Assembly: GCA_039923455.1 (NCBI GenBank)
Contig: JBDTCS010000091.1
Span: forward strand, 1-43,843
Length of the DNA: 43,843 bases
Direction: 5' to 3'
From: Candidatus Kapaibacterium sp.
GTDB lineage: Bacteria; Bacteroidota; Ignavibacteria; Palsa-1295
Shown: in pieces, positions 1-43,843 of the stretch
Layout: every line of letters begins with the position of its first letter
How positions within the stretch are numbered: position 1 is the first letter of the stretch
The notes under the pieces: model-generated
What the model saw: the letters and a program-made list of their open reading frames with translations, nothing else
What the model was told of the DNA's origin: nothing
The model's database searches: none
Position numbers and translations under genes: made by a program

Positions 1-1
1 C

Positions 2-1837
2 GAACGAACCGCGGAGCTTCAGAGCGTGAATGGGAAGCTGTTGATTGAGAATGAGATCCGGCAGCGTTCGGAGAATGCGTTGCGCGAAAGTCAGGAGCGA
101 TTTCATTCACTCGCGGAATCGATGCCACAAATCGTTTGGGTGGCCGGACCGTCTGGTGCAATCGAATATGCCAATGAGCGGATGAAAGATTATTCCGGTT
201 CGAGGGAGATATCTGAGGATACTTGGAATCGAATCATTCATCCCGAGGACGCGACGCTCTATTTCCATCGTTGGAATGCTGCCTTGGGGAGCGGTGCAGA
301 TTTTGAAACCGAGTTCCGGATGTTGTGTGCTGCCGATCAAACGTATCGTTGGCATATCTGCCGTGCACTCGCGATGAGAGATGAGGCCGGAGCGATCATT
401 CGTTGGTTCGGTACGTCTACAGATATTCACGAGAAAAAGCTTGCCGAAGAGGCACTGCGTGAAAATCGCGATGCGCTGGATCAGCGTGTGCGTGAACGAA
501 CAAGTCAGCTTCGCGAGACCAATGAAAACCTCGAACGAGAGATCCTCGAGCGCAAAGCTGTGGAGGTGGCGTTGATTACATCGCGCAACCATGCGGAGGA
601 GATGAACCGACTCAAGAGTGCCTTCCTCGCGAACATGAGTCATGAGATACGTACGCCGATGACGAGCATCCTGGGCTTTGCGGGGCTCCTTTCCGAAAGC
701 TTACAAGGCTCTGAGCTCGAAGAGTTTTCCGGCATGATCGAGACGAGCGGCAAACGCCTGATGGACACGATCAACAGCATTCTCGACATGGCGAAGATTG
801 AAGCGAATCGGGTTGAACTCAATCCGACCGAAGTGATCGTTGAAGATGAGATCCGAAAGGTTGTCGATATGCTTCGGCCGTTAGCAGTGCAAAAAGGGAT
901 CGGACTTCGACTCGATATTCACAAGCGTGATATTTCGGGTGAGATCGATGCCCATTATTTCGGACGAATTCTTACAAATATTATTGGTAATGCAGTGAAG
1001 TTTACGAAGGAAGGATTCGTCGCGGTCGAACTCGACCGGATGCAATCGCTTGAGTCGGATGCTGTTGCCGATGGCATTCGTGTTCGCGTTCGAGATTCTG
1101 GTGTGGGTATCTCCGAAGATTTTCTGCCGCATATCTTTGATGAATTCAAGCAGGAGTCGAGCGGGTGGTCACGAGATTTCGAAGGGACCGGACTTGGGCT
1201 CACACTTTCGAAGCATTTGGTGGAATTAATGTCTGGCAACATCACTGTCGAAAGTAAACGCGGAGAGGGTAGCACGTTTACAATTGAACTTCCCCTGAAG
1301 AATCTACATATCCCATTTGAGAATATCCGCGCAAACGATTCGGAGTGGGCCACCAAGATTCGGTCGGAGCGGACGTCGGCCTCCACGTGCGTCGATCACC
1401 AAATACATGTAACCAACAGCGTGAGTGCGGCCAAGCGCAGATTGTCACGTGTGCTTCTGGTCGAGGATAATTATGAGAGCGCTCGTCTAACAACCATCTT
1501 GCTTAGCGAAGTGTGTTCCGTCGATCACGCTTCTGACATCGCAAGTGCGGGGGCGCTGCTGGAAGCGAATCGATACGAGTTAATCCTGATGGATGTTAAT
1601 CTGAAAAGTGGTCAGAGTGGACTTGACCTCACAAAAGCGCTTCGACAAATTGCTCGCCATCAGACGATCCCGATTATCGCACTTACGGCTTACGCCATGA
1701 AAGGTGACCGTGAAAGCGCTCTCTCTGCCGGCTGCGACGACTACCTCTCCAAACCATTCACGAGGGACCAGTTAGTGGATGCTGTCACGGCGCAACTAAG
1801 CAAGACTTTGGCTTCCATACCGTCGGCAAACTATTAA
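2..1837 (+). CDS. PAS-domain hybrid sensor histidine kinase/response regulator (5'-truncated by the window edge)
   Basis: The frame is open from position 2 (ERTAELQSVNGK...), so GTG26 is probably not the true start. It has a PAS/PAC segment (IHPED...YRWH...RWFGTSTDIHE), an H-box (FLANMSHEIRTP), N/G boxes (NIIGNAVKFT, DSGVGI, GTGLGL) and a C-terminal REC domain (VLLVED, LMDVNL, TAYA, KPF). Confidence 0.95.
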   Translation, partial: ERTAELQSVNGKLLIENEIRQRSENALRESQERFHSLAESMPQIVWVAGPSGAIEYANERMKDYSGSREISEDTWNRIIHPEDATLYFHRWNAALGSGADFETEFRMLCAADQTYRWHICRALAMRDEAGAIIRWFGTSTDIHEKKLAEEALRENRDALDQRVRERTSQLRETNENLEREILERKAVEVALITSRNHAEEMNRLKSAFLANMSHEIRTPMTSILGFAGLLSESLQGSELEEFSGMIETSGKRLMDTINSILDMAKIEANRVELNPTEVIVEDEIRKVVDMLRPLAVQKGIGLRLDIHKRDISGEIDAHYFGRILTNIIGNAVKFTKEGFVAVELDRMQSLESDAVADGIRVRVRDSGVGISEDFLPHIFDEFKQESSGWSRDFEGTGLGLTLSKHLVELMSGNITVESKRGEGSTFTIELPLKNLHIPFENIRANDSEWATKIRSERTSASTCVDHQIHVTNSVSAAKRRLSRVLLVEDNYESARLTTILLSEVCSVDHASDIASAGALLEANRYELILMDVNLKSGQSGLDLTKALRQIARHQTIPIIALTAYAMKGDRESALSAGCDDYLSKPFTRDQLVDAVTAQLSKTLASIPSANY

Positions 1838-2044
1838 TCGCAGACATTGGGCATTAGTAAGTCCAAACTGACGAATATCGCCCGACTTGGAGCATTTCCC
1901 TGATTCAGGGTGTTTCCGCACCCACATGTATGGGTTTCGGGCTTACGGCTCGGCTCCAACGTGCTTTTTTATCAGGCTCTGGGTGTTATTTGCTTGCGAA
2001 TTCGGCTGAATTAGGCCGCAATGCAGTCGGCTTAAACTATTGGC

Positions 2045-3868
2045 ATGTCCTTAGAACATATTCGGAATTTCTGCATCATTGCCCATATTGATCATGGCAA
2101 GTCTACGTTAGCAGATAAACTGCTCCTCGAGACGCACACCATTCAGATGCGGGAAATGACGAATAATCAGGTGCTTGACGATATGGATCTCGAGCAGGAG
2201 CGCGGAATCACGATCAAGCTCCACGCGATCCAGATGAAATACACGCAACCCGCAGAAGACGGCAGCGTTGGAAATGGCATCGAGTACACCTACAACATGG
2301 TCGATACTCCAGGCCACGTCGATTTTACTTATGAAGTATCACGAAGTCTCGCCGCCTGCGAAGGTGCAATTCTCGTTGTCGATGCAACACAAGGCGTCGA
2401 AGCGCAGACGATAGCGAATCTCTATCTTGCCATCGAAGCAGGACTTGAGATCATTCCAGTCCTCAATAAAGTCGATCTGCAATCTGCGATGATCGAAGAA
2501 GTAAGCACGCAGGTTATCGAGTTGCTTGGTTGCAAGCGCGAAGATATTATTCTCGCGAGCGCAAAAGCAGGCATCGGAATTCGCGATGTGCTCGAAGCTG
2601 TCCGTTTGCGGATTCCGCCTCCGAAGGGTGATGTCACGGCGCCGCTAAAGTGTTTGATCTTTGATTCTGTTTTTGATTCGTATCGTGGTTCGATCGTTTA
2701 TCTTCGAGTAATGGAAGGCACGATGCGTGAAGGTGACGAGATCATCTTCATGTATAACAAGTCGAAGTATCGCGTCGAAGAAGTTGGCACACTTCGCATG
2801 GGTCGCGAAAAGAAGGATATGCTCTCGGCTGGTGATGTTGGTTATCTTATCGCCGGCGTCAAGAATGTAAAAGACACTCGCGTCGGAGATACGGTTACTC
2901 ATTTCCGAAATGGCGCCACCGAACCGATCTCCGGATTCAAAGAATCGAAGCCGATGGTTTTCGCCGGACTCTATCCGCAGTCAGCAGAAGATTTTGCAGA
3001 GTTGCGCGACTCGCTCGATCGGTTGTCGCTCAACGATTCATCTCTGGTCTACGAGCCGGAAAGTTCTATCGCGCTTGGTTTCGGATTTCGTTGCGGGTTT
3101 CTTGGTCTCTTGCACATGGAGATCATTCAGGAGCGCTTAGAACGCGAGTTCAATCAGAGTCTTGTTACGACGGTTCCGAACGTAGAGTATCGGGTGACCA
3201 CCACTTCAAATGAGTTGATCGTCGTGGACAATCCATCTTCAATGCCCGAGCCCGGACGTATCGAATACATCGAAGAGCCGTATATCAAGGCGCAAATCAT
3301 CGTGCCAAGCGAGTATGTTGGTGCAATCATGAAGCTTGCGAACGATCGCAGAGGAATTCACAAGACGACAAGCTACCTCGATCCGACGCGTGCCGATCTG
3401 CATTACGAATTTCCGCTCTCCGAGATCATATTCGATTTTTACGATCGCTTGAAATCTATTTCTCGCGGTTATGCATCGCTCGATTATGAGTTTCTCGAGT
3501 ATCGACAGTCCGACATGGTACGATTGGATATTTTGCTCAACGGCGATCCCGTTGATGCATTTAGTACGATCGTCCATCGTGACAAGGCTTTCGATTGGGG
3601 TAAAAAATTATGCACGAAACTTCGTGAGCTAATTCCACGTCACATGTTCGAGGTGGCAATTCAGGCAGCAATCGGGGCGAAGATCATTGCGCGAGAAACA
3701 GTACGTGCGATGCGCAAAGACGTAACGGCGAAGTGCTACGGAGGTGATATCTCTCGTAAGCGCAAACTGCTGGAGAAACAAAAAGAGGGCAAGAAGCGAA
3801 TGAAGCAGGTCGGACGAATCGAAGTGCCGCAGGAGGCATTCCTCGCCGTGTTGCAGATCTCGGATTAA
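2045..3868 (+). CDS. lepA: Elongation factor 4 (LepA) GTPase
   Basis: [48 protein letters not shown] and the C-terminal [25 protein letters not shown]. Confidence 0.99.
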
Positions 3869-3902
3869 TAAACAAGCTACATTTTCGAAAGAGAAAACAA
3901 TC

Positions 3903-5024
3903 ATGGCGGATAATATTGCGCCGAGTGGATCGAACAAGCCCGGTGAATCGAACAAGCCCGGTGAATCGAACAAGCCCGGTGAATCGAACAAGCCCGGTGG
4001 ATCGAACAAGCCCGGTGAATCGAACAAGCCCGGTGGATCGAACAAGGCAAGTGGGGCCAATAGGCCAGGCACGGGAGGCAGATCGCTCGATGAATTGCGA
4101 GCGAAAACCAAGACTACCAAATTCTCGTCCAAGGGCACTAAGGTAACCGGCGAGAAGAAGAAGGAGAGTCTCTGGCGCTCACTCATCGTTGCGCTTTTGA
4201 TTGCGCTCGTAATACGTGCAGTGATGTTCGAGGCATTTCGTATTCCGACGGGTTCGATGAAGAACACGCTGCTCGTTGGCGATTATTTGTTCGTCAATAA
4301 GCTCGCCTACTTTATTCGCTCGCCAAAATATTTTCCGCTGACTACTACGGAGATTCCGTTCCTAAGTATTCCAACCGGTTCACCTAAGCGCAGTGATGTG
4401 ATCGTCTTCGAATATCCTGGAGATCAAGATCTCGTTGTTCCGCGTGAGAAGAAGATCAACTATATCAAACGTTGTATCGGGATTCCGGGTGATACGGTGC
4501 AAATCATCAACAAGCAAGTCTTCGTCAACGGACAGCGCATGGTAAATCCTGCCGGTATGAATTTCCGCGAGTCCGAAGTGCGACCGAAAAACGAGATTGA
4601 CCCGCATATTTTTCCGCAAGGCGCACCGTGGAATAAAGATTGGTACGGACCGATCAGGGTTCCAAAAAAGGGCGATGTGATAAAGATCACAACCGATAAT
4701 ATTCATCAGTGGGAAGTGTTTGTTGCGCGCGAGGGACATAAAGTCGAGATCGGCAACGGCGGAGTGATCCAAATCGACGGCACGGCACAGAGCAACTACA
4801 AAGTCGAGCGTGACTATCTTTGGATGATGGGAGATAATCGTGACGATTCCGAAGATTCGAGGTTTTGGGGATTCGCTCCCGTCGATAACGTTGTCGGCAA
4901 CGCGCTCTTCATTCATTGGTCGATGTACTGGCCGCCATCATCCGGTTATGGTGACGGCTACGATCCCGATGAAGATCAGCACTTCCACATTCGTTGGGGC
5001 CGCATCGGCAATATTATTCGTTGA
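3903..5024 (+). CDS. lepB: Signal peptidase I with an N-terminal (G/E)SNKPG repeat
   Basis: A TM segment followed by the catalytic Ser box IPTGSM, the Lys box YIKRCIG and GDNRDDSEDSRFWG. It follows lepA, which is the canonical synteny. Confidence 0.97.
   Translation: MADNIAPSGSNKPGESNKPGESNKPGESNKPGGSNKPGESNKPGGSNKASGANRPGTGGRSLDELRAKTKTTKFSSKGTKVTGEKKKESLWRSLIVALLIALVIRAVMFEAFRIPTGSMKNTLLVGDYLFVNKLAYFIRSPKYFPLTTTEIPFLSIPTGSPKRSDVIVFEYPGDQDLVVPREKKINYIKRCIGIPGDTVQIINKQVFVNGQRMVNPAGMNFRESEVRPKNEIDPHIFPQGAPWNKDWYGPIRVPKKGDVIKITTDNIHQWEVFVAREGHKVEIGNGGVIQIDGTAQSNYKVERDYLWMMGDNRDDSEDSRFWGFAPVDNVVGNALFIHWSMYWPPSSGYGDGYDPDEDQHFHIRWGRIGNIIR
3925..4068 (+). repeat. 18-bp in-frame tandem repeat GTG(G/A)ATCGAACAAGCCCG in lepB
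   Basis: Six full units start at 3925, 3943, 3961, 3979, 3997 and 4015 and differ only at one G/A position. A partial unit starts at 4033 and a degenerate one at 4051 (GANRPG). Confidence 0.97.
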
Positions 5025-5034
5025 TCGAAAACAC

Positions 5035-6228
5035 GTGAACGTCGAACCAGGCAACCGAGAACCTAAAAGCACTCAACCGTTGAGTGCGTACCTCCACATA
5101 CCCTTCTGTGAAAAGAAGTGTATCTATTGCGATTTCTATTCGATCGAGAATGTATCGCTGCGCGGAGAATTTGTCGAGTTGTTGTTGCAGGAGATCGCGC
5201 TGAAACTTGCGGCGAGTCCATCGCTATCAGGTAGAACACTGGAGACGATCTTCTTCGGCGGCGGAACACCTTCACTGCTCACTCCGGAAGAACTCGCTCG
5301 CATAATAACGGCGCTGAAATCACATTTCACAATTTCGGAAAATGTCGAGTTCACGCTTGAGTGCAATCCCGGTACCGTCACGCTTGAGAAGCTTTCAGGT
5401 TATCGCGCGCTTGGAGTGAATCGATTGAGCTTCGGCGTGCAGTCATTCGATCAAGCCGAACTTGATTTTCTCGGACGGATTCATAACGCAGCCGAAGCGC
5501 GTGAGGCAGTGCGGCTTGCAAGGGCAGCGGGTTTCGAGAACGTCAGCATCGATCTAATCTTTGCGTTGCCCGGACAGAATGAGGCGACACTCGCGAACAC
5601 ACTTCGAGAGGCGATCGCGCTGGGCACCGACCACATCAGCGCATACAACTTGATCGTCGAGCCCGGCACACCACTTTTTCGGCTGGTGCAAATGAACAAG
5701 ATTATCGAACTCGACCCGGATCGCGCGGCGCAGCTTTTTGATCTAACCCAACGTACGCTCGAAGAGGCAGGATTTGAGCAGTATGAGATTTCCAATTATG
5801 CTCGCTCGACTGCGAAACGAGCTAAGCATAATCTTGTTTATTGGGACGGCGCAAAGGAGTATATATCCTTCGGACCATCGGCGCACGAGTTCCTTGAGGG
5901 CCGCCGCGATTGGAACGTCTCATCGCTCGAACAATACAAGCACATGATCGCCTCAGGCTCACTTCCGATTCTGCAATCGGAAACCCTGACGACCGAAGAG
6001 CGCAGAACAGAAGTTGCCTATTTGCAACTTCGCTCGACCGGCATCGATCTCCTGCAGTTTGAACAGGCCTTTGGTGAAGCACTGATGGACTACGATGAGG
6101 TGCACGCGCTGATTGGGGATGAGATGTTGGTATGGAATGACGGGAAGTTGTGTCTTACGCAAAAAGGCTATCGTTTTTGCGACGGTATCGTGACGAGGTT
6201 GTTACGTCAGGCAGAGTTGGTCGGGTAA
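5035..6228 (+). CDS. hemW: Radical SAM heme chaperone HemW (HemN-like)
   Basis: YLHIPFCEKKCIYCDFYS (CxxxCxxC), FGGGTPS, YEISNY and the HemW-type HNLVYW motif. I placed the start at GTG5035, just after the lepB stop, rather than at 4840; the exact start is uncertain. Confidence 0.9.
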   Translation: MNVEPGNREPKSTQPLSAYLHIPFCEKKCIYCDFYSIENVSLRGEFVELLLQEIALKLAASPSLSGRTLETIFFGGGTPSLLTPEELARIITALKSHFTISENVEFTLECNPGTVTLEKLSGYRALGVNRLSFGVQSFDQAELDFLGRIHNAAEAREAVRLARAAGFENVSIDLIFALPGQNEATLANTLREAIALGTDHISAYNLIVEPGTPLFRLVQMNKIIELDPDRAAQLFDLTQRTLEEAGFEQYEISNYARSTAKRAKHNLVYWDGAKEYISFGPSAHEFLEGRRDWNVSSLEQYKHMIASGSLPILQSETLTTEERRTEVAYLQLRSTGIDLLQFEQAFGEALMDYDEVHALIGDEMLVWNDGKLCLTQKGYRFCDGIVTRLLRQAELVG

Positions 6229-6324
6229 TTGGAAGGCTGGAAGGCCGGAAGATTCGGTGGTCGTTCAAGATTGGACTTATTTGGTAGTCCATTTTTTCTT
6301 TTTCAAAGTTCACTGCAATAATTA

Positions 6325-9258
6325 GTGCAAACACGAAAAGTACACTACGGATTTGCGATCGCAAGTTTTCTGATCGCATTGGTGACCTATACTCTCACGA
6401 TGCAACCGACGATCCCGTTCTGGGATTGTGGTGAGTTCGCAGCTGCGGCCTTTAGTCTCGGCGTACCGCATCCACCGGGGGCACCTCTCTGGACGATCAT
6501 CGGCCGGTTGGGTATGCTTATTCCGACATTTACCGATCCGGTCGCTCGATATAATTTTCTCTCGGTTCTCAGTTCTGCGCTGTCGATCCTATTGCTCTAT
6601 CTTACGATCGTTCGTTTGATCAAGATGTTTCGTGGCGCTCCGAAGAACACCGCCGACATGCTAACTACCTTTGGTGGAGCATTTGTTGGCGCGCTTGCCT
6701 ATGCGTTCACCGACAGTTTTTGGTTCAATGCACTTGAGTGCGAAGTGTACGCATTCGGATCGCTCTTTATCTCGCTTGTACCATGGTTAATTCTTGTCTG
6801 GCATGATCACGCTGACGAACCACACAGTGAAAAATATTTGCTCTTGATCGCGTATGTGATCGGCTTATCACTTGGTGTCCATCAACTCGCACTACTTACG
6901 ATATTCCCCGTATGGATGCTCGTCTATTACAAGCGCTGGCCGAAAACAACCGTCAAAGGTTGGTTGCTGATGGTACTCAGCTCCGTAGTTGCTTTCGCTT
7001 TGATCTTCAAGATCGTGCTTTCTGATCTGGTCGACTGGGCAGGCAAGGGCAACGGGATTATCTCGCTCGTTATTCTCGTAGGCGTTATCGTCGGAATTTT
7101 CTGGAGCCAGCAAAAGAAGAAGCCGATGGTTAATCTCGCGCTTTGGGCAACAATTTTGATCTTCCTCGGCTATACGAGTTATACGCTCGTGATGGTGCGT
7201 GCGCATCAAGATCCACCGATGAACCAAGGGCGCCCGACCACATTTGAGAAGCTTGCAGGTTACATTAATCGCGAACAGTACGGTGAAGCGCGCGAACTTC
7301 CGCGTCGCTTGAAAGATCAGGAACGCGATCATGCGAATACTTGGCAGAATTATTCAAGCGATTGGGACTTTTTCATTCGCTATCAAACCAACATGATGTT
7401 CCACCGTTATCTCGGATGGAATTTCATCGGACGCACAACCGACGATCAAGGTGCGGGTGTCGATCTCTCCAAGACGTGGGCACTACCATTCATACTTGGT
7501 GTCTTCGGAATGTTCTGGCACTTCCGTCGAGACCCCAAACGTGCGCTAACTATATTAGGTACGTTTATCATCATGGGATACCTGACCGATTGGTATCAGA
7601 ATCAGCAAGACCCGCAACCTCGAGAGCGAGATTATTTCTATGTCGGCGCATTTTATTTCTTCGCAATGTGGATCGGCATCGGTGCGACCGGAATCATGGA
7701 GTGGGTTCGCAATCGAAAATCCAAAGCTGCGGAATCTGATGCAGCATTGTTTGAGGAAAATCCGAAGACCGGTTTGGTCGGCGGAATATTGATTGGTCTG
7801 CTTGTGCTCGTGCCGATCAACATGTGTATCGGATTGGCAGGGCTCGTGACGGGGCAGCCATTTAGTCAATCTTCGAAATGGGCAGAATACTCACGCGCAA
7901 AGAATTATATTCCGTGGGATTACGCTTATAATATTTTGCAGTCCTGTGATCAAGATGCGATCCTGTTTACCTATGGCGACAACGACACATTCCCGCTTTG
8001 GTGCTTGCAGGATGTCTATGGAATCCGTCGAGATATTCGTATCGTGCAACTCTCGCTCGCGAACCTGCCATACTATGTTAAGCTATTAAAGAACGATCAT
8101 CCCTGGGGTGCCAAAACAATCACGCTGCCAAGCTACTCCAACGAAGTGCTGGATATGCCGGAGCAGGAGGGAATGTATGCCGTCCCGATTCGTCCGAAAG
8201 AGGTCGTGATGAACCTCGATGCGAAGTCGGTGCAATGGATCATGGGTGATTCGAGTGCGAGTGCAGCAGTGATGCATTGGAGTGCAAATCCACGTCAGCC
8301 ATCGGAACAGTTGATAGTAGATATCATTGAGAATCATCTGAAGGATCGTCCGATCTATTTCTCGGCGACTGTCGCGGAAGGTTCGTACGTTGGGCTCGGT
8401 AAATTTCTTGTGCATGAAGGAATGGCCGCTCGTGTGACACCTATCGAGCAAGCGCCCGATCAAACCCAAGCGGGATTAGGTGGCTCGATTAACGAAAAAC
8501 GCTATCTGCGATCGGTGTATCACATTCCTTCGGAGCCGCATCTTGGTCCTGATCGTGGAATGATACTTCGAACCTACAACGATCCGGATTCGCATCATTC
8601 GGTGCTGGATGATCGGTACTCGATGTCCTATCGGATTGAATATATTCGCCTCGCGAATTATTATCTTGCTCGCGGCAACAAACCGGAAGCAAGTCGCGCG
8701 CTGGATACACTGGATGCACGCATCCCCAACAAACTTGTACCGCTGGAGTATCCGTATTCCTCTATACTTGTCGATCTCTACGATCGTGTAGGTAATTACA
8801 AAAAATCCGCACAGTATGCGAGATATACCGCCGATCTGATTCGCGAAGTCATGAAAGATCCGAATTGGCGCGACAACGATCCGTATGCAAAGCAAATGCG
8901 CGTTGACTTCACATTCGGCGATATGCTATTACGCGCCGGAGAGTACGATTCGGCTGCAGCGCAATTTGAAAGCTTACGCGCGAGTGCTTCGCCGCAAGAG
9001 GCTGGATATTTTGCTGTAAAAGGAGCGGAAGCTATGGCGATGAAGTTAGAATCGCAAGGCAAAAAGAAGGAAGCTTATGATGGATATCACGTGCTTCTGA
9101 CACAGATCGCAAGCCAAGGAGGCGATGCCGGAAGAGAGCTACCCGAAGTACTCACGAGACACGACGCGCTGGCCAAGATGTTGGGCTTACCGCTTTTCGA
9201 TCCTGCGAGTGCAAAGGCGTTAGCACCGAAGGACTCGGCACGGATCTCACAGAAATAG
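6325..9258 (+). CDS. DUF2723 / TMEM260-like GT-C membrane glycosyltransferase, paralog 1
   Basis: N-terminal TM followed by WDCGEF, VPHPPGAPL, ECEVY, GVHQL, YINREQYG, QPRERDYFY and GDNDTFPLW. Multi-TM core with a soluble, helical (TPR-like) C-terminal region. Confidence 0.85.
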   Translation: MQTRKVHYGFAIASFLIALVTYTLTMQPTIPFWDCGEFAAAAFSLGVPHPPGAPLWTIIGRLGMLIPTFTDPVARYNFLSVLSSALSILLLYLTIVRLIKMFRGAPKNTADMLTTFGGAFVGALAYAFTDSFWFNALECEVYAFGSLFISLVPWLILVWHDHADEPHSEKYLLLIAYVIGLSLGVHQLALLTIFPVWMLVYYKRWPKTTVKGWLLMVLSSVVAFALIFKIVLSDLVDWAGKGNGIISLVILVGVIVGIFWSQQKKKPMVNLALWATILIFLGYTSYTLVMVRAHQDPPMNQGRPTTFEKLAGYINREQYGEARELPRRLKDQERDHANTWQNYSSDWDFFIRYQTNMMFHRYLGWNFIGRTTDDQGAGVDLSKTWALPFILGVFGMFWHFRRDPKRALTILGTFIIMGYLTDWYQNQQDPQPRERDYFYVGAFYFFAMWIGIGATGIMEWVRNRKSKAAESDAALFEENPKTGLVGGILIGLLVLVPINMCIGLAGLVTGQPFSQSSKWAEYSRAKNYIPWDYAYNILQSCDQDAILFTYGDNDTFPLWCLQDVYGIRRDIRIVQLSLANLPYYVKLLKNDHPWGAKTITLPSYSNEVLDMPEQEGMYAVPIRPKEVVMNLDAKSVQWIMGDSSASAAVMHWSANPRQPSEQLIVDIIENHLKDRPIYFSATVAEGSYVGLGKFLVHEGMAARVTPIEQAPDQTQAGLGGSINEKRYLRSVYHIPSEPHLGPDRGMILRTYNDPDSHHSVLDDRYSMSYRIEYIRLANYYLARGNKPEASRALDTLDARIPNKLVPLEYPYSSILVDLYDRVGNYKKSAQYARYTADLIREVMKDPNWRDNDPYAKQMRVDFTFGDMLLRAGEYDSAAAQFESLRASASPQEAGYFAVKGAEAMAMKLESQGKKKEAYDGYHVLLTQIASQGGDAGRELPEVLTRHDALAKMLGLPLFDPASAKALAPKDSARISQK

Positions 9259-9449
9259 GAGGCGTCATTCTGGTACTAAACAGCGACTGAGCTGTTCTGG
9301 AGTCGTATTTTGCAGAATGGAGTCGCTTTTGGCCAACTTTTACTGTGTTAAGTGGCACCCGAACTGCGCCTTTTGCGGTTCAAGTGGAGCAGATTTTTGA
9401 AACGGACGAAAGTTTGAAACAGAGGAAAGCAAGTACTTAAATTCGAGAA

Positions 9450-12400
9450 ATGGAATTCAAAAGGATACATTACGGATTTGCGGCAGCGAGTTTTTTTATT
9501 GCGCTGCTGACATACGGACTTACGATGCAGCCGACGATCCCGTTCTGGGATTGCGGCGAGTTTGCGGCCGCGGCTATCGGAATGGGAGTACCGCATCCGC
9601 CGGGTGCTCCACTCTGGACGATCGTTGGCCGACTCGGTATGTTGATTCCGATCTTTACCGACATGACGGCTCGGTATAATTTCCTTTCGGTCTTGTCCTC
9701 AGCTGCGAGTATTTTGCTCCTGTATCTTACGATCGTTCGTTTGATCACCTTGTGGCGTGGCGCTCCGAAGAGCATGGCTGATGTACTCGTACATTTTGGT
9801 GGTGCGTTCATTGGTGCACTTGCCTACACGTTTACTGATAGCTTCTGGTTCAATGCGCTCGAGTGCGAAGTCTATGCATTCGGTTCGCTCTTTATTTCAC
9901 TGGTGCCGTGGTTGATTCTCGTCTGGTATGATCACGCAGACGAACCACACAGCGAAAAATATTTGCTCTTGATCGCGTATGTGATCGGCTTGTCGCTCGG
10001 TGTTCACCAGTTAGCGCTCTTGACACTCTTCCCGGTTTTCATGCTCGTTTATTACAAGCGCTGGCCGAAAACGACTGTCAAAGGTTGGATACTGATGGTA
10101 ATCTCCTCGGTGGTTGCGTTTTGGTTCATCTTTAAGATCGTTCTTTCTGATCTGGTGGATTGGGCCGGAGGTGCAGGATGGATGGCCTCGTTTCTCATAC
10201 TCGCCGGTATTATCGGTGGTATCATTTATACGCATCAGAAGAAGAAAGCGATCTGGAATGTCGCTCTCTGGGGCGCGATACTGATTTTCACCGGATATAC
10301 AACCTATACTGTTATCATGGTTCGTGCGGCACAGAATCCGCCGATGAATCAGCATCACGCTTCTACCTTTAAGATTCTAGCCGAGTACATCAACCGTGAA
10401 CAATACGGTGAGGCGAAGGAGATGCCACGCCGTCTCGAAGAGCAGAACCGAGATCACTCACACGACGCGACATTCAACAATTATTCGAGCGATGGTGATT
10501 TCTTCTGGCGTTATCAGACGGGTCACATGTTCACGAGATATCTCATGTGGAATTTTGTCGGTCGCGCAAACGACGAACAAGATGCCGGTGTAGATTATTC
10601 AAAGACGTGGGCCTTGCCGTTCTTGCTCGGTCTCTTCGGCCTATTCTGGCATTTCAAACGTGATCCGAAACGAGCTCTCACACTCGTTGGCACTTTTATT
10701 ATTATGGGATTCCTGACGGCGTGGTACCAGAATCAACAGGATCCGCAGCCGCGAGAACGTGATTATTTTTACGTAGGTGCATTCTATATCTACGCGATGT
10801 GGCTCGGAATCGGTGCTACAGGAATACTCGAATTTATACGATCGCGATTTAGCAAGAAAGAAGAGGGGACGATCGTGGCGGGTGAAGAAAGCGATGTCGT
10901 TCCGATCCTAACAGGTCGCGGCAACGCGGGAGTGATCTTCGGTGGAGTTGCACTTTTACTATTGATCATTCCGATCAATATGTGCATTGGTCTTGCCGGC
11001 TTGGCTACCGGTCAACCCTTTAGCAAGGCTTCGAAGTGGGCGGAATATTCCAGGCGTCACAATTATGTACCGTACGAATATGCGTATAACTTTTTGCAGA
11101 GTTGCGACAAGAATGCGATCCTATTCACGGCAGGAGATAATGACACATTTCCGCTTTGGTGTTTGCAAGATGTCTATGGTATCCGTCGAGATATTCGCAT
11201 TGTGAATCTCTCACTCGGCAACATGTCGTGGTACATCAAACAGCTGAAGCATGAACGGCCTTGGGATGCGGCCGACGTGATTGATTTGCCATCGTTTACT
11301 GATGAGAAGATGTCGAACCCGGATGAATCCGAAGCCGGAATTCGAGCACTCGGCGGACCTGCCGAAAATGTCTCCTTTGATGTGAGCGCACAAACGATGC
11401 AGCAGTTTAATGGTGTAGCGGCACCTGGTCGGATGGATTGGAAATACACCGGGCAGTTTCCACAAGAGGGTGGGCAATACGTCTTCACGATCGCCGATCA
11501 GCTTGTGAAAGATATCGTCCGTTATAATATAGAAAAACGGCCGATCTATTTTGCATCGCTCGTTCCACCCTCGTATATGGCTGGTCTTGATCCGTATTTG
11601 GTGTATGAAGGTATGGCCGCGAGAGTCACACCAACACACCAACCGGGCAACAGTCGCAGTATGGATGTCTCCGTCAATGAGCCACTGTATTCTGCGATGG
11701 CCTATAACCTACCAAAATCTCCGAGCCTCACACCGGCGCGTGGAATGGTTCTCGAAACATACCGCGACCCTGAAGCAAATCTTAGCGCACAGGACCAGCG
11801 TTATGCACAGAGTTACTTCTATATGTATTTCCGACTTGCGAATCACTTCATCAAGGTTGGCAAGCCTGCCGAAGCGCGTCGCGCACTCGATACGTGCGAA
11901 GCAAGACTCTCGCCCAGCACACTTGGACCTGATTATCGTTATGCTGATCTCTTTGCACAACTCTATGATGCAGCCGGAGATTCTATCAAATCGGTCAAGT
12001 ATATGAAGATGGCGGTCGCAGATACGAAGCAGCCATCAGCAGATGCAGGAGATCAATCCAACGGTAGCGCTGCAAGTATTCAATTCCGGCTTGCGGAAGT
12101 CTATCTCAAGAGCGGCATGCTCGATTCGGCTCGCGCACTTTATTTGAAGTTGCAAGGCGAAGTGCAGGGTGGCGATAGACAAGTGATGGATTTCAAAATA
12201 CTCGAGGTCGATGCGCGAATTTTGGATAAGAAGGGCGACAAGAAAGGCGCCTATGATAAGTACGTGCAACTTGCGAAAGCCTTTGCGCCACTCGCTTCAA
12301 GCGGACTTGCACCGGAGTATGCAACCCTGGACGCTCGTCGAGCTGCACTCGCGAAAGAGCTAGGCATCGTAGATGCGGGACTCGTAGTCGTGCCGCCGCA

Positions 12401-12497
12401 ATCGCAGCAGATGGAAATTGGACAGCCACAAGAAGCGCCACCGGCCGGCACACCAGGCGGCCCACCACAAGCGCCTAAAAAATCGAAGAGCAAATAA
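9450..12497 (+). CDS. DUF2723 / TMEM260-like GT-C membrane glycosyltransferase, paralog 2
   Basis: Same motif set as paralog 1 (WDCGEF, HPPGAPL, QPRERDYFY, GDNDTFPLW). The C-terminal domain is divergent and ends in a Pro/Gln-rich tail (PKKSKSK). Confidence 0.85.
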   Translation: MEFKRIHYGFAAASFFIALLTYGLTMQPTIPFWDCGEFAAAAIGMGVPHPPGAPLWTIVGRLGMLIPIFTDMTARYNFLSVLSSAASILLLYLTIVRLITLWRGAPKSMADVLVHFGGAFIGALAYTFTDSFWFNALECEVYAFGSLFISLVPWLILVWYDHADEPHSEKYLLLIAYVIGLSLGVHQLALLTLFPVFMLVYYKRWPKTTVKGWILMVISSVVAFWFIFKIVLSDLVDWAGGAGWMASFLILAGIIGGIIYTHQKKKAIWNVALWGAILIFTGYTTYTVIMVRAAQNPPMNQHHASTFKILAEYINREQYGEAKEMPRRLEEQNRDHSHDATFNNYSSDGDFFWRYQTGHMFTRYLMWNFVGRANDEQDAGVDYSKTWALPFLLGLFGLFWHFKRDPKRALTLVGTFIIMGFLTAWYQNQQDPQPRERDYFYVGAFYIYAMWLGIGATGILEFIRSRFSKKEEGTIVAGEESDVVPILTGRGNAGVIFGGVALLLLIIPINMCIGLAGLATGQPFSKASKWAEYSRRHNYVPYEYAYNFLQSCDKNAILFTAGDNDTFPLWCLQDVYGIRRDIRIVNLSLGNMSWYIKQLKHERPWDAADVIDLPSFTDEKMSNPDESEAGIRALGGPAENVSFDVSAQTMQQFNGVAAPGRMDWKYTGQFPQEGGQYVFTIADQLVKDIVRYNIEKRPIYFASLVPPSYMAGLDPYLVYEGMAARVTPTHQPGNSRSMDVSVNEPLYSAMAYNLPKSPSLTPARGMVLETYRDPEANLSAQDQRYAQSYFYMYFRLANHFIKVGKPAEARRALDTCEARLSPSTLGPDYRYADLFAQLYDAAGDSIKSVKYMKMAVADTKQPSADAGDQSNGSAASIQFRLAEVYLKSGMLDSARALYLKLQGEVQGGDRQVMDFKILEVDARILDKKGDKKGAYDKYVQLAKAFAPLASSGLAPEYATLDARRAALAKELGIVDAGLVVVPPQSQQMEIGQPQEAPPAGTPGGPPQAPKKSKSK

Positions 12498-12514
12498 ACA
12501 CCGAACAACATACT

Positions 12515-13252
12515 GTGTTTCTTTCTCTAATTATTCCGGCTTACAATGAGGCGGGACGTATCGTCCCGTCTTTGCATGCGGCCTTCGAGTATCTCGCGAA
12601 GGTCCCGTACACCGTTGAGATTCTTGTCGTCGATGATGGCTCGAAGGATGACACTGTTGCGGTCGTCCAAGAAGTTTTTCGAAATATGCCTGCGAATCTT
12701 CCGCACGTGATCGGTCGCGCGATTCCGCTTGGTATGAACGCTGGCAAGGGTGCGGCGGTCGGGAAGGGTATGCTCGAAGCTCGCGGTGCAATTCGAATTT
12801 TTACGGATGCAGATTTTTCGACTCCGATCAAAGAGATCGAGAAGGTGATTCCGCTTATTGAGAGTGGTGCATTCGATGTGGTGATCGGAAGTCGTGCTGC
12901 AGAAAATCGCTCGCTCGTCAAAAAGCATCAGCCTTGGTATCGCGAGATGATGGGCCGGTTCTTTAACATCCTTGTGCAAGCCCTTATCTTTCGCGGTATC
13001 AAAGATACGCAATGCGGCTTCAAGGGATTCAGCGGCAAAGCCGCTGACCATTTGTTCAGCAAGCAAAAGGTACTCGGATTCTCTTTTGATGTCGAGATTC
13101 TCTATCTCGCACGCAAAGCTGATTACAAAGTCAAGGAGATCGCGATTGAGTGGTACAATGACGAACGCTCCACCGTCGGAGCTGTCGGTGACTCTGCCCG
13201 AATGTTCTTCGAGTTGCTTCGAATCAAGCGAATTCATAAAGGGGACGCGTAG
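12515..13252 (+). CDS. GT2 polyprenyl/dolichyl-phosphate hexosyltransferase (ALG5/DPG-synthase-like)
   Basis: IIPAYNEA, VDDGSKD, GKGAAV..GML.ARG, the DxD motif FTDADFSTPI, DTQCGFK and FSFDVEIL. Single domain of 245 aa. The sugar specificity cannot be determined from the sequence. Confidence 0.88.
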   Translation: MFLSLIIPAYNEAGRIVPSLHAAFEYLAKVPYTVEILVVDDGSKDDTVAVVQEVFRNMPANLPHVIGRAIPLGMNAGKGAAVGKGMLEARGAIRIFTDADFSTPIKEIEKVIPLIESGAFDVVIGSRAAENRSLVKKHQPWYREMMGRFFNILVQALIFRGIKDTQCGFKGFSGKAADHLFSKQKVLGFSFDVEILYLARKADYKVKEIAIEWYNDERSTVGAVGDSARMFFELLRIKRIHKGDA

Positions 13253-13296
13253 CCCGCTAATTCCCCGGCTCACACACCTGGTTGCGTTTACAAGAA

Positions 13297-15630
13297 ATGT
13301 CCAAAGCCCAACTCAAACGAACTCAGCCCGCACACCCGAAGTCGCTCGATAGACGCCCGAGCGCAGAGAAGCCGATTCCGGAGATTAATGTTTGGATCGC
13401 CGTCGGCATCTTCGCCGCGCTTGCGCTGATCTTTCATTCTTCGATATTAATGGGCGGAAAATTCCTGTGGGAGGATTTCGTTGAGCAGGAATTTCCATTT
13501 AGAACATTTGCAGCTACAAGCCTCGCGCAAGGTGTGTTGCCACATTGGAATCCGTACATCTTCGGTGGTATGCCTTTTATGGCGGATATTCAGACTGCGT
13601 TCTGGTATCCGACAAATCTTTTGCAAACGCTTTTCGTGTCCGATGGACATCTTTCGGCCGGTGTAATGCAATGGTTCATCCTGATGCACTATGCTGTTGC
13701 CGGAGCGGGGATGTATTTATTTGCAAAGCGAATTCTTGGTGTCGATGATTGGTCGGCGCTATTTGCTGGAATTGCGTATGCGTTCGGTGGCTTCATTGTT
13801 GCGCAGGCGATACATCAGATGATCGTATATCAGATGGCACTCTTTCCGCTTGTCGCGTTAGCATTTATCGCTGGGATCGATAATTGGCGGTACTCGATCG
13901 TGAGCGGAATCTTGCTTGGAGTGATGTATCTCGCCGGTCACCCACAGAGCACGTTGTTCTTTACATTCTTACTTGCGATGCTCGCGATTTATGAACTCAC
14001 ATTCCGAACGATGCGCAAGGAGCGGATGGATGCGGGAGCGATCATTCGAGCCGCAATACCAGTAATTATCGCGATCGGGTTATTTGCGATTCAACTTTTG
14101 CCTTCTCAAGAACTTGCGGGACTCTCGCGGCGTGAGGTGATGACCTATGAGAAGTCGGTCGATGGTTCACTGTCGTTCGGCAATTTACTCACGCTTGTAT
14201 TGCCCAGACTTTTTGGCGTGACGGACGGTGCGCACGAAGCGAAAGTCCCGTTTTGGAACGGAGCCTATTATCTTTCGTGGGAGACGGCGATCTACATCGG
14301 AATATTTCCACTCTTCTTCGGCATTCTCGCGGCAATGCAGAATTGGAAACGCAAATATGTTCCGTTCTTTGCCTGCATGAGTCTCTTCGCGATTCTCTTT
14401 GCTCTTGGCGATCACTTTTTTATCTATCGAATATTCTTTAATCTGCCGCTTTTTGATAAGCTTCGCACTCCGGCACGAATGTCAATGGTGTTCTCATTTT
14501 CGATGTGTGCACTGTCTGCGATCGGGTTTCGAAGTATATTCGAGCGAACAAAGAAAGAGGCAATCGGAACGGGCGCTTTGGTTGGTGCAGGCGCGATAAT
14601 TCTGGTTTGGATATATGCGCTGGTTGGTGGCTTGCATGCGAGTAGTTTTTTGCCGGGTGTAGCTGCCGAGGCGGATGCTTCGATAGGATGGGCTGCGGGA
14701 CTTGCAACATTTCCGGTGCTTGCACTTGCGGCGTATGTGCTCGCTCGGAAATTTTCCGATCTGCGTGGTATGATACTCGCGATTCCCGTTATCGCAGTGA
14801 CGCTCATTGAGTTGTTTACTTATGGAATGGGTCTCAATGCGGTCGCAGATAATCCTGCCGATCTATTTCGTGAGCAGCCCCAACTGATTGATCAGGTCAA
14901 GCAAGATCAAGCGAAAGAGATCACTCGCGCTCGAACGCGTATGGGAAGCCAGATACTCGTAAAGCGCAATCAAGGAGCATACGACCGCATTCAACTCATC
15001 GAGGGATACAATCCGCTTGTGCTGCAGCGTGTTTCACCGGAGACTTTTCCGGAAGAGCAAGCGGATCTGATGAATATTAAGTGGTCGATCATTCAACACG
15101 GACAGCAACCGGATTTTGGTGCGCGGTCAACCTATCTTCCCCGCGTCAAGCTCTACTACAAAACGGAAGTGCGATCCGACACCATGGCGCGCGTCTTGCT
15201 CAAGACTGATTCACTCTTCGACTACCGCAATACGATCTTGATCGAGGAGCAACCTCCTACAGCCGTTGGTCCGCTCGATGCAGCCGGCATAGCGAGCATC
15301 ACACATTACAGCGAGAACGAGATTACTGTGAAAGTAAAAACTGCTGCGCCTGCTATGCTTTTTCTTTCAGAGGTTTATTATCCGGCATGGAACGCCTATA
15401 TCGATGGCGCGCCTTCGAAGATTTATCGTGCTTTTACATCGCTTCGTGCGGTCGAGGTTCCGGCTGGGGAACACACGGTTGTTTTGAAATATGAATCGAA
15501 AGCATTCGCAACCGGAAGTATGATCTCGCTTGCGACGCTTTTGCTAAGCATCGGTGGATTCGTTTTCTTCATGTTGCGTGAAAAGAAAGCGACTCCTGAG
15601 CCAGAACCCGCTGCGCCTGAACAGGCTTGA
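13297..15630 (+). CDS. YfhO-family polytopic membrane protein (putative GT-C)
   Basis: WNPYIFGGMPF..D, YP, GHPQ, YIG, LRTPAR, and the C-terminal SEVYYPAWNAYIDG...AVEVPAGEHTVVLKY followed by a last TM helix. ATG13297 is preferred over TTG13282. Confidence 0.82.
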   Translation: MSKAQLKRTQPAHPKSLDRRPSAEKPIPEINVWIAVGIFAALALIFHSSILMGGKFLWEDFVEQEFPFRTFAATSLAQGVLPHWNPYIFGGMPFMADIQTAFWYPTNLLQTLFVSDGHLSAGVMQWFILMHYAVAGAGMYLFAKRILGVDDWSALFAGIAYAFGGFIVAQAIHQMIVYQMALFPLVALAFIAGIDNWRYSIVSGILLGVMYLAGHPQSTLFFTFLLAMLAIYELTFRTMRKERMDAGAIIRAAIPVIIAIGLFAIQLLPSQELAGLSRREVMTYEKSVDGSLSFGNLLTLVLPRLFGVTDGAHEAKVPFWNGAYYLSWETAIYIGIFPLFFGILAAMQNWKRKYVPFFACMSLFAILFALGDHFFIYRIFFNLPLFDKLRTPARMSMVFSFSMCALSAIGFRSIFERTKKEAIGTGALVGAGAIILVWIYALVGGLHASSFLPGVAAEADASIGWAAGLATFPVLALAAYVLARKFSDLRGMILAIPVIAVTLIELFTYGMGLNAVADNPADLFREQPQLIDQVKQDQAKEITRARTRMGSQILVKRNQGAYDRIQLIEGYNPLVLQRVSPETFPEEQADLMNIKWSIIQHGQQPDFGARSTYLPRVKLYYKTEVRSDTMARVLLKTDSLFDYRNTILIEEQPPTAVGPLDAAGIASITHYSENEITVKVKTAAPAMLFLSEVYYPAWNAYIDGAPSKIYRAFTSLRAVEVPAGEHTVVLKYESKAFATGSMISLATLLLSIGGFVFFMLREKKATPEPEPAAPEQA

Positions 15631-16748
15631 CACAATTATTGAAATCCGCTGAGAAAATTCTGATCATCGCATTGCCCGGTATCGGTGACGCACTGCTGGC
15701 GACGCCGATGATCGAGTTGTTGCGCAGAGCCAAACCGCAAGCCGAGCTGCACGTCCTCGTGATGTTCAAGGCAACGAAGGAAATGTTCGAGGCCGATCCG
15801 TTCGTGGACAAAGTGCACTACTATGATCTGATCGGCGGCAGCAAACTCTCTGCGATCAAAGCAGTTCTCGCACTGCGCCGCGAGGCATTTGATATCTCCA
15901 TAAATATTTATCCCCAGAATCGGCGCGAGTATAATGCAATCGCTTTGATGATCGGAGCTAAGAAGCGCGTTGGCGTTCTCTATCGTCGGCTCGGAACGCA
16001 GAACCTGAATTGGCTCAACACCGACACGATCACCGAAGACGATAGCTTGCATTGTGTGGAAGAAAATGTGAAGCTGCTCACGTGCATCGGTATCAACCAT
16101 GAGCTAACCGAGGCAACACTTCCGCCACTCCGACTAAATCTATCGAGCGATCATTCGCAGTTTGCGAACAATTGGATATCAGAGCATGGCCTCGATGACA
16201 AAAGGCTTTTGATCGGAATGCATGCCGGTACCGCGTTATTCAAGAATCACATTAAGCGCAGATGGGCACCGGAAAAATTTGCAGCGCTCGCAAAACAATT
16301 GACTGCAGATCTCGGAGCAACCGTTTTACTCTTCGGTGGCCCGGATGATATTTCCGCCAACGAGATTATACTTCGTCAGGCAGGGGATAGTGTCACATTC
16401 GTAAAGGCGAGCAATCTTCTCGACTCGGTCGCTGTGATGAAAAAGCTGAACCTCTTCATCTCGAACGACTCGTCGCTCATGCATATCGCTGGTGCACTTG
16501 CGCTTCCGACTGTCGCGATATTTGGCCCGACCAACGAGACCTATGTACATCCCTGGAAGACTCAGTACGAGATCGTCCAGACCGGCATCGACTGCCGCCC
16601 GTGCTTTGTCTATTCCCCAAAACCGCTAACTTGCTATCGCGAGAATCCCGCCGAGCATTTTATGTGCATTCGGGATATTGAGGTTGGGGATGTGCTCTCG
16701 GCGGCTAATAAGCTGCTCGGGAATGACTTGATCACGATCTCACTATAG
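15627..16748 (+). CDS. Glycosyltransferase family 9 (ADP-heptose:LPS heptosyltransferase-like)
   Basis: GIGDALLATP, KRRWAPEKF, SNDSSLMHIA, AIFGPT and CRPC...C...CIRDI. Its TTG start overlaps the TGA stop of the YfhO-like gene. Confidence 0.9.
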   Translation: MTQLLKSAEKILIIALPGIGDALLATPMIELLRRAKPQAELHVLVMFKATKEMFEADPFVDKVHYYDLIGGSKLSAIKAVLALRREAFDISINIYPQNRREYNAIALMIGAKKRVGVLYRRLGTQNLNWLNTDTITEDDSLHCVEENVKLLTCIGINHELTEATLPPLRLNLSSDHSQFANNWISEHGLDDKRLLIGMHAGTALFKNHIKRRWAPEKFAALAKQLTADLGATVLLFGGPDDISANEIILRQAGDSVTFVKASNLLDSVAVMKKLNLFISNDSSLMHIAGALALPTVAIFGPTNETYVHPWKTQYEIVQTGIDCRPCFVYSPKPLTCYRENPAEHFMCIRDIEVGDVLSAANKLLGNDLITISL

Positions 16749-16856
16749 GGAAAAATCGGGAATCTCGTTAGAACAAGCATTGTTTCATAAACGGCAGATT
16801 CAAGGCTTAATTGCCGTCTTAGGGCCGGAAATCATCCAGCCCATTTTTTGGAGCCG

Positions 16857-16881
16857 AAGTAGGACTCTTTTAGTCCGACTT
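16857..16881. promoter_or_regulatory. Putative Rrf2/IscR-type autoregulatory operator (10-5-10 inverted repeat)
   Basis: AAGTAGGACT-CTTTT-AGTCCGACTT, with 9 of 10 arm positions complementary, immediately upstream of the Rrf2 gene. The GAC-N7-GTC core resembles IscR type-1 sites. Confidence 0.7.
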
Positions 16882-16898
16882 ACTGTTTTATGCTAAGA

Positions 16899-17291
16899 AT
16901 GTTACGATTATCGAAACGTGTAGAGTATGGCCTAATGGCGCTGCAGCATCTTGCTCGGCGAGGAGAGGCTTCGACTGTACGCGAGATTTCGGATCAGTGC
17001 GACATCAGCTACGATCTCCTTGCGAAGATCATGCAAGATCTCAAACGTGACGGAATGATCGATTCCTATCAAGGAGTCCGCGGCGGATATGCGCTCCTGA
17101 TGGCCCCAAACCTTATCACGCTGACCCGAGTAGTCGGTGCGATCGAAGGTGATACCGGAATCACGGACTGCGAAGCCGGCACTATAGGCTGCGAACGCTC
17201 CGGTACCTGCCAAATCCAGGGCCCGATGCATAAGTTGCAAGAGACGATCGATCGAGCACTCAGCTCCGTGACAGTTGCCGAGCTACTATAA
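16899..17291 (+). CDS. Rrf2-family Fe-S cluster assembly regulator (IscR/SufR-like)
   Basis: MLRLSKRVEYG, wing motif GVRGGY and three Cys (C-x6-C-x5-C). First gene of the ISC cluster. An alternative start is ATG16890. Confidence 0.9.
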   Translation: MLRLSKRVEYGLMALQHLARRGEASTVREISDQCDISYDLLAKIMQDLKRDGMIDSYQGVRGGYALLMAPNLITLTRVVGAIEGDTGITDCEAGTIGCERSGTCQIQGPMHKLQETIDRALSSVTVAELL

Positions 17292-17317
17292 AATTTTGAA
17301 ATACAAAGACGAATTCG

Positions 17318-18550
17318 ATGGTAAAGCTTCCGATTTATTTAGATAATAACGCGACAACGCAGATGGATCCGCGCGTCTTTGAGGCGATGCGTCCATACTT
17401 CATGGAGTATTACGGCAATTCAGCAAGCCGAAATCATCCGTTTGGCTGGAAGGCTGAAGAGGCAATAGATTGGGCGCGCGCAACAATTGCGAAGTCAATC
17501 GGTGCGGACGAGAAAGAGATCGTCTTCACAAGTGGTGCGACGGAATCCGATAATCTTGCGATCAAAGGAATTGCCGAGATGTATGCGTCGAAAGGCGATC
17601 ATATTATCACGCTCACCAGCGAGCACAAGGCAGTACTTGATACTTGTAAAGCACTCGAACGCAAGGGCAATCGCGTGACGTATCTTCCGGTTTCGAAGGA
17701 GGGATTCGTTGACCTCGATCAGCTTCGTGATACCATCACCGACAAGACGATTCTTGTTACGATGATGCATGCCAACAATGAGATTGGCGTAATTCAGGAT
17801 ATCGAAGCGATCGGAAGAATCTGCCGTGAGAAGGGTGTGCTGTTTCACACCGATTCAACACAGTCGATCGGCAAGATTCCATTCGACGTGCAGAGACACA
17901 ATGTTGATCTTGCGTCGCTTTCCGGGCATAAGATCTATGGACCGAAGGGCGTAGGCGCGCTTTATGTTCGCAAGAAAAATCCGCGTGTGAAGCTTGCTTC
18001 GCAAATGGATGGCGGCGGTCACGAGCGCGGAATGCGCAGTGGTACGCTGAATGTACCGGGAATCGTTGGGCTTGCCAAAGCACTTGAAATTTGTATTGAG
18101 GAGATGCCGGCTGAGACGAAGCGCGTGACTGCGATGCGCGATGGAATGTGGAAGTCGTTTCAGAATCAGCTTGATGAGCTATACATCAACGGACCCGATC
18201 CAATCGATAAGCCACAGTGGCGCTTACCCGGCAATCTGAACGTGAGCTTTGCTTTTGTCGAAGGTGAAGCGCTTATGATGGGAATCGAGGAAATCGCTGT
18301 TTCGTCGGGATCAGCCTGCACATCTGCTAGCCTTGAACCGAGCTATGTACTCAAGGCTCTCGGTGTCGGCGAGGACTTAGCACATACTTCGATTCGCTTT
18401 GGTATCGGCCGCTTCAACACGCAGGAAGAGCTTGACTACACGGTGAATCACGTGGTGAATGCTGTGCTCAAGCTTCGCGAAATGTCGCCGCTCTATGAAA
18501 TGGCGAAGATGGGTATCGACCTCAAGAGTGTCGAGTGGGCATCGCACTAA
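17318..18550 (+). CDS. iscS: Cysteine desulfurase IscS
   Basis: [22 protein letters not shown] lysine motif [10 protein letters not shown], catalytic SSGSACTS and the C-terminal [10 protein letters not shown]...W..H. Confidence 0.98.
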
Positions 18551-18622
18551 ATTCGTGGCCAAAAGGATTTTAGCTGGATAAGAAATTTTGGCCGGATAAG
18601 AAACAGAATCGCGGAATAGTCG

Positions 18623-18630
18623 TAAATTTG
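18623..18630 (+). promoter_or_regulatory. Possible Bacteroidota-type -7 promoter box (TAnnTTTG) inside the ISC cluster
   Basis: cgTAAATTTGca lies 37 nt upstream of the orf165 ATG. I found no correctly spaced -33 TTTG element. Confidence 0.5.
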
Positions 18631-18667
18631 CATATCAAGCAAAACCATTTTTCCGGAAGTTAACAGC

Positions 18668-19165
18668 ATGATCGACGCAGATATCATAGTAGAAGACCCG
18701 GATGTATTCTTAGGATACATGCGAGAAGCAAAACGCCCGATATTTCATAACTCGAATATTTTCTTTCGAGATATTCAATACGGTGTTCGAGATTATTTCG
18801 AAGATCGCGAAGGCAAAACGATCTCGTCCAAAGAAGCGATTCGTATTGCAAACGATCTGACCCGTTCATACGAGCGGATGGGAGTGTTGCGGAAAGTGAA
18901 CTCGAATGGGTATCTTTTGATCTATCCGGACATGCTCACTCCAAAGGGTGGAACAATCGAGGTGCTAACAGGTGCGACTATCGCACTGCCACCTGCAGCC
19001 GCAGCGCCTGCACCTGTAAAGGCAGCCGCACCAGCCGTTGCAAGCGCACCGAAGCCAATCGCAGCGCCACCTGTAGCAGCTGCAACCGCATCAGCGACAA
19101 GTGCACCGGCAACCGGAGCTATGCCGGCAGGAGCGAAGGCTCCGCCACCATGGCTTAAGAAGTAG
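18668..19165 (+). CDS. Uncharacterised protein between iscS and iscU (globular ~95 aa plus Pro/Ala-rich tail)
   Basis: ATG start, fills the intergenic gap on the operon strand, has an aromatic-rich motif PIFHNSNIFFRDIQYGV and a low-complexity tail ending PPPWLKK. Confidence 0.85.
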   Translation: MIDADIIVEDPDVFLGYMREAKRPIFHNSNIFFRDIQYGVRDYFEDREGKTISSKEAIRIANDLTRSYERMGVLRKVNSNGYLLIYPDMLTPKGGTIEVLTGATIALPPAAAAPAPVKAAAPAVASAPKPIAAPPVAAATASATSAPATGAMPAGAKAPPPWLKK

Positions 19166-19231
19166 GAGAGCGCACAAACTGCTCCAAAGATTTTTGAATT
19201 ATTAGGCTTGATTAATTAAAGAGGCTTTTTT

Positions 19232-19645
19232 ATGGCTTACTCAGAGAAGGTATTAGATCATTACTCACATCCGCGCAATGTTGGAACGCTCGATCCGAAC
19301 GATCCGAATGTCGGCACGGGACTTGTCGGTGCACCGGAGTGCGGTGATGTCATGCGTTTGCAACTCCGAATCAACGAAGAGACCGGAATCATCGAAGAAG
19401 CAAAGTTCAAGACGTTCGGCTGCGGTAGCGCGATCGCTTCGAGCTCGCTCGCTACGGAAATGATAAAGGGACTTTCGATTGATCGCGCATTCGAGATCAA
19501 GAATACCGAACTTGTAAAAGAGTTGAATTTGCCACCGGTCAAAATCCATTGCTCCGTGCTCGCTGAAGATGCGATCAAGGCAGTGATCGATGACTACCGT
19601 AAGAAGCAAGCGAAAGTGCACGAGCAGCAAGCGGTGAACGCATAA
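19232..19645 (+). CDS. iscU: Fe-S scaffold IscU
   Basis: MAYSEKVLDHY..PRNVG, APECGDVM, KTFGCGSAIASSS and LPPVKIHCS. Confidence 0.98.
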   Translation: MAYSEKVLDHYSHPRNVGTLDPNDPNVGTGLVGAPECGDVMRLQLRINEETGIIEEAKFKTFGCGSAIASSSLATEMIKGLSIDRAFEIKNTELVKELNLPPVKIHCSVLAEDAIKAVIDDYRKKQAKVHEQQAVNA

Positions 19646-19689
19646 CTTGTGCTGCTCTATAGAATTGTTAGGATAAAGAAATCACTACT

Positions 19690-20097
19690 ATGGAAATGAC
19701 AGAAGTAATGACCGCGCCTCCTTCACTTGCCGATACGACGGTCGAGAAAGCATTCGAGAACCTGAACGAAGAGCTTCATGTGACCGAAAAGGCACGTGAG
19801 GAAATTCTTAAGATCATGGCTGCAAACAAGATCCCCGATACCTACGGACTTCGCGTTGGTGTCAAAGGTGGCGGTTGCTCCGGTCTTTCGTACTCGCTTG
19901 GTTTCGATGGCGAAATGCGTGAAGGCGATAAGACGATCGAACAGGACGGAATTCGTATCTTTATCGATGCGAAATCGTTGTTCTATCTTTCGGGTACAGA
20001 TCTCGATTTTACCGATGGCCTGAACGGTCGCGGATTCGTCTTTAGCAATCCGAATGCTTCGAAGACCTGTGGTTGCGGAAGCTCCTTCGGTGTTTAA
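19690..20097 (+). CDS. iscA: A-type Fe-S carrier IscA/HesB
   Basis: LRVGVKGGGCSGLSY and NPNASKTCGCGSSF. Confidence 0.95.
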   Translation: MEMTEVMTAPPSLADTTVEKAFENLNEELHVTEKAREEILKIMAANKIPDTYGLRVGVKGGGCSGLSYSLGFDGEMREGDKTIEQDGIRIFIDAKSLFYLSGTDLDFTDGLNGRGFVFSNPNASKTCGCGSSFGV

Positions 20098-20171
20098 GTA
20101 CGAACGAAAATAACTTCGATTGCATGGACTTTGGCTCGACCTCATTTTTGGTAAGCTAAAGTCTGACCGTA

Positions 20172-20771
20172 ATGATCGACCATTTCAAAGTATTTGGTAT
20201 TCCGCGAAGTCTCGGCTTAGGTCGGGATTCGCTCGAGTCAAGATTTCACGATCTTCAGCGCGAGACGCATCCGGATAAATTCGCCGAAGCCGATCATCTT
20301 CAATTAGAAGAAGCCCAGGAGGCATCGGCAGAAGTGAATCAGGCGTATCGCGTGCTTCGCGATCCACTTGCCCGCTTGAAGCATTTGTTGTTGCTCTACG
20401 GGTATTCTGTCGGAGCGTCAAAGCAAATTCCGCAATCGCTCTTGTTTTCCGTCATGGATGCGCAAGAGAAGATCGCAGAGATGGAGTTTAGCAAAGATGC
20501 AAAGCAAAAGGTGCGTATTGCGGGTGATCTTGACACAACAGCCAAGGGTTTTGAATTGCGCCTCGAGACATTGCAGAAGGAGCGACTCGAACTCAGCGCC
20601 CGCTGGGATGGGAGTGTAGCGCATTCGGAAAGTGCTGAAGCATTAAGTGCAACTGAGAAAACGATCTTAGAAAAATTTGTCGAATTGCTCGTGGAGCAAT
20701 CCTACATCGAAACGCTACTTGCTACCGTCCGTGCTGCCCAAAAAGGAGAGTCTGCCGTGATCCGTCACTGA
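20172..20771 (+). CDS. hscB: Fe-S co-chaperone HscB
   Basis: J-domain with HPDKF and NQAYRVLRDP..R, followed by a helical C-terminal domain. ISC context. Confidence 0.92.
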   Translation: MIDHFKVFGIPRSLGLGRDSLESRFHDLQRETHPDKFAEADHLQLEEAQEASAEVNQAYRVLRDPLARLKHLLLLYGYSVGASKQIPQSLLFSVMDAQEKIAEMEFSKDAKQKVRIAGDLDTTAKGFELRLETLQKERLELSARWDGSVAHSESAEALSATEKTILEKFVELLVEQSYIETLLATVRAAQKGESAVIRH

Positions 20772-20821
20772 CAAACGTGCCTCCTTTTGCACTCAAACAC
20801 AAACCCCACACGAGACCGATT

Positions 20822-21406
20822 GTGACGTCCAAGTACATACAAGCATCCCTAAAAGAGGCAGCAGATTGCCTGGAAACTTTCCTGAAAGATCCCGCAACGA
20901 CTTTGCAGATCGAGGCATTCGTCGAACTGTTACAATCTACCTTTGAATCGGGACACAAAGTTTATTCTGCGGGCAATGGTGGAAGCCACTGTGACGCAAT
21001 GCATTTCGCAGAAGAGTGGACCGGCCGCTATCGCAAAGACCGAGCGCCCGTCGCTGCGCTCGCGTTCAGTGATGTTTCGCACATGACTTGCACCTCAAAC
21101 GATTACGGTTTTGAGCACGTATTTGAGCGTATGATACAAGCCTTCGGAGGTTCGGATGATGTGTTCCTCGCGATAACAACTTCGGGCAATAGTAAGAATC
21201 TGATCCTTGCAGCAGAAGCCGCGAAAGCGAAGGGTATGAAAGTTGTCGGTCTCCTTGGAAAAAGCGGTGGTGCCCTTAAAGATCTTTGTGATATCGCAAT
21301 CATCGTACCAGGTGCTACCAGCGACCGCATTCAGGAGTTGCATATTAAGATTATTCATATCGCGATCGAGTGCACAGAGCGTCTGATGTTTCCGGAGCTC
21401 TACTGA
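20822..21406 (+). CDS. gmhA: D-sedoheptulose-7-phosphate isomerase
   Basis: GNGGSHCDAMHFAEE.TGRY, NDYGF, TSGNSKN and DRIQELHIKIIH. The start is GTG20822 or GTG20777. Confidence 0.93.
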   Translation: MTSKYIQASLKEAADCLETFLKDPATTLQIEAFVELLQSTFESGHKVYSAGNGGSHCDAMHFAEEWTGRYRKDRAPVAALAFSDVSHMTCTSNDYGFEHVFERMIQAFGGSDDVFLAITTSGNSKNLILAAEAAKAKGMKVVGLLGKSGGALKDLCDIAIIVPGATSDRIQELHIKIIHIAIECTERLMFPELY

Positions 21407-21450
21407 TCGCTAAAAATTTATTTCGAGTTTTTGCCAAAGCATAATACTTC

Positions 21451-23349
21451 ATGCCTCTTCAGATCACACTACCCGGCCAATCGAACGACACTTCCGAAAT
21501 CAAGGAGCGTGTGGTCGGTATTGATCTCGGCACGACCAATTCGCTGGTCGCGTATGTCGATAATGGTGTTGCGAAAGTTATCCCGGGTGCCGATGGCGGA
21601 CTCGTGCCTTCAGTCGTAACGATCGATGACGGCGGCAATGTAATCGCGGTTGGCGTTAAAGCAAAAAAGCACGCGCTTGCTGATGCCGCGCACACGGTTT
21701 ATTCGGTGAAGCGCTTGATGGGCAAATCCTATCAAGATGTGAAGAAAGAGGCGAATTTGCTTTCGTATCGATTGAGTGCAGAGGGCGATGGACTTGTTCG
21801 AGTGCAGATCGGTGCAAAGGAATACACACCGATCGAACTATCTGCGTTTGTCCTGAAAGAATTGAAATCGCGCGCCGAAGATTATTTTTCCGCACCTGTC
21901 ACAAAAGCGGTGATCACGGTGCCGGCCTATTTCAATGATGCACAGCGTCACGCTACGAAAGATGCAGGCCGATTAGCAGGCTTGGAAGTATTGCGTATTG
22001 TGAGCGAGCCAACCGCAGCAGCGCTTGCGTATGGTCTTGATCAAAAACGTGACGGGCTCATTGCAGTGTATGATCTCGGTGGTGGCACGTTTGATATCTC
22101 GATTCTGAAAATATCGAACGGTGTGTTCGAAGTGCTTTCAACGAATGGCGATACATATCTTGGCGGAGATGATGTCGATCGTAGATTGATGGAAATGTTC
22201 ATCACGCAGATCGAGCGCATGCATCCAACTTTTGTTGCGACCGGCGAGAACTTGCAACGCATTCGCACAGCCGCCGAAGCCGCGAAGATTGAGCTCTCGA
22301 GCAAATCGCAATCGCTCGTGCAGATCGACTTTCCCGAACTCGGCATTGCGTATCATCGCAATCTGACGAAAGCAGAACTCGAGACGATCGCGAACGGAAT
22401 TCTTGAGCGCACACGCAAACCATGCGAAGACGCAATCAAAGATGCGGGAATTACTCGTGAAGATATAGACGAAGTTGTGCTCGTAGGTGGCGCAACTCGG
22501 ATGCCGCAGGTTAAAGCGCTGGTGCATGAGATCTTCAAGTTGAAGCCGCACGACGAACTCAATCCGGATGAAACGGTTGCGCTCGGAGCTGCAATTCAAG
22601 CGGATGTGCTCGCAGGCAATACGAAAAATGTATTGCTGCTCGATGTTACACCGCTATCCCTCGGAATTGAAACCGTTGGTGGAATGATGAGCGTACTCAT
22701 TCCACGAAACACAACCATTCCAGCGAAGGCAGCGGACAACTATACAACATTCGTCGACAATCAAACCGGTGTCGAGATCAATGTGTATCAAGGTGAGCGA
22801 GATTTCATTCGTGATAATCGCAAACTTGCAGAGTTCACACTGAAGGGCATTCCGCCACTACCGGCTGGTGCTGCCAAGATTGAAGTAAGCTTTCTCATTG
22901 ATGCTGACGGAATTTTACATGTGAGTGCTCGCGAGACACACACCGGCATCGCGCAAGAAGTTGAGGTGAAGCCTTCGTACGGATTGACGGATGAAGAAGT
23001 CGAACGCATGTTAAAGGAGTCGATTCTCTTTGCGCAACAGGATATCGGCGAACGAAGATTGGTCGAGGCGAAAACGGAAGGCGAGCGTGTGCTTGCTGCG
23101 ACCGAGAAAGTGCTTGGGCAATTGCGTCGAGGACAGATCAGCATTCCCACCGCGAAGTTGCAGAAGCTGAATGTTGGGCAAGTAATCGACACGCTCTACG
23201 CATTGCGCCGTGCCTTGCAAGGAGATGATGCGACGCTGATTCAAAAAAATCTGAAAGACCTCGAAGATGCAACGCTTCCGCTCGCGCAAGTGATCATGAA
23301 TGCGAGTGTTTCCGATGCACTCAAGGGTCAGCAAGTTACTCCAGTTTAA
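21451..23349 (+). CDS. hscA: Fe-S assembly Hsp70 chaperone HscA
   Basis: [32 protein letters not shown] and the HscA-typical [12 protein letters not shown] context. Confidence 0.93.
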
Positions 23350-23378
23350 TTATTTATAGTACGCGATCTCGAAATACG

Positions 23379-23714
23379 ATGCCAACAGTAACTTTTCTTC
23401 CGATGAACGTGACGTGCGAAGCTCTCGTTGGTGAGAGTATTCTGGATGTTGCGCTCGCACACGGCATTGACTTGCAGCATAATTGCGGTGGAGTCTGCGC
23501 ATGTTCAACCTGTCACGTCAAGATCCGCAGTGGGAGCGATCAACTCACGGAAATGGAAGACGATGAAGCCGATCAGTTGGACGAGGCCGAGGGGCTCGCG
23601 CTCGAATCAAGGCTCGGATGTCAGGCGTTGATACTGAGCGATGTCGATGTTATCGCAGAGATCCCCCAATTGAATCCTGCGATCGCGAAGCTCTTTCACG
23701 AGGGCGCACATTAG
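23379..23714 (+). CDS. fdx: ISC-type [2Fe-2S] ferredoxin
   Basis: HNCGGVCACSTCHV...SRLGCQ. Confidence 0.95.
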   Translation: MPTVTFLPMNVTCEALVGESILDVALAHGIDLQHNCGGVCACSTCHVKIRSGSDQLTEMEDDEADQLDEAEGLALESRLGCQALILSDVDVIAEIPQLNPAIAKLFHEGAH

Positions 23715-23786
23715 TATCCATGAGATCGAAATCTCGTATATTAGGATTGCGATGATGATGCAAGTTTTTGAGAGGTGCGAAGTATG

Positions 23787-23993
23787 ATGTGGACTGATAT
23801 TGAAGATATTGCGATAGCGCTACAAGAAGCGCATCCCGAGGTAAATCCGTTGGAGATTCGTTTTACCGATCTCTTACGTTGGATCGGCGAGCTGCCGGAG
23901 TTCGAGGATGACATTCATTCTTCGAATGAAAAAAAACTCGAAGCAATGCAAATGGCCTGGTATGAAGAGTGGCAGGATGCTAACAAAGCGTAA
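23787..23993 (+). CDS. iscX: Fe-S assembly protein IscX
   Basis: WTD.EDIAIAL.E.HP..NP..IRFTDL..W...L.EFEDD....NEK.LEA.Q.AW. The start is ATG23784 or ATG23787. Confidence 0.93.
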   Translation: MWTDIEDIAIALQEAHPEVNPLEIRFTDLLRWIGELPEFEDDIHSSNEKKLEAMQMAWYEEWQDANKA

Positions 23994-24007
23994 GGCTAAA
24001 CAACACG

Positions 24008-24676
24008 ATGGCTGAAGAAACTCGAATACCTTTGTTTCCGCTTGGTGTCGTACTCTTTCCGGAGTCACGAGTGCCGTTGCATATATTCGAAGAACGGTAC
24101 AAGACGCTCGTTGAGGAATCGCTAAAGCAGAGCACGCCATTCGGAATAAATTATGTAGAGGATGATCGCTTGCATTCCGTTGGATGCGCGGCGCATGTTG
24201 TCGAAGTGACCGAGACGCACGCTGACGGAAAGCTTGATATCATCACGGAAGGCGAACGCCGATACGAGGTTATTGAACTTGAGCAGAACGGTCCTGAAGA
24301 ATTGTCTTACGCACGAGTTCGCTGGCTTGATGATGTTGTCGAAGAGCGAGATGAGAAACTGACCGAAGAGACGATCGAGCTTTTTAACGAGCTGACACGT
24401 GTTGCCTATAAAGGCTCCATCGATCCGCTCGATCTCGATCTTTGGACTGGGGAGAACATGCTGCCTTCGTTCACGATTGCGCAGAAATCGGGGCTGGAAG
24501 CGCCACAACGCCAGGCATTGCTCTCGATCACAAGCGAAAATGAGCGTCTTTCGATGCTACACAGCTTTTTGATGCAGCTATTACCTAAGGTCCGCGAGAT
24601 TGAGACGATCAATGATCTGATCAAAAATGACGGCTATATCGTCACCTGGAACAAGCGCGACCGACCGGAAAACTGA
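24008..24676 (+). CDS. Stand-alone LON peptidase substrate-binding (N-terminal) domain protein
   Basis: IPLFPLGVVLFP...PLHIFEERYK, VGC and RQALL....E.ERL. No AAA+ or protease domain. Confidence 0.88.
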   Translation: MAEETRIPLFPLGVVLFPESRVPLHIFEERYKTLVEESLKQSTPFGINYVEDDRLHSVGCAAHVVEVTETHADGKLDIITEGERRYEVIELEQNGPEELSYARVRWLDDVVEERDEKLTEETIELFNELTRVAYKGSIDPLDLDLWTGENMLPSFTIAQKSGLEAPQRQALLSITSENERLSMLHSFLMQLLPKVREIETINDLIKNDGYIVTWNKRDRPEN

Positions 24677-24706
24677 AGATTCCGCAACTTCGATCAATAT
24701 TTTCCC

Positions 24707-24714
24707 TATTTTTG
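24707..24714 (+). promoter_or_regulatory. Possible Bacteroidota-type -7 promoter box for the small basic ORF
   Basis: ccTATTTTTGcac matches TAnnTTTG and lies about 110 nt upstream of ATG24825. Confidence 0.5.
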
Positions 24715-24824
24715 CACAATATTTGAGGCCGTTCGTGTGTTAGCACCGTGCAATTGATCGGCAGAATTCCTTCGAAGGGATTCATTTTAGTGATGATTTA
24801 TTTAGAGAAGTTTTTAGCTCAAGC

Positions 24825-24980
24825 ATGAATAAGAAGACCAAGAAAGTAGCCAAGAAGCATAAGAAGGCAGTAGAGCGCGCAAAGAACAAAGTTCGCGTAA
24901 GCAAAGCCGCTGCAAAGAGCGTACGTCCGAAGCGCACACCAGCTCCAAAGAAAGCCATAGCTGCACCTGTCGTAGCCTAA
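24825..24980 (+). CDS. Small Lys/Ala-rich basic protein (51 aa), absent from the ORF track
   Basis: Hand translation: MNKKTKKVAKKHKKAVERAKNKVRVSKAAAKSVRPKRTPAPKKAIAAPVVA*. It has 15 K + 4 R against 1 acidic residue, an ATG start and a TAA stop, and lies on the same strand as its neighbours. Confidence 0.75.
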   Translation: MNKKTKKVAKKHKKAVERAKNKVRVSKAAAKSVRPKRTPAPKKAIAAPVVA

Positions 24981-25089
24981 GGCCAGAGCTTTGGGGTGAG
25001 GAGGATGCCTTCTCATCAATCAACGTAACGATCAATTTTCGAAGCGACTTCAGGCTCAATGCCGGGAGTCGCTATTCTCATATAAAGAA

Positions 25090-25977
25090 GTGTCTCGCAA
25101 GACCCAATCATCTCACACCCTGAGCAGTTTTGAGCGACTCCTCGAAGCACCAAGGCCGCTCGTTATGTCCATCCTGAATGTAACCCCTGATTCTTTCAGC
25201 GATGGTGGGGAATATCTAACGGTTAGTGCCGCCGTCGAACGTGCGCTCCAAATGATCGCAGAAGGGGCAGATATTATTGACATCGGTGGAGAATCAACTC
25301 GTCCAGCTGGTAAGACCTACGGGGATGGTGCGAAGCGAGTCACACTCGAGGAAGAGCTTGAACGAGTTGTGCCGGTAATTCGCTCGATCATAGCGGCCGC
25401 TCCGAACGCCTTGATCTCAATAGATACCACCAAAAGTGAAGTAGCTCGCGCTGCGATTGAAAGTGGTGCCGCGATCATTAATGATGTGAGCGCTGCGACA
25501 CAAGATGTTAAAATGCTCTCGACTGCCTCAAGCCTTAGCGTGCCAATAATTATGATGCACGGTTACGGGCCGCTGTTTACTAAGCAGACTCTGGAATCGT
25601 ATACTTATTCCGATGTTGTCAAGGAGGTCAGCACGTTTCTGAAGGAGCGAATTACTGCAGCGACGGAAGCTGGAATTGGCAGAGTTGTGATCGACGTAGG
25701 CGTTGGTTTTGCAAAGACTTACAAGGATAATCTAAAGCTTATCAGAGCACAATCACAGTTTGTCGAATTAGGCGTACCAGTGCTGCTTGGAGTCTCCAGA
25801 AAATCAACAATCGGCCGTGCTCTCGGCGAGGGCTTTGCACCGAAGGATCGAATAAATGGCAGCCTTGCCGCAGCGTGTTTCGCCGTTGAGTCTGATGTAA
25901 AGATCATTCGAACCCATGATGTGAAGCCGACGGTTGAGGCGCTGAGAGTGCTGGATGCGATTCGTCACGCGGTTTGA
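25090..25977 (+). CDS. folP: Dihydropteroate synthase
   Basis: ILNVTPDSFSDGG, IDIGGESTRP, SIDT, INDVS, GVSRKS and IIRTHDV. Confidence 0.97.
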   Translation: MSRKTQSSHTLSSFERLLEAPRPLVMSILNVTPDSFSDGGEYLTVSAAVERALQMIAEGADIIDIGGESTRPAGKTYGDGAKRVTLEEELERVVPVIRSIIAAAPNALISIDTTKSEVARAAIESGAAIINDVSAATQDVKMLSTASSLSVPIIMMHGYGPLFTKQTLESYTYSDVVKEVSTFLKERITAATEAGIGRVVIDVGVGFAKTYKDNLKLIRAQSQFVELGVPVLLGVSRKSTIGRALGEGFAPKDRINGSLAAACFAVESDVKIIRTHDVKPTVEALRVLDAIRHAV

Positions 25978-26085
25978 GATACTTTTCTCTGTGGAGTCGT
26001 TGCGTTGCGTTATTGCAACCAAATTCTTTCTGTGAGTGTCCTATTTCCTGAGAATCTACTTCCTGAACCCTGCTGAGTTGTCGTT

Positions 26086-29000
26086 ATGAGATTGTTCGTG
26101 AGAGTTGGCGCATTAGCGGTCCTCATTTTGTCGTTAACTCAAAGTTTTGCGTTCGGTCAAACTCGAACTGACGAGACCCGAGAATCGATGCCCGGCGAAC
26201 TCGCAAGGCGTGAAGCGATTGAATTCCAGCGGGCAAGCGGTAGAACTCCAACGCAACTACTGAACGAATGGCGATCAAAAGAATTTCGACCGACCTTACA
26301 ATTTCCGATCGCTACTCCAACATACGCATGGGATTTTCTAGGACCTCAAAATCAATCAGGTCGAATTCTTACTATATCTGCAATTCCGGGTACGTCGCAA
26401 CTTTTAGCAGGGTCATCCGGTGGGGGCATCTGGAAATTTGCTCGCGACGGAAACTGGCACAACAAAACGGATAATTTTCCATCTCTGAAAATGACAGCGT
26501 CCGCTGTTTCGCATGTCGATCCTTCAATTGCAATGATGGGTACACGCGAGGGGTTTCTTTACGTCTCGATTGATTCCGGAGAAAGTTGGAGCGTACTGAA
26601 CACAGCTCCGGGTGCGAACGTGGCTTCCATAGCATTTCATCCAAAGCTTCGAAACACGTGCTTGGTCGCCACCGATGACGGGCTCATGATCACAACCGAT
26701 TTGGGTTCGACGTGGTCAGTGCTTGCACAGGGTCGTGCGAAAAATATTTGGATCGACGCCGATCACCCGGAGGTGATTTATTATGGCCGCATGGGCGCTA
26801 CGAAGCCGTATGCAAAAACTTCGATTATGCGCTCGACCGATGGAGGCAAGACGTTTAATTCAATACTCGATTTTTCGACGGGATATTATTCGAACGCACT
26901 CTATAGTGTTTGCAAGTCTCAGCCAAATGTGATATGGGCAGCATCCGATTCCTCATTCACAATCATGCGGTCGATCGACACAGGACTCACCTGGAAAGTC
27001 TGCGGATCTTCACCATTGTTATCGAGCAATGATAATTTGCTCTACACGCTTAACGCAGATCCGAACGATCCACTCTCGGTCGCTTGCGGTGGTATCGGAC
27101 TCAACTTCAGCAACGATGCTGGGGAGTCATGGTACACAAATGATGATGGTGTGCTCCATGCAGATATTCGAGCGGTGGCGTTCACGGGTGGTATGAATGC
27201 CGTTGTTGCGGGCGATGGTGGAGTGTTCGTGACTTCGAATTACCTCGATTATATTATTAGCTGGAAATATATTGGTCAAGGACTCGTAACGCTCGAAGCG
27301 TATAATGTGACTGGAAGTCCGGATAGCACGGACATCATCATCGCTGGTAATCAAGATAATGCGTACGTAAAATATTCGCACTCGAAAACAAATTGGTTAA
27401 CGACGACCGGCGATGGTTTCGTTGGAATTTATGATCCGCGAAACCCCAAGACTTTTTATCATGAGTACACACTCATGAATATTCATAAGTCCAGCGATGG
27501 TTTTACACAGTGGGGAGCAAAGGCGATGCGAGGCTTACCAACGACTGCGCAGCCGTTCGATGGAATCACACCCGATACGGTTGATTGGTATGGGCAAGCG
27601 CTCACAATGGATCCGCGCAATTCGAGCCGTCTCTATTGCGGAACAAGCAAGCTCTACCAAACAAAAGATGGTGCGACGAATTGGTCACTTGCTTCTTTCA
27701 CCAAACTTTCTCGCGGTGGTGCGATCACAGCGATTGCTGTGAATCCCCTCGACTCGATGAAGATGATCGTCGGCTCTGAAGATGGTCTTGTGTCTGTAAG
27801 TCGCGATCAAGGATTCACATGGGATTCCATTTCGAGTAATCAATTCGGTGGTCAATTCACCAAAGTGTACTCGATCGTTTATGATCCGAAGCATCCACTC
27901 AAAGTGTATCTCTCGCTTCGGATCGATCCGGGTGGGACGCCGATCTATCGAAGTGTTGATGGTGGAAAACATTGGGAGGCCGCAAGCGCGGGCTTGCCGC
28001 AAGGTTTCACGAGCAGACTTCTCGTCGATTCGCGTAACCCCGACACGCTGTATGTCGGCACGATGAATGGTGTATATGTTTCGCTTGATCGAGGGACGAA
28101 TTGGAATGTGCTTTCGGGCTTACCAAATGTCGAAGTGCGCGATCTTGCCTGGGAGATGCTGAAGGACTCTGTTGGCGTCACGAGTCGGTGTTTATTGGTC
28201 GCGACATACGGTCGGGGAATCGTGCGAGGTTTGCCGCCGATAATTTTGGCAACGCAACCCGACACAATTCGAATGCGGAGCTCCGTCATAGGACAGAATA
28301 ACGACACGATAGTCTCGCCGATCTATACTAACTTTGGACAAACATCCGTCACCATTTCAGGTTTGAGATGGATAGGGCAAGATAGCGATGGTTTCTCATT
28401 CCTTTCGATTCCAAAATCGGTTACACTCCGTTCGGGCGAATCGTATGTGTTGCCGGTTCGATTCCTAGCTGCTGCACAGCGAGTATTTAGTGCTACGCTT
28501 TCTTTCAAGCCATCGACGATCGCAACAACGACCCTGATTCAATTCACTGCCGCAGGAAATCGGCCGGTACTCACAGCAAACGCATCACGTATTGATTTCG
28601 GTAGCGTTGCGGCTGGTGCAGCTCAAGATACTTTGACAACGCTTAGTGCGGCCGGACTCACGACATCATTCGACTCCGTGCATGTTGATTCCACCTTTAT
28701 CATGGGGCCAAACGCAAGTGACTTTAGCTTGACAACAGCGTCATCACCATTTGCCCTTTCGTCAAGTGATACCAAGCAATTATCATTTCGCTTCTCGCCT
28801 CGTGTTCCCGGACTTGAACTTGCGTACGTCGTAATTGCAAGCGACGACATTCGTAAGCGTGACACGATCTTTCTCTCCGGCTTTAGTGTCGGTCATCTTG
28901 ACACGCTTCGATTTCGCACGGTACGGATCGGTACAGTTGAGGATTCCGTGTTTGAACTCGCGTATCGAAATGATGGTTCGCAAACGCTGAGTATTCAAGA

Positions 29001-29835
29001 TGTTCAGTTGGATGGAGTGGACAACGCGTACTTTTCCGTATTGAGCGGCGGTGGCTCGTTCGTTCTTCGACCAGGTCAATCGAGAGCAATTGAGCTTCGT
29101 TTCTCGCCACTTGGTTCGAAGCTATATAAGGCAGCTATCATTCTCAAACGCTCGGGCTCAGAAAGTCCGATAATGATACCGATCGAAGCTGTTGCAACGG
29201 CTCCTGAAATTCAACTTGTCGCGCACGCTATTGATTTTGGAAATATTCATTCAACTCCCGAACGCGATAGCATCGTCTCGTTTGGAGCTGCCGGCCTGCC
29301 GAGCACAAAAGATTCACTGCATATCCTATCGATCAGTATCGTCGGCTCGCAGGCAAGCGACTTCTCGGTGACTTCCGGCAACACGCCGTATGCGATCACG
29401 GGGACTGATTCTGTGAATCTATTATTTCGATTTCAGCCGCACTCCATCGGAAAAGAAACAGCGCTTTGTATAATTACGAGTGATGGTATTCGAACTTCCG
29501 ATACGATTCTGTTATCGGGATATTCCGAGAAGAGTGGGATAGAACCGATCGCTGATCTGCGTGCCTCGCAGATTTCGCTGAGGTGCGCACCAAATCCCAT
29601 TCATAACACCGGCACAATTTGGATTAATTCGATCAAGAGTCTTGTTGGTAAGGCGTACGATGCAAGACTGCTCGATATGCTCGGCAGAGAAGTTGTTGCT
29701 TGGAAGCGTGGAAGTATTTTGAGTCCAAGAAGCAGGCTTGAACTTGCTGCGGCTCAAGTTCCGAGTGGGCTCTATGAGTTTGAAGTGCGAGTTGGTGAAG
29801 TTGTTGCACGTCAGGAGATCATTGTGAAGCATTGA
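26086..29835 (+). CDS. Secreted Asp-box (BNR/VPS10/YCF48-like) beta-propeller protein with four ASH/choice-of-anchor-D-like Ig domains and a T9SS type A C-terminal domain
   Basis: Signal peptide, repeated S.D.G.TW Asp boxes, HAD.R, GNQDN, GDGF and ATYGRG. Ig-like modules (IDFG..., LRF.P). CTD features PNP...DMLGREV...SGLY. Confidence 0.85.
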   Translation: MRLFVRVGALAVLILSLTQSFAFGQTRTDETRESMPGELARREAIEFQRASGRTPTQLLNEWRSKEFRPTLQFPIATPTYAWDFLGPQNQSGRILTISAIPGTSQLLAGSSGGGIWKFARDGNWHNKTDNFPSLKMTASAVSHVDPSIAMMGTREGFLYVSIDSGESWSVLNTAPGANVASIAFHPKLRNTCLVATDDGLMITTDLGSTWSVLAQGRAKNIWIDADHPEVIYYGRMGATKPYAKTSIMRSTDGGKTFNSILDFSTGYYSNALYSVCKSQPNVIWAASDSSFTIMRSIDTGLTWKVCGSSPLLSSNDNLLYTLNADPNDPLSVACGGIGLNFSNDAGESWYTNDDGVLHADIRAVAFTGGMNAVVAGDGGVFVTSNYLDYIISWKYIGQGLVTLEAYNVTGSPDSTDIIIAGNQDNAYVKYSHSKTNWLTTTGDGFVGIYDPRNPKTFYHEYTLMNIHKSSDGFTQWGAKAMRGLPTTAQPFDGITPDTVDWYGQALTMDPRNSSRLYCGTSKLYQTKDGATNWSLASFTKLSRGGAITAIAVNPLDSMKMIVGSEDGLVSVSRDQGFTWDSISSNQFGGQFTKVYSIVYDPKHPLKVYLSLRIDPGGTPIYRSVDGGKHWEAASAGLPQGFTSRLLVDSRNPDTLYVGTMNGVYVSLDRGTNWNVLSGLPNVEVRDLAWEMLKDSVGVTSRCLLVATYGRGIVRGLPPIILATQPDTIRMRSSVIGQNNDTIVSPIYTNFGQTSVTISGLRWIGQDSDGFSFLSIPKSVTLRSGESYVLPVRFLAAAQRVFSATLSFKPSTIATTTLIQFTAAGNRPVLTANASRIDFGSVAAGAAQDTLTTLSAAGLTTSFDSVHVDSTFIMGPNASDFSLTTASSPFALSSSDTKQLSFRFSPRVPGLELAYVVIASDDIRKRDTIFLSGFSVGHLDTLRFRTVRIGTVEDSVFELAYRNDGSQTLSIQDVQLDGVDNAYFSVLSGGGSFVLRPGQSRAIELRFSPLGSKLYKAAIILKRSGSESPIMIPIEAVATAPEIQLVAHAIDFGNIHSTPERDSIVSFGAAGLPSTKDSLHILSISIVGSQASDFSVTSGNTPYAITGTDSVNLLFRFQPHSIGKETALCIITSDGIRTSDTILLSGYSEKSGIEPIADLRASQISLRCAPNPIHNTGTIWINSIKSLVGKAYDARLLDMLGREVVAWKRGSILSPRSRLELAAAQVPSGLYEFEVRVGEVVARQEIIVKH

Positions 29836-29882
29836 GATGGTGTGTTGGATAGGCGGGGTGTGTTGATTAACTTGTTGTGTTG

Positions 29883-32800
29883 ATGCTAAGATCAATTGGG
29901 ATTCGTGGTGGAATCGTACTTGTGGTTTGCTTGCGTGTTTCGCTTGCACTTGGGCAAGTGACGGAGCCGTTCGGCGAACGAGAATGGATGACAGGTGAAC
30001 TCGCACGTAGACAAGCGATCTCACTCCAACAGGAGAGTGGCATCACTCCGGATCAAATGCTCGAGGCGTGGCGCGCACGAAACTCTGATCAAAAATTTTC
30101 GACGACGGCAACAGGCCTCCCAACATTCTCATGGGAATTTCTTGGTCCTGAAAATCAATCGGGTCACGTGCAAGCACTCGCCGCAATCCCGGGTTCGATG
30201 GAAATTCTTGCCGGTGCCTCGGGGGGTGGAATATGGAAATTCAGCAAAGACTCTGTCTGGAGAAACAAGACGGATAACTTTCCCTCGCTAAAGATCTCAA
30301 CTGCGGCTGCCTCATCAGCACAAAAAGGACTCTATGCAATGGGCACACGCGAGGGATTCGTATATCTCTCGACCGATAGTGGTACTTCGTGGGCCGTCGC
30401 GGCAAAAGCTCCAGGTGCAAATATCATGTCGCTTGCCTTCAGTCCGCAAGCAGCTCGGGTGATTTACGCTGCAACCGATGCTGGTCTCATGCGGTCAACG
30501 AATCTTGGTGGAAGTTGGACCTCGATTGGTGCGGGACGCGCACGTTCTGTGATTCTCGATCCGACGAATCCTGCTTCGATTTATTACGCCAAAGAGGCGA
30601 CGGAGTGGCCAAATTCTTCTGTTAATTTGATGCACTCGAACGATGCGGGTGCGACCTTCACGCCGATCTATCATTTTTCGACCGGATATTATTCCGACGT
30701 GCTTTTTAGCATGTGCAAAGCGCACCCACTCGTTATGTGGGCGGGCTCCGATTCTTCACACACCTACGTCAGGTCGGAAGATGGTGGTGTTACTTGGCAG
30801 CAATGTGTGACTGCTCCTTACCTGGATTCGTACAACAATGGTTTCTGGAGTTTCACTGCCGATCCGGTGAATCCACTGGTCGCAATCGCAGGCGGGCCGC
30901 CACTATTTCGAACGACGGATGGGGGCAAGAGCTGGGCTCGCATTGATAGCACGGTGCATGCTGATCATCACACATTCATCTTCTTGGGCGGGTCACGTGC
31001 GGCACTCGGTTGTGATGGAGGAGTCTATGTAACGGAGGACTACATGGCTCGAATGCCGATCTGGCGATATCAATCTACAGGACTCATCACCCTCGAAGCA
31101 TATAACGTTGCCGGAAGCCCGGATGGGCAAGATATTGTGATCACCGGTTGTCAGGACAACGGTTATGATAAGTACGAAGCGGATACGAAAAAATGGAGAG
31201 TAGTTGGCGGCGATGGATTCGCGACGCTATACAGTTCGAAGGATCCGAACATCTTCTATCATGAATACACCGATATGAATCTGCATCGTGCGCTCGATGG
31301 ATTCACGTGGTGGAGTGAGAAAGTGATGAACGGCCTGCCTACAACAGCCGATTTTTACACAGGAATTTCAGGCGCACCTGTCGATTGGTATGGACAAGGT
31401 ATCACGATGGATCCGCAAAATTCGGACGTGCTTTACGCGGGCACGGATAGCTTGTTCAAGACGGTCGATGGTGGAGACAATTGGAAACTTGCCTCAACTG
31501 CGCAGTTAACAACGGGTGGCTCCATTACAGCTATCACGGTTAGTCCGATTGACTCGATGCGCATCTTCGTCGGTTCGGATGCTGGAATGGTTTCGGTGAC
31601 CTCCAACGGTGGTTCTACTTGGTTTACAGTTCCGAAAGCACAGTTCGCCGGACAACAGGGAAGAATTTATTCGATTGCGGCTGATCCGAAGAATGTGAAT
31701 CGTGCATATCTTTCGATGCAGGTAGGAGGTAGCGGCACTCCGGTATACGCGACAACCGATGGCGGTTATACATGGAAGGCAAGGACGCAAGGCTTACCGA
31801 AAGCAACGACAAGCAGGTTGCTAATCGATACGGATCGACCGGATACCCTCTATGTCGGTACGAGTCTCGGAATCTATGTGTCGCTCGATGCCGGCACAAG
31901 TTGGTCACTGATGCCAGGACTTCCGACGGTTGAAATTCGCGATCTTGAGTGGCATGTGCTGAACACTGCGACAAACGGCCCAACGAGATGCATGCTCGTC
32001 GGCACGTATGGACGTGGAATATTGCGAGGAACGCCGGTTAGTCCCATCACGCATCCGGACACCCTTCGTTTTGCTTCGACACTCGTCTCGACGACTCGGG
32101 ATAGTACGTTCGCGGCAGTGATAACAAATGCTGGGCTCGCTACGCAAAGCTTTGAGAGTGTGTCGATCCATGGGCTCGACTCTGCTCGATTCTTGATTCT
32201 GGCTGGTGGACTTCCATTCACGCTTCAACCGGCAGAGTCACACGCAGTCGCACTTCACTTTGCGCCAAAAGCTGTTGCAGGTTATCATGCGTCGCTCGAA
32301 GTGACACAAACCGGAACGGCTGCCCCGATTCGGATTGCCGTGGAGGGGTCTGGAGTCATTCCGGCGCTTCGAATGGCTCCTGCTATTATCGATTTTGGTT
32401 CTATTGCACTCTCTCAGAAAAAAGATTCGTCAACGATCATCACGACGAGTGGCTTGCCGACGGAGCGTGATTCGATTCACATCTCGGCCATAACAATAGT
32501 TGGAGTGAACGCAAATGCCTTTTCCATTACTTCGAAGAATCTCGTATTCGCGCTCGCCACAGGTGAATCGAAACAAGTTAGCGTCAGGTACACGCCTATT
32601 AGTTTCGGGAGTGAACACGCGCTTTTGATCATAAGCAATGATGCGATCAAGGGGCTCGATACTGTTCAACTCATGGGAGCGGGAGTCACGAGCGGTGTCT
32701 CGGCAACGGCAGACTTGAGTAGTCCAGATCTGCAAATACAATGTTCGCCGAATCCGATGCGCGCGTCGGGGATCATTCGGATGAAGAGTAGTCCGTCGAT

Positions 32801-32993
32801 GAATGGAAAAGTTTACTCAGCAATTTTGCTCGATGAATCCGGAAGAGAGATTCGCAACGTACGATCGGGTCGCGTTACGGAATCAGTAGAGGAATGGAAA
32901 CTCGATGTAAACCAAATTGCAAGCGGACATTATTTTCTTGAGATCCGACTCGGAGCTTTATCCGCAAGACAAGCGATCATCGTGAATCACTGA
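29883..32993 (+). CDS. Paralogous Asp-box beta-propeller protein with two ASH-like Ig domains and a T9SS CTD
   Basis: Colinear with the upstream gene (FLGP.NQSG, NKTDNFPSLK, MGTREGF, YHEYT.MN.H, VDWYGQ, PDTLYVGT, TYGRGI). CTD CSPNP...SGHYFLEI. ATG29883 is preferred. Confidence 0.85.
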   Translation: MLRSIGIRGGIVLVVCLRVSLALGQVTEPFGEREWMTGELARRQAISLQQESGITPDQMLEAWRARNSDQKFSTTATGLPTFSWEFLGPENQSGHVQALAAIPGSMEILAGASGGGIWKFSKDSVWRNKTDNFPSLKISTAAASSAQKGLYAMGTREGFVYLSTDSGTSWAVAAKAPGANIMSLAFSPQAARVIYAATDAGLMRSTNLGGSWTSIGAGRARSVILDPTNPASIYYAKEATEWPNSSVNLMHSNDAGATFTPIYHFSTGYYSDVLFSMCKAHPLVMWAGSDSSHTYVRSEDGGVTWQQCVTAPYLDSYNNGFWSFTADPVNPLVAIAGGPPLFRTTDGGKSWARIDSTVHADHHTFIFLGGSRAALGCDGGVYVTEDYMARMPIWRYQSTGLITLEAYNVAGSPDGQDIVITGCQDNGYDKYEADTKKWRVVGGDGFATLYSSKDPNIFYHEYTDMNLHRALDGFTWWSEKVMNGLPTTADFYTGISGAPVDWYGQGITMDPQNSDVLYAGTDSLFKTVDGGDNWKLASTAQLTTGGSITAITVSPIDSMRIFVGSDAGMVSVTSNGGSTWFTVPKAQFAGQQGRIYSIAADPKNVNRAYLSMQVGGSGTPVYATTDGGYTWKARTQGLPKATTSRLLIDTDRPDTLYVGTSLGIYVSLDAGTSWSLMPGLPTVEIRDLEWHVLNTATNGPTRCMLVGTYGRGILRGTPVSPITHPDTLRFASTLVSTTRDSTFAAVITNAGLATQSFESVSIHGLDSARFLILAGGLPFTLQPAESHAVALHFAPKAVAGYHASLEVTQTGTAAPIRIAVEGSGVIPALRMAPAIIDFGSIALSQKKDSSTIITTSGLPTERDSIHISAITIVGVNANAFSITSKNLVFALATGESKQVSVRYTPISFGSEHALLIISNDAIKGLDTVQLMGAGVTSGVSATADLSSPDLQIQCSPNPMRASGIIRMKSSPSMNGKVYSAILLDESGREIRNVRSGRVTESVEEWKLDVNQIASGHYFLEIRLGALSARQAIIVNH

Positions 32994-33032
32994 TTGGAGC
33001 AGGTTGTCGAAAAGGATCGAAGGGGATTCTCC

Positions 33033-33314
33033 TTAGAATCCCATTATCGCGAGCTCTCTGAGGATAGAGGAGACTTCAGGGTGTTTCATTAGCTCTTCAT
33101 AGAGCCAGCTGGATTCGGTCTTCGTCCTGTCCAGATGCCCCTGAAGCTTCTCATTATCCTGTGCAGCCGCAGCTTCTTTTATCGCGATCAGATTCGCTTT
33201 CTCCGCTTCGGATACTTTGTCAGAAACTGATTGATGCATTGCATCAAAGGCTTTGCGAACCTCCTCGCGAGTGCGAGTTGGATTTTGTTGGTTCTCCTCG
33301 GGTGCGTCAATCAT
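33033..33314 (-). CDS. Small helical hypothetical protein, possibly DUF4404-like
   Basis: 93 aa with an ATG start, amphipathic helices and a C-terminal HP...L..MG(F) pattern recalled from DUF4404. The family call is unverified. Confidence 0.65.
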   Translation of the reverse strand: MIDAPEENQQNPTRTREEVRKAFDAMHQSVSDKVSEAEKANLIAIKEAAAAQDNEKLQGHLDRTKTESSWLYEELMKHPEVSSILRELAIMGF

Positions 33315-33406
33315 GGTGTTCTGCGGATCAAACTTGAATAACTTCTCGTACTACTACGGAATAACAAGCAATTTCCGATCCAGTTTCAATTTTTTGATTG
33401 CTCTCG

Positions 33407-36187
33407 TCAATGTAATACTTGCATTCGCTTTGTGATCACTCCTTCCGGTGTGATTAATCGGTAAAGAATTGTCTGCGAGGGAAGTTTTCCTGGAGTCCAG
33501 TCAAACGAGTGCTTCCCCGCCGAAAGCGATTCGTTCGCGAGTGTGGCGATCATGCGACCTGCGGGATCGAATAATTCCAATGCAGCAAACTCCTGTTTCG
33601 GAAGCTCAAATTGGATTGTCGTGCTGCTGTAGACAGGATTCGGATAGTTAGTGAGTCCCAGATCGAACTCTGAAGCTGGCGCATTCGGTGACGCTACTCC
33701 GAGTGTGACTACCGAAGAATAAACTCCCTTGCCTTGCGTAGCAACCGCGACAACTCCATCCGATTCTCGGGCATCGATCATCTCGACCGTGATGGTTCCG
33801 ATCGTGCTTGCGCCTTCACGCGTCCAAGTTGTTGATGCACCCGAGATGTCGGTGGTTGAAAATAATCCGATGGTTGTGCCGAGGTAATAAAACGTCTTTG
33901 CGCCATTGTGAAGGATAGATACCCAACGGCACGAAGGACCGTTACCCGATCCATCCGGATTTTCCTCTATGTTTCCACTGATGTTTCTCCAACTTGCGCC
34001 TCCATCACTCGATGCAAAAATACTTTGCACGCTATAATTCGAAAAGACAGCGATAATTTGCTCCGCGTCTCGTGGATCGACTGCGATGCAACTAATAAAT
34101 GCGTTTGGAGGGAAGAGCGGGCTTGATATCTCTCTGGGCATCGGATCACCTACGTGTGCATCATCGACTCGGAAGATTTTGCTCTGACTCGTAGCATAAT
34201 ACAATCGATGTGAGGGCAACGTCGATACAGCGACTGCGCTGATCACAGATGTGTCAACAATCTCCGTAGACAAAAGCTTATCCCAATTGAGGGATGTGTT
34301 CTGATTATTGTTGTTCGGGATAGCCGTCAGATCTGAGTTGCGCCAAATGAAATGCCCTGAAGCCAGGTACATCACTTTGGTGTTTGTTCGGTCGAGCGCA
34401 AATGGAGCGACGAACACCGAAAAATCATTCGTATTATCGATAGGCGTCACATCCGCGTAGCTCGTCGGATTGAATTGTGCATCATAGCCGAAACGGGAGA
34501 CATTTCCAAATTGACTCGCCGAATACAGTGCGTGCTCATTTCCGCCAATTGCCGAATAGCAGCCGTCTCCACCACCTACCATATCCCATGGAGTATCACT
34601 GCCATTTGTCGTATACGATCCGTTATCTTGCAAACCACCCAGCAAGAGCGGATCTCCGGTTGCCATGTGATCGAGTGCAACAGAGACGAAAAGTGTCGAA
34701 TGATATCCGCTATTCAGATTTTCCCAGATGACCGAATCGACATTGTTGTCGGTCTCGAAAATTCCACCATCCGTCCCAGAGTACATCGCGTTAGGATTCG
34801 AGGGACTGAATATCAATACATGATTATCCGGATGATGGCCTGGATAAAAGCTATTCGGTCCATAGCCTCCGATCCAACTCGTGTGATTCGAGGTGTTGAA
34901 TCCATCCGTGCTTCGATAAAGATTGGTGCCCCCCAAAAAGACAGCATTCGTATCGCTTGGTTTCACGGATACCATGAGTGCGTATCCACCAAGTGTATTT
35001 GTAGAATATCCACCTGACGGATTTGTAGGATCATAGGGTAAACTTTGCGATCTATTTTCCCACCTTCCGCCCAAACCAACACCAGTGCCTGAAAGATATT
35101 TATATTTCCAAAAACTATGTCCGGTTTGATTCGTACCGGGAGTCTCCATAAAAGCATAAACGATATTCTGATCGCTCGGCGCAAGCGCTAAGCGCATTCG
35201 ATTCGTTTGTGCGGGCCAACCAGTAGTTGGAGTGATTGCCTTCCAGGTCAGCCCATCGGTCGATCTCCAAATACCGGCGGAAATCGATGAGCCACCATCG
35301 AGTGTATACGAACTCAATGCGGCATAGAGCACTCCGTTCGTCGTCATCACAAGATCGCTACAGAATGATCGATAGGTCGTGTCGCCGAGGACTCTTGTCC
35401 ATGAAGTGCCACCATCGGATGAACGCATGATGCCGGTATAACAAGCGGCATAGATTATATCCTGTGCGGTGTTCGGATCGAGCACGATATTCCAAACGCC
35501 ATCGAATGCCTGATCGAGATCGTTTGGCTTCTTAGTTACGGTCGAGGGCAGGGGAGTCCAGGTCACACCTTGATTGGAAGATCTGTAAATTCCGTTTCCA
35601 AGGTCACGTGTGCGCCATCTGGGTGGACTAACGATACTTGCACGTCGCCAAGTTGTGCTAAGCAACTCCCCGGTTCCATAGTACCAAATGTTGTGATGAT
35701 TGGCGCGGATATCTTGGGCAAGACATGTTGCGTCATGGAGTTGATCGGGAGCTGTTGTCGCGGTCCACGAATGTCCGGTATCGATCGAACGCCAAACGCC
35801 GCCTTGTGCAGAGGCCGCGAGTATGATGCTTTCATCGTCTCTATCCAATGCAATATCAAGCGTTCTGCCACCGACGTTATTCGGGCCGCGAGATATCCAA
35901 TCAGTTCCTACAGCCAGTGTGGAAGATGGGGAGGCGCTCTTAAAGCTTGCCGCACGCTGATCAAGTTTGTGACTGAACGCGAGTTCGCGCCTGCGAATGT
36001 CGAAAGGGATTTCGCCAGTTGCGGGATCGTGCAACTTAAGCCAGTCATAGTATTGCTTTGCTGCGGTATTTTCTTCCGAAGCTGACTCCTTCACAGCGCG
36101 ATGCAGCACCGGTGTATGCGAAAAATTGTGACCTGCAAGGAACACTCCTAATGCGAGAAGCGAAATGGAGAAGAGTACACGTTTCAT
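33407..36187 (-). CDS. Secreted Asp-box beta-propeller protein with a T9SS type A CTD
   Basis: Signal peptide from MKRVLF, DPATGEIP, WISRGPNNVGGRT, multiple S.DGG.SW boxes, HPDNH, GGLQDNG, GGGDG and ATQGKGV. CTD NYPNP...FELPK...FDPAGR. Confidence 0.87.
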   Translation of the reverse strand: MKRVLFSISLLALGVFLAGHNFSHTPVLHRAVKESASEENTAAKQYYDWLKLHDPATGEIPFDIRRRELAFSHKLDQRAASFKSASPSSTLAVGTDWISRGPNNVGGRTLDIALDRDDESIILAASAQGGVWRSIDTGHSWTATTAPDQLHDATCLAQDIRANHHNIWYYGTGELLSTTWRRASIVSPPRWRTRDLGNGIYRSSNQGVTWTPLPSTVTKKPNDLDQAFDGVWNIVLDPNTAQDIIYAACYTGIMRSSDGGTSWTRVLGDTTYRSFCSDLVMTTNGVLYAALSSYTLDGGSSISAGIWRSTDGLTWKAITPTTGWPAQTNRMRLALAPSDQNIVYAFMETPGTNQTGHSFWKYKYLSGTGVGLGGRWENRSQSLPYDPTNPSGGYSTNTLGGYALMVSVKPSDTNAVFLGGTNLYRSTDGFNTSNHTSWIGGYGPNSFYPGHHPDNHVLIFSPSNPNAMYSGTDGGIFETDNNVDSVIWENLNSGYHSTLFVSVALDHMATGDPLLLGGLQDNGSYTTNGSDTPWDMVGGGDGCYSAIGGNEHALYSASQFGNVSRFGYDAQFNPTSYADVTPIDNTNDFSVFVAPFALDRTNTKVMYLASGHFIWRNSDLTAIPNNNNQNTSLNWDKLLSTEIVDTSVISAVAVSTLPSHRLYYATSQSKIFRVDDAHVGDPMPREISSPLFPPNAFISCIAVDPRDAEQIIAVFSNYSVQSIFASSDGGASWRNISGNIEENPDGSGNGPSCRWVSILHNGAKTFYYLGTTIGLFSTTDISGASTTWTREGASTIGTITVEMIDARESDGVVAVATQGKGVYSSVVTLGVASPNAPASEFDLGLTNYPNPVYSSTTIQFELPKQEFAALELFDPAGRMIATLANESLSAGKHSFDWTPGKLPSQTILYRLITPEGVITKRMQVLH

Positions 36188-36329
36188 GAATTTGCAATGG
36201 ATGGTAAGCTGCACGGGTCATGCAAGGCGTCGAAGTCGCACAATGCATAAAGATCACGAGCAAAGGTAACCCTCGAATGCATCCAATCCGTTCTCAGTAG
36301 ACTATCCTGCCAGTCGTGTCAGGTGGTGC

Positions 36330-37046
36330 TTAGCCGAGCAAGAATTGGACATTCGCACCTGGTGCAATCTCAAGCCCGGCAGCGTCATTGACAAAAATGC
36401 GTGCAGGACTTGAACCGATCAATTGCAACTCGTCATTTTCTAAACGGAGCATCGTACCCTCACGCAAACCAACCACGTACACATTCGGATTGACTTTCGT
36501 AAACTCTGCCAATCTGTCTTCGCGTGTTTCACCACGCTGACCCGGCAGTGATTCATTGGTGAAATGCGGGTTGAGTTGAAACGGGACCAAGTTCAGTGCA
36601 CCAAGCGATGGTGGCTCCACAATTGGCATATCGTTTGTGGTCTTGATCGTTGGTGCAGCGACGTTCGAACCGGCACTCCAGCCGACGTATGGCACACCGC
36701 TTTCCACACGCTCGCGAATTTCATTCAAGACGTTCGCTTGATATAAACCTCGGAGTAAATGAAACGTGTTGCCTCCACCGATCATGATCGCTTCTGCTTC
36801 GCGCACGGAAGCAACCGGATCTTTTGCATCGGCGATCGAATCGACCTCGAAGCCGATTAGCGCCATACGTTCGCGGACCATCGCGGCATAACTTTCAAAG
36901 GTAATACGCACTCCGGCAAATGGAACAAAGAGAATGCGCTTGACATCGCTGCCAAGAAACTCCTGAATGATCGCACTCGGATATTGCAAAAATGGCTCGC
37001 CCGCGTTGGTCGAATTGCTAAGCAGTAGAAGGCGTTTGTCTGACAC
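36330..37046 (-). CDS. pepE: Dipeptidase E (peptidase S51)
   Basis: LLLLSNS, GGGNTF.L, nucleophile motif GWSAGSNV, TTNDMP, NPHF and GETRE.R..EF. Confidence 0.93.
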   Translation of the reverse strand: MSDKRLLLLSNSTNAGEPFLQYPSAIIQEFLGSDVKRILFVPFAGVRITFESYAAMVRERMALIGFEVDSIADAKDPVASVREAEAIMIGGGNTFHLLRGLYQANVLNEIRERVESGVPYVGWSAGSNVAAPTIKTTNDMPIVEPPSLGALNLVPFQLNPHFTNESLPGQRGETREDRLAEFTKVNPNVYVVGLREGTMLRLENDELQLIGSSPARIFVNDAAGLEIAPGANVQFLLG

Positions 37047-37072
37047 GCGATGTATTTTGAGATAATAAAAAG

Positions 37073-40000
37073 TTAGACTTCCTCGCCGGGTGCTTTGATC
37101 TCGCGTTTGAATTTCTCCTCAAACACAATGTAGAGTGCAGGCACAAAAAACAACGTGAGTGCAGTCGATAGAGTCAATCCACCGATGACAGCAACCGCAA
37201 GTGGAGCCTGAGTAGTTTCGCCACCAACACCGATAGCCATCGGTATCAAGCCGAGCACCGTCGCGATAGAGGTCATGAGGATTGGCTTGAGCCTTGTGCG
37301 TCCAGCAGATACCACCGCTTCATGCAAGGACACACCTTTCATTCGAAGATGATTCGTATAATCGACGAGCAGAATTCCATTGCTTACCACAATACCGACC
37401 ATCACGATGATACCCTGAAACGAAGTAACCGAGAGCGTCGTGTGCGTCAGAAATAACGCCCACAACACTCCGACGATACCGAAGGGCACCGTGAACATGA
37501 TGATGAACGGATCCATGAGCGATTGAAACTGTGAAGCCATCACGACATACACAAGTAAGATCGCGAGTCCGAACGCAAGTATCAGATCGCCAAAAGTTTT
37601 TTGTTGTTGTTCGACGTTACCACCGAGCTTGATCTCGAATCCTGAAGGTATCGGTAGCTTATCGAGCTTTGCGCGAATATCCGCGGCAACAGAGCCAAGA
37701 TCTCTACCACTGACATCAGACGTCACATCAATAATCCGCTGCTGGTACTTACGATCAATCTGCACCGGGCCCGTTGCTTTTACGATTGACGCAACACTAC
37801 CAAGCAAAACTTGGTCACCGGTCGCCGAGGTGAGGACGATATGCTTCAGATCTTCGATGTTCGAGCGATAGTCTTCGGCAAAACGCACGAGGATGTTATA
37901 CTGATTTCCGGAAACAGGATCAGTGTATAGCGAAGCCACGCTGCCATTGATCGCAGTATTGATCGTGTTCGCGATCGCTGCAGCGTCGATGCCAAGCAGG
38001 CCGGCCTTGTCACGATCGATCGCAATACGTAACTCAGGAAGATTATCTTCACGACTCGATTGTACGTTCACGGCACCGGGTGTCGAGCGAACAATGTCCG
38101 CCACTTGCTTCGAAAGTGCCGAGCCTGTTGCAAGATCAAATCCGCGAATCTCCACATCGATCGGAGCCGTCGATCCGAAATTCAACAGAAAGCGCAAGAA
38201 ACCTCCGGGTGTGACAAAAACACTCGCACCAAGATAGTTTGCAAGCTTCGGTCGCAAGGTGCTTATCACCTCGAATACTGAACGCTTGCGCTGATCAACC
38301 GGAACAAGCGCTACCGTGATATTGGCAGCGTGACTTCCTGAATTTCTACCAAAGAAATTTCCGCTTCTCGCCGAAGGCACTCCCACCTCAGATACCTCCG
38401 CTTGCAACTCTGGGACATTCTTTTGAATAATCTCTTCGATGTTCTTGACGATCTTTGTCGTCTCTTCCATTCGGCTTCCGACGGGAAGCTTGATGTTTAC
38501 TGCAAACTGACTCTCATCCTGATCGGGAAAGAATTCGGTGCCGATGAATTTGAACAGGAACAAGGATGCAAGTGCAACGACAACTATACTCCCCAGAACA
38601 ACCTTGCGATGTGCAAGTGCTTTCTCTAACCAATCGACATACCAATCGTCGATTCGCTCGATGCGGTCGTGTAAGAATACGCGCAAGCGATCCGACGATT
38701 TTGTCGAGGCGCGTTCCAGCTGTTTCTCCGGAGGCAAGAACTTGAGACAGAGAAGCGGGGTGACAGTTCGACTTACAAAGAACGAACCGAATAATGCTAC
38801 GGCGATCGTGATCGTCAGTGGAACAAAGAGCAACTTCGCGATACCGGTCAAAAAGACGATGGGCAAAAACACGATGACGGTCGTAAGCGTGGATACGAAA
38901 ATCGGAGTAGCAACCTCTTTTGCAGCTTCGAGCGTGGCTTGCATTTTCGATTGACCCGGCTTCCGTTCGTTGTAGTGACGACTGATCGCTTCCAGTTCGA
39001 CGATTGAGTCATCAACCAGTCTTCCGACGGCGAGTGCCAGACCTCCGAACGTCATAATGTTCAGCGTCACATTGCCAAACCGGAACATGATAAACGTGAT
39101 GAGTATCGAGAGCGGAATTGCCACAATAATAATGATCGTCCCTCGAACATTACGAAGGAAGAGCAGAATGATCAGCATCGCGAGCAACGCACCGAACATC
39201 GCCTCACGCTCCAATCCGGAGATAGTTTGGCGAATGTACAGCGATTGATCGAAGGAAACGGTAGTACGCACGTTTGCCGGAACGCCGGTAAGTTTTGGAA
39301 TGGCTTTCATCACCGCATCAACCACCGTGACCGTGTTTGCATTTGCGAGCTTCTGCACTTTCAAGGTGAGTCCAGGTCCGCCGTTGACGCGAATCGTTTG
39401 CGTCTGCTCCTGATAACTATCTTCAACTGTGGCGATGTCCCGAATGCGAATCGGAACGCCATTAACAACACGCACGACAATATCGCCGATCGGTTGAACG
39501 ACATTGAATCGGCTCTCTGTCTTGAGCGAGTAATCGAACACGCCACTCTTGAGATCGCCCGACGGGATAATGAGATTCGCATTCGCAACGGCGCTGAGAA
39601 TCGCAGGAATCGGAAGGTGCGCTCCTTCTACGCGATTGCGATCGATCATCACATGGATTTCACGAATACGCCCGCCGGAAACCTGCGCACTCGCGACACC
39701 CGGAAGATGCTCCAGCTGCGGCTCGATGACGTTAAACGCAAGATCATACAGATCGCGCTGGTCCATAGTACCACTCACCGCGATCGTGACAACCGGTTGA
39801 TTCGTAATATCAAATCGAAGTACGATCGGCTGCGAGACTCCGGTTGGGAGTTGATTCATCACACGGTTGATGCGTTGAATAACATCTACCATTCCAACAT
39901 CGGTATTCGCACCCCAATTGAAGTTCATGCGAATTTGTGAAATGCCTTCACGAGTGCTCGATTGTACATAATCGATATCATTCACTGAGCTTACGCCACG

Positions 40001-40204
40001 TTCCATCGTCGCTGTAACTGATTGCTCCATATCCATCGGACCAGCCCCAGGATAGAACGTGATTGCGGTAACAACCGGAATTGAAATATTCGGCAAGAGA
40101 TCGACGGGCAACTGTTGCACCGAAACCAATCCGAGCACGACGATCGTCAGGCTGAATAGAAACGTCGAGATCGGGTACCTAAGCGCGAGTCGGGTTAGCC
40201 ACAT
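37073..40204 (-). CDS. RND efflux transporter permease (AcrB/HAE1-like)
   Basis: 1043 aa with two TM blocks, the proton-relay motif LVDDSIV, RLKPILMTS and PLAVAVIGGL. Confidence 0.96.
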   Translation of the reverse strand: MWLTRLALRYPISTFLFSLTIVVLGLVSVQQLPVDLLPNISIPVVTAITFYPGAGPMDMEQSVTATMERGVSSVNDIDYVQSSTREGISQIRMNFNWGANTDVGMVDVIQRINRVMNQLPTGVSQPIVLRFDITNQPVVTIAVSGTMDQRDLYDLAFNVIEPQLEHLPGVASAQVSGGRIREIHVMIDRNRVEGAHLPIPAILSAVANANLIIPSGDLKSGVFDYSLKTESRFNVVQPIGDIVVRVVNGVPIRIRDIATVEDSYQEQTQTIRVNGGPGLTLKVQKLANANTVTVVDAVMKAIPKLTGVPANVRTTVSFDQSLYIRQTISGLEREAMFGALLAMLIILLFLRNVRGTIIIIVAIPLSILITFIMFRFGNVTLNIMTFGGLALAVGRLVDDSIVELEAISRHYNERKPGQSKMQATLEAAKEVATPIFVSTLTTVIVFLPIVFLTGIAKLLFVPLTITIAVALFGSFFVSRTVTPLLCLKFLPPEKQLERASTKSSDRLRVFLHDRIERIDDWYVDWLEKALAHRKVVLGSIVVVALASLFLFKFIGTEFFPDQDESQFAVNIKLPVGSRMEETTKIVKNIEEIIQKNVPELQAEVSEVGVPSARSGNFFGRNSGSHAANITVALVPVDQRKRSVFEVISTLRPKLANYLGASVFVTPGGFLRFLLNFGSTAPIDVEIRGFDLATGSALSKQVADIVRSTPGAVNVQSSREDNLPELRIAIDRDKAGLLGIDAAAIANTINTAINGSVASLYTDPVSGNQYNILVRFAEDYRSNIEDLKHIVLTSATGDQVLLGSVASIVKATGPVQIDRKYQQRIIDVTSDVSGRDLGSVAADIRAKLDKLPIPSGFEIKLGGNVEQQQKTFGDLILAFGLAILLVYVVMASQFQSLMDPFIIMFTVPFGIVGVLWALFLTHTTLSVTSFQGIIVMVGIVVSNGILLVDYTNHLRMKGVSLHEAVVSAGRTRLKPILMTSIATVLGLIPMAIGVGGETTQAPLAVAVIGGLTLSTALTLFFVPALYIVFEEKFKREIKAPGEEV

Positions 40205-40260
40205 AAAAAGTTGAAGCTATGAAGTTGGAGCGAAAGAGTCACAAAGTGGAAGCAGCCGTT

Positions 40261-41331
40261 TTACTTGGAGATGAGCACCTTGCCTTTGTCCTTGACAAAA
40301 TTCTGTCCACTGATAACAATGTCCTCCGAGCCATCAAGACCCTTCAGAATTTCGGTGCGCCCACCATTTTCCGTTCCGATCGAAACGGGAAGTTTGTGCG
40401 CGACACCGTTATCGACTGTATATACATAGGCACCTGACTGATCTTTTAGAACTGCTTCGGTGGGGAGGGTGAGTGCATCGGGATGCTCACCGAGAATGAG
40501 GGTCACTCGCGCGAACGCTCCCGGTTTTAGCGCATGATCGGAATTCGGAATTTGAATTTCGACGGGCATCGTTCTCGTTGCCAGGTTTATCGCTTGACTA
40601 TACCGCGCAACCTTGCCTTTGAATGTGCGTCCCGGCAAAGCATCCACCGTAACGATAGCCTCCTTGACTTTCGCAATCGCCGGAACATCCCGATCAAATA
40701 TGTTAATCAGCACTTTCACAGTGTTAATATCCATCAGCGTATAGATCGTCGAGTTGCTTCCAGCGATAGCTGTATTCGCCGAAACAACTGCGCCTTGGTC
40801 GAGAAACCGCTTCGTGATGTACCCTGAGAATGGGGCAGTGATCTTGGCGTAATTCAATCGGATGCGAGAGGCTTCATAAGCAGCTTTCGCGCTGTTATAT
40901 GTGGACTCTGCATTGTCAACTTCTTGTTGCGAACTCAGATCTTTCGCAGTAAGCTTTTTTGTACGATCATAAATCAATTTCGCATTGGAGAGACTCGCTT
41001 GCGCTTGTTGAGCGATTTGAAAAAGCTCGGTCGTATCGACGAGTGCGATCAGTTGGTTCTGATGCACTTGCGAACCCATATCGACAAACACGCGGTCGAG
41101 CGTGCCGGTGACTTTGCTGAAAATGCTCGCTTGTTGAATCGGAGCAACATCGCCATTGAACTCGAGTTGATTTAGTACGGTCTGTCGAAGCGGTTTATCG
41201 ATTCGCACGGGAGCAATGACTTCCTTCTTGACTTCGGAAGCCGCGTTCGTGCTGTTAATGCGTGAGATCGTAAGTGCCGCAATCCCCACCACAGCGATGA
41301 TAAGGATCGAATAACCAATTATTTTTTTCAT
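40261..41331 (-). CDS. RND periplasmic adaptor (membrane fusion protein)
   Basis: N-terminal TM anchor from MKKIIG, lipoyl-like halves (SKVTGTL...VDMG; ITAPFSGYI), TRTMPVEI, LKPGAF and GLDG.E.IV.SGQ. Confidence 0.95.
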   Translation of the reverse strand: MKKIIGYSILIIAVVGIAALTISRINSTNAASEVKKEVIAPVRIDKPLRQTVLNQLEFNGDVAPIQQASIFSKVTGTLDRVFVDMGSQVHQNQLIALVDTTELFQIAQQAQASLSNAKLIYDRTKKLTAKDLSSQQEVDNAESTYNSAKAAYEASRIRLNYAKITAPFSGYITKRFLDQGAVVSANTAIAGSNSTIYTLMDINTVKVLINIFDRDVPAIAKVKEAIVTVDALPGRTFKGKVARYSQAINLATRTMPVEIQIPNSDHALKPGAFARVTLILGEHPDALTLPTEAVLKDQSGAYVYTVDNGVAHKLPVSIGTENGGRTEILKGLDGSEDIVISGQNFVKDKGKVLISK

Positions 41332-41552
41332 TTCCAAGTTAAGGCTGCTCTTGACCGTAATACACACTTACGGAAGCAGGAAATTCAACAATGGATTTAT
41401 TGACGGGTTGACGGTTTGCTTCGCGCTGGTTTTCCTTACGGTCACCCGTTTCGAAGCGCCTATACAACCACGCATACTAACTTTCTGTGCCGACAACTAT
41501 CGGTATGACAATTAATTAATACTGCGCGTGCAGAGACTCATATTCAAGATAA

Positions 41553-43172
41553 CTAATCGACCATCTGCGGCATCACAGGTAAATCTCGAAAGGGAATATC
41601 GGAAAGAAGTATATCCCGATTTTTCTCTGCAAAACCTTGCAAACCCCACTCGCTATTGAATAGAATTGCTGTCTCACCCATTCGATCGGTCGCGATGATC
41701 GCTCCGAGCGGCAGCGTTTTAGTTGCGAGTAACTCATCGGAAACTTCCGGCGAAACCCAACGCATTAATTTCCAGCTTGCCTCTTCGAGACGTGAAGTAG
41801 CTCCATACTCGGATTCGAGTCTCGCTTGTACTACTTCGAACTGCAATGGACCGACTGCGCCCAGGATCGGAATTCGTCCAGAACCGTTCTTCGAATAAAA
41901 TGTCTGGACAACTCCTTCTTGCAACAACTGATCGAGTCCATCGCGGAATTGCTTGAACCGTGAACTATCGGGATTGTGCATGAACACAAAATGCTCCGGT
42001 GCAAAGCGTGGAATTTCGCTATAGAGAATTGCGGGATCTTCTGTCAGCGTGTCACCAATTCCAAACGCAGAGTTACCGACCAAGCCTACGATGTCGCCCG
42101 GGTACGCTTCGTCAACCGTTTCGCGTTGCTGCCCAAATATTTTTTGCGAGTTAGAGAGTCGAACCGTTTTTGCCGAGCGCGAGTGCGTTACTTGCATATC
42201 GCGCGTGAAGATACCCGAGCATATACGCAAAAATGCAATTCGATCGCGATGACGCGGATCCATGTTCGCCTGTATCTTAAAGATGAATCCCGAGAACGAA
42301 GGATTCTCCGGAGTGATAACCCCGGCCGAAGTGGTGCGTGGCTCCGGACCTTGCGCAAGTGCAAGAAATCCATCGAGCAAAAGTTGAACACCGAAATTAT
42401 TCGTTGCGCTACCAAAGAAAACAGGTGTGAGTTTTCCCGATCGGACAGCCTCTGCATCGAAACTTTCGCCAGCCATGTCGAGCATCTCAAGCTCTTCGAG
42501 TGTACGAGCGTACGTCGCCGGCGATAGCATATTCTTTACAAGCGGCTCCGAGAGATCCGCAATCGTAAGCGGCGCACGATACGCGCCACCGATCGTACGT
42601 TCGAAAAGATGCACCTCTTTGTTTCGTCGATCGAACACGCCTTTAAAATCCATGCCCGTCCCGAGCGGCCAGTTCATCGGATAGGCGCCGATACCAAGTA
42701 CGCTTTCCAGTTCGTCGATAAGCTCGATGGGGTCCATCGTCGGACGGTCGAGTTTGTTCATGAACGTGAAGATCGGCACACCACGCCGGCGACAAACTTC
42801 GAAGAGCTTCCGCGTTTGGGCTTCGATACCTTTTGCAGCATCGATAACCATCACGACTGCATCGACCGCAGTCAATACTCGGTATGTATCCTCGGAGAAA
42901 TCTTGGTGACCAGGTGTGTCGAGAAGATTAATGCGAAACCCATTGTAGTCGAATTGGAGGACGGTGCTGGAGATCGAGATACCGCGCTTGCGCTCAAGCT
43001 CCATCCAATCGGAGGTCGAGGCTCGCTGATTTTTGCGTGCAGTCACCGAGCCGGCAAGCTGAACTGCACCGCCATAGAGAAGGAATTTCTCCGTTAGTGT
43101 TGTTTTTCCAGCGTCGGGATGCGAAATAATTGCAAACGTCCGTCTGCGAGCGATCTCTTCGGTTGTTGTCAT
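41553..43172 (-). CDS. prfC: Peptide chain release factor 3
   Basis: RRTFAIISHPDAGKTTLTEK, SDWMELE..RGISI, DTPGHQDFSEDTYR, FKIQANMDP.HRDR and GAVG.LQFEV. Confidence 0.98.
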   Translation of the reverse strand: MTTTEEIARRRTFAIISHPDAGKTTLTEKFLLYGGAVQLAGSVTARKNQRASTSDWMELERKRGISISSTVLQFDYNGFRINLLDTPGHQDFSEDTYRVLTAVDAVVMVIDAAKGIEAQTRKLFEVCRRRGVPIFTFMNKLDRPTMDPIELIDELESVLGIGAYPMNWPLGTGMDFKGVFDRRNKEVHLFERTIGGAYRAPLTIADLSEPLVKNMLSPATYARTLEELEMLDMAGESFDAEAVRSGKLTPVFFGSATNNFGVQLLLDGFLALAQGPEPRTTSAGVITPENPSFSGFIFKIQANMDPRHRDRIAFLRICSGIFTRDMQVTHSRSAKTVRLSNSQKIFGQQRETVDEAYPGDIVGLVGNSAFGIGDTLTEDPAILYSEIPRFAPEHFVFMHNPDSSRFKQFRDGLDQLLQEGVVQTFYSKNGSGRIPILGAVGPLQFEVVQARLESEYGATSRLEEASWKLMRWVSPEVSDELLATKTLPLGAIIATDRMGETAILFNSEWGLQGFAEKNRDILLSDIPFRDLPVMPQMVD

Positions 43173-43259
43173 AAGCGGACGGTAAACCGCGAATTCACCG
43201 GAAAGAATTCGTGACCCTTTTCGGGGCTCTGCGCCGCTTTTTCTCGGCGTGGCACCAGC

Positions 43260-43841
43260 TCATGCTTCGACCGCCGCGCTTTGAGCTGATTTAACTCTCG
43301 CGGCCTCCATTTGTGCCTCCGAGTCATTCGCTTCAATCGCACTGACCTCGATCGGACGACCGACACCCGTTGCAGGATTTGCGAGCTTCGCACGATGTTC
43401 AACTGCGAGGGCATAGCTCTCGCGATCGATCTTGGAATCAATCCAGGCGATGAGATCAAAGTACCGGAATGCATAGCGCTCGAACGGATCGCTCATGAAT
43501 CCTACGAGTTCATCTTTGAACCTCACACACGCCTCTCGAAACATCGCAGGATTGCGAAGCTCCGGAAGCTTCTTCAACAGCTTGAGCAAGGCACGCTCGC
43601 TTTGATACAAATTATTCGTTGTCGAGAGATAACGCTGCGTCGATTGTATCGCGTACTCCAAATATTTTTTGTTGCCCATCTCATAATGCAGAATGAGATT
43701 GAATAGGCGACATGTGTAGTACAACTCCTGGCCTTTGATCAACTCTTTCTCGGCGAGTGCTTTGTTCAACCATATAAGTGCGTTGTCGTATTCCCCGATC
43801 GCGAAAAGAATATGTGCTGCGCGGAAATAAATCAACACGAT
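43260..43841 (-). CDS. Hypothetical all-helical/TPR-like protein, C-terminal part (5' end outside the window)
   Basis: The frame is open to the window edge. It has TPR-like helices (A.ILFAIGEYDNALIWLNKAL), LILHYEMGN...LEY and YFDLIAWIDSKI. Confidence 0.75.
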   Translation of the reverse strand: MVLIYFRAAHILFAIGEYDNALIWLNKALAEKELIKGQELYYTCRLFNLILHYEMGNKKYLEYAIQSTQRYLSTTNNLYQSERALLKLLKKLPELRNPAMFREACVRFKDELVGFMSDPFERYAFRYFDLIAWIDSKIDRESYALAVEHRAKLANPATGVGRPIEVSAIEANDSEAQMEAARVKSAQSAAVEA

Positions 43842-43843
43842 GG

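Follow-up and report, generated by a model that had tools for sequence, protein, structure and literature searches.

The general O-glycosylation of Bacteroidota uses the sequon D-(S/T)-(A/I/L/V/M/T), and the identity of the enzyme that transfers the first sugar to protein is the question raised by a five-gene locus from Candidatus Kapaibacterium sp. The window analyzed here is a stretch of 43,843 nucleotides (GCA_039923455.1 JBDTCS010000091.1:1-43843), and the locus occupies positions 6325-16748 of the + strand. The initial annotation considered the protein-targeting transferase of Bacteroidota to be not firmly assigned, and recent literature agrees: the available text of a 2025 review states that the core-glycan oligosaccharyltransferase, the flippase, and the ligase "remain undiscovered" (PMC12871550). 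The same text gives the reducing-end sugar as a hexose (mannose), assumes a core glycan that is Und-P(P)-assembled within a two-step model requiring two periplasmic transfer enzymes, and suggests seeking homologues of eukaryotic O-mannosylation.

Five co-oriented open reading frames were found in this region, encoding two DUF2723/PF11028 GT-C proteins, a GT2, a YfhO-like GT-C, and a GT9. The two long-form DUF2723/TMEM260-like proteins are denoted DUFa (6325-9258, 977 aa; PF11028 E = 3.4e-59) and DUFb (9450-12497, 1015 aa; PF11028 E = 3.4e-57). They are followed by a small soluble GT2 (12515-13252, 245 aa; PF00535 E = 1.9e-24), the YfhO-like GT-C (13297-15630, 777 aa from the ATG; PF09586 E = 2.9e-14, 52.9 bits with a cut-off of 28.5), and a heptosyltransferase-like GT-B protein of the GT9 family (15627-16748, 373 aa; PF01075 E = 9.9e-29). 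An alternative TTG start at 13282 is possible for the YfhO-like gene. The intergenic gaps are 191 nt between DUFa and DUFb, 17 nt between DUFb and the GT2, and 44 nt between the GT2 and the YfhO-like gene (29 nt with the TTG start), and the YfhO-like gene and the GT9 overlap by 4 nt. These coordinates agree with the tight spacing first described for the last four genes, and DUFb is probably the first gene of an operon. Upstream of DUFa on the same strand are lepA, lepB (signal peptidase I), and hemW (2045-6228; Pfam and NCBIfam), which provide genomic context by synteny only. A GmhA-like gene is located 4 kb downstream.

The PF11028 scores of DUFa and DUFb (200.1 and 193.5 bits, respectively) are far above the Pfam cut-off of 24.2. 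DUFa was matched directly to human TMEM260 (9rql), an established protein O-mannosyltransferase, by phmmer with an E-value of 4.7e-16, and a 56-sequence profile matched TMEM260 (PDB 9RQL) at E = 2e-33 in two stretches, one covering the GT-C core and the other the last TM helix and the start of the luminal domain. By sequence, both DUF2723 proteins are true homologues of TMEM260. The available text of a recent preprint reports that D52 and H67 of TMEM260 bind the donor mannose and that D441, within the Rossmann-like luminal domain, is the proposed catalytic base (bioRxiv 10.64898/2026.03.17.711096); the residue roles used here are also drawn from the accessible part of PMC10214176. In both the phmmer and profile alignments, D34 and H49 of DUFa align with D52 and H67, and in the profile alignment, which is a sequence alignment and not a superposition, D552 aligns with D441. 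The first periplasmic loop of DUFa (6421-6480) contains the WDCGE and HPPG motifs (D34, E37, and H49), and D552 is the first Asp of GDNDT (aa 551-555, 7975-7989). The presence of WDCGE (aa 33-37) and HPPG (aa 49-52) in both proteins, as originally noted, was confirmed, and GDNDT is found at aa 562-566 of DUFb. The question posed at the outset, whether the WDCGE Asp aligns with the catalytic Asp of TMEM260, is answered by its alignment with the donor-binding D52; the proposed catalytic base D441 matches D552. The first Asp of GDNDT is invariant in all 56 rows of alignment A1. Of the 139 long-form ORFs, 138 contain WDxxE...HxPG and one has an HPAG variant, while GD[NS]D[TS] is present in 137.

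The AF2 model of DUFa (pLDDT 90.8, pTM 0.90) contains approximately 13 TM helices, followed by an alpha/beta domain (residues 546-704) and TPR-like helices (residues 760-964). The best Foldseek PDB matches to this model were all GT-C enzymes (PglB, 1.4e-5; AglB, ArnT, STT3, Pmt1/2, and DPY19), and together with the model they support the GT-C fold initially proposed for DUF2723. Pmt4 was also among the matches, along with TPR structures. The closest neighbors were oligosaccharyltransferases (OSTs) rather than PMTs, in a structure library older than the TMEM260 entries, and the TM-scores to the OSTs were low (0.3-0.45). The predicted architecture of DUFa is a GT-C membrane core, a Rossmann-like domain, and then a TPR region, as in TMEM260.

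Human TMEM260 (PDB 9RQL, 9RQM, and 9RQN) and the bacterial proteins have in common the GT-C core of PF11028, the residues at positions equivalent to D52, H67, and D441, and the succession of membrane, Rossmann-like, and TPR domains. The human enzyme, however, has 707 aa and 11 TM helices, compared with 977-1015 aa and approximately 13 TM helices for the bacterial proteins, and its carrier lipid is dolichyl, whereas that of the bacterial proteins would be undecaprenyl. The TPR region of the bacterial proteins is divergent from that of TMEM260 and poorly conserved, and the IPT-domain sequon targeted by TMEM260 (Px6Px3Px2GGx3T) occurs 0 times in the 2687 ORF products of the host genome. Any protein target must therefore differ from that of TMEM260, and these two results together indicate that acceptor specificity is not transferable from the human enzyme. 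The PMT/POMT and TMTC O-mannosyltransferases have the GT-C fold and the acidic residue of the first loop in common with DUF2723, and TMTC also has a TPR acceptor-binding domain, but neither group gave a significant sequence match to DUF2723. Judged from the alignments, the catalytic base of DUF2723 would, like that of TMEM260, reside in the soluble domain, whereas that of PMT/POMT and TMTC would be in loop 1.

The relevance of the Bacteroidota sequon to this host, assumed at the outset, is supported by a 2.1-fold over-representation in exported proteins. With gene and signal-peptide calls made by crude heuristics, D[ST][AILVMT] was counted 2274 times against 1071 expected in 647 signal-peptide-like proteins of the host genome (obs/exp 2.12), compared with ratios of 1.58 for membrane proteins and 1.16 for cytoplasmic proteins. 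Asp is the sole residue enriched at position -1, and the residues enriched at position +1 are L (2.84), I (2.26), V (2.17), T (1.93), C (1.91), A (1.59), and M (1.49). PF11028 was matched in all 201 Bacteroidota genomes sampled (at least 90% complete), covering 109 of 109 genera, and most of them have one copy of 880-1200 aa; among 14 control genomes it was found in Bacteroides thetaiotaomicron only. From the shared sequon preference and the presence of DUF2723 in all sampled genomes of the phylum, we infer a link between DUF2723 and the general O-glycosylation system. No lfg-type locus was found in the window. Long-form DUF2723 proteins also occur in Neomarinimicrobiota, Calditrichaceae, and KSB1, for which we know of no report of Bacteroidota-type O-glycosylation.

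The proposal that the five genes constitute a conserved DUF2723-GT2-YfhO neighborhood did not hold. The linkage is confined to a single family (f1), apart from a GT9 orthologue that adjoins DUF2723 in 3 of 11 loci at the class level and 3 of 80 named loci. The GT2 lies directly 3' of DUFb in 12 f1 loci, and outside f1 the GT2 and the YfhO-like gene were absent beside DUF2723 in 11/11 class-level and 20/20 phylum-level loci. Among the 11 other families of the class, 4 have DUF2723 followed by gmd (above the TIGR01472 cut-off) and then by a GT4. These DUF2723-linked cytoplasmic proteins (GT9, GT4, and gmd) would suit the assembly of a lipid-linked oligosaccharide or of LPS.

DUFa holds the ancestral position linked to lepA-lepB-hemW. 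This gene order is also upstream of DUF2723 in locus L037 and was found in 7 named loci from Ignavibacteriales, Kapaibacterium, and other Bacteroidota MAGs; a Chlorobiaceae MAG locus that starts at a contig edge has lepB-hemW-DUF2723 only. All of the f1 copies form one clade with a support of 100, and the two paralogs arose by duplication inside f1, making DUFb a family-specific duplicate. Orthologues of the YfhO-like gene are present in 18/18 f1 genomes at 54-64% identity and in 4/12 other families at 35-38%. A GT9 orthologue is located beside the YfhO-like gene in 18/18 f1 genomes and is missing from 8/12 other families. These two genes constitute a separate family-specific pair. The YfhO-like gene, which is always accompanied by the GT9, is an accessory paralog and differs from the YfhO of approximately 900 aa encoded on contig C135.

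The GT2 is probably a polyprenyl-phosphate sugar synthase, in keeping with its original assignment as a lipid-phosphate-sugar synthase. In the PDB it is matched best by Pyrococcus DPMS (5mlz, 5.6e-12), ArnC, and GtrB, its NCBIfam matches (PpgS, ArnC, PgfS, and AglJ) are weak and all far below cut-off, and it contains DDGS and DAD motifs and no membrane helices. The AF2 model of the YfhO-like protein is of moderate quality (pLDDT 64) and was matched by Foldseek to ArnT, EmbA/B, and STT3. For the GT9, the best PDB match is 3tov (2.4e-26); the NCBIfam scores are below cut-off (116.4 vs 170.2 for TIGR02201 and 113.4 vs 134.6 for TIGR02195), with no equivalog-level match to a characterized LPS heptosyltransferase (WaaC/WaaF/WaaQ), and the assignment is at the family level of PF01075 only. 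The absence of a GtrA-type flippase (PF04138) from the window, reported initially, extends to the whole 99%-complete genome. A second GT2 and PMT_2 pair is encoded elsewhere in the host genome. The arrangement of a probable GT2 synthase beside GT-C consumers resembles that of the three-component systems (GtrA/GtrB/Gtr-type, CsbB/YfhO/GtcA, ArnC/ArnT/ArnEF, and PgfS/PgfM1/PgfM2 of S. mutans), and NCBIfam similarities to the Pgf proteins and to ArnC were detected in this cluster. In contrast to those systems, no GtrA-family flippase was found in the genome, the GT2 has no membrane helices, two or three GT-C proteins flank a single GT2, and a GT9 is attached.

The reading of the locus as a TMEM260-type protein O-glycosylation system is therefore partly supported: the TMEM260 homology, the GT-C fold, the GT2 likeness, and the host sequon all stand, whereas the conserved five-gene system does not. 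On the basis of homology and correlation, the two DUF2723 proteins are strong candidates for the initiating enzyme of Bacteroidota O-glycosylation. DUFa and DUFb would be TMEM260-type GT-C glycosyltransferases that face the periplasm. In the membrane domain, the Asp of WDxxE and the His of HPPG would bind a polyprenyl-phosphate hexose that is probably undecaprenyl-phosphate-mannose, and the periplasmic Rossmann-like domain would supply the catalytic-base Asp of GDNDT. The TPR-like helices may hold an extended, not-yet-folded exported polypeptide while the sugar is transferred to its Ser/Thr. Long-form DUF2723 would be the initiating transferase at D-(S/T)-(A/I/L/V/M/T), with DUFa as the housekeeping copy. 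An accessory branch confined to the family would comprise DUFb, the GT2 as donor synthase, and the YfhO-like/GT9 pair, and would serve for another sugar, other targets, or glycan extension. We regard the central proposal, that DUFa and DUFb are TMEM260-type enzymes, that long-form DUF2723 initiates glycosylation at this sequon, and that the DUFb branch is family-specific, as evenly balanced between being right and wrong.

A serious though unlikely alternative is that YfhO, and not DUF2723, is the general O-glycosylation transferase, with DUF2723 acting on a narrower class of proteins or at a later periplasmic step (second sugar or outer-glycan ligation). The YfhO-like enzymes PgfM1 and PgfM2 of S. 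mutans, recognized here from NCBIfam names, are part of a protein glycosylation system. YfhO-type genes are nearly as universal as DUF2723, being present in at least 199 of the 201 Bacteroidota genomes (191 by the Pfam model, with 8 of the 10 misses recovered by protein query). The accessible text of a July 2026 preprint predicts YfhO as the OTase, with an HHpred match to Pmt4, and describes it as widely conserved and predicted to be essential in several Bacteroidales (10.64898/2026.07.27.740950). The second periplasmic transfer enzyme called for by the two-step model also leaves room for YfhO, and a single pathway containing both proteins would account for the co-localization of their duplicates in this cluster. 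However, P. gingivalis is O-glycosylated and yet YfhO is reported there as absent (10.64898/2026.07.27.740950), although the reported absence depends on the PF09586 gathering score, by which real homologues are missed. DUF2723 matches TMEM260 at three functional residues, whereas for YfhO no homologue has been demonstrated among protein O-mannosyltransferases with catalytic residues that match, and the YfhO-like gene of the window is an accessory paralog.

It is improbable that the cluster modifies an envelope component other than protein (the LPS core, lipid A, or a different glycolipid or polymer) in the pattern of ArnC/ArnT or CsbB/YfhO, with the GT9 as a core heptosyltransferase. Characterized YfhO enzymes glycosylate teichoic acids, the GT9 belongs to the LPS heptosyltransferase family and has orthologues beside DUF2723 in the few loci counted above, the GT2 is as close to ArnC as to DPMS, and the GmhA-like gene is nearby. 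Nevertheless, the full TMEM260 architecture is retained, including the Rossmann-like domain with the Asp that activates the acceptor and the TPR-like helices, whose TMEM260 counterparts bind peptide. In addition, the constant partner of the GT9 is the YfhO-like gene (18/18) rather than DUF2723, which is universal where the GT9 is not. Quite improbable is an en bloc O-oligosaccharyltransferase activity of DUF2723, moving a preassembled undecaprenyl-pyrophosphate-linked core glycan to the sequon, for which the Foldseek neighbors PglB, AglB, and STT3, which share its plan of approximately 13 TM helices and a C-terminal periplasmic domain, the Und-P(P)-assembled core glycan in the available text of the published model (PMC12871550), and the GT4, GT9, and gmd neighbors in several lineages can be cited, but against which stand the conserved residues that contact Dol-P-Man in TMEM260, a tightest neighbor that is probably a polyprenyl-monophosphate sugar synthase, and the low TM-scores to OSTs.

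A broader proposal, in which our confidence falls somewhat short of even, is that the missing O-mannosyltransferase that initiates general O-glycosylation in Bacteroidota is long-form DUF2723, the bacterial equivalent of TMEM260, which acts on unfolded exported proteins in series with YfhO as a second periplasmic GT-C. The pathway would then reach past classical Bacteroidetes to Kapaibacteria, Ignavibacteria, and Chlorobia, and perhaps Neomarinimicrobiota, Calditrichota, and KSB1. If this is true, the co-duplicated GT-C families around one lipid-sugar synthase would be the footprint of a DUF2723-YfhO partnership.

The five co-oriented genes proposed in the initial annotation were recovered from ORF calls and Pfam searches with their spacings and motifs as first described, and the Pfam matches of all five proteins lie above the gathering scores. 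On the + strand, the two long-form DUF2723 proteins, DUFa (6325–9258, 977 aa, PF11028) and DUFb (9450–12497, 1015 aa, PF11028), both of which contain WDCGE and HPPG, are followed by GT2 (12515–13252, 245 aa, PF00535), the YfhO-like protein (13297–15630, 777 aa, PF09586), and GT9 (15627–16748, 373 aa, PF01075). The successive spacings are 191, 17, and 44 nt, and then a 4-nt overlap. The cluster is preceded by genes for a histidine kinase, lepA, lepB, and hemW and is followed by an Rrf2 regulator, isc/hsc genes, and large secreted proteins. The names given to the closest database proteins suggest a Kapaibacteria-like member of the Bacteroidota. The longest hemW ORF (4840–6228, + strand) overlaps lepB (3903–5024) by 185 nt, and its true start is probably further downstream, since the match to the HemW model begins at residue 81. 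A 248-aa ORF antisense to GT2 (12527–13273, – strand) looks like a shadow ORF. A 165-aa ORF between iscS and iscU (18668–19165, + strand) is 47–61% identical in relatives and has no Pfam or NCBIfam match. No Rfam family was matched in the window, and the promoter and terminator scan was uninformative (14 promoter-like sites vs 12.6 in shuffles and 17 terminator-like sites vs 11.2). One hairpin with a T-run was found at 6272–6291, between hemW and DUFa.

The reading of this cluster as a TMEM260-type protein O-glycosylation system is supported in part: the DUF2723 proteins are homologues of TMEM260 that retain its functional residues, but the five genes do not constitute a module conserved across the Fibrobacterota–Chlorobiota–Bacteroidota (FCB) bacteria. 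Using DUFa alone as the query, the solved human TMEM260 (9rql, 9rqm, and 9rqn) was matched with E = 4.7e-16. The profile of a 56-sequence alignment matched TMEM260 with E = 2e-33 in two stretches, the first covering the GT-C core (profile 21–230, TMEM260 29–226) and the second the last TM helix and the start of the luminal domain (profile 449–578, TMEM260 356–480). In a recent preprint (bioRxiv 10.64898/2026.03.17.711096), the donor mannose of TMEM260 is described as contacted by D52 and H67, the catalytic base as D441 of a Rossmann-like domain (the D441A variant being inactive), and the TPR domain as binding the extended acceptor peptide. In the sequence and profile alignments, D52 corresponds to D34 of WDCGE, H67 to H49 of HPPG, and D441 to the leading Asp of GDNDT, an invariant motif; this Asp is D552 in DUFa and D563 in DUFb.

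These motifs were counted over 139 long-form ORFs gathered from 130 loci. The WDxxE...HxPG pattern was found in 138/139, the remaining one having HPAG; GD[NS]D[TS] was found in 137/139 and RE[RK]DY in 138/139. In the AlphaFold2 model of DUFa, which is of high confidence (pLDDT 90.8, pTM 0.90), approximately 13 TM helices are followed by an alpha/beta domain and then by TPR-like helices. The best PDB neighbors of this model in Foldseek are all GT-C enzymes (PglB at 1.4e-5, AglB, ArnT, STT3, Pmt1/2, DPY19, and ALG9/12), and its tail also matches TPR proteins. The human IPT sequon has 0 matches in the proteome of the window's genome, and the short form, P..GG...[ST], is not above shuffles. The DUF2723 proteins are very probably lipid-phosphate-sugar-dependent GT-C transferases, and we lean toward proteins as their acceptors. 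Whether the family initiates the general O-glycosylation of the Bacteroidota is more finely balanced, and we propose this role tentatively.

PF11028 was found in 201/201 Bacteroidota genomes that are at least 90% complete (109/109 genera), mostly as one gene of 880–1200 aa, and among 14 named control genomes in Bacteroides thetaiotaomicron only. Within the named loci, the long form occurs in Kapaibacterium, Ignavibacteria, Chlorobiaceae, Balneolales/Rhodothermales, and several orders of Bacteroidia, and also in Neomarinimicrobiota, Calditrichaceae, and KSB1. DUFa occupies an old, ancestral position: lepA-lepB-hemW-DUF2723 is also the gene order in another class (locus L037) and in 7/80 named loci. 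An eighth named locus, from a Chlorobiaceae MAG whose contig starts there, has lepB-hemW-DUF2723 only, and hemW adjoins DUF2723 in 10/80 named loci. In a 60-row tree, every copy from the window's own family (f1), of both paralogs, falls in one clade with a support of 100, so that DUFa and DUFb are the products of a duplication within this family. Tandem long-form pairs are also present in other lineages (loci L030, L033, L043, L078, L092, and L119), and the tree places the duplications at L030, L033, and L043 as independent of that in the window. This recurrent duplication might point to divided acceptor specificities or to heteromers, by analogy with Pmt1-Pmt2.

Gene neighborhoods were compared at 30 loci from 25 relatives. 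GT2 lies directly 3' of a DUF2723 gene in 12 f1 loci, representing 12/14 of the f1 genomes examined; contig ends truncate the two remaining loci. The YfhO-like gene and GT9 follow GT2 in 10 of these 12 loci. Whole-genome searches showed that the YfhO-like gene adjoins GT9 in 18/18 f1 genomes, even where the two are apart from DUFb-GT2 (genomes G011 and G014). In 11/11 class-level loci outside f1, DUF2723 has neither GT2 nor the YfhO-like gene as a neighbor, and no YfhO-like or GT9 homologue was found within approximately 8 kb of DUF2723 in 20 phylum-level loci. The sole GT2 match near DUF2723 in the latter set is weak (24% identity) and approximately 6 kb away, at locus L050. A GT9 orthologue is beside or near DUF2723 in 3/11 class-level and 3/80 named loci. 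The expectation of an FCB-wide DUF2723-GT2-YfhO neighborhood thus failed in all 11 class-level loci and, save for the weak GT2 match at L050, in 20/20 phylum-level loci. The gene order of the cluster is best explained by two closely linked pairs, DUFb-GT2 and YfhO-like-GT9, joined in f1 beside the ancestral DUFa.

In 4/11 other families of the class (loci L024, L030, L032, and L033), DUF2723 is followed in the same direction by a true gmd (GDP-mannose 4,6-dehydratase; TIGR01472, above the cut-off) and then by a GT4, a neighborhood that links the DUF2723 enzyme to deoxyhexose synthesis; no gmd orthologue was found in the window's own genome. GT2 resembles polyprenyl-phosphate sugar synthases (DPMS at 5.6e-12, ArnC, and GtrB) and has no membrane helices. 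Elsewhere in the genome of the window, a pair on contig C219 (L141:2540-4935, – strand) consists of another small GT2, which shares 36% identity with that in the window, and a 545-aa GT-C of the PMT_2 family that it overlaps. This pair lends support to a rule whereby small GT2 synthases are encoded next to the GT-C enzymes that use their products. The caution that the window lacks a GtrA-type flippase was justified, and none was found in the whole genome either.

GT9 was assigned at the level of family membership only, and the genome of the window encodes approximately 8 GT9 paralogs. Within the Fe-S cluster operon, a gene flanked by hscB and hscA (20777–21406, + strand) encodes a GmhA-like sedoheptulose-7-phosphate isomerase; it scores 227.7 bits against NF001628, just below the cut-off of 265, and this placement is retained in four f1 relatives (L005, L014, L016, and L019). 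The product of this gene may feed the GT9 enzymes. Given the family-level assignment, the GmhA-like gene, and the number of GT9 paralogs, heptose chemistry and a role in LPS are therefore possible for GT9.

The use of the Bacteroidota O-glycosylation sequon, D[ST][AILVMT], was determined for the 2687 ORFs called in the genome of the window with a minimum length of 100 aa. Under a simple signal-peptide and hydrophobicity heuristic, in which the ORF calls and the class assignments are both crude, the observed/expected ratios are 2.12 (2274 against 1071) for 647 signal-peptide-like proteins, 1.58 for 555 membrane proteins, and 1.16 for 1485 cytoplasmic proteins. Eight control patterns gave 0.80–1.16 in all three classes. 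The median per-protein ratios are 1.82 for signal-peptide-like and 0.98 for cytoplasmic proteins. When all 20 residues were compared at position –1, Asp alone was enriched; at position +1, L, I, V, T, C, A, and M were enriched and P, Q, D, E, H, F, and Y were depleted. These results closely match the published sequon and argue for a working general O-glycosylation system in this lineage.

Two very large secreted proteins (26086–29835 and 29877–32993, + strand) with Sortilin/BNR and Ig-like (HYDIN/ASH/Cep192) domains contain 18 and 10 sequons vs 5.8 and 4.3 expected and are probably glycosylated. The – strand encodes a third protein of this type (33407–36214), with just 2 sequons. At least one sequon is found in the last 60 aa of 56/139 long-form DUF2723 enzymes vs approximately 20 expected. 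This tail was ruled out as specific evidence, as the ratio for the whole periplasmic part, 1.51, is near the 1.58 of other membrane proteins.

The initial annotation had stated that the transferase of the Bacteroidota system is not firmly assigned, and the literature agrees. [quoted passage not shown] Another source likewise lists the O-OTase as unknown and describes a P. gingivalis glycoprotein as unshifted in a waaL mutant (PMC8729774). No function for bacterial DUF2723 was found in the literature searched, where the name DUF2723 led to a 2023 TMEM260 paper only and TMEM260 papers were judged by title or abstract.

YfhO has been put forward as the OTase by in silico prediction in a July 2026 preprint (10.64898/2026.07.27.740950). 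The genome of the window has two YfhO genes, the copy in the cluster, whose type has orthologues in only 4/12 other families, and a copy of approximately 900 aa on contig C135, whose type is present in all relatives. The AlphaFold2 model of the YfhO-like protein is moderate (pLDDT 64), and its structural matches are GT-C enzymes. PF09586 matches were found in 191/201 Bacteroidota genomes (153/201 at the gathering score) vs 201/201 for PF11028. This gap is an artifact of a weak model, which matches most Bacteroidota YfhO proteins only across the last ~80 residues, so distribution does not separate DUF2723 from YfhO; a protein query recovered a YfhO homologue in 8 of the 10 genomes apparently without PF09586. 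The absences of YfhO published using that cut-off in the same preprint may therefore be overstated. A common origin of the two families was rejected, with no detectable relation by hhalign (probability 21%). For the first step, homology to a proven protein O-mannosyltransferase and the retention of all three of its functional residues favor DUF2723 over YfhO. Both families may take part, because the published two-step model, as outlined in the review, requires two periplasmic enzymes (PMC12871550). The duplicates of both families around one GT2 fit such a joint role and do not prove it.

The Bacteroidota are the dominant phylum of the human gut, and TMEM260 is a human disease gene. General O-glycosylation in this phylum modifies very many exported proteins. 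A truncated inner core is reportedly not tolerated (10.64898/2026.07.27.740950), and the glycan-attaching enzyme is described in two sources as unknown for more than 15 years (PMC12871550; 10.64898/2026.07.27.740950). With a candidate named at the family level, down to three catalytic residues, this question becomes a matter of a handful of point mutants and a single in vitro assay. If the assignment is true, DUF2723 would provide a bacterial model for human TMEM260, and sequon-directed O-mannosylation would be a route common to animals and FCB bacteria.

Follow-up and report, generated by a model that had tools for sequence, protein, structure and literature searches.

We found that the open reading frame between iscS and iscU in the window, the whole 43,843-nucleotide stretch of Candidatus Kapaibacterium sp. 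DNA that was analysed, is a true gene and no chance frame. The explanation that we favour, and to which we give roughly even weight as a whole, is that this gene, here called ORFX, is the founding member of an unnamed, class-restricted family of Fe-S biogenesis operons (ISC or SUF type) in Kapaibacteria and Ignavibacteria, and that its product would act as an adaptor in Fe-S biogenesis, specific to its lineage, with a tail that docks on a receptor also used by the bc complex.

ORFX is a conserved gene of the window's isc operon

ORFX occupies positions 18668..19165 of the + strand, as do all window features below, and runs from an ATG start codon to a TAG stop codon. Consistent with the initial annotation, it encodes 165 amino acids with zero Cys and is flanked by the genes for IscS and IscU. 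The protein begins with PIFHNSNIFFRDIQYGVRDYF and comprises a winged-helix domain, an Ala/Pro tether, and a putative C-terminal docking peptide. The operon order is iscR-S-X-U-A-hscB-(SIS)-hscA-fdx-iscX, X being ORFX. Its first gene (16890..17291) encodes an IscR-like, Rrf2-family regulator (Pfam Rrf2, 7.8e-31; NCBIfam rrf2_super), and the gene directly 5' of ORFX (17318..18550) encodes the cysteine desulfurase IscS (NCBIfam NF010611, 652 bits versus a cut-off of 548). Directly 3' of ORFX is the gene for the IscU scaffold with its LPPVK motif (19232..19645; TIGR01999, 212 bits versus a cut-off of 192), followed by genes for an IscA-type carrier (19690..20097), the co-chaperone HscB (20172..20771), a SIS-domain, GmhA-like protein whose gene separates hscB from hscA (20777..21406), the Fe-S specific Hsp70 HscA (21451..23349), a [2Fe-2S] ferredoxin (23379..23714), and IscX (23775..23993; Pfam Fe-S_assembly, 1.5e-28). 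The last gene of the cluster (24008..24676) encodes a stand-alone Lon N-terminal (substrate-binding) domain protein (LonN).

That ORFX is a real gene follows from the homologues found and from synonymous codon variation over an unchanged terminal peptide. Homologues numbered 90 at E<=0.01, with 118 cluster representatives at E<=0.001 and 210 genome loci. A promoter/terminator scan at ORFX yielded fewer sites than shuffled sequences, and terminator-like sites flanking the gene were absent, which is weak evidence that fits co-transcription with the operon. Among 24 sequencing runs listed, no RNA run contained the ORFX stretch, and it was present in 20 DNA runs, which came from sediment or rhizosphere metagenomes.

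The ORFX family is restricted to one class and adjoins Fe-S genes

ORFX is a single-copy gene; of the 401 genomes sampled from the phylum, 71 have it, every one of them in the window's class. The initial annotation had proposed linkage of the homologues to isc genes as a test, and an Fe-S gene was indeed directly adjacent to ORFX in 77 of the 80 loci scored for neighbours. Upstream, the neighbour was iscS in 60 of these loci, iscR in 8, none in 10, and a contig edge in 2; downstream, it was iscA in 28, iscU in 24, LonN in 1, none in 22, and a contig edge in 5. Pfam analysis of two example loci from the downstream "none" group identified sufB in one and a superoxide dismutase gene followed by sufCBDSU in the other. 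The position between iscS and iscU therefore applies to Kapaibacteria-type operons (24/80 loci), but elsewhere iscA (28/80), sufB, or other genes come next. The initial proposal of a specific IscS/IscU partner or regulator is not supported. ORFX is also found in SUF-type operons that lack IscU and HscBA, and in ORFX-iscA-sod units without a nearby iscS. Some families of the class lack the gene altogether (f6, 0/6; f11, 0/12; f14, 0/3). One ORFX-less genome carries iscR-iscS-iscA-sod-LonN with no gene between iscS and iscA, indicating that ORFX is dispensable there.

The lineage-specific and unnamed status first given to ORFX was upheld by this distribution and by the database searches. Pfam gave no match to ORFX at E<=0.1, and when 113 members were scanned no more than 3 shared any one family (E about 1e-3). 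NCBIfam returned only a chance match to a BCCP linker (E 1.6), the best sequence-profile match in the PDB was not usable (E 0.12), and the ESM Atlas yielded nothing beyond unnamed clusters of the family itself and generic winged-helix look-alikes. Searches with the whole protein or the tail alone found no fused or longer forms, although these negatives carry little weight, since the candidate lists fill up with Ala/Pro-rich words. We found no description of the protein or of its shared tail in the literature covered, with subscription journals falling outside that coverage. Ignavibacterium album is described in PMC3362086 as having ACIII in place of a cytochrome b-Rieske complex, and the main text of that article contains no words beginning with "isc" or "suf" and no "cysteine desulfurase".

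ORFX combines a winged-helix domain with a disordered tail

Residues 1-92 (18668..18943) form a predicted winged-helix domain with the topology H-H-b-H-H-b-b, which AlphaFold2 modelled with a pLDDT of about 95 and reproduced in a second model. DSSP analysis of the two models (H11-20, E30-32, H33-48, H54-71, E74-76, E81-84) yielded the H1-b1-H2-H3-b2-b3 order with the b-hairpin wing of a winged helix. The top structural matches to the domain were all winged-helix proteins (best Z 6.7), while a Foldseek search gave zero matches at E<=0.001. The most conserved patch of the family, FHNSNIFFRDIQY (residues 26-38; 18743..18781), extends from a loop through strand b1 into the N-terminal end of helix 2. 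Among 113 sequences, F32 and D35 are conserved in 100%, S29 in 98%, R34 in 97%, and N30 in 96%, and the polar pattern FHxSNxFFRDxQY is found in every member. Conservation is concentrated at b1/helix 2, off the recognition helix and wing. Helix 3, the would-be recognition helix, carries conserved glutamates (E58 in 81%, E69 in 73%) that fit protein binding better than DNA binding; the domain is mildly basic overall (median pI 8.9).

The domain is followed by a disordered, Ala/Pro-rich tether at residues 105-158 (18980..19141), whose 54 residues are 67% Ala+Pro and whose pLDDT is 59-70 in the first model and below 50 in the second. ORFX ends in PPPWLKK, within a conserved terminal peptide, PAGAKAPPPWLKK-COOH (residues 153-165; 19124..19162), that recurs at the C-terminus of a cytochrome b6-like protein (G000:C182:1658-2698, G000 being the window's genome); the last five residues have a pLDDT of 65 in the second model. 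The PPW[LMV]K[KR] peptide is unchanged over synonymous codon variation in the window and 19 loci, and the terminal peptide is under purifying selection. Thus, the winged-helix wing suspected in the initial annotation is borne out by two models and their structural matches, and the predicted Pro/Ala linker of about 55 residues with a terminal PPPWLKK is present. The peptide also behaves like the docking motif that it had been said to resemble, at least as judged by its retention under synonymous change and its recurrence on a second, unrelated protein.

Two ORFX lineages have a long Ala/Pro tether with a motif. In the window's family the tether ends in PPPW[LMV]K[KR]-COOH; in the second lineage it contains repeats of LPP[LI]xS[AS][KR]P[AV]G (LPPLxSAKPxG), and tails of this LPPL class include LPPLK or LPPIK. 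Three loci with hscB/hscA (L023, L025, and L061) encode a tail of another type, which is helical and Lys/Ala-rich. The tail classes follow clades in the tree. Docking of the tail on the winged helix of ORFX itself was ranked low, since it was not predicted (low tail pLDDT) and members without a tail have the same conserved patch. A histone-H1-like, DNA-coating tail was rejected because the 54-residue tether has only 3 Lys.

The tail motif recurs on the Rieske/cytochrome b complex

When stop-to-stop frames of 60 aa or more were scanned in the window's genome, only 2 of 24,202 ended in PPW[LMVI][KR][KR]: ORFX and the cytochrome b6-like protein (Pfam Cytochrome_B, 4.7e-43), whose gene lies in an operon with the order Fer4-Rieske-cyt b-subunit IV-cytochrome c. 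The codons for the shared peptide differ between these two genes, so the identical peptide is not a recent copy. Across the order (35 genomes), the tail was found on cytochrome b in 16 genomes, on ORFX in 27, and on both in 14. In the LPPL lineage, the orthologous Rieske protein has an N-terminal extension with 1-3 LPP[LI] motifs in 9/9 genomes examined. The motif is located at a cytoplasm-facing end of a complex subunit in both cases, namely the cytochrome b C-terminus in the window's lineage and the Rieske N-terminus in the LPPL lineage, and it was found on no further proteins in the searches made.

In the short-form relatives with an orthologous bc complex (L030, L050, and L066), the motif is missing from ORFX, Rieske, and cytochrome b alike (3/3), and the tree places short-form relatives as sisters of both tailed clades. 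Two members within the LPPL clade, L039 and L048, have neither the motif nor a Rieske orthologue. A genus with PPPWMKKN tails keeps the motif, yet the orthologous Rieske/cytochrome b complex was detected in 0/6 of its genomes (E<=1e-30), the cytochrome b homologues present being only 34-42% identical. This genus indicates that the receptor of the tail cannot be the bc complex itself and that the coupling is not obligatory. Since the tail classes follow clades, the co-variation of motif and complex, which was compared in 59 of the 210 ORFX genomes, reflects about two gains and one loss rather than many independent events. The sequence shared between ORFX and a Rieske/cytochrome b subunit suggests a physical link from cofactor assembly to the complex.

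A possible adaptor role and candidate receptor for ORFX

The sharing of the tail peptide with the Rieske/cytochrome b complex shifts the likely role of ORFX from an IscS tuner to a tethering or targeting adaptor. As an adaptor, its winged-helix domain would be a protein-binding module riding on the Fe-S assembly machinery, namely on the desulfurase, scaffold, or carrier specified by neighbouring genes. The tail would be a tethered docking peptide whose receptor may also be recruited by the Rieske/cytochrome b complex, such that Fe-S assembly or transfer and an Fe-S-containing respiratory complex would be brought to the same partner.

The leading guess for this receptor, on motif likeness, is an Hsp70, which would be HscA here and DnaK where HscA is absent. 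LPPVK is given as the recognition peptide of HscA in PMC6506825, and the tail motifs ([LP]PP[LWV] then Lys) resemble this HscA-bound peptide of IscU, which makes an Hsp70 the first candidate. The window's ORFX has PPPWLKK in place of LPPVK itself. PPW tails are confined to loci with hscB/hscA (17/17 with enough flank), and IscU in PPW-tailed loci carries LPPVK. Among LPPL-type loci, 0/14 contain hscB/hscA, and the LPPL lineage has no HscB/HscA and a single Hsp70 (5/5 genomes); an Hsp70 receptor would therefore need to differ between the lineages, as HscA in one and DnaK in the other.

A more far-reaching and tentative proposal, which we regard as possible although on balance improbable, is that a client-targeting system for Fe-S delivery, of a kind not seen before, operates in Kapaibacteria and some Ignavibacteria. 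A short motif particular to each lineage, displayed on long disordered tethers by ORFX and by the cytoplasmic end of a Rieske/cytochrome b subunit, would recruit a common receptor, most plausibly HscA (or DnaK where HscA is absent), and so join the assembly machinery and its client at the membrane, as an independent bacterial counterpart of LYR-motif/HSC20 guidance to complex III.

Alternative explanations for ORFX function

It is unlikely that ORFX modulates IscS in the manner of IscX or CyaY, with the winged helix binding IscS and tuning sulfur release, the tail being a lineage add-on and its likeness to the bc tail irrelevant to Fe-S assembly. IscX is small and helical, and its fold resembles a winged helix, which counts for such a role, and iscS is the commonest upstream neighbour of ORFX (60/80 loci). 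IscX, CyaY, ferredoxin, and HscB also have a common binding surface on IscS, according to PMC6506825. However, iscS is not directly upstream in 18/80 loci (iscR in 8, none in 10), the window's genome already encodes both IscX and CyaY, hhalign comparison of the ORFX family with an IscX alignment gave a probability of 0.7% over 6 columns, and the sharing of the tail motif with one bc-complex subunit in two lineages is left unexplained. Complex prediction for an IscS dimer with ORFX residues 1-100 scored 0.00 in both runs and provides no evidence either way. ORFX matched neither the IscX/Fe-S_assembly (PF04384) nor the frataxin/CyaY (PF01491) profile in Pfam at E<=0.1. A CyaY substitute was rejected for the window's genome, which has CyaY as a separate gene (G000:C222:4369-4668); a search of 5 SUF-type or short-form genomes did not find CyaY. 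We consider it quite improbable that ORFX is instead a DNA- (or RNA-) binding regulator that acts with Rrf2/IscR to control the isc/suf operon or respiratory genes. Its fold, the many structural neighbours that bind DNA (GntR, DpnI, ETS, Rok), the basic median pI of its N-domain, and its position directly after iscR in 8/80 loci are all consistent with nucleic acid binding, but the conserved residues lie off the recognition helix and wing, helix 3 has its conserved glutamates, and protein-binding winged helices (cullin WHB, MukF, kleisins) are equally good structural neighbours. Furthermore, none of the 113 members matched an HTH/winged-helix Pfam family or, like ORFX itself, the Rrf2 profile (PF02082), and no Cys is conserved (<=3/113 in any column), unlike the cluster ligands of IscR proper. 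Long Ala/Pro tethers with terminal peptides are also, to our knowledge, unusual for bacterial repressors.

Like SspB, which docks on ClpX via its C-terminal peptide, ORFX has a folded domain joined by about 55 flexible residues to a C-terminal peptide that is basic and hydrophobic. ORFX might thus be a proteolysis or quality-control adaptor whose domain binds apo or damaged Fe-S proteins and whose peptide docks on an AAA+ protease or on stand-alone LonN, the gene for which recurs in ORFX clusters. This seems very unlikely, given that the LPPL-type motif of Rieske sits in an N-terminal region, such that a free C-terminus is not required, and that no LonN turned up in the available flanks of LPPL-type loci. 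Pro-rich repeats in the plant proteins Tic62 and TROL hold FNR, and by analogy the repeated, Pro-rich motifs of the disordered tail could tether ferredoxin or ferredoxin reductase both to the b6-type complex, on its n-side, and to Fe-S machinery that needs reduced ferredoxin. Both operons contain a ferredoxin gene, for a [2Fe-2S] type in the isc operon of the window and for a 2x[4Fe-4S] type at the start of the bc operon in the PPW group, and ferredoxin with ferredoxin-NADP reductase is used in IscS-IscU Fe-S assembly (PMC4547094). Nevertheless, the Fer4 gene adjoins Rieske in the PPW group only and not in the LPPL group, and no reductase candidate was identified, making such an electron-supply function highly doubtful.

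Significance and comparison with known systems

Client-directed Fe-S cluster delivery is well worked out for mitochondria only (LYR motifs, HSC20) and is largely open in bacteria. ORFX is a conserved, unnamed component of ISC/SUF operons across a whole bacterial class, and it offers a testable handle in a putative docking peptide of 7-12 residues that is carried by two proteins per lineage, ORFX and a subunit of an Fe-S respiratory complex. Natural controls are available in the sister lineages that lack the motif on both proteins and in the one genus with the motif and without the complex. Identifying the receptor of the peptide would reveal whether Fe-S delivery in bacteria is guided by motifs, and would test whether LPPVK-like peptides recruit Hsp70 to clients beyond IscU.

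Similar to IscX (YfhJ; PF04384) and CyaY (PF01491), ORFX is small, Cys-free, and encoded with ISC machinery; unlike them, it is also found in SUF-type operons, has a tether and a putative docking motif, and shows no sequence relation to either protein. Generic winged helices (DpnI C-domain, MukF/kleisin, cullin WHB, GntR N-domain) have the topology of ORFX (VIA-align Z 5.1-6.7; 63-87 aligned residues; rmsd 2.5-5.7 A), but identity is 4-15% and no single match stands out, the fold alone being in common. SspB-type tethered adaptors likewise consist of a folded domain, a flexible linker of about 50 residues, and a short basic-hydrophobic C-terminal docking peptide. ORFX differs from SspB in its winged-helix fold, in the lack of a sequence relation in any search, and in a context of Fe-S biogenesis rather than delivery of ssrA-tagged substrates. 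The LPPVK peptide of IscU, as bound by the HscA substrate-binding domain (PDB 1U00, cited in PMC6506825), is likewise a Pro-Pro-hydrophobic-Lys peptide of an Fe-S operon protein, although it is part of a folded scaffold, whereas PPPWLKK of ORFX is at the free C-terminus of a disordered tail.

As an adaptor, ORFX would resemble the client-guiding motifs of mitochondrial Fe-S delivery. Complex1_LYR (Pfam) had no match in ORFX or the 113 members. In mitochondria, HSC20 binds LYR motifs in SDHB and in the Rieske assembly factor LYRM7. In both systems a short motif on a client or assembly factor would recruit Fe-S transfer machinery, with a Rieske/complex III subunit among the clients, while the motifs of ORFX are unrelated to LYR and its hosts are bacterial.

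A conserved gene of an unnamed family adjoins Fe-S assembly genes

ORFX (18668-19165, +) is a genuine, conserved gene whose family has no name. It is open, starts with ATG and encodes 165 residues, none of them cysteine, ending in PPPWLKK before a TAG stop; the initial annotation had correctly described its frame, length, lack of cysteine, terminal peptide and iscS/iscU flanks. Pfam and NCBIfam named the neighbours, the first listed being an Rrf2/IscR-like regulator (16890-17291), followed by IscS (17318-18550; 652 bits versus a cut-off of 548) and, after ORFX, by IscU (19232-19645; over its cut-off), IscA, HscB, a SIS/GmhA-like protein, HscA, a [2Fe-2S] ferredoxin, IscX and a stand-alone Lon N-domain protein. 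No terminator-like site was found flanking ORFX, which is weak evidence because the scan gave fewer sites than shuffled sequence.

Neither Pfam nor NCBIfam matched ORFX to a family, Pfam scans of 113 family members found no family common to more than three of them, and a profile search of PDB sequences reached only E 0.12 at best, so the earlier statement that the protein is not assignable to a named family holds. Homologues at E<=0.01 formed 90 clusters, every one labelled "hypothetical", from metagenome-assembled genomes of Kapaibacteria, Ignavibacteriota and Bacteroidota, and a search of 1.84 billion proteins yielded 118 representatives of 50%-identity clusters at E<=0.001. The family was confirmed in 210 of 213 pattern-matched stretches of a species-representative genome collection. 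Across a sample of the phylum, 71 of 401 genomes had ORFX, all in the window's class and with one copy each; the window's own genome likewise has a single copy. Most families of this class carry the gene (e.g. 8/8, 21/22 and 10/10 genomes), and three were without it (0/6, 0/12 and 0/3 genomes). Since one ORFX-less genome has the order iscR-iscS-iscA-sod-LonN, with the iscA start at the iscS stop, ORFX is an insertion that is dispensable in some lineages. A literature search found no paper joining Ignavibacteria and iscS.

The window's isc proteins were mapped onto 80 loci kept from the species-representative collection. The upstream neighbour of ORFX was iscS in 60 loci, iscR in 8, none in 10 and a contig edge in 2, while the downstream neighbour was iscA in 28, iscU in 24, LonN in 1, none of the queries in 22 and an edge in 5. 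An Fe-S gene lay immediately beside ORFX in 77 of the 80; two of the three exceptions are at a contig end, and in the other (L067) the start was called too far upstream. The linkage to Fe-S genes expected by the initial annotation was therefore found, but a consistent place between iscS and iscU was not, iscU being downstream in just 24/80. Pfam analysis of four example loci revealed three operon types beyond that of the window, namely iscR-iscS-ORFX-sufB-(sufC)-sufD-sufS-sufU, iscR-iscS-ORFX-iscA-sod-LonN (also ORFX-iscA-sod) and iscR-ORFX-sod-sufCBDSU. Because ORFX also sits in SUF-type and iscA-sod operons, the family is tied to Fe-S assembly generally, both ISC and SUF, and not to the iscS-iscU pair itself.

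Other genes recur in these operons. In Ignavibacteria-type Fe-S operons, the gene right after iscA (or ORFX) encodes an Fe/Mn superoxide dismutase (relatives' loci L045:6602-7366, L031:6642-7370, L027:6397-7023 and L082:3117-3743). The stand-alone Lon N-terminal (substrate-binding) domain protein, for which NCBIfam gave no name, is a second conserved, unexplained passenger: it is last in the window's Fe-S cluster, after iscX (24008-24676, +), and also ends Ignavibacteria operons, after sod (e.g. L045:7479-8144).

The N-terminal domain is a predicted winged helix

AlphaFold2, run on the 113-sequence alignment, gave residues 1-92 a pLDDT of ~95 and the remainder 59-70, with a winged-helix topology (H11-20, E30-32, H33-48, H54-71, E74-76, E81-84). 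A second model, from 75 close relatives, had the same topology and a tail pLDDT of <50, so that the winged helix guessed initially is borne out by two predicted structures. Foldseek against the PDB gave no match at E<=0.001, and in the ESM Atlas the only matches were unnamed clusters of the family itself. Among 48,161 chains compared by VIA-align, the best Z was 6.7, with winged-helix domains in all top rows; since these include both DNA-binding (DpnI, GntR, ETS) and protein-binding (MukF/kleisins, cullin WHB, MCM8) types, the fold is generic and points to no function.

Conservation is strongest in one patch, F26-H27-x-S29-N30-x-F32-F33-R34-D35-x-Q37-Y38, which covers a loop, strand b1 and the beginning of helix 2 (F32 and D35 in 100% of the 113 sequences, S29 in 98%, R34 in 97% and N30 in 96%). 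Conserved glutamates (E58, 81%; E69, 73%) are found on the helix that would contact DNA in a classical wHTH, no cysteine is conserved in the family (at most 3/113 in any column), and the median pI of the domain is 8.9. We read it as a protein-binding module, with DNA binding also possible.

Four classes of ORFX tail

Among the 80 locus proteins, 38 are short (91-135 aa; ~30 of these, at 91-110 aa, are the winged helix plus a few residues, and the remainder have C-terminal extensions without a PPW or LPPL motif), 19 are of a PPW class ending in PPW[LMV]K[KR], with N after it in some, 17 are of an LPPL class with 1-5 LPP[LI] motifs each, and 6 have other long tails. The LPPL units, among those listed, are roughly [KR]P.LPP[LI].S[AS][KR]P[AV]G, and many end LPPL[KR]GNY[TK]PAGKK. 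In a tree of the N-terminal domain, PPW forms lie in one clade (22 rows, support 99/94) and LPPL forms in a separate one (21 rows, support 95/94), and the Ignavibacteriaceae/Melioribacteraceae part consists of short forms. Tail type is thus a clade character, so counts over loci are not independent and independent events are few. Across the window and the 19 PPW loci, Pro, Leu/Met and Lys codons vary synonymously over an unchanged peptide, so the PPW peptide is both translated and selected.

PPPWMKKN-type tails (L015-L020, e.g. L017:5962-6567) are not Ala/Pro-rich and have a second conserved, mid-linker segment, about L-P-I-A-P-P-x-N-A-E-x-G-H, which may be another docking site. A third tail type, in which a helix-like, amphipathic segment rich in Lys, Ala and Glu, about A-K-I-A-E-L-Q-A-[RK]-M-A-A-A-K-A-K, occurs once or twice (L023:5980-6444, L025:5974-6567, L061:5995-6645 and family protein P0088), is found in loci with hscBA and without the SIS gene. 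C-terminal peptides also recur among short forms, one group ending in P-G-D-P-[LF] and another in K-K-A-[SG] (e.g. L024, L026, L037, L045, L055; L030, L043, L050, L066, L079), and these peptides might be minimal docking motifs.

The SIS-domain GmhA-like gene (20777-21406, +), which falls short of the equivalog cut-off (228 bits against 265), lies between hscB and hscA, an insertion seen in 15/15 PPW-class loci with enough flank and missing in L023, L025 and L061 although hscBA is present there. Since iscR is immediately preceded by a gene for a heptosyltransferase (GT9; 15627-16748), the SIS gene may be merely a heptose-pathway gene lodged in the isc operon.

The tail peptide recurs in the Rieske/cytochrome b complex

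Only two of the 24,202 stop-to-stop frames of at least 60 aa in the window's genome (3.55 Mb) end in PPW[LMVI][KR][KR]: ORFX and a 346-aa protein on contig C182. The C-terminus of the latter, an Ala/Pro-rich stretch and then GGAGKAPPPWLKK, has the same end peptide as ORFX. By Pfam (Cytochrome_B, 4.7e-43) this protein, encoded outside the window at C182:1658-2698 (+; L132:1658-2698), is a cytochrome b6-like subunit. Its operon comprises a 2x[4Fe-4S] ferredoxin/Fer4 gene (301-777), Rieske (811-1542), this cytochrome b N part, a cytochrome b C/subunit IV-like gene (2790-3698) and a multihaem cytochrome c gene (3786-6851). Since the ORFX and cytochrome b genes use different codons for the common peptide, neither end was copied recently from the other. 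Of the order's 35 genomes, 30 matched a degenerate DNA pattern for PPW-x-K-[KR]; a reversed control pattern gave 0-2 matches per genome. When all matched places were translated and classed by BLAST, the ORFX tail was present in 27 of the 35 genomes, the cytochrome b tail in 16 (bodies 89-96% identical) and both in 14, and 3 matches were due to chance. This tail peptide, common to ORFX and a bc-complex subunit, is an addition beyond the initial annotation. At its other end, the N-terminus, the tailed cytochrome b likewise has a conserved, Pro-rich stretch, about K-L-P-F-V-P-P-K-P-P-P (e.g. L132:1658-).

When genomes of the LPPL lineage were searched with a pattern for LPPL....P[AV]G, 2/5 had a second locus besides ORFX, a Rieske protein with the repeats in an N-terminal extension before the membrane anchor. 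Rieske orthologues fetched from other LPPL genomes were 50-55% identical to that of the window's genome, and all 9 LPPL-class genomes examined had 1-3 LPP[LI] motifs in this extension (genes on L143 (-), L144 (+), L145-L147 (+), L155 (-), L156 (+), L157 (-) and L158 (-)); their cytochrome b orthologues are 268-274-aa frames with no tail. The units, LPP[LI]xS[AS][KR]P[AV]G, match those in the ORFX tails of these genomes and directly precede an RK/RR-x-FL signal-anchor. From b6-type cytochrome and Rieske topology, both motif-bearing ends presumably face the cytoplasm.

The bc-complex side was checked in 59 genomes (50 from the set of 80 loci, five additional LPPL genomes and the sample of the order). 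Short-form genomes had an orthologous Rieske in 3/25, none of the three with LPP[LI], and the motif is also absent from their cytochrome b (259-271-aa frames); two of them, L050 and L066, form the sister group to the LPPL clade, and L030 branches beside the PPW clade. Within the LPPL clade, the tails of L039 and L048 lack the motif, and neither genome yielded a Rieske orthologue. Overall, the ORFX-tail and bc-subunit motifs appear or vanish together on about three branches. The PPPWMKKN genus retains its ORFX tail despite no orthologous bc complex being found (Rieske in 0/6 genomes at E<=1e-30; no orthologous cytochrome b, the best match being 34-42% identical). Two PPWL genomes (2.2-2.3 Mb) were also without a Rieske match, and these assemblies may be incomplete.

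Candidate receptors of the tail

We infer that the winged-helix domain would bind a component of the Fe-S machinery and that the tail would be a tethered docking peptide, whose receptor would also be recruited by the bc complex. Since the PPPWMKKN genus keeps the tail and no orthologous bc complex was found there, this receptor is not the bc complex itself. The first candidate is Hsp70: the tail motifs, Pro-Pro-hydrophobic then Lys, resemble the LPPVK peptide of IscU, to which HscA binds (PMC6506825). PPW tails occur solely in loci with hscB/hscA (17/17 with enough flank versus 0/14 LPPL loci), and the IscU of PPW loci has LPPVK. However, the LPPL lineage has no HscB and one Hsp70 only (5/5 genomes), so an Hsp70 receptor there would have to be DnaK; the SufU of this lineage is without LPPVK, and at three loci with HscBA the tail is of another type. 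Further candidates include a ferredoxin or ferredoxin reductase, a protease or LonN adaptor site, and a Tat-related chaperone, the last in keeping with the Rieske extension abutting an RR/RK-x-FL signal.

The window's genome has HscA, a DnaK-like gene (contig C297) and a third, divergent Hsp70-like match (C260:3531-4667, +; 36% identity over residues 22-405) within an 850-aa open frame.

Comparison with known systems

Identity of ORFX with IscX was rejected by profile comparison, with CyaY by the lack of a Pfam match and the presence of a separate CyaY gene in the window's genome, and with an Rrf2 protein by Pfam scans of ORFX and the 113 members. We rate ORFX as an Fe-S biogenesis accessory factor from a new family, whose new feature would be a putative docking motif in common with a respiratory client. 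If a common receptor exists and is the Fe-S chaperone, bacteria would have a client-targeting system of a new kind. The LYR-motif/HSC20 system guides clusters to mitochondrial complex III. We propose by analogy that ORFX works like a tethered adaptor, for which this system and SspB-type adaptors would be the nearest functional analogues.
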